Assembly: GCA_043810775.1 (NCBI GenBank)
Contig: JBDRNU010000009.1
Coordinates: 1-36,009, forward strand
Direction of reading: 5' to 3'
From: an archaeon
Lineage (GTDB): Archaea > Nanobdellota > Nanobdellia > Pacearchaeales > GW2011-AR1
Length of the DNA stretch: 36,009 nt
Positions 1 to 36,009 of the stretch are shown piece after piece (position 1 is the first letter of the stretch; every line of letters begins with the position of its first letter). A program made the position numbers and the translations under genes. The notes under the pieces are model-generated. The model had not been told where the DNA came from. It saw nothing but the letters and a program-made list of their open reading frames with translations, and did not search any database.

Positions 1-839
1 TAGCATATCTTGGCCCTGAAAAAACATTTACTGAAAAAGCTGCACAGGAGCTGTTTCCAGATGATGAATTAGTAGCTATGCAACCAATAAGAAAGGTTAT
101 TTTAGCTGTTGAAAACGGTGAAGTTGAAGCAGGAGTAGTCCCAATTGAAAATTTTTATAATGGTGAGGTGAGAGAAACTTTAGACACACTTAGTGAATGC
201 TCTAAAACTAACATAGTAAAAGAAAAGGCTATGAAGATTGTATTATGCTTAGGTGCTTTAAAAAATCATGGAAAAATCAGCAAGATTTTGTCCAAAGACC
301 AGGCTATAGAGCAAAGCAGCAGATATTTAAGCGAGAATTATCCAAATGCGCAGGCTATAGCTGTTCCCAGCACTGCAGAAGCAGTAAATATAATTAAAAA
401 CGAAAAAATGAGTGATGGTGCTGCAATTGCTTCGGAAAAGGCACTGGCAGAAGGGGGATTGGAATTTCTTGATAGAGATATATGCCCAAATAATAAGACA
501 CGTTTTGTAGTTTTAAGCAGACAAAAGGCAAAGAAAACTGGAGATGACAAGACTTTTCTTGCATTGCATCCTCCAGTAAGCGACAAGCCAGGAGTCTTAC
601 ATAATAGTTTGGGGGTTTTTGCAGGATTAAACATAAATTTGGAGCTAATCATGTCCAGACCAGATGGAAAGAAAGCATACTTTTTTTACATTGAGCTTGA
701 TGGGCATGAAGATGATGAGAATGTAAAAATGGCGATTAATTCACTAAAGCTCTCGCTTGATCCTGAAAAAAAGTTCCCAGATACAGTTAAAATTCTTGGA
801 AGCTACCCAAATTCACACTGGAAAGATGAAGAAAATTAA
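1..839 (+). CDS. pheA: Prephenate dehydratase (PDT + ACT domain), 5'-truncated by window edge
   Basis: Frame is open upstream of the ATG at 78, reading AYLGPEKTFTEKAA from nt 3 (the PDT N-terminal YLGPxGTF motif). Also GVVPIEN, the NKTRF catalytic motif, and ACT domain DKPGVL...MSRP...FYIELDGH...LGSYP. Confidence 0.93.
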   Translation, partial: AYLGPEKTFTEKAAQELFPDDELVAMQPIRKVILAVENGEVEAGVVPIENFYNGEVRETLDTLSECSKTNIVKEKAMKIVLCLGALKNHGKISKILSKDQAIEQSSRYLSENYPNAQAIAVPSTAEAVNIIKNEKMSDGAAIASEKALAEGGLEFLDRDICPNNKTRFVVLSRQKAKKTGDDKTFLALHPPVSDKPGVLHNSLGVFAGLNINLELIMSRPDGKKAYFFYIELDGHEDDENVKMAINSLKLSLDPEKKFPDTVKILGSYPNSHWKDEEN

Positions 840-1617
840 TATTATTGGTGGAAGTGGCATTATGGGCCAAATTCATAAGAAGATATTTGAAGAAGCAGGA
901 TATGAGGTTATTATTTCCGGCAGGAATTCAGTTCCAAGCATTGAAGATGCTGCTAAAAATTCTGATTTAACTATTGTAAGCGTGCCTATTTCTGCAACTG
1001 AGGAAGTGATTAAGAAGGCTGCTCCTAATTGCAAGGCAATAATGGATTTTACTGGATTAAAAATATTTCCAGTCAAGACAATGCTTAAATATTCTGATGA
1101 AAATTGTGAAGTGGCTGGACTGCATCCAATGTATGGAAATGTTGACTCAATTAAAGGAAGGTCTATAATCTACTGCAAGACTGAAAAAACCGGGAAAAAA
1201 TGCGAAGAAGTAGTTAAATGCCTAAAACAAGCTGGAGCAAAAATAAAAGAGATGACTCCAGAAAGACATGATTTGATTGTATCTGCATTGTCTCAAAATA
1301 TCAGGTCGGAGATTTTGGAAGCGTACTCTCTTTTAATGGAAGATTATGGAATTAGTGCTGAGGATTTATATGAGATTGCATCCCCCCTCACTAAAATTAT
1401 CTTGGATGCAATTGCCAGACAAGTAAATCCAAAAAATGATGAAATGTACAGAGAAATGAGAAAATTTAATCCATTTGAAGAAGAAATAAAAGACAGGTTT
1501 TTGAAAAATCTTGAAAAAGTCAATGAAAAAGACATTCCTGAAAAAGTTAGAAAATTATTTGGAGATAAATTAGGGGAAGCTCAAGAAAGAGCTAAAAAAT
1601 ATACTAATGAAAATTGA
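826..1617 (+). CDS. tyrA: Prephenate/arogenate dehydrogenase
   Basis: Rossmann IIGGSGIMG, VSVPI, DFTGLK, GLHPMYG, MTPERHD. The ATG at 826 (MKKINIIGG) is a better start than 757. Confidence 0.88.
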   Translation: MKKINIIGGSGIMGQIHKKIFEEAGYEVIISGRNSVPSIEDAAKNSDLTIVSVPISATEEVIKKAAPNCKAIMDFTGLKIFPVKTMLKYSDENCEVAGLHPMYGNVDSIKGRSIIYCKTEKTGKKCEEVVKCLKQAGAKIKEMTPERHDLIVSALSQNIRSEILEAYSLLMEDYGISAEDLYEIASPLTKIILDAIARQVNPKNDEMYREMRKFNPFEEEIKDRFLKNLEKVNEKDIPEKVRKLFGDKLGEAQERAKKYTNEN

Positions 1618-2284
1618 TATTGAAGATTTAAGAATTAGAATTAACCAGATTAATGAAAGACTTATTTCTGGATTAAAAGACAGGTCAAGATATAAATTAA
1701 ATATGGGTATTTTTAGCAACGAATTTTCTAGCGGCATGAGCTGGTTTGAGTATAGGCTAAAAAAAGAACAGGATTTAGATTCTGAATTTGGAAGGTTTGA
1801 GTTTCCTGACCAGGCGCCAATTTTATTTAAGAAAGAGGAACTCACCAGTCCAAGGAAGCAGAGAATTATACCTGAAAGCGAAGTAAAAATGCTTATAGTT
1901 GATATTGGGAAAGAAATAATTGAATTTTACAAGGAAATTCTGCCAGAACTATGCAGAGAAGGTGATGACAAAGAAAGCTATGGTGAAACTGCAAAACTTG
2001 ACGTTAATAATATTTTATTATTTAGCGAGAGAATAGGTGGAATTGGGAAGTGTGTGGCCCAGGCTAAACTGCAAAAAAATCCTGAAATTAAAAATCTTGA
2101 AAATGAACAGGAATTATTAGAAGCTCTTGAAGATAAAGCTAGAGAACAGGAATTAATTTATGAAGTTAAGAGGATTGCTGAAGAGTATGAACTTAACATG
2201 CCAGAGCTAATTGAAAAAATATTCAGGAAAATAATTGAGTTTAATAAAAAGGTGCAGATAAATTATATCAAAAATCTAGATTGA
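1607..2284 (+). CDS. Chorismate mutase, eukaryote-like (Aro7/AroQ-beta type)
   Basis: 225-aa all-helical protein in an operon with pheA/tyrA. GRFEFPDQAP, EGDDKESYGETAKLDV, SERIGGIGKCVAQAK and FNKKVQINY parallel the recalled yeast Aro7 motifs. Confidence 0.8.
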   Translation: MKIDIEDLRIRINQINERLISGLKDRSRYKLNMGIFSNEFSSGMSWFEYRLKKEQDLDSEFGRFEFPDQAPILFKKEELTSPRKQRIIPESEVKMLIVDIGKEIIEFYKEILPELCREGDDKESYGETAKLDVNNILLFSERIGGIGKCVAQAKLQKNPEIKNLENEQELLEALEDKAREQELIYEVKRIAEEYELNMPELIEKIFRKIIEFNKKVQINYIKNLD

Positions 2285-3193
2285 TTACATCCTTTCAAGA
2301 ATAGCTATCCTCTTGTCAATTGGAGGATGAGTAGAAAATAAATTTTGAGCTTTTTTCTTGTAAGGATCAGACATAAACAAGGGAGCCACTGCCTTATTAA
2401 TTTTCTTTACTTCTTCAGCTGGAACATGCTCTTTTTGTATCTTGATAAGGGCATTTTTTAATCCCAGGGGATAACGGGTGAATTTTACAGCTGAAGCATC
2501 TGCTACAAATTCGCGCTTTCTTGAAATAGCCAGGGAAACTAGATTAACTACAATTGGGGCTAAAATTGCAAGGATTACCCCAATAATAAGAAGTATTGCC
2601 CCGCCTTTACTATCTCTGTCTCTGCTTCCTCCTCCGAACCAGAGACTTCTTAAGAATATCTGCGAGAAAATAGCTATCATACCAACTAGAACTGCAGTCA
2701 GTGTCATAAATCTAATATCATAATTTGCAATATGGCTTAATTCGTGGGCGAGAACTCCTTCTAGCTCCTGCTTATTTAGTTTTTCTAAAGATCCTGTAGT
2801 TACGCAAATAACTGCATGCTTTGGATCTCGACCAGAAGCAAAGGCATTTATCTGATTTGAATTCATAATATAAACTTTAGGCATGGGTAGTCCACTAGCA
2901 AGCGTAAGCCCTTCAACTGAGTGATATAGCTGACGATACTCAGTTCTAGAAGCTTCTTTGGCTTGAACTGAAGCTAAAGCTATTTTATCTGAATTATAAA
3001 AACCAACTAAGACATAAGAAACTGAAATAATAATTGAAATTATCATTATAACAAAAAAGTAGCCAGGATCTAGAGCAAGTGAAATAACAAAGCCCACAAT
3101 AATAAAGAATATTAAAATTACAATTATCAGTATAAATGACTTTATCTTATTTCTTTGAATCTGGTCGTGAAAAGATACTCTTTCTTTTGACAT
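2285..3193 (-). CDS. htpX: HtpX / M48 membrane zinc metalloprotease
   Basis: N-terminal TMs, QINAFASG, GVLAHELSH (HExxH), SRKREFVADA, FSTHPPIDKRI. Confidence 0.93.
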   Translation of the reverse strand: MSKERVSFHDQIQRNKIKSFILIIVILIFFIIVGFVISLALDPGYFFVIMIISIIISVSYVLVGFYNSDKIALASVQAKEASRTEYRQLYHSVEGLTLASGLPMPKVYIMNSNQINAFASGRDPKHAVICVTTGSLEKLNKQELEGVLAHELSHIANYDIRFMTLTAVLVGMIAIFSQIFLRSLWFGGGSRDRDSKGGAILLIIGVILAILAPIVVNLVSLAISRKREFVADASAVKFTRYPLGLKNALIKIQKEHVPAEEVKKINKAVAPLFMSDPYKKKAQNLFSTHPPIDKRIAILERM

Positions 3194-3227
3194 TAATATA
3201 CTAAGAATTAATGGTTTTTAAAAATGT

Positions 3228-4577
3228 TTATTCACTTCCAAATGATTTTGAGAAGTCTGTTTTTGCCCTTCCAAATTGAAATGTCTTTCTTACGAAGCCC
3301 ACGACCTCTTCACAAGTTAAGTCAGTTGTCCTAGGGATTGTTTCCTGAATTAATTTTGGAATAGAATAACAAAAATTACCCTTAACTATTTCCTCAGCAG
3401 TACTACCTAATTCTCCTCTATAAGCCCCATAATATAATTTAGTGCCTGGATAAGGTATGCAAGGAGAAGCATAAATATCAAATTGCCCATCAAGCTCAAC
3501 ATCTATGAATTTTACAACATCAAGAGTTCTTTGGGCACTTCCTATTGTCTCTCCTGGGAATCCATATATGACACTAAAAACAGGATATATCTTGTGATTT
3601 TTTAAGTTTATAACAGCTCTTCCAATTTGATTAGATTTAATTTCTTTATTCATTTTATTAATTATATGGGGGTCAGCTGAATCAATACCTATTTGTAACT
3701 GCTTGAATCCTAGACTAGCAAGTAATTCAACAATTCTTTCATCTGCAAGATTATCTATTCTTTCATAACCTCTAAGATGCACATTTAAACCTGAACGTTT
3801 AGCTTTTGAAACTTCTTTTAACCATTTAAGAGATTGTGTAAAAGTATCACATTTATCTGAATAAATATATCCTCCACCATAAACTGATTCATAATACTCA
3901 ATCTCTTTCCAGAAGTCTCGAATATCTTTTCTAGTATATTCTTCAACATTAGGAATACTGCAAAAACCACAACGTCCCTTAATGGCTGCTTTAAAGCAAC
4001 CTCTACCCGATAACACAGGAATTACTCCTTTAAAACCCAAGCTGGAGTTTTTTTCTCTGTAAGCTTCAAAATAATTTTCTGGATTAACTAAAGAAATATC
4101 GGTAGTGGGAAGATCATTTAAATGTATTGCTTGTGAGATTATTTTAGATGGTGCTTGATTATTTAATAAATAAAATAAACCTAATTCTCCAGGTCCCACT
4201 ACAATATAATCAATAAAAGGGTAATTTTCCACCACTATTTCTGCCATAGAAGGAGCCCCATTTCCCCCTTCTGCAGATATGTAAGTTCCCCCTAAAACAA
4301 CTTTTACGCTTGGTATCAATTGTTTTACTTTTTCTGCTAAAATTATAGCATTTTCTCTTCTTTCTGCATTTGCATTGATGCCAACAATATCACATCCTTC
4401 TAAAACCTCCTCGAGATCCCCACTAAAATCAAAATCATTAAATCTAACATCTACTCCATTTTGCTTTAAGTGAGTAAGTATAGAAGCAGATCCTAGTGGC
4501 AGTTCGGTTTTATTACCTGTATATTTTTCCTTCATTCCAGAATCCATCTGAGGTATTAATAATGATACAAATGCCAT
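3228..4577 (-). CDS. Cobalamin-binding radical SAM enzyme with Cx8Cx2C motif
   Basis: B12-binding-like N-domain (LPLGSASILTHL, VVLGG, YIVVGPGE), GRGCFKAAIKGRCGFC, IGIDSAD, IYGFPGET, PYPGTKLY. Confidence 0.85.
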   Translation of the reverse strand: MAFVSLLIPQMDSGMKEKYTGNKTELPLGSASILTHLKQNGVDVRFNDFDFSGDLEEVLEGCDIVGINANAERRENAIILAEKVKQLIPSVKVVLGGTYISAEGGNGAPSMAEIVVENYPFIDYIVVGPGELGLFYLLNNQAPSKIISQAIHLNDLPTTDISLVNPENYFEAYREKNSSLGFKGVIPVLSGRGCFKAAIKGRCGFCSIPNVEEYTRKDIRDFWKEIEYYESVYGGGYIYSDKCDTFTQSLKWLKEVSKAKRSGLNVHLRGYERIDNLADERIVELLASLGFKQLQIGIDSADPHIINKMNKEIKSNQIGRAVINLKNHKIYPVFSVIYGFPGETIGSAQRTLDVVKFIDVELDGQFDIYASPCIPYPGTKLYYGAYRGELGSTAEEIVKGNFCYSIPKLIQETIPRTTDLTCEEVVGFVRKTFQFGRAKTDFSKSFGSE

Positions 4578-4679
4578 TGATAAAGCTTATATTAAAAATA
4601 TTTAAATATTTATGCCTTTAGTTTATTTAGTTGAGATCATCACAATAATCCTTTTATACTAACTTACTTAATTAGATAC

Positions 4680-5261
4680 ATGAAAGATATTGTTAATTTC
4701 CTATATGAAATTGGAATTCTGAGCAAGACTCCAAGAAGCGGCTTTCATTTTCTTGGAAGCGGCAGCCAGAGTGTAGCGGACCATATTAGCAGAGTTGTTT
4801 ATATAGGATATACTCTGGCATCGCTGGAAAAAGATGTTGATGTTCTTAAAGTTATTAAAATGTGCTTTTTGCATGACCTTGCAGAAGCAAGAACTTCTGA
4901 CTTAAATTATATGCACCAGAAATACGTAAAGATTGATGATGAAAAAGCAATTGAAGATTTAGCCAAGACCCTTCCATTTGGGGAGGATTTTAAGCAAGTT
5001 ATACATGAATACAAAGAGAAAATAACAAAAGAGGCATTGCTTGCCAGAGATGCTGATAATATTGAGTGGATTTTATCATTAAAAGAGCAGTTAGATACAG
5101 GAAATTTGAAAGCTAAAGACTGGATTAATCCTGCAATTAAAAGACTGAAAACTGAAGCAGCTCAGAAGCTGGCTGAAGAAATTATGAAGACTCACTCTGA
5201 TGACTGGTGGTTTAAAGACAAAGAAGGCAAGTGGTGGATAAATCGAGATAAAGACACCTAA
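4680..5261 (+). CDS. HD-domain 5'-deoxynucleotidase-like hydrolase (YfbR/HDDC2-like)
   Basis: KTPRSG, QSVADH, LHDLAEARTSD, ARDADNIE. Confidence 0.85.
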   Translation: MKDIVNFLYEIGILSKTPRSGFHFLGSGSQSVADHISRVVYIGYTLASLEKDVDVLKVIKMCFLHDLAEARTSDLNYMHQKYVKIDDEKAIEDLAKTLPFGEDFKQVIHEYKEKITKEALLARDADNIEWILSLKEQLDTGNLKAKDWINPAIKRLKTEAAQKLAEEIMKTHSDDWWFKDKEGKWWINRDKDT

Positions 5262-5266
5262 CGGCT

Positions 5267-5352
5267 TCAGAATTCTTAAGAATTCTGATAGTCATCAGAA
5301 ACCAAAGGTTTCTGAGATTTCTTTAGAGCTTCCCTTGAGTATGCCTCAGGGG
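5267..5352. repeat. Cluster of three hairpins between convergent genes
   Basis: Perfect 22-bp palindrome TCAGAATTCTTAAGAATTCTGA (5267-5288); TCAGAAACC-AAA-GGTTTCTGA (5295-5315); CCCTTGAG-TATGC-CTCAGGGG (5332-5352). Confidence 0.8.
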
Positions 5353-5372
5353 TGATGAAGACAATTAGTTGT

Positions 5373-6104
5373 TTAATCTACAAGAGTTGCAACATAATCT
5401 GTAAATTTTATAGGAAGATTTACCCGAGCTTCTTCTTCAAGTACCTTATAACAAATATCATCCTGAGCTCTCTGCCAGATATTTTCTCTTAGCTGCCAGG
5501 CTGTTCTGCTAGTTGTATCTAAAGACGGTTCTTGTGCTGAAAAAGTCATATCTATCCATTTGTTATATCTTGGTTGAGCTAATTCATGCAGAACTGTTAA
5601 TTCTTCAATACTAACTTGGCTAGCTAAAAAATCTAGCTGTCTAGGAAGTGTGTGAATTAAAGATAAAGGGGTAAATCCAAGTGCTGAGCCTAAATTTGAA
5701 GCAATAGGATATTCTTTTGGAGGCATGTTAAGGTATCTTTCAGCTAATCTGCCTAACTGCGCTTGCAAATTAGAATCATGTCCACTTAAAAGAGAAAATC
5801 TTAATGAAGGCAATGCCATTAACCTATGGCCTTCATTATCATTAAAAAAATAAAATTCAAGAGAGGGTTGAAATGATAGAGATTTACCATGAAAAGCGCC
5901 ATAATTTAGTTTTGAACAAACACTAGAATAAGAAGAATCTAAAAGCATAAAATCCTTAAATTCTTGAGCAATAAAGCCGGGAACCTCTTCATTCCTTATG
6001 TCTGTACCTACTTGTTCAGCTTCTTCTGGGGTTAATAAAAATATATCACGGCAGATTCTTGGATTGATTCCATTTCTAGGAGTAATATCTATAATACTTT
6101 TCAT
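5373..6104 (-). CDS. Hypothetical protein
   Basis: 243-aa ORF with an AT-rich TATA-like region upstream; no recognisable motif. Confidence 0.6.
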   Translation of the reverse strand: MKSIIDITPRNGINPRICRDIFLLTPEEAEQVGTDIRNEEVPGFIAQEFKDFMLLDSSYSSVCSKLNYGAFHGKSLSFQPSLEFYFFNDNEGHRLMALPSLRFSLLSGHDSNLQAQLGRLAERYLNMPPKEYPIASNLGSALGFTPLSLIHTLPRQLDFLASQVSIEELTVLHELAQPRYNKWIDMTFSAQEPSLDTTSRTAWQLRENIWQRAQDDICYKVLEEEARVNLPIKFTDYVATLVD

Positions 6105-6158
6105 AATAAAAAGTATTTATTTTAATATTTAAAGATTTATATTCTAAATTAGTTATCT

Positions 6159-6452
6159 TTATCTTTGTTTTCTTTTATTCTTTCTCTGATTTTTTCCTTT
6201 TTCTATAACCCAGTGAGTATTTTTACCGCGCCTAAATCCCCCTTGGCCTCCCCCTCTTCTCGTTCTTCTCCTATCCTGCCCACCACCCCTTTCCATGGTT
6301 AAAGACTCAGAGATACTATTGCAAAAATATGAAGGCTGAACTGCATATCCTGAAGAAGCTGAAACTGGCGCTAACTGACTATAATTAAAAAGCTGTCTAA
6401 AAGGCTCAAAAAAAGTATAATCAATTTTTTTTAGTCCTTCATAAATATTCAT
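6159..6452 (-). CDS. Hypothetical small protein with Arg/Gly/Lys-rich C-terminus
   Basis: ORF fills the gap between two minus-strand genes; ATG at 6452 (MNIYEG) preferred; tail RGGGQDRRRTRRGGGQGGFRRGK. Confidence 0.45.
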   Translation of the reverse strand: MNIYEGLKKIDYTFFEPFRQLFNYSQLAPVSASSGYAVQPSYFCNSISESLTMERGGGQDRRRTRRGGGQGGFRRGKNTHWVIEKGKNQRKNKRKQR

Positions 6453-6492
6453 AATTAAATAAGTTAACAAAGTGTTTATAAATATTTATATT

Positions 6493-7053
6493 CTAAAATT
6501 CAACTTTAGGCACAGCTTTAGACTCAGCTGGTATTTTCAAGAACTCTTTTTCTTTTTTGCTGAAAATTCCTGCAAAAACTACTCCTGGGAAAGTCTTTAC
6601 TGAATTATTATATGAGAGAATTGAATCATTATAGAACTGCCTAGAGTAAGCAATCTTGTCTTCAATAGCTGAAAGCTCATTTTGTAACTGGAGGAAATTT
6701 TCATTTGCCTTTAGATTTGGATAGTTTTCAGCAAGTGCGAATATACTTTTTAGTGCAGTTTGCAGTTGATTTCCTGCTTTTACTCTTCCAGAAATATCTT
6801 TTGCAGAAAGTAAAGCTTTCCTCGCATTAGTAACTTCAGTCATAATTGATTTTTCATGCTTCATATAACCTTTAACTGAAGCTAACAAGTTTGGAACTAA
6901 ATCAGCTCTCTTTTTAAGCTGAACATCAATCTGGCTTAAAGAATTATCAATTCTGTTTCCAAGAACTACAAATCTATTAAAGTAATAAATTAGCATAATT
7001 ACAATTAAAGCAATTATAATAACTATCACCCAGATTAAGACTCCTAATGCCAT
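6493..7053 (-). CDS. lemA: LemA family protein
   Basis: N-terminal TM, QIDVQLKKRADLVPNL, AENYPNLKANENFLQLQ, SRQFYND. Confidence 0.95.
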   Translation of the reverse strand: MALGVLIWVIVIIIALIVIMLIYYFNRFVVLGNRIDNSLSQIDVQLKKRADLVPNLLASVKGYMKHEKSIMTEVTNARKALLSAKDISGRVKAGNQLQTALKSIFALAENYPNLKANENFLQLQNELSAIEDKIAYSRQFYNDSILSYNNSVKTFPGVVFAGIFSKKEKEFLKIPAESKAVPKVEF

Positions 7054-7127
7054 TCTGAATATAGCAAAATTTAGTTTATAAAGGTTTCCAAGAAAGCTTT
7101 AAATAATCTCGCTTAAAAATTAAGTAT

Positions 7128-7727
7128 ATGAAAATTACGGTTTTAAAAGGCAAGAAGCGAGAAAAATTCAAGAAAATGCATTTCTCCATAGATAAGAGAG
7201 AAGTTGCTGTTTATGAAACTTTTAAGGAAAAAGTAGGCAATCCATGCTCTGTATTATATCCTGCTTGTGGATTTAACATAAGCCCCAGCGAAGTTTTTAA
7301 CAACATAACTTTTGTAGATCCTAATCCTAATGTTTATGCAGCACTTACTGTATGTGGATTTGAGTCTTTTTGGGAATGTATCCAAGATTACCGACCTAAA
7401 GCAGAACATGATTTGCTTGTTTTGCAAGGGTTTTATTCAGAATTAATTAAGGAAACACTTAGGTTTGTGGCTAAAGAGGGCCACATACTTATTGGACCTT
7501 TTAACCCATATTATTTGGGAAGTATTTATGATCAAGCTGAAATAATCCAAAATGAGGGTATATTTTCTTGCTACGGAGAAATTAATTTTGTTGATAGAGA
7601 AGATAAAAATAATAGCAGAACTAGATTTACAAGAAGCTTAGATGGAAAATTAACTAGGTATAATACAAAACATCAGGGCAGGGTAAAGTTGGGGGCAGAC
7701 TGGTATATTTTTAAAAAAGACAAATAA
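7128..7727 (+). CDS. Hypothetical protein, possible degenerate class I SAM-dependent methyltransferase fold
   Basis: SVLYPACGF followed by ITFVD and DLLVL resembles Rossmann MTase motifs I/II/IV. Confidence 0.45.
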   Translation: MKITVLKGKKREKFKKMHFSIDKREVAVYETFKEKVGNPCSVLYPACGFNISPSEVFNNITFVDPNPNVYAALTVCGFESFWECIQDYRPKAEHDLLVLQGFYSELIKETLRFVAKEGHILIGPFNPYYLGSIYDQAEIIQNEGIFSCYGEINFVDREDKNNSRTRFTRSLDGKLTRYNTKHQGRVKLGADWYIFKKDK

Positions 7728-7767
7728 TAAAGAGAAGCTTTAAAAATACCAGATATTATTAATATTT

Positions 7768-8145
7768 ATGGATTCAAAGAATAAGGTAATAGTTACTTTT
7801 GGAATATTAATATTGCTAGTTTTAGTGTTTTATTTTGTAGCTATGAATATAACAAAACATACAGGATATGTTTCTATTAGTGAGGAAGAGACTAAAAAAG
7901 ATTTTGCTCAATGTTTGACTAACAAGGGAATATTAATGTATGGAAGCGCTTATTGCGGGCATTGCAAAAATCAAAAAGAGCTTTTTGGAGATTCATTCCT
8001 ATATGTAAATTATGTTGAGTGCACTGAAAATCCTGAAGCTTGCCAGGACTTAAGTGGAGTGCCTGCTTGGGATATAAATGGGGAAATAACTTATGGAACT
8101 CAAACTCTAGAAAAACTCTCAGAACTGTCAGGGTGCAGTTTATAA
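7768..8145 (+). CDS. Membrane-anchored thioredoxin-fold protein (CGHC)
   Basis: N-terminal TM, MYGSAYCGHCKNQKELFG, YVEC, GVPAW, LSELSGC; similar to VKOR-associated Trx domains. Confidence 0.8.
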   Translation: MDSKNKVIVTFGILILLVLVFYFVAMNITKHTGYVSISEEETKKDFAQCLTNKGILMYGSAYCGHCKNQKELFGDSFLYVNYVECTENPEACQDLSGVPAWDINGEITYGTQTLEKLSELSGCSL

Positions 8146-8210
8146 AACAGGTGATTTAAAATGGCAAAAATTAAAAATTTTCTTTATTTTAAAATCTGAA
8201 GATTATTAAA

Positions 8211-8402
8211 ATGGCTAAAGTTTCAGTTGATAAGAAAAAATGCATTGGGTGTGGAGCTTGTGAAGCACTAGCTTCTGATATTTTTGTGTTGAACTCTGAA
8301 GGCAAGGCAACTGTTAAAAAAGCCAGCGTTGATGAAGAGGACCTTAAACAAGCTAAAGATGCAGCTGAAAACTGCCCTGTAGATGCAATAAGTGTAAAGT
8401 AA
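8211..8402 (+). CDS. Monocluster [4Fe-4S]/[3Fe-4S] ferredoxin
   Basis: CIGCGAC ... NCPVDAI in 63 aa. Confidence 0.92.
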   Translation: MAKVSVDKKKCIGCGACEALASDIFVLNSEGKATVKKASVDEEDLKQAKDAAENCPVDAISVK

Positions 8403-8433
8403 AGATTTATAAATAGTTTTTCTAATAATTTTT

Positions 8434-8751
8434 ATGGACATTAAAATACCTAGTGAAAATGGAATTTATAAGTACATTTGGGTTTCTCTTAGTGATGAGG
8501 ATTATGTAAGATTCGGGCATCAGACTACCAATCATGAAGAGATGGTTTCCAATCTGGGAAGGACTCTTGAAGAAAGTTACCTAGATTCAAAAGTATCTGA
8601 TGCAGGAGTACTAATATTAAATTCATCTGAAAAGAAAATGCAGATAAAATATGCTAGCGCACATTACTCTGAAAAATTTAATCCAGCAGGATTTAAAAAA
8701 TTAATTGAGAAAAATACAGAATATAAAGTTGAAATACCTACCGGATTCTAA
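8434..8751 (+). CDS. Hypothetical protein
   Basis: 105-aa ORF with TTTATAAA at 8406-8413 just upstream (likely leaderless). Confidence 0.6.
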   Translation: MDIKIPSENGIYKYIWVSLSDEDYVRFGHQTTNHEEMVSNLGRTLEESYLDSKVSDAGVLILNSSEKKMQIKYASAHYSEKFNPAGFKKLIEKNTEYKVEIPTGF

Positions 8752-8768
8752 ATCTTCCTATAGAAAGA

Positions 8769-8796
8769 TTTATATACTTTGTTAACTATCGTTAAC
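8769..8796 (+). promoter_or_regulatory. TATA box plus dyad operator-like site upstream of regulator/iscS operon
   Basis: TTTATATA (8769-8776) preceded by purine-rich GAAAGA; GTTAAC-TATC-GTTAAC dyad at 8781-8796; GGAGGA SD at 8815-8820. Confidence 0.55.
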
Positions 8797-8824
8797 TGTT
8801 ATAAATTTATTAACGGAGGAAAAA

Positions 8825-9184
8825 ATGTATTCTTTACCACAAGAAATTGAAGTCTGGTATATTATACCTGCAATAAGAAGAGATCTTGCTAAAGAGCTTA
8901 CTCAGACATACCATTTAACCTTTGAACAAACAGGAAATTTACTTGGAGTCAGCAAAGCTGCAATTTCACAATATCTTAAAAATAAAAGAGCTAAAATGTG
9001 CAAATTCCCAGATAGTGTAAAAAAAGAGATTGTAAAGTCAGCTAAAATTATTAATAAAGATAATAAGAAAGCTGTTCATGAAATTATGAGAATTATAGAA
9101 ATTATGAAAAAAGGCAAGTGCTCATGTGAAATTTGCAAGAAATATAATAGGGGAATAATAGAGTATTGCAATAAAAGCTGCTGA
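8825..9184 (+). CDS. HTH transcriptional regulator (archaeal COG2522-like) with Cys-rich C-terminus
   Basis: PQEIEVWYIIPAIRRDLAKEL, LLGVSKAAISQYLKNKRA, C-terminal CSCEIC...YC. Confidence 0.82.
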   Translation: MYSLPQEIEVWYIIPAIRRDLAKELTQTYHLTFEQTGNLLGVSKAAISQYLKNKRAKMCKFPDSVKKEIVKSAKIINKDNKKAVHEIMRIIEIMKKGKCSCEICKKYNRGIIEYCNKSC

Positions 9185-9185
9185 A

Positions 9186-9356
9186 ATGAAAGTTAAAATT
9201 TGCCCAAAGTGCGATAATAGTGACCTTATTATGGTAGCTGGGGGAGAGTTTGGCTTATGGGAGTGCAAGAAGTGCGGATTTAGAGGGTCATTATTTCCTG
9301 AAAAGGAAATTATTTTTAAGAAAAAAACTAAACGCAGAATTTCAAAGAAAATATGA
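9186..9356 (+). CDS. Small zinc-ribbon protein (56 aa; absent from the ORF track)
   Basis: MKVKICPKCDNSDLIMVAGGEFGLWECKKCGFRGSLFPE...; two CxxC pairs; stop overlaps the iscS start (ATGA). Confidence 0.78.
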   Translation: MKVKICPKCDNSDLIMVAGGEFGLWECKKCGFRGSLFPEKEIIFKKKTKRRISKKI

Positions 9357-10483
9357 AAGTATATCTAGATAATGCTGCCAGCACAAAAGTAGACGCGGAA
9401 GTAGTTGATGCCCTGCTTCCTTTTTTCAGCAGGGATTATGGAAATGCATCAAGCTTGCATGATGCTGGAAAAAACGCAAGAGAAGCAATTGAAAAATCAA
9501 GGGAAATAATTGCTAAATTTTTAAAAGTTAGCCCGGATGAGATAATTTTTACTTCTGGTGGAACTGAATCAGATAATCTGGCAATAAAAGGTGTTGCTGA
9601 AGCAAATCCTAGCAAGAAACATATTATAACTAGTAAAATAGAGCATCCAGCAGTACTAGAAACTTGCAAAGAACTAGAAAGAAAGGGATATAGAGTTGAT
9701 TATATTTCAGTAGATAAAGAAGGAATAGTTAATTTTAGTGAGATTGAAGAGAAAATAACCAAAGATACCTTAATTGTGAGTATAATGCATGTAAATAATG
9801 AGATTGGAAGTATTCAGCCAATTGAAGAAATAGGGGAGATATGCAGAAAAAAAAGTGTTTATTTTCATACTGATGCTGTACAAAGCTTCGGCAAGCTTAA
9901 TATAAATATGAAAAATATTGATTTGCTGAGTGTCAGCGGACATAAAATTAACGGACCTAAAGGTGTGGGAACTTTGTATATAAGAAAAGGAATTAAAATT
10001 AATCCGATTATATCTGGGGGCAAGCATGAAAAGGGAATGAGAGCTGGAACTGAAAATGTTCCTGGAATAGTAGGCTTAGGAAAGGCGACTGAACTTTGTG
10101 AAAAGAAGATGAATAATATTGAAAAAATAAAAAGATTAAGAGATAAACTAATTAGTGAATTACTTAAAATTAGAGGGGCTAAACTAAATGGCTCTAAAGA
10201 CAGAAGAATATTTAATAATGTAAATATCTCATTTAAAGATATTGAGGGGGAAAGCTTACTCTTATTATTATCAAAATATGGAATTTATGCAAGCACCGGA
10301 AGTGCTTGCTCAAGTCACTCGCTGAAGTCAAGCCATGTTTTAAAAGCAATAGGGGTTTCTGAGGCTGAAAGCCATGGAAGCTTAAGATTAAGCTTAGGAT
10401 TTGAAACTAGTGAAAAAGAAATTGAGTATACTATTGATAAAATTAAAGAAGCAATTGAAAAACTAAGGAGAATAGCTGGTTAA
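9353..10483 (+). CDS. iscS: Cysteine desulfurase (IscS/NifS)
   Basis: YLDNAAST, YGNASSLH, FTSGGTES, HTDAVQ, SGHKINGPKG (PLP Lys), STGSACSS. Confidence 0.96.
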   Translation: MKVYLDNAASTKVDAEVVDALLPFFSRDYGNASSLHDAGKNAREAIEKSREIIAKFLKVSPDEIIFTSGGTESDNLAIKGVAEANPSKKHIITSKIEHPAVLETCKELERKGYRVDYISVDKEGIVNFSEIEEKITKDTLIVSIMHVNNEIGSIQPIEEIGEICRKKSVYFHTDAVQSFGKLNINMKNIDLLSVSGHKINGPKGVGTLYIRKGIKINPIISGGKHEKGMRAGTENVPGIVGLGKATELCEKKMNNIEKIKRLRDKLISELLKIRGAKLNGSKDRRIFNNVNISFKDIEGESLLLLLSKYGIYASTGSACSSHSLKSSHVLKAIGVSEAESHGSLRLSLGFETSEKEIEYTIDKIKEAIEKLRRIAG

Positions 10484-10484
10484 T

Positions 10485-11069
10485 ATGGAAGATTTACCCA
10501 TAACAAGAGAAAAAGCAATTGAATTATTAAAAAAATACCCTCAGACAAATTCAGATTTTAATCACTATTTGGAAAGTGAAGCTGTAATGAGAAAACTTGC
10601 TGAGAAATTTGGAGAAAATGAAGACTACTGGGCTATGCTTGGGCTGCTTCATGATGTAGACTGGGGAATTACAAGAGAAAATATTGAAGAGCATTTGACA
10701 AAAGCTCCAGAAATTTTAAAAGAAGCGGGATTTGATGATAAATTTATTGATATAGTGCTTTCACACGGTTATGGGTTTGAACTTCCTGGATTAAAAGACA
10801 AGGAAAGGAAAGAGAAAGTGGAGTTCTGTTTAGCAGCTGCGGAAACTATAACAGGATTAATTTATGCGTATGCTTTAATGAGAAGCAAAAAGATAAGTGA
10901 CATGGAAGTCAAAGGACTGAGGAAGAAGTTTAAAGAGAAAAGCTTTGCTCCAACTATAAGGAGAGATATAATTATGGAAATTGAAAAAACAGGGCTTAAA
11001 TTAGATGAATTTTTTGAAATTGCAATTAATGCTATTAAAGAAATTAAGGAGGATATTGGATTAAATTAA
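10485..11069 (+). CDS. HDIG-type HD superfamily hydrolase (COG2316-like)
   Basis: NHYLESEAVMRKLA, GLLHDVDW, LSHG, ITGLIYAYAL, KKFKEKSFA. Confidence 0.85.
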   Translation: MEDLPITREKAIELLKKYPQTNSDFNHYLESEAVMRKLAEKFGENEDYWAMLGLLHDVDWGITRENIEEHLTKAPEILKEAGFDDKFIDIVLSHGYGFELPGLKDKERKEKVEFCLAAAETITGLIYAYALMRSKKISDMEVKGLRKKFKEKSFAPTIRRDIIMEIEKTGLKLDEFFEIAINAIKEIKEDIGLN

Positions 11070-11070
11070 A

Positions 11071-11652
11071 ATGTTTGAAGATATAAAAGCAATTTATAAA
11101 AATGACCCTGCAGCAAAAAATATTGAATTTCTATTATATCCAAGCTGGCATTCAATATTAGTCCATAGGTGGATAAGCCACCCTTTATACTCTATAAAAA
11201 TACCCTTTATACCTCGTTTAATTTCACAAATAATGAGATTTTTAACAGGAATTGAAATTCATCCGGGAGCAAAGATAGGAAAAGGATTTTTTATTGATCA
11301 TGGTATGGGAACGGTTATTGGTGCAACATCAGAAATTGGTAAAAACTGTGTAATGTACCATAATGTAACTCTAGGCGGAACAGGAAAAGAAGAAGGAAAG
11401 AGACATCCAACTATAGGGGATAATGTTTATATTGGGACAGGTGCAATATTGCTGGGTTCTATGAGAGTTGGCAACAATGTTAAAATAGGTGCAGACACAT
11501 TTATTATTAACAAAAATGTGCCTTCAGATTGTACTGTTGTTGGAACACCTGGCAAGATTGTATATCTAAATGGGAAGAAAGTAAATATTAAATTAAAAAC
11601 TAATGGGGGTAGAAATAAAAATGTCAAAAAAAACAAAAATAACAAAAACTAA
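11071..11652 (+). CDS. cysE: Serine O-acetyltransferase
   Basis: DPAA, TGIEIHPGAKIGKGFFIDHGMGTVIG, VTLGGTGKEEGKRHPTIG. Confidence 0.93.
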   Translation: MFEDIKAIYKNDPAAKNIEFLLYPSWHSILVHRWISHPLYSIKIPFIPRLISQIMRFLTGIEIHPGAKIGKGFFIDHGMGTVIGATSEIGKNCVMYHNVTLGGTGKEEGKRHPTIGDNVYIGTGAILLGSMRVGNNVKIGADTFIINKNVPSDCTVVGTPGKIVYLNGKKVNIKLKTNGGRNKNVKKNKNNKN

Positions 11653-11845
11653 GAAAATTTCAAATAAAACTAAATTTTCTGAAATCTTGCAGGAAAAACC
11701 AGGAGCTGCAGAAATTTTAATGGAAAGAGGAATGCACTGCATAGGATGCCCTATGTCAATGCAGGAAACTTTGGAGCAGGGATGCAAGGCGCATGGGATG
11801 ACAGACAAGGAAATAAAGAAAGTAGTTGATGAACTTAATAAATAA
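11621..11845 (+). CDS. DUF1858 / hybrid-cluster-associated redox disulfide domain protein
   Basis: GMHCIGCPMSMQETLEQGCKAHG; ATG at 11621 follows the GGGGGT SD. Confidence 0.85.
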   Translation: MSKKTKITKTKKISNKTKFSEILQEKPGAAEILMERGMHCIGCPMSMQETLEQGCKAHGMTDKEIKKVVDELNK

Positions 11846-12462
11846 TGAAAAAATTGATACTAACTTCAAGTGGATTAGATAATCCGAAACTTATAAAAGA
11901 ATTCCTTAATTTAATATCCAAACCTATAAATAAATTGAAAATTCTAATCATTTTTGGAGTTAAAACTAAAGAAGAAAGATTTTATGTAGAAGAAAGCATA
12001 AAAGAATTAATAAAAATAGGGATTAATAAAGAAAATATATTTGAAGTAAATATTAATAAAGATGTAATTGTAAAAAGTTATAAAGGGTTTGAAGTTATTT
12101 ATTTTTGTGGGGGAAATACTTATTATCTTTTAGATAGAATAAGAAAAACTGGAATTGATAAATTGATTAAGAATTCAGTTAAAAAAGGAATTTTATATTT
12201 AGGTGTAAGTGCTGGAAGTATTATTGCAGGAAAATCTATTGAAATTGCTGGTTGGGGAATTGAAGGAGATATAAATGAGGTTAACTTAAAAAATTTAAGC
12301 GGTTTAAAATTTACTAATATTGCTATCTTTCCACATTATAAGGATAAATTAAAAAAAGAAGTTATTGAATTTAAAGCTAAAGTCGACTATCCTGTTAAGG
12401 CATTGAGGGATGGCGAATCAATAGTTATCATTGGAAATATGATTAAGGAGTTAAAATGGTAG
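11845..12462 (+). CDS. Peptidase S51 (dipeptidase E-like)
   Basis: IYFCGGNTYYLL, YLGVSAGSI, IFPHY. Confidence 0.88.
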   Translation: MKKLILTSSGLDNPKLIKEFLNLISKPINKLKILIIFGVKTKEERFYVEESIKELIKIGINKENIFEVNINKDVIVKSYKGFEVIYFCGGNTYYLLDRIRKTGIDKLIKNSVKKGILYLGVSAGSIIAGKSIEIAGWGIEGDINEVNLKNLSGLKFTNIAIFPHYKDKLKKEVIEFKAKVDYPVKALRDGESIVIIGNMIKELKW

Positions 12463-12839
12463 AATATTCAAAAAAAGTGATGGAAAATTTTTTCCATCCC
12501 AAAAATATGGGGAAAATCAAAGATGCAGATGGAATTGGCAGAGTTGGAAACCCTACTTGCGGTGATATTATGACTGTATATATTAAAGTAGGAAAAAGGG
12601 AAAACGAAGAATATATAAAGGATATTAAGTTTCAAACACTAGGATGTGCAGCTGCAATAGCCACATCTTCAATGATAACTCAACTAGCTAAGGGAAAATC
12701 GCTAAATGAGGCTAGTAAGATTAGTAGAGATGATGTTGCTAAGAATCTTAAGGGATTACCACCTATTAAGATGCATTGTTCAAATTTAGCTGCTGATGCT
12801 CTTAAAGATGCTATTCATCAATATAAGACAAAGAACTGA
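12456..12839 (+). CDS. iscU: Fe-S cluster scaffold IscU/NifU
   Basis: HPKNMG, GNPTCGD, FQTLGCAAAIATSS, LPPIKMHCSNLA. Confidence 0.96.
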   Translation: MVEYSKKVMENFFHPKNMGKIKDADGIGRVGNPTCGDIMTVYIKVGKRENEEYIKDIKFQTLGCAAAIATSSMITQLAKGKSLNEASKISRDDVAKNLKGLPPIKMHCSNLAADALKDAIHQYKTKN

Positions 12840-12856
12840 AAGGAGGCTGATTTAAA

Positions 12857-13192
12857 ATGGCAAAAAAAGGAGGAAGTGAACTAGGTAAATGGGCTTTTTT
12901 AGTGGGAGTTATTTTAGCTGTAATTTTACCTTTGTTTGGACCATTATCCCAAGGCATGCTTATTGCTTTAGTGATAATTGGTATAGTCGTAGGTCTACTT
13001 AATATAGCTGATGAAGAAGCAATGCCTTTCCTATTGTCTGGAGTGGCTTTAGTTATTGTAGCTTCAATGGGCAGTGGGGTTTTATCAATTGTGTCTTTAT
13101 TTGACAAGATACTTAATGCATTACTAGTTATATTTGTGCCTGCAACTGTAATTGTAGCTATTAAGAATGTATTTTCTTTAGCTAAACGCTGA
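12857..13192 (+). CDS. Small multi-TM membrane protein
   Basis: Four hydrophobic segments (LGKWAFLVG, VGLLNI, IFVPAT); GGAGG SD upstream. Confidence 0.8.
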   Translation: MAKKGGSELGKWAFLVGVILAVILPLFGPLSQGMLIALVIIGIVVGLLNIADEEAMPFLLSGVALVIVASMGSGVLSIVSLFDKILNALLVIFVPATVIVAIKNVFSLAKR

Positions 13193-13200
13193 AAGGGTAT

Positions 13201-13246
13201 TTAGTTTTGAATTTTTTCCCTTTTCTTTTTTTTATTTATATTTTTA
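13201..13246 (+). terminator. Oligo-T tract, putative archaeal terminator
   Basis: Runs such as TTTTCTTTTTTTTATTT immediately after the end of the Fe-S operon. Confidence 0.45.
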
Positions 13247-13279
13247 TTAAGATATTAGTGTTTGGAGTAACTAAAATCA

Positions 13280-13457
13280 AAAAAACCCTTTAGTTTACCA
13301 ACACTTAAAAGTGTTGGTTTGTTCGTTGGGTTTTTAGGATGCCAAGAAAACTGGAGGTTTTCGGGCACAGAAAATTGCAAAATTCAAAACAATTTTCTTG
13401 TGCTCCAAAATTGGAACAAGTAAATTTAAAGAGACCACACCTTAAAAGTGAGTGGTT
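13280..13457. repeat. Array of inverted repeats
   Basis: CCAACACT-TAAA-AGTGTTGG within an AAAAACCC/GGGTTTTT outer stem; GAAAAC-TGGAG-GTTTTC; GCACAGAAAATTG...CAATTTTCTTGTGC; second CTTAAAAGTG hairpin at 13441. Confidence 0.6.
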
Positions 13458-13464
13458 TCAATTT

Positions 13465-14064
13465 ATGGACATGAGATTTTCGCAAAAAGAAATTAAAGAT
13501 TTGTTTTTCGCGTGGATAATTATTTCTCTAGCTTTTGCTATATTATTTTCAGGTGGATTAAACTTTTTTAGTTCAATTAATAAATTTATTATTACCCTGG
13601 GGATTTCAGCATTTACTGTTGGAGTGGGATTTTTAGCTCATGAACTAATGCATAAGTACTATGCTCAAAAGTACAGATGCTGGGCTGAATTTAGAGCTTT
13701 TTATAATATGCTCTGGCTTGCATTAGTATTTTCCTTGTTTGGATTTATATTTGCAGCTCCAGGAGCAGTAGTAATTAGGGGTTACTTAAATAAGAGGCAA
13801 AACGGCATAATTTCCTTAGCTGGCCCTGCAACGAATATTGTTTTAGCAGTTATATTCTTAGTTCCCTTATTTATATTAAGACCTGAGGGGATACTGAATC
13901 TTTTTTTCAGCTACGGCTTGACTATTAATGCTTTACTTGCGCTATTTAATATGATTCCAGTAGCTCCGTTTGATGGGGGTAAAATTTATAACTGGAATAA
14001 AACTATATATACTATCAGCATTTTATTAGCATTAGGCTTATTTATCTTAAGCTTTATTTTATAA
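13465..14064 (+). CDS. Site-2 protease (peptidase M50)
   Basis: LAHELMH, ISLAGPATN, FNMIPVAPFDGGK; multiple TMs. Start probably 13465 or 13471 rather than 13339. Confidence 0.9.
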   Translation: MDMRFSQKEIKDLFFAWIIISLAFAILFSGGLNFFSSINKFIITLGISAFTVGVGFLAHELMHKYYAQKYRCWAEFRAFYNMLWLALVFSLFGFIFAAPGAVVIRGYLNKRQNGIISLAGPATNIVLAVIFLVPLFILRPEGILNLFFSYGLTINALLALFNMIPVAPFDGGKIYNWNKTIYTISILLALGLFILSFIL

Positions 14065-14117
14065 ACATCAAAAAAATTTTTCAAAAACTTCAAAAATTAA
14101 ACTTGAAAATTTATGAT

Positions 14118-14357
14118 ATGACAAAAGAAAAGAAAATAATTGTGTACTCAACACCAACTTGTCCTTGGTGCCATAGGGTGAAAGACTGGCTTAAAGAGAA
14201 AAAGATAAAATTTGAAGATATTGACGTATCTGTAAATGAAGAAAAGGCAAGAGAGATGGTTAAAAAGTCAGGGCAAATGGGAGTTCCTGTTATTGAAATT
14301 GATGGAAAGATGATTGTAGGCTTTGACAAAGATAGAATAGAAGAGGCTTTAAAATAA
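14118..14357 (+). CDS. Glutaredoxin-like protein (NrdH/YruB family)
   Basis: YSTPTCPWC, SGQMGVPVI, IVGFD; ATG at 14118. Confidence 0.93.
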   Translation: MTKEKKIIVYSTPTCPWCHRVKDWLKEKKIKFEDIDVSVNEEKAREMVKKSGQMGVPVIEIDGKMIVGFDKDRIEEALK

Positions 14358-14372
14358 GATCCAGCAGTATAT

Positions 14373-14813
14373 ATGCAAGAGTTTATTGAAAGTTTAATGC
14401 AAGAGCATGAAAGTATTGAAAGAGAGCTGGTAGAATTAGAGACAATAATGCAGAGTAGAATTCTAAATTATCCAAATTTAATTCATGTATTTAAGAAGTT
14501 AAGGAATATTTGGGACCATCATGAGGAAAAAGAGGAAAAAGTTTTTCCGCAGCTAAGAAAACAAAGATTACTAGTTTCTATTGAAAAAATGATATTTGCA
14601 CATCAAAGCCTTAGGCCCCATAAAGATGCCATAACTCATGCAATTAATGCAGGCAATGATTTTGAAATAAGAAGAACTTTAAATGTCAATGGAAAGGTGA
14701 TAATTGAAAAGTTAAGAGAACATATTAAGAATGAAGAAGATGAACTATTTACAGCTGTATTAGACAGTTATTCATTAGAAGATTTAACTACAATTTGGGC
14801 GTCAATTGATTAG
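14373..14813 (+). CDS. Hemerythrin-like (HHE) domain protein
   Basis: LMQEH, HHEEKEEKVFP, AH, EHIKNEEDELF: the H-HxxxE-H-HxxxE pattern. Confidence 0.8.
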   Translation: MQEFIESLMQEHESIERELVELETIMQSRILNYPNLIHVFKKLRNIWDHHEEKEEKVFPQLRKQRLLVSIEKMIFAHQSLRPHKDAITHAINAGNDFEIRRTLNVNGKVIIEKLREHIKNEEDELFTAVLDSYSLEDLTTIWASID

Positions 14814-15676
14814 CGTTTTTTCTTTTTAGAAGTTCTTTTTATAACTTTTTCTTTCATTATTTTGACTTTTCTGTAAATGATTATAGTTAAGATAAGTATA
14901 ACTATCAGGACAATTAAGAAAAATACTACAAACCATGTATCTACTGTTACTGGACCGAAAATAGGGAAGTCTATTATTGCTATTCTTTCTTCACACTCTC
15001 TTTTTTCAATTTTCAAATCCTCACACTCATTATTATCTATACACTGCCTCTGCTGTATGCTATTTTTGCAAGATGACCATTCTGAACAAGACCAGTCTGC
15101 AATGCAAATGTCAAATTCAGAGTCATCTAAAACATTGGTACAGCCAGGGTCGCCTAGAAAATCTATTTTGCCATCATTATCATTGTCAATTCCGTCATTG
15201 CACTCCCTAGGGGGAAACTGCTTTTCTTTATCTCCCCCAATATGCTCAATTGGAGGAGGTTCATAAGAAGTGCATAAAGATTCATTAAAATAACAATTAG
15301 CTGTGCAGTTAAGAATACCAGAATTATATCCTAGAGTAATACAAGTTTGATTATTTAGATTGATTAAGTCACATTCTTCACCAGGATTTACATTACTATC
15401 CCCACAATAGTATTTAATTTGAAATGTTCCAGAAACATCAAAAGCTAAAACTAACTCTAAATCTGATTTAAAAAAATCAAAAATCTTTTTAAAAAAATTT
15501 TTTATGTATTCAAAAAAGCCCGGTTTTTCTAATTCTTGAGGCTGGTTGAGAGTATCATTACCTTCAATAACTTCACCTGTTATTACAAATCTGCCTGTTA
15601 CTGTCCTGGCTGAAATAGGCACAATTAGCATTATTAAAAATACAACTAAAAATAATGAAAAAAGCAGTATTCTCAT
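14810..15676 (-). CDS. Secreted, C-terminally anchored Cys-rich surface protein
   Basis: Signal peptide; CGDSNVNPGEECD disulfide repeat; CNDGIDNDNDGKIDFLGDPGC Ca-binding-like repeat; WSCSEWSSC TSP1-like segment; C-terminal TM plus basic tail. Confidence 0.8.
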   Translation of the reverse strand: MRILLFSLFLVVFLIMLIVPISARTVTGRFVITGEVIEGNDTLNQPQELEKPGFFEYIKNFFKKIFDFFKSDLELVLAFDVSGTFQIKYYCGDSNVNPGEECDLINLNNQTCITLGYNSGILNCTANCYFNESLCTSYEPPPIEHIGGDKEKQFPPRECNDGIDNDNDGKIDFLGDPGCTNVLDDSEFDICIADWSCSEWSSCKNSIQQRQCIDNNECEDLKIEKRECEERIAIIDFPIFGPVTVDTWFVVFFLIVLIVILILTIIIYRKVKIMKEKVIKRTSKKKKR

Positions 15677-15677
15677 T

Positions 15678-16205
15678 TTATTTACTTTTTCTTTTTCTGT
15701 ACAAATAGATTACTATTATTGCTAGAAGTATTATGATAACTATTGATAAAATTACTATTATTGGAAGATAGTAACTTGGTTTTATAGGTTCATATAAATT
15801 TTGTTTTGACCTTTCTGAAACTGCAGTTACTGTAATTGGCAGCCCGCAAGTATTAAGGGGAATTGTTGTTCCTCCTATACCTATAGGCTCACATAACATA
15901 CAAAAACGATGTTCATACTGTCCGTATGGAGCATCCTTAGATAGAGCCACTTGGCCTTCAATATTAAATCTCTGGTATTGACCTATAGTGTAGTTTGGTT
16001 CAAGTGTTATTGCCAGGTATTCATTAGGACCAATATCTGGAGTACATATTACATCAGTATGCTCTGAAGCTATTTTTAAGATAAATCCAGTTGTTTCTCC
16101 TGGTTTTAGCTCCATATTCTGCGGCTGAGGAACATACACTGCTGTTGAACTTGCTAAGCTAACTAAGAAAAATGCACAAAGCAATATTAAGATTGTTTTT
16201 TTCAT
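15678..16205 (-). CDS. Membrane-anchored Ig-like surface protein (DUF916/PapD-like pattern)
   Basis: Signal peptide MKKTILILL, ELKPGETTGFILKI, SKDAPYGQY, C-terminal TM plus RKRKSK. Confidence 0.65.
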   Translation of the reverse strand: MKKTILILLCAFFLVSLASSTAVYVPQPQNMELKPGETTGFILKIASEHTDVICTPDIGPNEYLAITLEPNYTIGQYQRFNIEGQVALSKDAPYGQYEHRFCMLCEPIGIGGTTIPLNTCGLPITVTAVSERSKQNLYEPIKPSYYLPIIVILSIVIIILLAIIVIYLYRKRKSK

Positions 16206-16206
16206 T

Positions 16207-18033
16207 TTATACAACATCAATAGTAATAGTTATTCTTGTTTCATAGGTTCCTGGCTCTAAACCAAGTGGAGGCATTATATGAAAATAAGTATTAAGAGTT
16301 TCATCTAGAGAAGGATTATTACAAGACATTACATCACAAACATCTAATCCTCCAGCAGGGAAAAATGGCACGTCAACTGGAGATTCTAAAATATTTGAAG
16401 AGGCTAATCCAATGTCTTCAAATAAGGCAGAATCATCATCAATTGAAAAGTTCGAGTCAGCTGACAGATCCCAACAGGTTGTATTGCTTGGACTGCAATC
16501 TCCCCCAGGTCCATCTAAAATAGGATCTTCTGCTGTCCAGTTAAGATTTAGAGCTACGTTTCCTGAATTATTTAGGTAAGATAAACATGTTCCGTTATTC
16601 CAGCTACCAAGCTGGACATCATCGCCACCACATTCAATTGGGTCTCCCAAGTCAACTGAAATTGGATAAGCTATACCATATAAAGGAGCATAGGTCCAGT
16701 TATAATTAAATAATAAGGTTGAGATTCCTGCTTGGCTTGAAGCATTTAGATATAATTTATAATCTTGAGGAGCTCTAAAAAATTCTATTCCCCTTGAATC
16801 TCCTGCTGGTATTGAAACTGAGAAATTGCAGAGCGTGCCAGAAGATGCTGAAAAAATAAGAGGATATGTAAAATTTGCACTTCCAGATAAGCAGGATTGT
16901 GGTGACGATGCATCAATCAGACATAGGGCTGCAGAAGCACCATGAATTACAGCTGAACAGTCACCATCAGTGTCATTAAATTCATAAATAATATTTACTG
17001 GAGCATAAGACTCTGACTCAGGATAGAGAAGACAGTACTGAGCTGCTTTTGTGCAGGTTACTTCATCTCCTGGAACATCCCCTATATAAACATCAGAAAA
17101 TTGAGGCAGATAATCAACTAGCTCAAAGAATGTATCATTAGAAGTAGAGTTTATTCCAAAATTATCTGTTGACCAGAGTCTTGTATAGGTAGTTGTTCTT
17201 GCATCTACTGCTCCTGGAGTTCCCCATGGAATTGGATTAGTGACTGTTGCTTGAGGATTAGCTAGTAAATAAGCTACTAGATATTCTTGTGCTCCTGGAG
17301 TTGCTCCAACATAAGCATTATAATTTAGAGTATCAGCTGGCCAGTGATCTTGACTTCCATCATCAGGGTCTGAACCTGTCCAGTTTATTTGAGGAGTTTG
17401 GTCGTGAGTTTCTTTCTGAACTAAGCCAGTAGGTATATTTGGCACAGAGTTTATTAGTATAAAAGAGTAAGAGTTTGTTGAGTTTTTTTGAGGAGTTCCA
17501 CTATCAGTTACATATAAATCAACATAAAATGTTTTACTGCAGAGACCAGTTACAAAGTTGCAGTCTGTATCTGAAAGTTTAATTATGTCTGTTGTTCCTG
17601 GACCAAGAGGGTCTGTACCATAAGTATAAGTTTGTGGTGAGTTTCTTGGAGAAGGAGATAGGGTATAATTAACTATTGTGCAAGCTTCGGTTGACAGGGG
17701 ATTTGAAACAGTCCCAATACAAATTCTAGTAGTTATCTGGTCTGGATTTGGATCTCTTACACGCCATCTTAGCTCTGTTGTCAGGTCGTGAGTATCTATA
17801 GGAGCAGAAGAATCCCAATTTGAACTGCCATCTCTAACTTCATATGAATCTGTATAAGGCGGCTCATTTGCCACCCTAAACCTACCTGTTGAAGTTTGCT
17901 GAGATAAAACTAGGTATGAAGAAATAATAATTATGATAAAACATAGTGCAATCACCTTCCTGCCAGAAATCCTTGATTTCTGGACACTATCAAAAAAGTT
18001 ACCACTCTCACTCCTCTTTTTTGAAGTTTTCAT
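16207..18033 (-). CDS. Large secreted beta-rich, Cys-containing surface protein
   Basis: Signal peptide, two THDxT..W..xDP Ig-like repeats, many N-x-S/T sequons; C-terminal half paralogous to the next gene; ends PGTYETRITITIDVV. Confidence 0.8.
   Translation of the reverse strand: MKTSKKRSESGNFFDSVQKSRISGRKVIALCFIIIIISSYLVLSQQTSTGRFRVANEPPYTDSYEVRDGSSNWDSSAPIDTHDLTTELRWRVRDPNPDQITTRICIGTVSNPLSTEACTIVNYTLSPSPRNSPQTYTYGTDPLGPGTTDIIKLSDTDCNFVTGLCSKTFYVDLYVTDSGTPQKNSTNSYSFILINSVPNIPTGLVQKETHDQTPQINWTGSDPDDGSQDHWPADTLNYNAYVGATPGAQEYLVAYLLANPQATVTNPIPWGTPGAVDARTTTYTRLWSTDNFGINSTSNDTFFELVDYLPQFSDVYIGDVPGDEVTCTKAAQYCLLYPESESYAPVNIIYEFNDTDGDCSAVIHGASAALCLIDASSPQSCLSGSANFTYPLIFSASSGTLCNFSVSIPAGDSRGIEFFRAPQDYKLYLNASSQAGISTLLFNYNWTYAPLYGIAYPISVDLGDPIECGGDDVQLGSWNNGTCLSYLNNSGNVALNLNWTAEDPILDGPGGDCSPSNTTCWDLSADSNFSIDDDSALFEDIGLASSNILESPVDVPFFPAGGLDVCDVMSCNNPSLDETLNTYFHIMPPLGLEPGTYETRITITIDVV
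17963..17983. repeat. Hairpin element in-frame inside CDS
   Basis: CCAGAAATC-CTT-GATTTCTGG, a perfect 9-bp stem of the same form as 5295-5315. Confidence 0.65.
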
Positions 18034-18072
18034 AATATATTCTTGTTAAAGTATTATTTAAATATTTCTATA

Positions 18073-19230
18073 TCAAGGAATCAGGATATTAATCTGAACT
18101 TTTCCTTCGTAATTTCCAAATGGAAGCTCTGGAATTCTCATATTATAGTATGTTGAAAATCTTTCTCCGACACTAGAATTGCAAGAATCTGAAATGCAGG
18201 TTTTTAGGTGAGGATATGGAGAAAAATATGAGACTGAATAATTAGTTATGTAAACTGGCCAGACACCTGTTTCTGAAGTCTCATTAAATAAAGAGTCGTC
18301 ATCAATCTGGAAAACTGGGTCTGGATAAGAGATTTGCCAGATGCCCGTGCAGTTAGGAGAGGTACAATTAAAATTTTCTCCCTGCCAGGTTAAATTAACC
18401 CCAATATTTCCAAAATTAATTAGAGAAATTCCTCCCAAGGGCCGAGCTGTCACCCATTTATTCATGTAAAGCTCACCAAAGTCAATTGAGTCAGTATAGT
18501 TTATTGTTGCAAGCATATTATATGTAAAATTAGTTTCATTGAAAATATTATCTGAAAGAGCAATTCTTAGCTTCCAGGTTCCAGGCTTGCGCCAAAACTG
18601 CAAAGTAGAATTCCCACGGTACTCATACATACAGTCTTGAGAACCTACTTTATAAGCATAGTTTAAGACAGCTGAATAAGTATAATTATTTTTATTGCAA
18701 TTAAAATAATTATTAGGAGAGCACAAGTAGGCATTTAAGCTATAATCCCCGCATTTCCTTGCATTTATTATTGAGGAAATAATAACACTTGAATTTTTAC
18801 CCTTTATAGGATTAACTAAAAGATGCTGATTTGGGCTGTCAAAATCAGTTATATCTGGCCTGTATACTTGCCATTGCTGTGGTGGTTGAGAAACTGTAAA
18901 AAAATCAATCTCATAGTCTGCAATCTGGTAGTCCCAGGTTGCAAAATAGTACTGGCCTTCAAAGCTTTGAGGGACAACATAATTAATAGTTTGCTTGGTA
19001 TTGCAAGGGTCACTGCAACTAACTAGGATTGCATCTACTAAAGTTGTGTTCTGCATTACAGGGATAACTGGACGAAATCCGAACTTTTTATTGGGATTAA
19101 TTGTAATAGAAATTGTTTCTCCTGGATAAACAGAGCTAGCACTTATAGTAGTAATTGCGCAAACTAATTCTAAAGTAAGAACTATGAAAACCAGAGTGCA
19201 AAATATTAAAGCCAGAGTTTTTAGATGCAT
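18073..19230 (-). CDS. Secreted beta-rich surface protein, paralog of 16207..18033 C-terminal region
   Basis: Signal peptide; LQFWRKPGTWKL, NFGNIGVNLTW, IDDDSLF, GNYEGKVQINIL; many sequons. Confidence 0.8.
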   Translation of the reverse strand: MHLKTLALIFCTLVFIVLTLELVCAITTISASSVYPGETISITINPNKKFGFRPVIPVMQNTTLVDAILVSCSDPCNTKQTINYVVPQSFEGQYYFATWDYQIADYEIDFFTVSQPPQQWQVYRPDITDFDSPNQHLLVNPIKGKNSSVIISSIINARKCGDYSLNAYLCSPNNYFNCNKNNYTYSAVLNYAYKVGSQDCMYEYRGNSTLQFWRKPGTWKLRIALSDNIFNETNFTYNMLATINYTDSIDFGELYMNKWVTARPLGGISLINFGNIGVNLTWQGENFNCTSPNCTGIWQISYPDPVFQIDDDSLFNETSETGVWPVYITNYSVSYFSPYPHLKTCISDSCNSSVGERFSTYYNMRIPELPFGNYEGKVQINILIP

Positions 19231-19673
19231 TGTTTTATATTGCTATATTTAGGAGCCCCTTCATAGCATAGTATTTTTTCCTGCTGAAGTCTTGGAACTA
19301 CATAAATTTCTTTTATTGGCTCTGTGATGGGTTCCTGGAAAATTACATAAGCTGTTTTTGATTCAAATCCCCTGATAGTTGTTCCTGGAATTGTAGGAGC
19401 TTTTGATGTTTCTCCAGCTCCAAAATTAATTAATATGAGCAAGAAATCCCCAAGAAGGACATTTTTATTATTTTTAACATCAACCTTGAGTATATTATTT
19501 TCATAGCAAGCGTCTAAAATTGCAACATCCATATCCTGAAGACATGAAAACTGAGTAGAATCATCATGAACACTAAATTTCTGGATTACCAAGGCCATTA
19601 TCAGAGAAAAAATTGCAGCTAAGAGTATCAAGAAAACCATGACTATAAGTGTCGAAACTCCTCTTTTTCTCAT
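19221..19673 (-). CDS. Archaeal type IV pilin-like protein (class III signal peptide)
   Basis: MRKRG|VSTLIVMVFLILLAAIFSLIMALVI: basic leader, G at -1, hydrophobic helix; C-terminal IYVVP. Confidence 0.75.
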   Translation of the reverse strand: MRKRGVSTLIVMVFLILLAAIFSLIMALVIQKFSVHDDSTQFSCLQDMDVAILDACYENNILKVDVKNNKNVLLGDFLLILINFGAGETSKAPTIPGTTIRGFESKTAYVIFQEPITEPIKEIYVVPRLQQEKILCYEGAPKYSNIKQCI

Positions 19674-19714
19674 TTTCTCATTTAATATAATATACAAGAA
19701 AAAAGTTGTTTAAA

Positions 19715-19990
19715 TTACTTTCTTTTTTTAGTTTTTAAAGATTTTCTCTGAGATTGCTTTTTCTCTTTTGCAATTCTTTTTTTGAAATCTGCAAATAAGA
19801 AAATATAAAGTATTTCCAAAATTCCTAAAGTATTAATAACAAGTAGTAGAATAAACCATACTAGATGATTTCTTCTAGCTGATTTCCATAGAGCTATGGC
19901 TTTCCAGATAATACTCCAAATAATAATCAAAACTAGAGCTAGAGCTGAAACGCCCAGTTCAGATGCTATTTCTTCAAGTCCGTAAGCCAT
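19715..19990 (-). CDS. DUF5652-like small membrane protein
   Basis: WSIIWKAIALWKSARR...WFILLLVINTLGILEILYIF. Confidence 0.8.
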   Translation of the reverse strand: MAYGLEEIASELGVSALALVLIIIWSIIWKAIALWKSARRNHLVWFILLLVINTLGILEILYIFLFADFKKRIAKEKKQSQRKSLKTKKRK

Positions 19991-20081
19991 TTTGCCTCTT
20001 TTATATAATTCTTAAATAAGGCATATTTTTAAATTTACCTATAGAGCATAATTTTATATATTATATTTACCAAGTTTAAAT

Positions 20082-20507
20082 ATGGAAAAAGGGGTTCAGG
20101 GAGTAATATTTTTAGCAATTAGTATAGGTTATTATTTATTCTGGAGTATATTATATAACAGCGTTCAAACAAACATTAAAACTTTTTTATGGGTTATCTG
20201 GCTTATAATTGTTGTTTCTTTTACTTTTTGGCTAGCTCAAAATTTGCTTTTAAAAAATAAATCAATGAAGAAAAAGAGAGAGCAGCTAGGAATAGAGGTT
20301 CACGAGAGGCCACTAATAGTTTCTTTTTTTATCTATATAGGGTACTTGCTTGGTTTTATTTCCATAGGACTGGGAGTATTTGCCCTGTCTTTAAAAAATG
20401 AGCAGAGTTTTGATATTTTCCTAGTAACTACGATTATTGGATTGATTATTACTTCTATTGTATTTTTCATTGACAGGGAGCCAAGACATAGGTATCCAAT
20501 AGATTAG
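20082..20507 (+). CDS. Hypothetical 4-TM membrane protein
   Basis: Four hydrophobic segments; no motif recognised. Confidence 0.65.
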   Translation: MEKGVQGVIFLAISIGYYLFWSILYNSVQTNIKTFLWVIWLIIVVSFTFWLAQNLLLKNKSMKKKREQLGIEVHERPLIVSFFIYIGYLLGFISIGLGVFALSLKNEQSFDIFLVTTIIGLIITSIVFFIDREPRHRYPID

Positions 20508-20542
20508 TATTTTAGAGTTGTATATTTTAAAGTATAGAAATA

Positions 20543-20624
20543 TTTATATATATCACTTATTTCTAATCCTAATCCAATACAACAAATTGTATAAAAAAAG
20601 GTTGAGGTATACAATATATTGTAC
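20543..20624 (+). promoter_or_regulatory. TATA box and tandem NrdR boxes
   Basis: TTTATATA 20543-20550; ATACAACAAATTGTAT 20577-20592 and ATACAATATATTGTAC 20609-20624, 32 bp apart, matching the palindromic acaCwAtATaTwGtgt consensus. Confidence 0.82.
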
Positions 20625-20630
20625 TTTAAA

Positions 20631-21068
20631 ATGTTATGTCCTTACTGTAAAAATTCTGAAACGAAAGTAACTGATAAAAGAGATGCTGAAAAATTAACTA
20701 GGAGAAGGAGAGAATGCCTGAAATGTTCAAAGAGATTTACAACTTATGAGAGATTTGAACTAGGGAATTTTTATGTTATCAAGAAAGATAAAAGAAGAGA
20801 GATATATAACAGGGACAAATTATTATTAGGATTTGTCAAGGCTTGTGAGAAGCGTCCTGTAAGCCATGATAAAATTGAAAAAACTGTAGGTGAGATTGAA
20901 GAAAAAATCAGCAAAAAGAAAGAAATTGAAAGTGACATTATAGGGGAGATGGTTATGAAAGCACTGAAAAAAATAGACAAGGTAGCATATATCAGGTTTG
21001 CTTCTGTGTACAAGGATTTTCAGGACGTAAATGACTTTAAGTCAGCTATGAAGGAGGTGGGAAAATAA
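20631..21068 (+). CDS. nrdR: Transcriptional repressor NrdR (Zn ribbon + ATP cone)
   Basis: CPYC...RRRRECLKCSKRFTTYE, VIKKDKRRE, DKVAYIRFASVY; ATG at 20631. Confidence 0.96.
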   Translation: MLCPYCKNSETKVTDKRDAEKLTRRRRECLKCSKRFTTYERFELGNFYVIKKDKRREIYNRDKLLLGFVKACEKRPVSHDKIEKTVGEIEEKISKKKEIESDIIGEMVMKALKKIDKVAYIRFASVYKDFQDVNDFKSAMKEVGK

Positions 21069-23680
21069 TGGCAGAAGTAATCAAGGATTTGCCTGACTAT
21101 ACGGGAGAAATAGATATTTCCAAGGTTTTTGGAGAAAATGGAGTGTATATGCTTGAAAAAAAATATCTCCTTAGAGATGATACTGGAAATGTTATTGAAA
21201 GTCCTTTAGAAAGAGTTTATACTATTTGCAGAAGAGCGGCGGAGATTGATAGGGGTTACGGAGCGAGCGAAGAAAAAGTTGATGAACTGACAAAAAACTT
21301 TTTTAGTATGATAGTGAATAGGGAGTATTCACCTGCTGGAAGAATTTGGTCTAATGTTGGTTCAGATATTCTTGCTCTTTTTAATTGTTATGTTCTTCCT
21401 ATTCCTGACGATACAGAAGGAATATATGAGGCTGTTAAGAATGCTGCAATTATTCATAAAAATGGCGGGGGAACTGGGTATAATTTTTCAACTTTAAGAC
21501 CAAGAGGAACTTATGTTAAAAAATCAAAAGGGCTAGCTTCTGGACCAGTGTCTTTTATTGGGCAGTTTGATAAAGAAACTGAGATTATTAATTCTGGAAA
21601 CAGGAGAGGGGCAAATATGGCTGTTTTTGATGTTTATCATCCTGATATTCTTGAATTTATTTATGCAAAAACACTTGAAGGAGAGCTTCAGAATTTTAAT
21701 ATTTCTGTTGGAGTTAGCAATGAATTTATGAAAAAAGCCAAGGAGGAAGGTTATTACACGCTAAAATTTCCTGATGAGCAACCTTTTACTAAAGATAAGC
21801 TTGAAGATATTATCAGAAACATTGAAGAAAATAAGCTCGGAGGAGCTGATGTAGGCAAGAAACCCAGACCAGCTTCATTAAAGCTAGATAAAAATGATAT
21901 AATTGATACTTATACTGACAAGGTTATTGGGAGAGTTAATGAGGAAGGATATGTCCAGCTAAAAGCTGATTTGCTATTAGATAGAATGGCTGAGCTTGCA
22001 CATAAAACAGGTGATCCTGGAATGATTTATCTTGACAGGATTGAACAAGATAATCCTCTGCCTTCTGCAGGAAAACTTAATGCAACTAATCCCTGCGGTG
22101 AACAACCACTTCATCCTTATGATGCCTGTAATTTAGGAAGCATAAATTTAGAGAAGATGATTGACAGAGAAGATGTTGACTGGGAAAAACTCAAAAATAC
22201 TGTGTGGCATGCGGTAAGATATCAAGATAATATAAATGACCTTAACAAAGGACCAATAAAACAAATAGAAGAAACTGTCAAGAGAAACAGAAGAATTGGT
22301 TTGGGAGTGATGGGGTGGGCTGACATGCTAGCTCAATTTGAAATTCCTTATGATTCTGGCAAAGCTTTTGAACTTGGGGAAAAGGTTATGAGTTATATTA
22401 GTGAGGAAGCAAAAAAAGCTTCAGCTTCACTAGCAAAAGAAAAAGGAGTGTTTCCATCATATGAAGAAAGCACTTGCAATACAGGGAATGAAGAAGATAG
22501 AGTCAGAAACTTGCAGAGGACAACAATTGCACCTACTGGAAGCATTAGTAATTTATTTGAAGTAGCTAGCGCAATAGAACCTTATTTTGCAGTAGGATAT
22601 ACAAAAAATCTAAGAGGTGGAGACAAATTATATTTCTTAAACAGGCATTTTTTAGGGGCTTTGAAAAAAAGAGGCTTTGATGAAGAGCAAATTACAAAAA
22701 TCAAAAGAGAAGTTGAACAAAAAGGTGGAAGCTGTCAAGAAATAGGAGAAGTTCCAGATGATTTAAAAGCGGTATTTAAAACTGCAATGGAAATTAGATA
22801 TGATAAGCATATTGAAATGCAGGCTGCATTTCAGAGAAAAACTGATAATGCTGTTTCTAAAACAATAAATATGCCTGAAGATGCAACAATAGAAGATATA
22901 AGGAAGGCATATATTCGGGCGTGGGAGTTGGGATGCAAAGGGGTCACTATATATAGGGATAAGAGCAAGATGGTCCAGGTATTAGAAGGAGGGGTAAAAG
23001 ATTTAGAGGAGAGAGTTGAAATTGTCATGAATGATGTTCCTATTAAAAGCAATGCAATGAAATTAGCTCCTTTTGCCAGACATTACAAAGTTAATAGAGG
23101 TAAAGATACATTCCACATAATTGTATCTTCAAAATTATATAGGGACAAAAGTGATACAAACAGGTACTTTGCAATTCCTAATGCAGTATTTCAGTTAATA
23201 AGGCCTCTTGGAACAGAAGAGGCAGCTGAGTTTGCTCAATCAGGACTAGACAGGACTAAAGTTCTTCAAGCTTCTGATCCAGATTATTTAGAATTTGCAC
23301 AAGACCTTAAATCTGTAAGAGGTGATAAAGCAGAGGGATTTGGACTCGGAAGAGTTGAAAGCCCTTCTCATGCTGTAGGCATGGCTATTGAGCATTTATT
23401 GTTAAGCTATGGCTTGATTGGATGGGAGGATGCTGGTGAAATTAAAAAAATGGCGGTAAAGGTGAAAAAAGGTGAGCTGGAAAAAGTAGATGATAAAGAA
23501 GCTTTAGAAATAATGAAAAGATATCAAAGTCAGGGAGAAAGAGTTGATTTTGACCCAAGAGGAATTAGAAAAATTGAATTTAGATGCGGAAAATGCAGTA
23601 ATACAGAATATATTATGGAAAGTGGATGCAGAGACCCTGTTTGCAAGGGATGTGGATGGAGCTTAGGAAAGTGTGATTAA
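21068..23680 (+). CDS. nrdJ: Class II (adenosylcobalamin-dependent) ribonucleotide reductase
   Basis: LFNCYV, GGGTGYNFS, RRGANM, TNPCGEQPL, CNLGSINL, TTIAPTGSIS, AVSKTIN, KGVTIYRD; C-terminal Zn ribbon; no beta subunit nearby. Confidence 0.93.
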   Translation: MAEVIKDLPDYTGEIDISKVFGENGVYMLEKKYLLRDDTGNVIESPLERVYTICRRAAEIDRGYGASEEKVDELTKNFFSMIVNREYSPAGRIWSNVGSDILALFNCYVLPIPDDTEGIYEAVKNAAIIHKNGGGTGYNFSTLRPRGTYVKKSKGLASGPVSFIGQFDKETEIINSGNRRGANMAVFDVYHPDILEFIYAKTLEGELQNFNISVGVSNEFMKKAKEEGYYTLKFPDEQPFTKDKLEDIIRNIEENKLGGADVGKKPRPASLKLDKNDIIDTYTDKVIGRVNEEGYVQLKADLLLDRMAELAHKTGDPGMIYLDRIEQDNPLPSAGKLNATNPCGEQPLHPYDACNLGSINLEKMIDREDVDWEKLKNTVWHAVRYQDNINDLNKGPIKQIEETVKRNRRIGLGVMGWADMLAQFEIPYDSGKAFELGEKVMSYISEEAKKASASLAKEKGVFPSYEESTCNTGNEEDRVRNLQRTTIAPTGSISNLFEVASAIEPYFAVGYTKNLRGGDKLYFLNRHFLGALKKRGFDEEQITKIKREVEQKGGSCQEIGEVPDDLKAVFKTAMEIRYDKHIEMQAAFQRKTDNAVSKTINMPEDATIEDIRKAYIRAWELGCKGVTIYRDKSKMVQVLEGGVKDLEERVEIVMNDVPIKSNAMKLAPFARHYKVNRGKDTFHIIVSSKLYRDKSDTNRYFAIPNAVFQLIRPLGTEEAAEFAQSGLDRTKVLQASDPDYLEFAQDLKSVRGDKAEGFGLGRVESPSHAVGMAIEHLLLSYGLIGWEDAGEIKKMAVKVKKGELEKVDDKEALEIMKRYQSQGERVDFDPRGIRKIEFRCGKCSNTEYIMESGCRDPVCKGCGWSLGKCD

Positions 23681-23751
23681 GAAAAGGATATTTCCTAAAA
23701 TATAGTTTAACTTGTAATATTATTTATAAATAAATTAGGATATGAAAAACA

Positions 23752-24906
23752 ATGGCTGAAAAAACTGGTGAAGAAGTTTATTCATTTGAACAAAAAAACT
23801 TGCCTGATACTCTTAAAATAAAATATACTAGTGATGAGGGAACTAGAAATTATGATTTTTCTCCAATAATTCATGTAAGTGGAGAGAGTATGCCTGAGAC
23901 TATGGAAAAAGCCTGTCTTCATCTTGCAAGAAAAGGGCTGGTTTACAGAAGAAGTGATGAAAAAGATAATGCCTGGCAAGTTGAAGCTAAGATGATTATG
24001 GAAATAAGAAATCCTGATGCTGACCCTTATACTCACTTGAGATTTGCAGGCAGTAATGGCTTGGGGCAGGGATTACTAGATTATTTATATGAGTTTATGG
24101 GTGCTAAAAGATTTTGGAAGCCTGATGCTGATGATCCTAAAGACACTAGGTGGGAATACACTTACTTTGGTTCTTTAAGCGAGTATGCTGGAAGCAAAGG
24201 ACCAATTGACCAGATTGAAGCTGTAAAGCAGAAATTAATTGAGAGGCCAAATACTAGGAGAGCTCAGGCAATTACCTGGCATCCTGAAAGAGATTTGGAA
24301 AATCAGCACACTCCTTGTTTGCAGAGAATACGTTTTTTAGTTACGCCTGGAGATAAAAGAGCTAGATTAGATATGCAGTATGATTTTAGAACAAGAAATG
24401 TCATGACTGCTGCTTTTGGAAATATCATGGGCCTTTATATTTTAGGGTGTGATGTAAGAGATGCTGTTGAACAAGGCACTGGAATTGAGTTAGATATGAG
24501 AATGATAGACAGTACAGATACATTTCATGTTAATTCAAGAGAGTTTCCTGTTTTTATGAATTCTGTCAGGCAGGTTGTGAATAAGAAAAAAAGCGGCCAA
24601 CCCTTAAGCAAGAGAACTTGGAAAAGGAGTTTAGTCATTGATGACTTGCTTAGCCACAGAGATTATACTGAGAAGTTTTTAGTTGATAAAACTACTAAAA
24701 TGGCTGAAGAGTATGAAGGAAGAAAGCAAAGAAAAGTTGAGCAAATAAGGCAAATTCCTCAAGAAAATATGATTAGAAGAAATGAATTATTAAAAGAGCT
24801 TGATGCTATTCCTCAAATTAATGTTGAAAAAGAAACAGAGAGGACACATAAAATTGGTGACAGGATTTTTTACTTGCTAGATAAATATTCACCTGAAAAA
24901 AGATGA
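23752..24906 (+). CDS. Thymidylate-synthase-fold enzyme (archaeal ThyA-like, divergent)
   Basis: WEYTY, RRAQAITW (R169/R170), PCLQ (C189), R213-T-R-N216...N224, H259. Confidence 0.8.
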   Translation: MAEKTGEEVYSFEQKNLPDTLKIKYTSDEGTRNYDFSPIIHVSGESMPETMEKACLHLARKGLVYRRSDEKDNAWQVEAKMIMEIRNPDADPYTHLRFAGSNGLGQGLLDYLYEFMGAKRFWKPDADDPKDTRWEYTYFGSLSEYAGSKGPIDQIEAVKQKLIERPNTRRAQAITWHPERDLENQHTPCLQRIRFLVTPGDKRARLDMQYDFRTRNVMTAAFGNIMGLYILGCDVRDAVEQGTGIELDMRMIDSTDTFHVNSREFPVFMNSVRQVVNKKKSGQPLSKRTWKRSLVIDDLLSHRDYTEKFLVDKTTKMAEEYEGRKQRKVEQIRQIPQENMIRRNELLKELDAIPQINVEKETERTHKIGDRIFYLLDKYSPEKR

Positions 24907-25670
24907 GTGACCAATTAGTAGAAAAAATTGAAATTCAAAAAGAGTTTGGCTTTCCTGAGTTGAGAAAGAGGATGAGAAAAGTCCAACTTAAAGGATTTCC
25001 TGATGTTTGTGTATATGAAGGAAGTGATTTTGATTTAGTCAGGCTTAATCCTGAAGGAATTAGAAAACAGATTAGCACTCCACAACCGGCAACTTACCGA
25101 GACCATTTAAATAGAATTGGTGAGATGGCTAAATTATTTTCTGAAAAAGGAATTGATATTTTTAATTTAAATGGGGGAGTAGATTATATTGCATTTAAGC
25201 CAGGGGACAGTGAAGGGACATTATGGACTGTGATTCCACCTGTTGTTGAAAGTTTTTATATGAATGCTGGAACTTTTCATGATCACTATGAATCTATGAT
25301 GGACTCAAGATTAAATAGTGAACTAAAATCTAAAGGGCTTGCAGTAAATCCAGAATTAAAAAATTTAAAAAAAGATAGAGCAGAAACTGTGAGATTAATT
25401 AATGACGGAAGCCATAGGGTTCATTATGCTGTTGATACTGGAATTTCTCAGACTTTATTAGTAGCTAGTGGAATTAAAGAAGGGTGGCCTTATTATGCTG
25501 CTCCACAGTCGTATGAGCTAGTTGACATTCTTCCTACCAGGCCTGAAGATGGGGGTGCAGGAAAGATACATGTGGTTACGAGCCCTGGACATAAAATGCT
25601 TTATAGATTATTTCCAAGCGGGGGTATTAACAGTGGGACAGTCAGACCAGACAAGAAGGCCACGCTTTGA
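24903..25670 (+). CDS. Uncharacterised protein with ParB/Sulfiredoxin-like DGxHR motif
   Basis: IPPVV ... RLINDGSHRVHYA; ATGA overlap with the TS-fold gene. Confidence 0.6.
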   Translation: MSDQLVEKIEIQKEFGFPELRKRMRKVQLKGFPDVCVYEGSDFDLVRLNPEGIRKQISTPQPATYRDHLNRIGEMAKLFSEKGIDIFNLNGGVDYIAFKPGDSEGTLWTVIPPVVESFYMNAGTFHDHYESMMDSRLNSELKSKGLAVNPELKNLKKDRAETVRLINDGSHRVHYAVDTGISQTLLVASGIKEGWPYYAAPQSYELVDILPTRPEDGGAGKIHVVTSPGHKMLYRLFPSGGINSGTVRPDKKATL

Positions 25671-26316
25671 AGCTGTTGGATTTGATTTAGACAATACTTT
25701 ATATCCTTCTAGCGATAAAATTCAGGAATTTATTAGAGGTGAAATTGCTAGAGAAATTGGACAGGCAATTAATGTAAGTCAAGAAGAGGCTAGAGAACTT
25801 TTTGAAAGATTATACGCTGAGATAGGATCAGGAACTAGAGTTCTCAAAAAAATTGCTGAGGAGTATGCTGTTGAATTAGATGCTGATTATATTGTGCAAT
25901 CAGCTCTTGAGCAAGAAGAAGTTATTAACTTAGTCAAGCCTGACAAAAGATTGCAACCATTTTTAGAAGATATTGCAAGAAGAGTTAATGGAAGAATTGA
26001 TTTACTGACTGGCAGTCAAAGACATGTTGCTTTTGGAAAATTAGAAAGATTGGGTGTGAGTCCAAGTACGTTTGTATATCAAATTTGTGGAGATTATAGT
26101 AAAGTTAATGGAGATATGTTTAAAGAGTGGATTAGATTAAGACAAATGGCTCCTGGCAGGTTATTGTATGTGGGTGATAATGTTAAGGCAGATATTATTC
26201 CTGCAAATGAGTTAGGGCTTTATACTTGCTTAGTTGGGAAAGAAGATAAAAGAGCTGAGTTTTGCATTGAAACTGTTTATGATTTAGTGGAGGTTTTAGA
26301 TGGTACTAGTAAGTGA
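25633..26316 (+). CDS. HAD-superfamily phosphatase/nucleotidase
   Basis: FDLDNTLY (motif I), LLTG (II), SK (III), YVGDNVKADIIPA (IV). In-frame GTG at 25633 follows GGGGGT; start uncertain. Confidence 0.85.
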   Translation: MGQSDQTRRPRFEAVGFDLDNTLYPSSDKIQEFIRGEIAREIGQAINVSQEEARELFERLYAEIGSGTRVLKKIAEEYAVELDADYIVQSALEQEEVINLVKPDKRLQPFLEDIARRVNGRIDLLTGSQRHVAFGKLERLGVSPSTFVYQICGDYSKVNGDMFKEWIRLRQMAPGRLLYVGDNVKADIIPANELGLYTCLVGKEDKRAEFCIETVYDLVEVLDGTSK

Positions 26317-26770
26317 AATTAAGTATAAACCTAATATAGTTATTGGGAGTTGTCCAAAAGATTCTGATGAGGTGGTTGGAGTTTTAAGAGATGTGAAAAA
26401 AGATTTAGCTGAAGTAGATATTAGTATTAAAGGCTTAAATTTAAAACAAATTCTAGAAATTGCTGGTAGAAATGGTTTTTTATTAGATAATAAAGAAGGG
26501 CCTGGTGTAATTCAAGTAAAATTTGATTCTGTCAGGCCTTATTTAAGAGTATATCAAGAAAATACAGGTGAAGGTTGTAAATCTTGTGCACACTATGCTC
26601 TTCACAAACCTCAACCTGATGAAACTTTTGCTTATTGTTCAATTCTTGAAGATAAATCAGATGCAACTAATAACCATTCTCCAATTATAAGAGGCTATAT
26701 GGAAACAGGATGTTTAAGCAAGGCAGATAGATTTCAAATAAAACCTAAAGATCTTGAAGGAATGTTTTAG
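26300..26770 (+). CDS. Hypothetical protein with C-terminal Cys cluster
   Basis: GGAGG SD upstream; GCKSCAHY...YC...GC. Confidence 0.6.
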   Translation: MVLVSEIKYKPNIVIGSCPKDSDEVVGVLRDVKKDLAEVDISIKGLNLKQILEIAGRNGFLLDNKEGPGVIQVKFDSVRPYLRVYQENTGEGCKSCAHYALHKPQPDETFAYCSILEDKSDATNNHSPIIRGYMETGCLSKADRFQIKPKDLEGMF

Positions 26771-27289
26771 CTATTTCTCATCGCCGGATTTTACATTTTT
26801 TAAAAACCTCATTACATCTTCATTAGTTACTCTAACTTGATAAAGAACATTGCCTAGTTCTGGGTTAAGGAGACACTCTTCTGTTAGAGATTCTGGTTCT
26901 TTATAGTGAAAAGAGTATACTACTTTTTTGATTCCTGCTTGCACTATATCTTTTGCGCAATTTCCACAAGGATAGTATTTTGTATATAAGGTGGCTCCTT
27001 GTAAACTTTCCACTTTCCTATTTAACAATGCATTTTTTTCTGCATGAACTCCTATACATATATTCTGACCTTTTTCACTATATGTGGATCCATGTCTTTC
27101 TTTTCTGCAACCAGCATCCACACAGTTTTGCAGTCCTGTTGGTGCACCATTGTATCCTTCTCCAACAACTGTATGAGCAATAGTGAGAATTGCTCCCCCA
27201 TGAATATGCTTGCATGTTGAACGTGTTGCAGCCACTAGTGCAAGAGCCATAAAATATTGATCCCAGATAGGTCTATCTCTTCTATCCAT
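26771..27289 (-). CDS. dCMP deaminase (ComEB family)
   Basis: RPIWDQYFM, RSTC, GYNGAP, VHAEKNAL, YPCGNCAK, AGIKKVVY. Confidence 0.92.
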   Translation of the reverse strand: MDRRDRPIWDQYFMALALVAATRSTCKHIHGGAILTIAHTVVGEGYNGAPTGLQNCVDAGCRKERHGSTYSEKGQNICIGVHAEKNALLNRKVESLQGATLYTKYYPCGNCAKDIVQAGIKKVVYSFHYKEPESLTEECLLNPELGNVLYQVRVTNEDVMRFLKNVKSGDEK

Positions 27290-27428
27290 AAATTTTGATA
27301 ATTTTTATTTTATTAACAATTCGTGCAGTGAAAAATATACATTAGAAGATATGAGAAGAATTAGAAAACTTTAAATATCAAGCAAATACTAAGTTAGTCA
27401 TGTGTAAAACTAAGAGGTGCAATATAAG

Positions 27429-27761
27429 ATGGCATCAAGTAAGAATGGAGTTGAGGAAATTACAGGGAATAATATTGAAGAAAGACTTGAAAGACCTCTT
27501 GTAGTTATAGATTTCTTTGCAGAGTGGTGCATGCCTTGCCTGATGATGGCTCCGGTTATTGAAGAGTTACATGAAAAATTAAAGGAAAAGGTTACTTTTT
27601 TTAAGGTAAATGTGGATGATAATCCTGAGATTGCCAAAAAGCTGAAAGTTGCTTCAATCCCTACTTTAATAATTTTTAACAAAGGCCAGGAAAAAGAGAG
27701 GCTAATAGGAAGCTTATCAGCTGATGTAATTGAAGATAAGATTATTCGATTTTTAGAGTAA
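27429..27761 (+). CDS. trxA: Thioredoxin
   Basis: DFFAEWCMPC, SIPTLIIF; GAGGTG SD before the ATG at 27429. Confidence 0.92.
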   Translation: MASSKNGVEEITGNNIEERLERPLVVIDFFAEWCMPCLMMAPVIEELHEKLKEKVTFFKVNVDDNPEIAKKLKVASIPTLIIFNKGQEKERLIGSLSADVIEDKIIRFLE

Positions 27762-27799
27762 GAGAAGCTTTTTAAACATAAATTATCTACTTTTATTAC

Positions 27800-27922
27800 G
27801 GATCCGTAGCTCAGTTGGCTAGAGCACCGGCCTTTTACAAAAAACGAAGTTTTTTGTCCTTCAAAAAAACAGTGTTTTTTGAAGTAAGCCGGGTGTCGTG
27901 GGTTCAAGTCCCATCGGATCCA
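27800..27922 (+). tRNA. tRNA-Lys(UUU) with 49-nt intron at canonical 37/38 (27838-27886)
   Basis: Acceptor GGATCCG/CGGATCC, D arm GCTC/GAGC, anticodon stem CCGGC/GCCGG with CT-TTT-A, T arm GTGGG-TTCAAGT-CCCAT. BHB central helix CUUU/GAAG with 3-nt bulges. No encoded CCA. Confidence 0.93.
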
Positions 27923-27926
27923 TAGA

Positions 27927-28071
27927 CAACCCAACAGAGTAGCTCACTGATGTTTCGCTACTCTGTGCCCCAAAAATGCAAGAATTAACAAGCATTTTTG
28001 CGGTTTAGGAGGTTGCCAACTGTCGTGCCTACAGCACAACGCATTAACTTCCTGCATTGAGTTAGTTAATG
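27927..28071. repeat. Consecutive stem-loops downstream of tRNA
   Basis: ACAGAGTAGC/GCTACTCTGT (27934-27966), CAAAAATGC/GCATTTTTG (27971-28000), CATTAACT/AGTTAATG (28042-28071), possible closing CAACC/GGTTG. Confidence 0.6.
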
Positions 28072-28264
28072 ATTAGTTAAGATTTAGAAAAATCTAATAA
28101 AGCTGGAAGGACTCAAGTATATACTTACTCTTTAAAAAGATAGTGTAAACGAAAGGTTTAAAAAGCCAAATTGAATTCCTTTTAGTATTATAGAGTTGTA
28201 ATTGAAATTATGCAACTATTATAATTTAAATTAAATAAAGCCTGCCTTGAAATTTTTAAAAAAG

Positions 28265-28459
28265 ATGCACATTCTTCAGCCAAAACACTCGAAAATTAGT
28301 GAAAAAGAAGCTAAAGAGCTACTTAATAAACTAAATATTTCTATTTCTCAAATACCTAAAATCAAAGAAGAAGATCCTACACTGCCTGAAGGATGCAAAC
28401 CTGGAGATTTGATTAAGATTGAAAGAGGGGATAAAGTATATTACAGAGTTGTAGTTTAA
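28265..28459 (+). CDS. rpoH: RNA polymerase subunit H (Rpo5)
   Basis: HILQPKH, QIPKIKEEDP, PGDLIKIER, YYRVVV; ATG at 28265. Confidence 0.95.
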   Translation: MHILQPKHSKISEKEAKELLNKLNISISQIPKIKEEDPTLPEGCKPGDLIKIERGDKVYYRVVV

Positions 28460-28460
28460 T

Positions 28461-31400
28461 ATGAAAAAAGATAAACACATAATTATAAAGAAGTATCTAT
28501 CACAACACTCTTTAATAGAGAGCAATATCATATCATTTAATAATTTTGTAAAGTTAAGGATGCAAAAAATAGTAGAAGATCTTTCTGAAAACCTACCAAA
28601 AGATGAAATTGAAATTAAACTAGGAAAAGTAAGAATAGGCAAAGCCAATGTTATTGAATCTGATGGAAGTACTAAACAAGTTATGCCTACTGAAGCCAGG
28701 CTTAGAAATTTAACTTACTCCGCACCAGTATTCTTAGAAATAAGTATAAAGCAAGAAGGACAGATAGAAGAAAACCAAGATGTAGAAATTGGAAGAATAC
28801 CTATAATTGTCAAAAGTGATGTATGCAATACTTCAGGAATGTCTAGAGAGGATTTAGAAAAAGCTTATATTGACCCTTTAGACCCTGGAGGATATTTCAT
28901 CATAAATGGTAATGAAAGAGTAATAGTAATGACTGAGGATTTAGCTGCAAATCAGCCTTTCATTGAAAAATCAAAAGGAAAACTAATGCTAAGATTATTT
29001 AGCCAGAGGGGGGCTTATAGAATTCCTGTTTCTATAACTGAAACTAATGATGGTATTCTGGAAGTTTCTTTTAGTAGATTTAGGAATATTCCTGCAATAG
29101 TATTATTAAAAGCACTTGGAATGTTAAAAGAAGCTGATATTTCTAGATTAGTTGGCAAAGAAACTGATAGTTTTATTGTAAATCTTTATGAGTATGCAAA
29201 TCTTCATAGTGTTGATGACGCGATGATGTTTATTGCTGAAAAAACAAATTTACAAGGTACAAAAAAAGAAATGGTAGATAGAGTGAAGCAGAGAATAGAC
29301 AGTTACTTTATGCCTCATATTGGTTTAACTAAAGAAGATAGATATGAAAAAGCAATTACATTATGTAAATTTATCAAACAATTTTATATTGCAAAAGAAA
29401 ATCCTGAAATCTTGACAGATAAAGACCATTATGCTAATAAAAGAGTAAGACTAAGCGGTGACTTGCTTGCTGATTTATTTAGGGTTAATCTTAACATCTT
29501 ATTAAGAGATATACATTATTCACTACAAAAAATTTCAAAGAGGAAAAAATTCTATAGCCTAAAGACAGTTGCTAAGTCTACTTTATTTTCGCATAGAGTT
29601 GAAAGTGCAATTGCAACTGGAAGCTGGATTGGAGAGAGAACAGGAGTCACACAGAACATGGACAAAACTAATTATCTAGCAATTCTTTCACAATTACAGA
29701 GAGTTTCCAGTATGCTTCCTGGAGAGCAAGAAAACTTTCTTGCAAGAACTTTACACCCTACTCATTACGGAAGATTCTGCCCTACTGAAACACCTGAAGG
29801 AACGGAAATTGGACTAAGAAAAAATCTTGCCATACTAGCTAGAGTCTCAACTGCTGTAAATATGGATGAAAATGAATTTATTAAGACACTTGAAAGTTTA
29901 GGAATGCAAAGAGAGAAAGAAGGCGCAAAGCACGGGAAAGTTGATGTCTTCTTCAATGGGAGATTTATAGGAAGTATAGAGAATCATCAAGATTTTTTTA
30001 AAGATATAAGAAATAAAAGAAGAAATTCTGAATTACCTATTGAACTAAGTGTCAGATATGACAAATCTATCACAACTATAATTATCTCTACTGAAATTGG
30101 AAGAGTTTTAAGGCCTTTAATTATTGTTGAAAATAATAAAAGTAATTTTACTGATGAACATGCTATTCTTCTTGAGCAGGATAAAATGACTTGGGCTGAT
30201 TTAGTTAAACAAGGAATTATAGAATATCTAGATGCAAGTGAGGAAGAAAATGCACTGGTAGCTTTAGAAAAAGAAGATATAACTCCTGAACATACTCACT
30301 TAGAAATAGATAGTATTGATTTTCTAGGATTAGTTACTTCATTAGTACCTTATGCAAACTACGACCCTGCGTCAAGATTATTAAGAGGTAGTAAAACTCA
30401 AAAACAGGCTTTAGGATTATACGCTGCTAATTTCCCAATAAGATTAGATACTGATGTAAGCATTTTACACTATCCTCAAAAACCCCTTGTAAGAAGTTTC
30501 GTTTATGATACTCTCAATATTTACCCTGCTGGCCAAAATTTAGTGGTAGCTATCATGACAAAAGAGGGCTACAATATGGAAGATGCAGTTATATTGAACA
30601 AAGGCAGTGTAGATAGAGGTATGGGCAGGTCAACTTATTTCAGACCATATACTTCAACTGAATTAAATTATGCTGGAGGATTGAGTGATGAAATTGGAGT
30701 TCCTAAAAAAGACACTTCTGGATATAGGACTGAAGAAAGCTATAAATTTTTAGAGGATGATGGAGTTGCTTATCCTGAAGCTGCAATGAAAGAAGGTGAA
30801 GTTGTAATGGGAAAAACATCTCCTCCTAAATTCTTATCAGAAGCAAGGGAAATTTCAATCAGAACAAGAAAAGAAAACAGTTCAGTTATAAGGCAGGAAG
30901 AAAAAGGCACTGTAGATGCAGTTTTTATAACTGTTGAAGATGAGGGAAATAAAGTCGTTCAAGTGAGGACAAGAGATCAGAGATTTCCAGAACTTGGAGA
31001 TAAATTCTCAAGCTCGCATGGGCAAAAAGGAGTTGTGGGAATGCTTGCTGAAGAAAATGACATGCCTTTTACTGCAAGAGGAATAAAACCTGATTTAATA
31101 TTTAATCCTCATGGAATCTTGGGAAGAATGACTGTAGGATACTTAATTGAGTGTATTGCTGGGAAAGTTGGGGCAACTAGCGGGCAAATAATAGATGGTA
31201 CTTCTTTTTCAGGAGTTTCTTTTCAAGACCTTGAAAAACAATTACAAAAAAATGGTTTTAGATACGATGGAAAAGAAACCATGTATCATGGAGTTACTGG
31301 AAAGATGATGACAGCTAAAATTTATGTAGGCAACATGTATTATCTAAAGCTAAAGTATATGGTAAGCAATAAAATTCATGCCAGAGCTTCTGGAAAAGTT

Positions 31401-31727
31401 GCACTATTAACTAGACAACCTATTGAAGGCAGAGCAAGAGGTGGTGCTTTGAGATTGGGTGAGATGGAACAACAAGCCTTAGTAGCTCATGGGGCTTCAT
31501 TATTATTAAAGGAGAGGTATGATTCTGATAAAGTTATTGTGCATATATGCACTAAATGTGGGGCTATGGCTATAAAAGATAATATTAGAAACAGAATTAT
31601 TTGCCCTGCTTGCAACTCAAATGAGATAGAGCCAGTTGAAATATCATATGCTTTTAAATTATTATTAGAAGAACTACAAGGAATGCACATTATGACTAAA
31701 TTTGATTTAAAGAATAAATACGAATAA
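28461..31727 (+). CDS. rpoB: RNA polymerase subunit B (Rpo2, unsplit)
   Basis: GGYFIINGNERV, ETPEG, GYNMEDA, HGQKG, RQPIEGRARGGALRLGEME, C-terminal Zn ribbon. Confidence 0.98.
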   Translation: MKKDKHIIIKKYLSQHSLIESNIISFNNFVKLRMQKIVEDLSENLPKDEIEIKLGKVRIGKANVIESDGSTKQVMPTEARLRNLTYSAPVFLEISIKQEGQIEENQDVEIGRIPIIVKSDVCNTSGMSREDLEKAYIDPLDPGGYFIINGNERVIVMTEDLAANQPFIEKSKGKLMLRLFSQRGAYRIPVSITETNDGILEVSFSRFRNIPAIVLLKALGMLKEADISRLVGKETDSFIVNLYEYANLHSVDDAMMFIAEKTNLQGTKKEMVDRVKQRIDSYFMPHIGLTKEDRYEKAITLCKFIKQFYIAKENPEILTDKDHYANKRVRLSGDLLADLFRVNLNILLRDIHYSLQKISKRKKFYSLKTVAKSTLFSHRVESAIATGSWIGERTGVTQNMDKTNYLAILSQLQRVSSMLPGEQENFLARTLHPTHYGRFCPTETPEGTEIGLRKNLAILARVSTAVNMDENEFIKTLESLGMQREKEGAKHGKVDVFFNGRFIGSIENHQDFFKDIRNKRRNSELPIELSVRYDKSITTIIISTEIGRVLRPLIIVENNKSNFTDEHAILLEQDKMTWADLVKQGIIEYLDASEEENALVALEKEDITPEHTHLEIDSIDFLGLVTSLVPYANYDPASRLLRGSKTQKQALGLYAANFPIRLDTDVSILHYPQKPLVRSFVYDTLNIYPAGQNLVVAIMTKEGYNMEDAVILNKGSVDRGMGRSTYFRPYTSTELNYAGGLSDEIGVPKKDTSGYRTEESYKFLEDDGVAYPEAAMKEGEVVMGKTSPPKFLSEAREISIRTRKENSSVIRQEEKGTVDAVFITVEDEGNKVVQVRTRDQRFPELGDKFSSSHGQKGVVGMLAEENDMPFTARGIKPDLIFNPHGILGRMTVGYLIECIAGKVGATSGQIIDGTSFSGVSFQDLEKQLQKNGFRYDGKETMYHGVTGKMMTAKIYVGNMYYLKLKYMVSNKIHARASGKVALLTRQPIEGRARGGALRLGEMEQQALVAHGASLLLKERYDSDKVIVHICTKCGAMAIKDNIRNRIICPACNSNEIEPVEISYAFKLLLEELQGMHIMTKFDLKNKYE

Positions 31728-31734
31728 GTTTAGA

Positions 31735-34700
31735 ATGCCGGAAATAATTAAAAAACAAGTAAGAGCAATCTCATTTAGCTTGCTCTCTCCTGAATTAATT
31801 AAAAAGATTTCTACAGCTAAGATTATAACTCCTGAACTTTATGATGTTGATGGATATCCAGTAGATGGGGGACTTATGGACTTAAGACTTGGAGCAATAG
31901 ACCCTGGAGTAAGATGTAGAACTTGCGGGGGTGGATTAAAAGAGTGTCTTGGACATCCTGGAAGTATTGAATTAGCCAGACCATTAATACATGTAAAATA
32001 TGTTCCTTTAATTGAGCTGTTCTTAAGAAGTTTTTGCGCAAGTTGTGGAAGAGTCATGCTTCTTGAAGAAGATGCAAAAAAACTTAATCTTAAACAGAGA
32101 ATCAAGAAATCAAGAGACTCAAAAAAATGCCCGCACTGCCAGAGTCCTCAAGAAAAAATTAAATTAGAAAAGCCAAGCACTTTTCATTCTGGAAAAAGAA
32201 GAATTTTTCCAACTGAGATAAGAGAGAGATTTGTAAAAATAACAAATGAAGATTGTAAATTAGTGGGTGTTAATCCTATAAATTGCAGACCTGAATGGGC
32301 GATAATCTCCTTGCTCTTAGTTCCCCCAGTTACAGTTAGACCAAGTATAACTTTGGAATCTGGAGAGAGAAGTGAAGATGATTTGACTCATAAATTAAGT
32401 GATATTATTAGGGCTAATCAGAGATTATGGGAAAATTTAAATGCCGGAGCTCCAGAGGTTATAATTGAGGACCTTTGGGATTTATTACAGTATCATGCTA
32501 CTACTTTCTTTGATAATACTATTTCAAGGATACCTCCTGCAAGACACAGGAGTGGACAGCCACTAAAAACTATAACTGAAAGAATAAAAGGTAAGGAGGG
32601 GAGAATTAGACATAATCTTGCAGGAAAAAGAGTTAATTATTCTTCTAGAAGTGTAATTAGCCCTGATCCTTTCTTAAAGATAAATGAAATTGGAGTTCCG
32701 CTGGTGATTGCAAAGATAATAACAGTTGCTGAACAAGTTAATTCACTAAATATAGAACAACTCAAGAAACTTATTGAAAGTAAAGAGTATCCTGGAGCAA
32801 ATTATATTATTAGACCAGATGGAAAGAGAAAGAAAATCACTGATGACTTAAGAGAGGAAATAATAGAAGAATTAACTATAGGATATATAGTTGAAAGACA
32901 CTTGCAAGACGGAGATGTTGTATTATTTAATAGACATCCTTCTCTTCATAGAGCTAGTTTAATGGCACATTTTGTGAGAGTGCTTCCTTGGAAGACATTT
33001 AGACTTCACCCTGCTGCTGCAGCTCCATATAATGCTGATTTTGACGGTGATGAAATGAATATTCATTCTCCACAGACAGAAGAAGCCAGAGCAGAAGCAA
33101 AAGTACTTTTAGATGTAAAAGAAAACTTAATCTCCCCAAAAAATAATACTAATATGTTAGGATGCATTGCAGATGCGGTTACAGGCAATTATTTATTAAG
33201 CACTAATTCTGTTTTAAAAGAAGACGCTTCCCAGATATTATTTGAAACCGGAGTTGAAGCAGCATTTTCAAAAAAAGAAATTAGTGGCATAGAAGTTTTT
33301 TCAAAAATACTTCCTAAGATAGATTTTTCGGAAAAAAATGTCAAGATTAAGAACGGGGAATTTATAGAGGGAGTTGTTGATAAAAATACTTTCGGAGTAG
33401 AAGATGGGGCTCTTATTAAATACCTTGACAAAACTGTTGGAAGAGATGAAACAATTGAGACTTTAAGAAAAGCCTTTGCTTTAGGCACAAGCTATCTTTC
33501 AAAAAATGGGGCAACTATTTCTTTAGGAGATTTAGAAGTAAATGAAAAAGTAAAGAACAGTGCTCATGAAATTATTAAAAGTGCTGAAGAAAAAACACAA
33601 AAAATTATTAGTGCATATTATAATAACAGTCTTGAACTAATTCCTGGAAAATCCAAAGAAGAAAGCAGAGAAATAAAAATTCTACAGTCTTTAAATGAGA
33701 TTAGAACAAAAATAGGAAATATTGTCAAACAAGAATTTCCTAAAGATAATCCTGCAAGTAATATGATTTACTCTGGTGCGGGAGGTAATATCCTTAATGT
33801 GACTCAAATTGCTTGTTGTGTTGGCCAGCAGGCATTATGGACTAAGAGAATAGGATTTGGATTTACAAATAGAACATTATCTTTTTTTAAAGAGGGAGAT
33901 TTATCTCCTTTGGCTAGAGGGTTTGTTTATTCTTCTTACTCTCAAGGATTGAGACCTATGGAGTTTTTCTTTGGAGCAATTACTGGAAGAGATGGATTAA
34001 TGGACCTTGCATTAAGAACTCCAAAATCAGGATATATGTACAGAAGACTAGCTAATGCTTTGCAAGATCTAAAAGTAGAATATGATGGAACTGTAAGAGA
34101 CGCTTCTGGAAACATAGTGCAATTTCTTTATGGAGAGGATGGAATTGATGTTACAACTTTACATTCTGGCAAGCCAATATCTCCTGGAGAAGCTATAGGA
34201 ATAATTACTGCCCAATCTTTTGGTGAGCCTTCAACTCAGATGGCATTAAATGTATTCCACTTTGCAGGAGTTCAAGAGATGCAGATTACGTTAGGACTTC
34301 CTAGATTAATAGAAATATTTGATGCAAGAAAAATGCCTTCAACTCCTGCTATGGAAATCTATCTTGATAAGGAAAAGAATAATGAAAAAGATTCAAGAAT
34401 AGTTGCTGAGAAAATAAAGCAATTTCAATTTGAAGAAATAGCTTCTGAGATTAAAATAAATTTTTCTGATAAAAAAATTGATGTTGAATTGAATCCTGAA
34501 GCACTTAAACAGATTCATGCCAATACAAGCACTATTTTAGACAGATTAAAAGATATGGGTTTTAAAGTAAAGATTAGAGGAAATATAATTTATACAACCA
34601 ATACTAAACTTGACTTTAAAGAGTTGTTTAAACTTAAAGAAAAACTGAAAAAAGCTGTTATTTCAGGTGTGGAAGGAATTGAACAGGTTTTGGTTGTAAA

Positions 34701-35217
34701 AAGGGATAAAAATTATGTTATACTCACTGCTGGGTCAAATCTAGAAGAGATATTTAAGATTAAAGGTGTAAATAGGGACAAAACTGTTAGTAATAATATA
34801 CGTGAGGTTGAAGAAGTACTGGGAATTGAAGCTGCAAGACAAGTTATAATGAATGAAGTGAATAAAGTTATTTCGTCTCAAGGTTTGGATATTAATGAAA
34901 GGCACTTAAAATTAATTGCAGATGCTATGTGCACTACTGGCTCTGTTAAAGGAGTTACTAGAATGGGAATTATTTCTGATAAATCCAGTATACTTGCAAG
35001 AGCAAGTTTTGAAACCCCAATTAAGCAGTTTGTAAATGCTACTATTAAATCAAGCAGGGATGAATTAGCCTCGGTTATTGAAAATATTATTTTAAACCAG
35101 CCAGTTCCAGTTGGTACAGGGTTGCCAGGATTATTAGTTAAAGTCATTGGACCTTTAACTAAACCTAAAAAATCAGTTAAAGCAAATAAAGAAGCAAAAA
35201 CAGAGGTAAGAAAGTGA
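31735..35217 (+). CDS. rpoA: RNA polymerase largest subunit, A' and A'' fused (Rpo1)
   Basis: N-terminal Zn fingers, YNADFDGDEMN, SGYMYRRL, then GEAIGIITAQSFGEPSTQM, GLPRLIEI, ARASFET in one ORF. Confidence 0.97.
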   Translation: MPEIIKKQVRAISFSLLSPELIKKISTAKIITPELYDVDGYPVDGGLMDLRLGAIDPGVRCRTCGGGLKECLGHPGSIELARPLIHVKYVPLIELFLRSFCASCGRVMLLEEDAKKLNLKQRIKKSRDSKKCPHCQSPQEKIKLEKPSTFHSGKRRIFPTEIRERFVKITNEDCKLVGVNPINCRPEWAIISLLLVPPVTVRPSITLESGERSEDDLTHKLSDIIRANQRLWENLNAGAPEVIIEDLWDLLQYHATTFFDNTISRIPPARHRSGQPLKTITERIKGKEGRIRHNLAGKRVNYSSRSVISPDPFLKINEIGVPLVIAKIITVAEQVNSLNIEQLKKLIESKEYPGANYIIRPDGKRKKITDDLREEIIEELTIGYIVERHLQDGDVVLFNRHPSLHRASLMAHFVRVLPWKTFRLHPAAAAPYNADFDGDEMNIHSPQTEEARAEAKVLLDVKENLISPKNNTNMLGCIADAVTGNYLLSTNSVLKEDASQILFETGVEAAFSKKEISGIEVFSKILPKIDFSEKNVKIKNGEFIEGVVDKNTFGVEDGALIKYLDKTVGRDETIETLRKAFALGTSYLSKNGATISLGDLEVNEKVKNSAHEIIKSAEEKTQKIISAYYNNSLELIPGKSKEESREIKILQSLNEIRTKIGNIVKQEFPKDNPASNMIYSGAGGNILNVTQIACCVGQQALWTKRIGFGFTNRTLSFFKEGDLSPLARGFVYSSYSQGLRPMEFFFGAITGRDGLMDLALRTPKSGYMYRRLANALQDLKVEYDGTVRDASGNIVQFLYGEDGIDVTTLHSGKPISPGEAIGIITAQSFGEPSTQMALNVFHFAGVQEMQITLGLPRLIEIFDARKMPSTPAMEIYLDKEKNNEKDSRIVAEKIKQFQFEEIASEIKINFSDKKIDVELNPEALKQIHANTSTILDRLKDMGFKVKIRGNIIYTTNTKLDFKELFKLKEKLKKAVISGVEGIEQVLVVKRDKNYVILTAGSNLEEIFKIKGVNRDKTVSNNIREVEEVLGIEAARQVIMNEVNKVISSQGLDINERHLKLIADAMCTTGSVKGVTRMGIISDKSSILARASFETPIKQFVNATIKSSRDELASVIENIILNQPVPVGTGLPGLLVKVIGPLTKPKKSVKANKEAKTEVRK

Positions 35218-35627
35218 AGACACTGGATATGAAGTTTATAAGGTATCTAAATTTATTTGAGAAAATCTGCAAAGTAAGAACTAAGAACTGCTTTGAGTAT
35301 AATAATTTTATTTTTTTTGCGGTGCAGCCATTTGAAGTTTCAAAAGCAATAGGGGAGGAAGGAAGAAACATTAGGAAGGTTGCAGAAATTCTAGGAAAAA
35401 GAGCTAAGATTGTTACCCTTCCAAGAGATGAAAATGATATTAAAAATTTTATTTTAAGTATAATCAACCCTTTAAATTTTAAGGATTTAAAATTAGAAGT
35501 GAATGAAATAATCATTGAAGGAGGCAAGAAAAATAAAGCTGCTTTAATTGGGAGGGGGAGGAGGAGAGAAGCTGAATTAAATGATGTGGTCAAGCATTAT
35601 TTCAATAAGAGTTTAAAAATAGTGTAG
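35214..35627 (+). CDS. nusA: Archaeal NusA-like KH-domain transcription factor
   Basis: KAIGEEGRNIRK and ALIGRGRRR KH motifs; conserved position after rpoA. Confidence 0.9.
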   Translation: MKTLDMKFIRYLNLFEKICKVRTKNCFEYNNFIFFAVQPFEVSKAIGEEGRNIRKVAEILGKRAKIVTLPRDENDIKNFILSIINPLNFKDLKLEVNEIIIEGGKKNKAALIGRGRRREAELNDVVKHYFNKSLKIV

Positions 35628-35674
35628 TAAAGTTTAAATAAGCGTATCTTTAAATTTCTATATATCATATTAAA

Positions 35675-36009
35675 ATGGGATTAATGAATGGAAGAAAATT
35701 GAAGAAAAACAGGAGAAAAGATAGATGGCATGATGTCAAATTTAAGAGAAAGACTTTAAATTTATACAGCAAATCTGATCCTTTAGAAGGCGCTTCTCAA
35801 GCTAAGGGAATTGTACTGGAAAAAGTCCAAAAAGAGGCTAAGCAACCAAATTCAGCTATGAGAAAATGCTGCAAGGTTCAGCTAATTAAGAATAGCAAGC
35901 AAGTTACTGCTTTTATTCCTGGAAATCTTGCACAGAAGTTTATAGATGAACATGATGAGGTATTAATAGAGAGAATTGGGGGCAAGCAAGGAAGGTCTAA
36001 AGGAGATAT
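35675..36009 (+). CDS. rps12: 30S ribosomal protein uS12 (archaeal), 3'-truncated by window edge; absent from the ORF track
   Basis: [18 protein letters not shown]...[16 protein letters not shown]...[10 protein letters not shown]...[10 protein letters not shown]. Confidence 0.96.

Follow-up and report, generated by a model that had tools for sequence, protein, structure and literature searches.

A predicted AroQ-beta-type chorismate mutase of yeast and plant architecture in an overlapping post-chorismate gene trio of a DPANN archaeon

Gene organization of the locus

The window, the whole stretch of 36,009 nucleotides of archaeal contig JBDRNU010000009.1 that was analysed here, opens with three overlapping forward-strand genes in the order prephenate dehydratase, prephenate dehydrogenase and chorismate mutase (CM). 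The first (3..839) is an open-ended reading frame whose 5' end is lost at the contig edge; its pheA-like product carries a C-terminal ACT domain (Pfam PDT, 165.5 bits; ACT, 31.8 bits) and, truncated as it is, scores 204.8 bits against the NCBIfam prephenate dehydratase model NF008865 (cut-off 219). The tyrA-like prephenate dehydrogenase gene (826..1617) was listed as a reading frame from TTG 757, and its likely start is the ATG seen in the sequence at 826, which gives an overlap of 14 nt with the dehydratase gene. Its product contains a Pfam PDH_N domain (45 bits) and reaches 134.6 bits against NCBIfam NF006409, for which the cut-off is 310, with the match starting at residue 25 of the reading frame. 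The CM gene (1607..2284) is an intact reading frame that encodes 225 amino acids from an ATG start, its first 11 nt being shared with the end of the dehydrogenase gene.

The initial annotation had described this last gene as encoding a CM of eukaryotic type in an archaeal operon, and both the 225-residue frame and the archaeal setting are borne out: multi-domain Rpb2 and Rpb1 RNA polymerase genes and the gene for ribosomal protein S12 lie in the window together with the three overlapping aromatic-pathway genes. The genome from which the window comes is 80.1% complete in 26 contigs, and its aminotransferases (PF00155) are encoded on two other contigs. The trio recurs in a second genome of the same genus (G001), where a thioredoxin-reductase-like gene and a CYTH gene, and no pathway genes, lie ahead of it. 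Comparison with this genome reveals purifying selection on the CM (pN 0.129, pS 0.817, saturated) and dN/dS values of 0.074 for the dehydratase and 0.113 for the dehydrogenase, synonymous sites being saturated between the two members of the genus. The source organism is a tiny groundwater archaeon; two DNA runs from one groundwater study contain approximately 0.4 of the sampled sequence words, and no RNA run was among the datasets listed as containing them.

Class assignment

An AroQ-beta enzyme is described, in the available text of two papers, as a single chain of ~250 residues forming an elaborate all-helical two-lobed bundle as in the yeast enzyme ScCM (PMC7762937, PMC10520331). In the search against the plant/yeast CM model that the initial annotation had suggested, TIGR01802 (CM_pl-yst) was indeed the best NCBIfam match (65.8 bits, E = 4.5e-18, residues 4–200 on profile positions 2–209 of 247), although the score stays far below the equivalog cut-off of 170.9 bits. 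For this reason it is better not classified as a plant/yeast equivalog; judged by its sequence, it represents a clade of its own, set deeper within the plant/yeast architecture. The threshold of the AroQ superfamily is passed by the C-terminal half only (Pfam CM_2, PF01817, 33.1 bits, cut-off 27, residues 126–217). NCBIfam AroQ-alpha models reach at most 26 bits and cover residues 173–223 only, an isochorismate lyase model (NF005475) matches faintly at E = 0.062, and no AroH-type (CM_1) match appears in the Pfam scan at E ≤ 1. Pfam hits to DUF6819, Imm30 and DUF4355, each below its cut-off, were rejected.

Searches of the PDB point in the same direction, and the resemblance goes well past what chance would give. 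With phmmer, the CMs of maize, Arabidopsis, Candida and yeast were found at E values from 1.4e-12 to 4.7e-7, and Methanocaldococcus jannaschii AroQ only weakly (E = 0.23, or 0.077 for the C-terminal half alone). When the family profile was used, all nine sequences at E ≤ 0.01 were CMs of eukaryotes, with alignments spanning the full length. Matches to TAL effectors in the initial PDB search were discarded as a composition artefact, as they covered residues 86–117, contained no stretch that was significant alone and were gone with the family profile. The strings quoted in the initial annotation are all present in the translation (GRFEFPDQAP at 62–71, EGDDKESYGETAKLDV at 118–133, SERIGGIGKCVAQAK at 140–154 and NKKVQINY at 213–220), and the yeast strings given there for comparison agree with the yeast CM chains in the PDB alignments. 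An AroQ-alpha protomer has ~90 residues in three helices, and a second chain completes its active site; the window protein has 225 residues, with Arg9 and the C-terminal catalytic half in one chain. Neither an AroQ-alpha or -gamma enzyme nor an unrelated helical protein, the outcomes named beforehand as contrary to the annotation, gave the best fit in the profile and structure searches, and the best profile and best structures agree with its proposal of a prokaryotic AroQ-beta member. These matches and the structural model described below support the assignment of the gene product as a putative CM of AroQ-beta architecture, the yeast and plant class.

Predicted structure and dimer interface

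The AF2 model of the protein (pLDDT 94.7, pTM 0.91) has the two-lobed AroQ-beta fold. Foldseek ranks CMs of plants, yeast and Candida in all of the first 13 places for the model (TMq 0.82–0.87). VIA-align superposes 222 of its 225 residues on yeast 1csm_A with an r.m.s.d. of 1.6 Å (Z = 26.9) and gives Z scores of 24.6–26.2 for the maize, moss and Arabidopsis enzymes, compared with 10.3 over 102 residues for M. jannaschii AroQ. DSSP assigns nine helices of at least four residues, where 12 are quoted for yeast. Yeast and plant CM structures were among the training data of the networks that produced both this model and that of the dimer.

The protein probably acts as a homodimer. A two-copy complex prediction scored 0.77, the best of three controls scoring 0.00; as a rough guide, obtained with our own alignment, the same mark is reached by 20 of 30 proteins solved as pairs of a single kind of chain and by one of 23 solved as lone chains. 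The runs share at least 91% of their contacts, the partner pLDDT is at least 89, and in the symmetric model residues 60–63 of one copy contact residues 125–126 and 129–130 of the other. Since yeast and plant CM dimers have already been solved, this result may reflect likeness or memory instead of independent evidence.

The predicted interface brings the conserved Gly62-Arg63 loop of one copy against the Gly126-Glu127...Lys130 helix of the other, at what we take to be the position of the yeast Tyr/Trp effector site. Of the yeast residues that we assume to form this site (Arg75, Arg76, Gly141, Ser142 and Thr145), Arg76 and Gly141 are kept as R63 and G126, Ser142 is replaced by Glu127 and Thr145 by Lys130. 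The Arg75 position is occupied by Gly62, as it is by glycine in 33 of 44 rows of the eukaryotic clade, and natural short forms of the family exist that have no effector loop. In AroQ-beta enzymes, Trp activates and Tyr inhibits at sites on the protomer interface, according to the available text of PMC10520331. That the modelled interface site of the window protein binds an effector seems to us about evenly balanced, and `allosteric' is used of this protein as a class name only.

Active site

In the alignment with yeast, the catalytic residues Arg16, Arg157, Lys168 and Glu198 are kept as R9, R142, K154 and E180, and they are conserved in 51, 52, 52 and 52, respectively, of the 52 members of the window clade; the equivalents of Arg157 and Lys168 had been picked out correctly in the initial annotation. 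Asn194, Thr242, which is also counted among the catalytic residues, and Glu246 are replaced by Asp176, Asn213 and Gln217, so that four of seven yeast catalytic residues are identical and three are conservative or like those of E. coli. The first five of the yeast residues, Arg16, Arg157, Lys168, Asn194 and Glu198, bind the transition-state analogue (PMC5986790, in the text available). Glu246 is described as catalytic in yeast, and Gln is the normal E. coli residue at that position (PMC7762937, likewise in part); Gln217 aligns with both yeast Glu246 and E. coli Gln88, as had been proposed.

A weak hhalign match (probability 22%, E = 0.00097) maps D176, R179, E180, N213 and Q217 of the window protein onto D48, R51, E52, S84 and Q88 of EcCM. 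Arginine at the EcCM Arg51 position, Arg179 here, is found in 44 of 52, 35 of 40 and four of four sequences of three prokaryotic groups and in three of 44 of the eukaryotic clade; at this site the prokaryotic members retain an Arg-Glu pair like that of E. coli, and most sequences of the eukaryotic clade carry Val-Glu. We infer that the active site is a hybrid in which a yeast-like scaffold carries an E. coli-type Asp-x-x-Arg-Glu motif and Gln. Yeast CM, with Glu246, has an acid pH optimum. E. coli-type residues on a yeast-like scaffold would lead one to expect a neutral-pH, Gln-type catalytic profile and not an acid optimum.

Some of these residues are rare even among close relatives: Asn213 occurs in two and Gln217 in four of the 52 clade members. 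Such substitutions, together with the apparent loss of the upstream pathway discussed below, are what a decaying remnant of a lost pathway, now devoid of function, might display. We consider this very unlikely, as the reading frames are unbroken and overlap, purifying selection acts on each of the three genes and Gln at that position is normal in E. coli (PMC7762937).

Distribution and phylogeny of the family

A profile built from the relatives of the window protein found 611 representative proteins; the window protein is thus not unique but belongs to a large, overlooked prokaryotic radiation within an enzyme class supposed to be eukaryotic. The phylogeny with prokaryotic homologues for which the initial annotation had called places it in a clade of DPANN archaea and two PVC bacteria with support of 100/100 (24 rows: 15 archaeal, the window included, two PVC-bacterial and seven without a taxon label). 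Named fungi fall in a distinct clade (support 100/99), and the remaining prokaryotic clades are gammaproteobacterial and planctomycete. In quick trees the gammaproteobacterial/planctomycete clade, and not the window clade, grouped with the eukaryotic clade with support of 89 and 94; this grouping is absent as a branch in the careful tree, and we therefore make no claim as to which prokaryotic clade is nearest to eukaryotes. ESM Atlas matches labelled Chloroflexota and Streptophyta are leads only.

Recent transfer from a eukaryote, as one form of the horizontal transfer raised in the initial annotation, is not supported, as the protein falls in the archaeal/PVC clade, apart from that of the named fungi. 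Such an acquisition, or eukaryotic contamination of the bin, would account for the eukaryotic nature of the best-matching database models and of every solved relative. Against it stand not only the tree and the archaeal RNA polymerase and ribosomal genes of the contig but also the overlap of the CM gene with its neighbours and the retention of Arg179, a residue that most prokaryotic-clade members carry and few of the eukaryotic clade do, and we regard it as extremely improbable.

Within the phylum of the source archaeon the family is sporadic (ten of 401 sampled genomes), and literature searches found no paper describing prokaryotic AroQ-beta members; the family is thus not one already documented as widespread in this lineage, which the initial annotation had said would count against its claim. 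Where the literature on DPANN archaea treats CM, the text available does not address its subclass. Elsewhere the homologues keep the company of aromatic-pathway genes, which lie within 3 kb in 15 of 24 named loci; chorismate synthase adjoins the homologue in nine of the 24, one named locus encodes a PDT-ACT-CM fusion and other DPANN archaea carry the family inside full aromatic-pathway clusters. One contig, dense in genes and carrying archaeal-type tRNA synthetases, codes for a CM whose score exceeds the plant/yeast cut-off.

Pathway context and supply of chorismate

Genes for making chorismate were largely not found in the relatives searched. Chorismate synthase was found in none of eight CM-bearing genomes of the lineage, five of them 97–100% complete, and in none of 25 genomes of the family. 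EPSP synthase and the archaeal DHQ synthase (DHQS) were each found in none of five genomes, Shikimate_dh_N in none of three and genes of the chorismate-binding/isochorismate synthase family in none of five; in the window's genome (G000), G001 and G017 the searches returned no EPSP synthase, Shikimate_dh_N, DHQ synthase of either type or chorismate-binding enzyme. All of these shikimate-trunk and chorismate-binding searches matched in control genomes, and one DHQ synthase match came from a class-level relative (G049). As searches of the lineage yielded neither chorismate synthase nor EPSP synthase nor shikimate dehydrogenase, the chorismate would probably come from a host or neighbour; we give such a supply about an even chance. 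We know of no chorismate transporter and identified none here. A precedent is the PheA/TyrA/AspB/CM operon of a nanohaloarchaeon that otherwise has hardly any amino-acid synthesis (PMC10266531, in the text available).

The protein could instead be a CM of the ordinary housekeeping kind, supplied by a shikimate pathway of the organism itself, since the genome is only 80% complete and the trunk genes could sit in the missing, unassembled fifth. The fragmentation of the assembly, the start of the window inside the dehydratase gene, which leaves upstream genes unseen, and the complete pathway clusters in which the family sits in other DPANN lineages are all in keeping with this. In G001, however, the trio is preceded by the thioredoxin-reductase-like and CYTH genes instead of pathway genes, chorismate synthase was not found even in the five CM-bearing genomes at 97–100% completeness, nor in the 25 genomes of the family, and the other trunk and chorismate-binding genes were not found in G000, G001 and G017, so that we consider an own pathway unlikely.

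Prephenate dehydratase was not found in four of the eight CM-bearing genomes checked (G017, G175, G145 and G042), and a simple end module for Phe and Tyr therefore fails to explain the gene there. This leaves some room for an AroQ-fold enzyme of another activity, such as isochorismate pyruvate lyase or 4-amino-4-deoxychorismate mutase, or for prephenate put to a use other than Phe and Tyr. The AroQ fold hosts activities other than CM besides PchB. PchB itself is such a case (PMC12329711, in part), and the faint match to the isochorismate lyase model points the same way. The CM catalytic set is nevertheless conserved, in part through similar or E. coli-like residues, the gene overlaps those of the prephenate-consuming dehydratase and dehydrogenase, the five genomes searched have no gene of the chorismate-binding/isochorismate synthase family and homologues adjoin chorismate synthase in the nine loci mentioned; another activity is accordingly quite improbable.

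Proposed function and origin

We favour the reading, at a probability of about three in four, that the gene encodes a working cytoplasmic AroQ-beta CM in an overlapping post-chorismate module. It rests on the predicted fold, the catalytic residues, the gene order, the purifying selection and the placement of the family in pathway clusters of other DPANN archaea. A single chain of ~225 residues would suffice for a whole active site, which the small bacterial enzymes assemble from two intertwined chains of 90 residues. The CM would be made together with the prephenate dehydratase and dehydrogenase from the three overlapping genes, and the module would convert chorismate to prephenate and this to phenylpyruvate and 4-hydroxyphenylpyruvate, from which aminotransferases encoded elsewhere in the genome could yield Phe and Tyr.

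A broader proposal is put forward tentatively, and we think it less probable than its negation: that AroQ-beta arose in prokaryotes, that it passed to eukaryotes from an archaeon or a bacterium and that the window CM is a surviving intermediate, in a module running on host-supplied chorismate, between the 90-residue AroQ-alpha dimer and the allosteric eukaryotic enzyme. A DPANN symbiont would then depend on its host for one particular metabolite, chorismate. A prokaryotic origin is favoured by three observations: the prokaryotic groups retain the arginine that aligns with EcCM Arg51, which is rare in the eukaryotic clade, the contig with archaeal-type tRNA synthetases carries a CM above the plant/yeast cut-off and natural short forms lack the effector loop. 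A 2024 review calls plant CM `probably of eukaryotic origin' (PMC11439500).

The architecture is distributed across uncultured DPANN archaea and across bacteria of the PVC group, Gammaproteobacteria and Planctomycetota, often as the pathway's own CM, and a rooted tree could now test where the eukaryotic enzyme came from. The family also offers natural variants for studying how allostery was added to the AroQ core (full-length forms, loop-less forms and forms with either Gln or Glu at the position that sets the pH dependence), and a post-chorismate module without means of making chorismate would be an assayable dependency in genome-reduced archaea.

Comparison with known systems

The PheA/TyrA/AspB/CM operon of nanohaloarchaeon BNXNv is likewise a DPANN post-chorismate operon, the CM subclass being unstated in the text available (PMC10266531). 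EcCM, the N-terminal domain of PheA and the AroQ-alpha prototype, belongs to the same superfamily and shares the second-shell residues D176, R179, E180 and Q217 (D48, R51, E52 and Q88), but only residues 175–221 of the window CM can be aligned with it, and its ~90 residues form an intertwined dimer with two active sites (PMC10520331, in part), in contrast to the one chain of 225 residues, R9 included, found here. MjCM is also an archaeal AroQ-class CM, of the alpha type (PDB entry 2gtv is an engineered monomer), and can be fitted to part of the model; its chain has under half the length and no second lobe.

The AroQ-beta-like effector Cmu1 of Ustilago maydis is two-lobed and works outside a complete pathway of its own (Z = 15.9, 184 residues aligned), but it is far more distant (Foldseek E = 5.5e-3). 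Cmu1 is secreted and has a signal peptide, whereas the window CM starts directly with the catalytic helix that carries Arg9 and has no N-terminal extension.

The closest likeness is to S. cerevisiae Aro7 (ScCM) and plant CM1 and CM2. Compared with yeast, the window CM is ~30 residues shorter, has a gap of ~10 residues at the yeast 216–225 loop just before Thr226 and carries Arg instead of Val at yeast position 197. It resembles these enzymes in fold over nearly the whole chain and in Arg16, Arg157, Lys168 and Glu198; it has the Gly-Arg-Phe...Pro-Asp loop in common with the plant enzymes, and its predicted symmetric homodimer uses helices equivalent to those of the yeast and plant dimers.

Assignment to the AroQ-β class

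Three independent routes, namely curated profiles, sequence matches in the PDB and the predicted fold, identify the protein encoded at 1607–2284 as a chorismate mutase (CM) of the yeast/plant type. Its top NCBIfam model is the plant/yeast model TIGR01802 (E = 4.5e-18, residues 4–200); all of the AroQ-α and AroQ-γ models score at most 28 bits and are confined to the last 50 residues, and CM_2, the general AroQ model of Pfam, covers residues 126–217 only (33.1 bits). Searched singly against the PDB, the protein matched CMs of maize, Arabidopsis, Candida and yeast with E-values from 1.4e-12 to 4.7e-7; the M. jannaschii enzyme reached no better than E = 0.23. Of the 31 proteins found at E ≤ 0.001 in a word-indexed search, the 30 closest (77–34% identical to the window protein) form alignment A1; used as a profile (cut-off E ≤ 0.01), A1 retrieved nine different PDB sequences, each of them a eukaryotic CM, and its positions 3–223 align with residues 10–252 of yeast CM. 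The AlphaFold2 model built from A1 (pLDDT 94.7, pTM 0.91) retrieved plant, yeast and Candida CMs as its top 13 Foldseek matches (TMq 0.82–0.87), and VIA-align superimposed 222 of its 225 residues on yeast CM (1csm_A; Z = 26.9, r.m.s.d. 1.6 Å). Yeast and plant CM structures were included in AlphaFold2 training; the sequence evidence holds independently. The model is less similar to Ustilago Cmu1 (Z = 15.9) and to M. jannaschii AroQ (Z = 10.3, 102 residues).

The initial annotation had described this gene as a eukaryote-type CM in an archaeal operon, which is confirmed by TIGR01802 as the best model, by the nine eukaryotic PDB matches, by the yeast-like predicted fold and by the archaeal contig. 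Its further proposal of a prokaryotic member of the AroQ-β class stands for the architecture and does not extend to orthology with Aro7: the protein falls short of the TIGR01802 equivalog threshold and carries clade-specific signatures, and is therefore placed in the class as a prokaryotic variant in its own right. It very probably works as a CM of AroQ-β architecture.

Active site

Residue equivalences were read from the alignment of the A1 profile with yeast CM. Yeast Arg16, Arg157, Lys168, Asn194, Val197, Glu198, Thr242 and Glu246 correspond to Arg9, Arg142, Lys154, Asp176, Arg179, Glu180, Asn213 and Gln217 of the window protein, respectively. Arg16, Arg157, Lys168, Asn194 and Glu198 contact the transition-state analogue in yeast CM (PMC5986790). 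In a profile–profile comparison with the E. coli CM (EcCM; PheA residues 1–100), Asp176, Arg179, Glu180, Asn213 and Gln217 align with Asp48, Arg51, Glu52, Ser84 and Gln88 (E = 0.00097, probability 22%), and this register agrees with the equivalences of yeast Glu246 to E. coli Gln88 and of yeast Asn194 to E. coli Asp48 stated in PMC7762937. The glutamine noted earlier at the Glu246 position is thus borne out against both yeast CM and EcCM. Because its residues map onto both enzymes, the window CM appears to combine a yeast-like scaffold with an E. coli-like second shell of the active site.

Residue frequencies were counted over 140 aligned family members; because the groups compared were taken from the quick tree, they depend on the same sequences. 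In every group the four core catalytic residues hardly vary. The Val197 position is arginine in 44/52 rows of the window's clade, in 35/40 other prokaryote-like rows and in 4/4 rows of the bacterial clade; the 44 rows of the eukaryotic clade have Val (33), Gln (4), Arg (3), Ile (2) and Ala (1). Within the window's own clade, Gln217 is a minority state (4/52, the remainder being Glu), as is Asn213 (2/52).

Gene, operon and contig

The CM gene (1607–2284, + strand) is an uninterrupted ORF of 225 codons with an ATG start, which lies 11 nt within the 3′ end of a prephenate dehydrogenase gene, whose ORF opens at 757 and whose likely start is the ATG at 826 (PDH_N 45 bits; 134.6 bits on NF006409, short of that model's cut-off). 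The start of the latter in turn overlaps the 3′ end of a gene for prephenate dehydratase with an ACT domain (3–839, cut by the contig edge; PDT 165.5 bits). The downstream neighbour of the CM gene is a convergent M48 peptidase gene (Pfam). The order dehydratase–dehydrogenase–CM is kept within the genus, in genome G001, and comparison with G001 indicates purifying selection on the CM gene (pN 0.129 versus a saturated pS of 0.817), the dehydratase (dN/dS 0.074) and the dehydrogenase (dN/dS 0.113). We regard the observation of a real, selected β-type CM gene in an archaeal Phe/Tyr end-module as confirmed and its interpretation as supported with qualifications, catalysis being predicted.

The same contig encodes ribosomal protein S12 and archaeal multi-domain RNA polymerase subunits of 1088 aa (Rpb2-like) and 1160 aa (Rpb1-like), which marks it as archaeal and not as a stray piece of a eukaryotic genome. 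The assembly (G000) spans approximately 1.0 Mb in 26 contigs and is 80% complete; the nearest homologue is labelled ‘archaeon’.

Several other features of the contig were recorded. The Rpb2-like gene (28461–31727, +) precedes the Rpb1-like gene (31735–35217, +), with S12 after it; the Rpb1-like gene is a single ORF carrying Pfam Rpb1 domains 1 to 5, the Rpb1-type subunit being split into A′ and A″ in many archaea. At 20619–23680 (+) an NrdR-like repressor (zinc ribbon and ATP-cone), a regulator typical of bacteria, lies immediately 5′ of an 870-aa ribonucleotide reductase; a 384-aa protein with a weak thymidylate-synthase match (28 bits) follows, and a dCMP deaminase gene lies nearby (26771–27289, −). 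Five consecutive ORFs at 14810–19697 (−; 288, 180, 608, 385 and 158 aa) lack a Pfam match at E ≤ 1e-5.

Apparent absence of the shikimate trunk

Every search for trunk genes matched its control genomes. Chorismate synthase was found neither in G000, G001 and G017 nor in five more CM-bearing genomes of the same class that are 97–100% complete; it had no match in any of the 25 genomes of the window's family, and the two instances among 41 relatives both come from other families of the order. EPSP synthase, archaeal DHQS and chorismate-binding enzymes were each found in 0/5 genomes and Shikimate_dh_N in 0/3; bacterial-type DHQ synthase was present in one of five (G049). Prephenate dehydratase occurs in 7/41 relatives, and class I/II aminotransferases are present in G000 and G001.

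The dehydratase and dehydrogenase reactions are irreversible decarboxylations, so that the module runs only from chorismate towards Phe/Tyr. On the simplest reading, with G000 80% complete, chorismate or prephenate would be obtained from outside the cell, in keeping with the dependence on hosts that is commonly proposed for DPANN archaea. A similar post-chorismate operon is described for a cultivated nanohaloarchaeon (PMC10266531). The dehydratase is found in four of the eight CM-bearing genomes checked (G000, G001, G049 and G390). The other four (G017, G175, G145 and G042, of the window's family or class) carry a CM, and searches of the whole genomes found neither chorismate synthase nor prephenate dehydratase; a Phe/Tyr module leaves the lone CM of these genomes unexplained.

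Distribution and phylogeny

Searched exhaustively with the profile, 1.84 billion representatives yielded 611 proteins at E ≤ 0.001, of which 356 lie at or below 1e-10 and 80 at or below 1e-30. Among 111 of the 146 new representatives listed (35 shorter than 200 aa or matched in two pieces were omitted), TIGR01802 is the best NCBIfam model for 110; 27 reach its cut-off, 16 score 130–170 and the rest 27–105. A pattern scan covering a single genome from each prokaryotic species located 24 loci, 22 labelled archaeon, Woesearchaeota, Nanoarchaeota/Nanoarchaeia, Candidatus Forterrea or ‘ainarchaeum’ and two labelled bacteria (Kiritimatiellae and Lentisphaerae). The CM gene is sporadic in the window's phylum, as profile matches occur in 10 of 401 sampled genomes and a protein match in three of 41 close relatives. 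Seven A1 members (P0005, P0008, P0010, P0012, P0013, P0014 and P0025) bear a C-terminal tail of 20–40 residues with repeated Gly-Trp-Gly/Gly-Phe-Gly, absent from the window protein.

A quick tree of 140 rows (P0058, P0078 and P0113, partial or unmatched, were dropped) and a careful, unrooted tree of 80 rows, selected for coverage of the clades and of every named sequence, share three strongly supported groups but fix no branching order among them. In the careful tree, the window's clade (24 rows, support 100/100) contains 15 archaeal rows, one being the window protein and the other 14 named records, plus two PVC-bacterial and seven unnamed rows; a bacterial clade has nine rows (100/99); and a third clade of 30 rows (100/99) comprises every row with at least 130 bits on TIGR01802 and four named fungal sequences. 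The separate bacterial clade, with β-type CMs of ∼235 aa, includes P0101, P0205, P0209, P0223, P0237, P0286 and ∼200 more, some on megabase-sized contigs. A search seeded with P0101 gave 207 proteins; the few that are named belong to Granulosicoccus, other Gammaproteobacteria, a Chromatiales symbiont of a bryozoan, Pseudomonadota and Planctomycetota, and their contigs reach 5.7 Mb.

The initial annotation had considered the protein relevant to the origin of the eukaryotic enzyme or to horizontal transfer. Recent transfer from a eukaryote is unsupported, since the window protein is not nested among the eukaryotic rows of these unrooted trees. Transfer between domains is suggested at least once, because both PVC-bacterial rows lie inside an otherwise archaeal clade. 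These Kiritimatiellae and Lentisphaerae homologues (L010:6001–6768 and L017:6001–6768) are 42–43% identical to the window protein and have sulfatase and fucosidase neighbours rather than aromatic-pathway genes.

P0112 (L032:4397–5107), in the high-scoring clade, reaches 187 bits on TIGR01802, above the plant/yeast cut-off; its nearest named relatives are chytrid fungi (33–39% identity). Its contig, L032, 10 kb of gene-dense metagenomic sequence, looks prokaryotic and also encodes a ValRS (NF009687, 782 bits, above cut-off), two TrpRS-like proteins (PRK12285 type), an amino-acid racemase and an ABC ATPase. If these synthetase types are archaeal, as we presume, then CMs as similar to the yeast enzyme as those of chytrids occur in some prokaryotes.

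Dimer and effector-site position

In yeast CM, Tyr or Trp binds at the protomer interface, with Arg75/Arg76 on one side and Asn138/Asn139, Gly141, Ser142 and Thr145 of the partner on the opposite side; from the yeast alignment, we take the counterparts to be Gly62, Arg63, Glu123, Ser124, Gly126, Glu127 and Lys130. Across the 140 aligned members Arg63 and Gly126 are kept in every clade (in the window's clade, Arg or Lys in 51/52 and Gly in 52/52), and the Arg75 position is mostly Gly in the eukaryotic clade too (33/44). Glu127 and Lys130 are each conserved in 46/52 rows of the window's clade but unlike their counterparts in the eukaryotic clade, and they vary among prokaryotic clades; the Ser142 position is Glu in 26/40 other prokaryote-like and 4/4 bacterial-clade rows and Ser in 33/44 eukaryotic rows.

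Prediction of two copies on A1 gave a homodimer scoring 0.77 (best of three controls, 0.00), a mark reached by 20/30 proteins solved as one-chain pairs and by 1/23 solved as single chains, counts that apply only approximately because A1 was supplied as the alignment; because yeast and plant CM dimers have been solved, the score may reflect likeness alone. Contacts agree by at least 91% between runs, partner pLDDT is at least 89, and the most confident contacts include 61–126, 63–126, 62–126, 61–129 and 61–130. In the predicted dimer these contacts bring the conserved loop of one protomer up to the conserved turn of the helix in the other, as in yeast. Among 164 family members whose C-terminal half is intact (counts inflated by relatedness), Gly126 is present in 138/141 with the 58–71 loop and in 9/23 without it, most of the nine resembling N-terminally truncated gene calls. 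Nine aligned short forms of 167–217 aa (alignment A2: P0086, P0092, P0094, P0095, P0097, P0123, P0124, P0135 and P0148), one of them with Gly126, lack residues 45–100 including the Gly-Arg loop and keep helix 1 (Arg9, Arg26) and the catalytic half, as does G042:C2:62125–62688; they may be unregulated or intermediate architectures. The joint loss of loop and Gly126 fits one functional site built from both elements, which could serve either effector binding or mere dimer stabilization. The ACT domain of the dehydratase offers a separate point of feedback control.

Family context and comparison with known systems

Among ORFs within 3 kb of the homologues (24 named loci, 136 ORFs, several loci cut by contig ends), 15 loci have aromatic-pathway genes beside the CM, including prephenate dehydratase/dehydrogenase, class IV or class I/II aminotransferases, chorismate synthase, EPSP synthase, shikimate kinase and dehydrogenase, DHQ synthase and anthranilate synthase; chorismate synthase adjoins it in nine of the 24. 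No such neighbours were found within this distance at nine of the 24 loci, including both bacterial ones. The 15 loci are strong contextual evidence that the family provides the pathway's working CM. In DPANN aromatic clusters, bacterial-type shikimate kinase (Pfam SKI) occurs in three different fusions: EPSP synthase–SKI (L007:7984–9810), SKI–chorismate synthase (L009:4809–6491) and shikimate dehydrogenase–SKI (L030:7863–9248).

These proteins are already in databases, several labelled ‘chorismate mutase’ by JGI and most ‘hypothetical protein’ by NCBI. The literature searched, with few subscription journals covered, yielded no description of prokaryotic AroQ-β members; earlier notice elsewhere is possible. 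The AroQ-β class is described through the yeast enzyme in PMC7762937 and PMC10520331, and plant CM is called ‘probably of eukaryotic origin’ in PMC11439500. The window CM belongs to a wide radiation, in prokaryotes, of a fold usually presented as eukaryotic, and its importance lies in the evolutionary question thereby opened and in the physiology of the orphan module. An uncultured archaeon (L030:5143–6579) encodes a 478-aa fusion of prephenate dehydratase, ACT domain and a shortened β-type CM, the reverse of the CM–dehydratase–ACT order given for the E. coli P-protein in PMC10520331.

Follow-up and report, generated by a model that had tools for sequence, protein, structure and literature searches.

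Genes for a thymidylate synthase (TS)-fold enzyme, a ParB-CE protein and a HAD phosphatase form a fixed unit across 25 species loci of Nanoarchaeota, Woesearchaeota and Pacearchaeota. We analyzed this triad starting from a window, that is, the whole 36,009-nt stretch of contig JBDRNU010000009.1 (assembly GCA_043810775.1) from an archaeon of the Pacearchaeales, GW2011-AR1. The module in the window is best explained as a conserved housekeeping unit for deoxypyrimidine metabolism in these three groups of archaea. Our preferred reading of the triad, to which we give a rough probability of 40%, is that it consists of an archaeal-type ThyA and a ParB-CE/HAD pair that would trim deoxypyrimidine di- and triphosphates to monophosphates. 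In all 25 species the synthase is accompanied by two enzymes that are still uncharacterised, which points to an obligatory step near dUMP or dTMP that has gone unrecognised, and part of the dTMP-making route in these archaea is probably still unknown. Thymidylate synthesis is essential and usually taken as solved; the species concerned belong to a major radiation of archaea whose genomes are reduced.

In the window, nrdR and nrdJ are followed on the plus strand, after a 71-nt gap, by the TS-fold gene, the ParB-CE gene (with a DGSHR motif), the HAD gene and a Cys-rich ORF, which runs towards a convergent dCMP deaminase gene (Table 1). The original prediction had placed all of these correctly: nrdR-nrdJ, the gap, the four overlapping genes and the head-on deaminase. 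The nrdR ORF (20619-21068) opens at a TTG at 20619, and the likely start is the ATG at 20631, where the NrdR profile begins. NrdJ ends in a Cys-rich C-terminal tail, the start of the ParB-CE gene overlaps the end of the TS gene by 4 nt, and HAE and PCxxC motifs are visible in the dCMP deaminase translation.

Table 1. Features of the nrdR-dCMP deaminase region, in window coordinates
Feature	Position	Strand	Remarks
NrdR-box-like palindrome pair	20578..20623 (20578-20591 and 20610-20623)	+	Immediately 5′ of nrdR, reaching into the start of its ORF
nrdR	20631..21068	+	TIGR00244, 173.3 bits (cutoff 124.65)
nrdJ, B12-dependent class II ribonucleotide reductase, 870 aa	21068..23680	+	TIGR02504, 607.9 bits (cutoff 399.95)
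A+T-rich spacer, 71 nt	23681..23751	+	Between nrdJ and the TS gene; no NrdR box by pattern search
TS-fold gene (TSa), divergent archaeal-type ThyA, 384 aa	23752..24906	+	PF00303, 28.0 bits (cutoff 24.3)
ParB-CE protein, 255 aa, DGSHR motif	24903..25670	+	PF24392, 50.8 bits (cutoff 23)
HAD-IA phosphatase	25633..26316	+	Likely GTG start at 25633, uncertain; frame open from 25522
Cys-rich ORF, 156 aa	26300..26770	+	17-nt overlap with the HAD gene
dCMP deaminase, 172 aa	26771..27289	-	PF00383, 71.0 bits; abuts the Cys-rich ORF stop to stop
Thioredoxin	27417..27761	+	Likely reductant of the ribonucleotide reductase; recurs near the triad in 9 of 25 loci

The Cys-rich ORF matched no Pfam or NCBIfam family, and a search of a 5.8-billion-protein index, covering near lengths only, returned no homologue. 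In structure searches its matches in the Atlas scored at most 0.76 and its own model was poor, while a sequence search against solved structures gave nothing useful. Furthermore, none of the 25 related loci carried it. Because it is absent from related loci and has no homologue in these searches, the Cys-rich ORF is an orphan outside the conserved unit, of which it had originally been thought a member, and it may not be a functional gene.

TS-fold, ParB-CE and HAD genes form a fixed unit

The survey comprised 25 species loci (L001-L025), with the window as an additional case. The TS-fold gene adjoined the ParB-CE gene in all 25, and the HAD gene adjoined in 24 of them, the remaining contig (L018) ending 155 nt past ParB-CE. 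Two layouts were observed: TSa-ParB-CE-HAD in 15 loci and the window (layout a), and TSb(PterinBD)-HAD-ParB-CE in 10 loci (layout b). These layouts corresponded without exception to the two clades in the ParB-CE tree, with a split support of 100/100; a single change sufficed to place layout on the tree, a result that none of 500 shuffles of the labels equalled. Since related sequences tend to share labels, the match indicates a stable, old linkage rather than strict co-evolution.

A gene for ribonucleotide reductase (RNR), NrdR, a dCMP or dCTP deaminase, dUTPase or ThyX was present within the flank examined in 17 of the 25 loci. RNR occurred in 12, NrdR in 8 and dCMP deaminase in 5. ThyX was found in one flank, that of L004, at a distance of 3 kb, and there the TS-fold gene has a second synthase candidate beside it. 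The wider neighbours of the triad were genes for RNA polymerase, ribosomal proteins and tRNA synthetases, that is, core cellular neighbourhoods. A NUDIX gene was present in three layout-b loci, its best match being a pyrimidine dNTP diphosphatase at 49.8 bits, below cutoff. The literature searched, which did not extend to the founding paper of the CE family, yielded no published description of the triad, and nothing relevant on ParB together with thymidylate synthase, DPANN, thymidylate kinase, HAD or dCMP deaminase.

The original prediction had named as its refutation a lack of conservation of the DGxHR and HAD genes next to TS/RNR genes elsewhere, and the survey found the opposite. It had also reported that the window lacks dUTPase, DHFR and dTMP kinase; a Pfam scan of the 41 window ORFs likewise gave none of the three, but the lack of dUTPase does not extend to the loci in general, given a dUTPase gene beside the triad in L003, L004 and L012, a dCTP deaminase gene in L012 and L017, and the one ThyX. 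Because the linkage of the DGxHR protein and HAD to TS and deoxynucleotide genes holds, the locus can fairly be described as a compact pathway of deoxypyrimidine metabolism whose accessory steps are non-orthologous; the analogy with phages, control of the TS gene by NrdR and any role for the Cys-rich ORF did not gain support.

Conserved residues and relatives of the three proteins

The AF2 model of TSa (pLDDT 87.8) consisted of a TS core with a helical C-terminal extension of ~100 aa. Comparison of this model with the PDB by Foldseek gave a best E-value of 2.5e-11 (probability 1.00) against ThyA structures, and there were 396 matches at E<=1e-3, all among the matches listed being thymidylate synthases. 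A direct sequence search of TSa against solved structures was marginal (E 0.15), and the alignment with ThyA came from the family profile. TSa passed PF00303 (Table 1) and scored 81.8 bits against TIGR03283, under the cutoff of 174.55; for both TS types this methanogen-type thymidylate synthase model was the best curated match, at 64-124 bits, below that same cutoff.

In an alignment of 15 TSa sequences, Cys189 (within PCLQR), Arg213, Asn224 and His259 were invariant and Arg169 was nearly so, and these residues lined up with PC, RS, PFN and H in the Lactobacillus casei enzyme. The alignment thus shows that TSa keeps the nucleophilic Cys and dUMP-binding residues (the Arg pair, the Arg-Ser motif, Asn and His), Asn224 occupying the uracil-reading position. 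Other positions differed from bacterial ThyA: the TSa consensus is YHERLxxY where L. casei ThyA reads YGSQWRAW, Asn216 stands where the RSxD motif has its Asp, Ser or Asn takes the place of the HxY Tyr, and in the model long helices take the place of the closing C-terminus. Neither the Trp pair, nor the RSxD Asp, nor the closing C-terminus is kept in TSa; in bacterial ThyA the Trp pair contacts folate, the RSxD Asp and the HxY Tyr are among the cofactor-binding positions, and the C-terminus closes the active site.

The TSb type carries an N-terminal domain of ~190 aa and a C-terminal PterinBD-DUF4346 around the TS core. For the N-terminal domain there was only a non-significant resemblance, to MtrA (E 0.25), and nothing relevant on DUF4346 or PterinBD was found in the literature searched. 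With the TIGR03283 synthase, the TS of the triad has in common the TS fold and, in TSa, the Cys of the P-C motif, the Arg residues that bind phosphate and the Asn that reads uracil; it differs in its extra modules, in its sub-cutoff scores and in its constant ParB-CE and HAD partners. The biochemistry of archaeal ThyA is poorly known, according to two papers (PMC9012536, PMC9931769). The triad bears on the use of the C1 carrier by these enzymes, likewise a poorly known matter.

The DGSHR protein, which the original prediction had taken for an orphan, belongs to Pfam PF24392 (ParB-CE). A word-index search returned 147 homologues at E<=1e-3, and a representative library held 306, of which 25 matched at <=1e-30 and the remainder much more weakly. 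The window protein falls in a DPANN-specific clade with a ~45-aa insert and the additional invariant motifs TPQP, SPGHK and PSGGI. PPxVE, DGxHR, YPYYA, Lys221 and Arg235 are common to DPANN-type, bacterial and phage members, and ten columns were invariant across 6 DPANN-type and 14 other members of the family. In one representative, P0121 (462 aa), ParB-CE and a dCMP deaminase are joined in a single protein, and this single fusion sets ParB-CE next to the dCMP step. PF24392 is the "conflict effector" (CE) version of the ParB/Srx fold, a family predicted to degrade nucleotides; the CE families were reportedly named by Nicastro et al. in Nucleic Acids Res in 2023. Searches of the literature under PF24392, ParB-CE and "ParB-like catalytic effector" gave nothing relevant, and no published enzyme activity for PF24392 was found there. 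Compared with other PF24392 members, the triad protein has similar motifs but is set in an archaeal clade with the insert and in housekeeping deoxynucleotide operons instead of conflict systems.

The ParB-CE model had a pLDDT of 90.9, and its best PDB match by Foldseek was weak (E 0.1, probability 0.51, TM 0.21-0.27), with the pNOB8 ParB N-terminal domain (ParB-N) and SerK lower in the list; the model thus weakly recovers a predicted ParB/Srx fold. A direct sequence search against solved structures gave nothing useful (best E 1.4). The CTPase clamps of ParABS, Noc and KorB share with it a distantly related nucleotide-binding fold and an Arg-containing phosphate motif, with weak structural likeness. 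Unlike the ParB of ParABS, however, the window protein lacks an HTH, a dimerisation domain, a PF02195 match and a parA neighbour, and PF24392 is its only Pfam match. A partition function was rejected, no HTH being present and no ParA occurring among the ORFs scanned in the window and loci. In one paper (PMC12704722), ParB itself is described as hydrolyzing CTP and as a nucleotide-dependent switch, and the ParB/Srx fold is said to serve ADP/ATP-dependent phosphotransferases, namely the kinases SerK and SbnI, and sulfiredoxin.

All four catalytic motifs of the HAD (I-IV: DxD, T/S, K and GDxxxxD) were conserved among 24 sequences, with Asp18, Asp20, Thr126 and Asp187 invariant and Lys157 present in at least 90%. 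Among solved structures its nearest relative was a pyrimidine nucleotidase of yeast, SSM1/Sdt1 (E 2.8e-7), followed by an XMP phosphatase. Against TIGR01993 (pyrimidine 5′-nucleotidase, Sdt1 type) the HAD scored 60.9 bits, below the cutoff of 142.9, so this family is its nearest relative and by score it is not a member. The HAD of L004 matched TIGR02254 (YjjG-type non-canonical pyrimidine nucleotidase) at 60.7 bits, also below cutoff.

A candidate route to dTMP and its alternatives

In the route that we favour, NrdJ would supply deoxynucleotides to HAD and ParB-CE, whose product would pass to dCMP deaminase and then to TS. ParB-CE and HAD would act as a two-step phosphohydrolase pair on the dCTP or dCDP made by the reductase, and possibly on dUTP or dUDP; dCMP deaminase and the synthase would use the resulting monophosphate, and the TS-fold enzyme would convert dUMP to dTMP with a pterin C1 donor bound otherwise than in bacterial ThyA. 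The linkage of the three genes, its two layouts, the genomic context, the P0121 fusion and the conservation of TS, HAD and ParB-CE residues all support the trimming of deoxypyrimidine phosphates, to about the tentative degree given above, as does the precedent on whose chemistry the mechanism is modelled. This precedent is the PUA-Calcineurin-CE-HAD (PUA-Cal-HAD) defence system, in which, according to its description (PMC12871103), a "conflict effector" phosphoesterase and an adjacent partner HAD convert dNTP to dNDP and dNMP, the HAD performing the first step and the CE the second. The triad likewise encodes a candidate CE-type phosphoesterase beside a C1-cap HAD with intact motifs. It lacks the PUA sensor and the calcineurin domain, however, and its context is metabolic and not defensive. 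The triad would also give the ParB-CE family, hitherto predicted as immune effectors only, a housekeeping relative, whose fixed metabolic context makes its substrate far easier to guess and test.

Several observations tell against trimming. The NUDIX enzymes of the three layout-b loci could, from their best match, do the same job, and dCTP deaminase (L012, L017) and dUTPase (L003, L004, L012) already lead from dCTP to dUMP, which makes the pair look redundant in those loci. The fusion is known from a single representative, the ParB/Srx fold is weakly recovered, and in L004 ThyX is a further synthase candidate. Moreover, the invariant partner is TS and not the deaminase, which would suit the step just preceding or just following TS equally well, and by analogy the ParB/Srx fold might house a kinase such as SerK or SbnI, or a sulfiredoxin-like enzyme.

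The last two points also speak for an unlikely alternative, that ParB-CE is a phosphotransferase: either a non-orthologous dTMP kinase acting after TS, or a dU/dT/dC kinase looping with the HAD as nucleotidase to feed dUMP to TS. Such a loop has a parallel in Trypanosoma brucei, where, as stated in PMC5098729, a 5′-nucleotidase and thymidine kinase are essential for de novo dTTP synthesis, and the fusion in P0121 would fit a deoxycytidine kinase. No Tmk was present among the 249 flanking ORFs of the 25 loci or the 41 window ORFs, where most other dTTP-pathway enzymes do occur, but the flanks amount to ~1-2% of each genome and this absence says little. Furthermore, a kinase constantly co-transcribed with an opposing nucleotidase would make a futile cycle, the dTMP kinase step is not adjacent to dCMP deaminase, and PF24392 is named for conflict effectors, with nucleotide degradation the predicted activity.

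We find it distinctly improbable that TS is ordinary and that ParB-CE and HAD contribute no pathway step, serving instead to sanitise the pool of dUTP or non-canonical pyrimidine nucleotides, or to sense dCTP/dTTP and tune the deaminase and synthase. The YjjG-type match of the L004 HAD is consistent with sanitising, and the switch behaviour of ParB and the fusion of P0121 to dCMP deaminase, an allosterically regulated class, would fit a nucleotide-sensing domain. However, linkage in all 25 loci and frames overlapping with TS better fit a stoichiometric pathway partner than a general house-cleaner, and the putative catalytic residues are invariant.

The original prediction had drawn on the 5-hydroxymethyluracil pathways of phages. 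Pathways for 5-hydroxymethyl-dUMP and hypermodified thymidine do resemble the triad's surroundings in combining a TS-fold enzyme with dCMP deaminase, RNR and phosphate-handling enzymes, and phage thymidine hypermodification includes kinase and phosphatase steps. On this analogy, which corresponds to the second option of the original prediction, the TS-fold protein would be a hydroxymethylase or other C5-modifying enzyme, ParB-CE and HAD would process the modified or remove the normal nucleotide, and the DNA would contain a modified pyrimidine, all of which we judge very improbable. The same low standing applies to the fuller form, with a C5 group such as hydroxymethyl placed on dUMP by the TS-fold enzyme, the product phosphorylated or activated by ParB-CE and the canonical nucleotide cleared by HAD. 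The loss of the bacterial cofactor positions from TSa, the helical extension in place of the closing C-terminus, and the presence of ThyX and dUTPase alongside the triad in L004 speak for modification. However, TIGR03283, the closest curated model, is a thymidylate synthase, Asn224 is invariant, and with ThyX in one of 25 flanks the TS-fold enzyme is in most loci the only synthase candidate in view. The triad also differs from the phage pathways in lying in core neighbourhoods of 25 cellular genomes beside genes for RNA polymerase and ribosomal proteins. A search of 50,697 phage records with the window ParB-CE and with P0147, a member of bacterial/phage type, gave no match for either, and a gene for a glycosyltransferase, an aminotransferase or DNA-level modification was not found near the triad in the window or the flanks scanned. 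If modification were nevertheless true, the genomic DNA of a whole DPANN lineage would contain a non-canonical analogue of thymine, and ThyX would give ordinary dTMP where present, as in L004.

That ParB-CE and HAD are an antiviral dNTP-depletion system merely lying beside TS is scarcely credible, for although PF24392 is a "conflict effector" family dominated more widely by bacterial and viral members, and CE and HAD pairs deplete dNTPs in defence (PMC12871103), the triad lacks a sensor domain and has no defence genes around it, its ParB-CE was found among TS, RNR, deaminase, RNA polymerase, ribosomal protein and tRNA synthetase genes and in no conflict context, the TS linkage spans two layouts and all 25 loci, and the DPANN clade is set apart by insert and score.

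Transcriptional control of the locus

A pattern search of the window revealed two perfect NrdR-box palindromes 5′ of nrdR, with centres 32 nt apart. The number of boxes was not significant by itself, as 36 of 100 shuffles gave at least three matches at <=1 mismatch. It is their position that carries weight, since the motif lay just upstream of nrdR in all eight nrdR-carrying loci among the 25. No NrdR box occurred within 200 nt upstream of any of the 26 TS genes (window and related loci). The locus had been described as NrdR-controlled; this is shown for nrdR-nrdJ with its tandem boxes and is not shown for the TS genes, into which there may be transcriptional read-through from nrdJ. The spacer between nrdJ and the TS gene contains the TATA-like sequence TTTATAAATAA ~25 nt 5′ of the TS start codon, a putative promoter.

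A conserved gene triad among deoxypyrimidine functions

Listing of the open reading frames and family scans of the window bore out the predicted gene order, in which nrdR-nrdJ is followed by genes for a TS-fold protein (a divergent, predicted thymidylate synthase), a DGxHR protein, a HAD protein and a Cys-rich protein, met by a convergent dCMP deaminase gene (table). The DGxHR protein had been thought an orphan but belongs to the Pfam family PF24392, 'ParB-CE'. We scanned one genome per species with an alignment of 27 ParB-CE homologues and recovered 25 loci, all from DPANN-type MAGs, one of which is labelled 'bacterium' yet carries an archaeal RpoB. By tblastn with the window proteins and by Pfam, a TS-fold gene adjoined ParB-CE in 25/25 loci and a HAD gene in 24/25; in the remaining locus, L018, the contig ends just past ParB-CE. 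These three genes (the triad) occurred as TSa, ParB-CE, HAD in 15 loci and the window (layout a), commonly with overlapping frames (e.g. 4 nt in the window and L012), and as TSb, HAD, ParB-CE in 10 loci (layout b). In a maximum-likelihood tree the 26 ParB-CE proteins formed two clades with 100/100 support, each corresponding to one layout without exception (a single change; 0/500 label shuffles as low). This agreement shows that the linkage is old and stable, and not strict co-evolution, because labels tend to be common to related sequences. Together, these data show that the three genes form a fixed unit set among deoxypyrimidine genes. Of the four overlapping genes first described, the TS-fold, DGxHR and HAD genes recur together, but not the Cys-rich ORF, for which tblastn found a counterpart in 0/25 loci and a search of near lengths in a 5.8-billion-protein index found no homologue.

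Coordinates of features in the window and in related loci (L numbers)
Feature	Position	Strand	Remarks
Prephenate dehydratase, prephenate dehydrogenase-like gene, chorismate mutase domain	3-2284	+	in succession
HD-domain protein	4680-5261	+	PF13023 89.6 bits; PF12917 30.6 bits
ORFs of 608, 385, 158 aa	16207-19697	-	in succession
nrdR	20619-21068	+	probable ATG 20631; TIGR00244, 173.3 bits, above cutoff
nrdJ	21068-23680	+	TIGR02504, 607.9 bits, above cutoff
Spacer, 71 nt	23681-23751	+	sequence read; TATA-like stretch ahead of TS gene
TS-fold gene	23752-24906	+	PF00303 28.0 bits (weak pass); TIGR03283 81.8 bits, cutoff 174.55
ParB-CE (DGSHR protein)	24903-25670	+	PF24392, 50.8 bits, cutoff 23
HAD	ends 26316	+	frame open from 25522; start at GTG 25633 gives length matching homologues
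Cys-rich ORF	26300-26770	+	without family
dCMP deaminase	26771-27289	-	PF00383, 71.0 bits
tRNA gene	27800-27922	+	123 nt; Rfam 58.3 bits
RNA polymerase largest subunit	31735-35217	+	1160 aa, Rpb1 domains 1-5
Long RNR genes	L002 4877-8827; L008 10068-13628; L013 11521-14469		and others
ThyX-like	L004 13288-14613	+	441 aa; TIGR02170 83.3 bits, cutoff 87.9
Kinase-like/deaminase fusion	L015 6110-7117	+	NF041025 111 bits, below cutoff
RNA polymerase largest subunit	L015 14981-18388		1135 aa
Toxin-antitoxin genes	L007 102-1292; L023 5747-6795; L016 6190-6591		

Around the triad, the 25 loci carried an RNR catalytic subunit in 12 (10 with class II-like or class I, 2 with class III), thioredoxin in 9 (glutaredoxin in 1 further locus), NrdR in 8, dCMP deaminase in 5, dUTPase in 3, NUDIX in 3, a dCTP deaminase-like gene in 2 and a ThyX-like gene in 1 (L004, 3 kb downstream of the triad). 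Tmk, Tdk, DHFR and SHMT were absent from the 249 locus ORFs and 41 window ORFs scanned, flanks that represent a small fraction of each genome. The L004 ThyX-like protein, with two Thy1 stretches, scored just under its cutoff, and its gene is clustered with NrdD, NrdG, TSa, ParB-CE, HAD, dCMP deaminase, thioredoxin and dUTPase. L015 has two copies of the dCMP deaminase. One forms a fusion with a P-loop kinase-like domain and resembles an anti-phage dCTP deaminase model; its gene lies directly upstream of the other deaminase, which stands alone, and of the TSb-HAD-ParB-CE triad. Several related RNR genes are far longer than the window nrdJ and gave tblastn matches in separate pieces, a pattern compatible with inteins or large insertions. 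In several layout-b loci, toxin-antitoxin genes (ParE, MazF/PemK, MazE, PIN) lie at most a few kb away from the triad.

Properties of the three proteins

The best curated match of the window TS-fold protein was the methanogen-type thymidylate synthase, below its cutoff. Compared with solved ThyA structures, a model from 15 homologues (pLDDT 87.8) matched with E 2.5e-11 and a probability of 1.00. When these homologues were aligned with Lactobacillus casei ThyA, the P-C nucleophile Cys189, Arg213 of the Arg-Ser motif, Asn224 and His259 were retained, as was the Arg pair, with Arg169 nearly invariant, and the dUMP-type active site is by this alignment intact. The folate-contact stretch was not retained (consensus YHERLxxY versus YGSQWRAW in L. 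casei ThyA); furthermore, Asn216 faces the Asp of RSxD, the Tyr following the conserved His of ThyA is Ser or Asn, and the ThyA C-terminus is replaced in the model by a predicted ~100 residues of helix. In ThyA, the positions opposite these four elements contact folate. TSa proteins have ~300-420 aa, whereas TSb proteins (480-497 aa) comprise an N-terminal domain of ~190 aa, the TS core and, in 10/10, a C-terminal PterinBD-DUF4346 domain. TSb cores scored 64-124 bits against TIGR03283 (4 tested), and TSa and TSb were homologous across the core (hhalign probability 98%, E 1.3e-13). Two papers describe archaeal ThyA biochemistry as poorly characterised (PMC9012536; PMC9931769). The next-closest relatives of the window protein (search matches P0285-P0388, ~280 aa, E about 1e-23 to 1e-29) came from Planctomycetota (Thermoguttaceae), Lentisphaeria and Verrucomicrobia, where they are annotated 'thymidylate synthase'; archaeal-type ThyA therefore seems widespread in those bacteria.

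For the window ParB-CE protein, no NCBIfam match and no solved relative by sequence were found. Its structural model was confident (pLDDT 90.9) and its structural neighbours were ParB-like and weak, with Atu1540 best at E 0.1 and pNOB8 ParB-N and a serine kinase further down the list. Searched with a family profile, 1.84 billion representatives yielded 306 matches at E<=1e-3. The 25 at <=1e-30 were DPANN-type proteins of ~250 aa, and the others, mostly ~200 aa, aligned in two stretches without a ~45-residue insert; PPxVE, DGxHR, YPYYA, one Lys and one Arg were common to both. In a single observation, a strong match of 462 aa (P0121), ParB-CE is joined at its C-terminal side, through a linker, to an entire dCMP deaminase domain. 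Related bacterial and viral clusters in the Atlas are named 'ParB-like catalytic effector', and 'CE' stands for conflict effector (PMC12871103). In the HAD protein, all four catalytic motifs are present. Its closest relatives of known structure are SSM1/Sdt1, a pyrimidine nucleotidase of yeast, and an XMP phosphatase from a plant, and it scored under every curated equivalog cutoff.

A candidate phosphohydrolase pair and its rivals

We favour, with a probability of about 0.4, a reading in which ParB-CE and HAD act as a two-step phosphohydrolase pair that supplies deoxypyrimidine monophosphates. The reductase would yield deoxypyrimidine tri- or diphosphates, ParB-CE and HAD would trim these in two steps, and the resulting monophosphates would be used by dCMP deaminase and TS. 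Two analogies support such trimming: a bacterial defence system in which a CE-type phosphoesterase and an adjacently encoded HAD take dNTP in two steps, by way of dNDP, to dNMP (PMC12871103), and the CTPase activity known for the ParB fold (PMC12704722). The P0121 fusion, which places ParB-CE at the dCMP step, also supports it. However, in several loci a dCTP deaminase with a dUTPase, or else a NudG-like NUDIX, is already present, it is TS and not the deaminase that is the invariant partner, and kinases are also built on the ParB fold. The main rival makes ParB-CE a phosphotransferase, which would stand in for Tmk or act as a deoxynucleoside kinase alongside the nucleotidase; we consider it rather unlikely. 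It resembles the essential nucleotidase/thymidine kinase loop of Trypanosoma brucei (PMC5098729). That ParB-CE and HAD are a sanitising or regulatory pair is more doubtful still, a modified-base pathway, as in one branch of the original prediction, is improbable, and a defence system lying beside TS by coincidence is most improbable of all.

Every protein of the triad is a member of a known superfamily, and PF24392 and PF14251 are already defined in Pfam. The abstract of Nicastro et al. 2023, which introduced CE effectors, reportedly derives them from housekeeping homologues. A full-text literature search found no description of the triad or of a housekeeping role for ParB-CE, although that study may touch on it. 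DPANN, PF24392 and ParB-CE go unmentioned in the ParB-fold survey PMC12704722, as does 'thymidylate synthase', judged from its preprint. What would be new here is a thymidylate pathway with two unrecognised accessory enzymes, apparently obligatorily linked; the association is very clean and lends itself to direct tests.

Regulation and genomic surroundings

The locus had been called NrdR-controlled. Two perfect 14-nt palindromes, 32 nt apart, lie immediately 5' of nrdR in the window, where the motif count is not above chance, and the same motif stands directly upstream of nrdR in 8/8 nrdR-bearing loci. Within 200 nt upstream of the TS gene it was found in 0/26 cases (window and 25 loci). Given this distribution and the TATA-like spacer, NrdR control is supported for nrdR-nrdJ but not for the TS gene; transcriptional read-through from nrdR-nrdJ into the triad is possible.

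The archaeon has a G+C of ~33%, and the nearest relatives of the window genes are in Nanoarchaeota, Woesearchaeota and Pacearchaeota MAGs. Beyond the deaminase lie a thioredoxin gene, a tRNA gene, found by Rfam, missed by ARAGORN and, from its length, presumably intron-bearing, and then rpoH-rpoB-rpoA. The RNA polymerase largest subunit, divided into A' and A'' in most archaea, is a single ORF here and in L015. The HD-domain protein, ~19 kb from the cluster, matches YfbR-like 5'-deoxynucleotidases, which gives the genome a second candidate for a deoxynucleotide phosphatase. The three successive minus-strand ORFs have N-terminal hydrophobic segments, many Cys and numerous Asn-x-Ser/Thr sites, matched no Pfam family, and may encode surface proteins. 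The prephenate and chorismate mutase genes represent part of the aromatic amino-acid pathway, in a genome that otherwise looks reduced; chorismate mutase is also close to the triad in L014 and L024.
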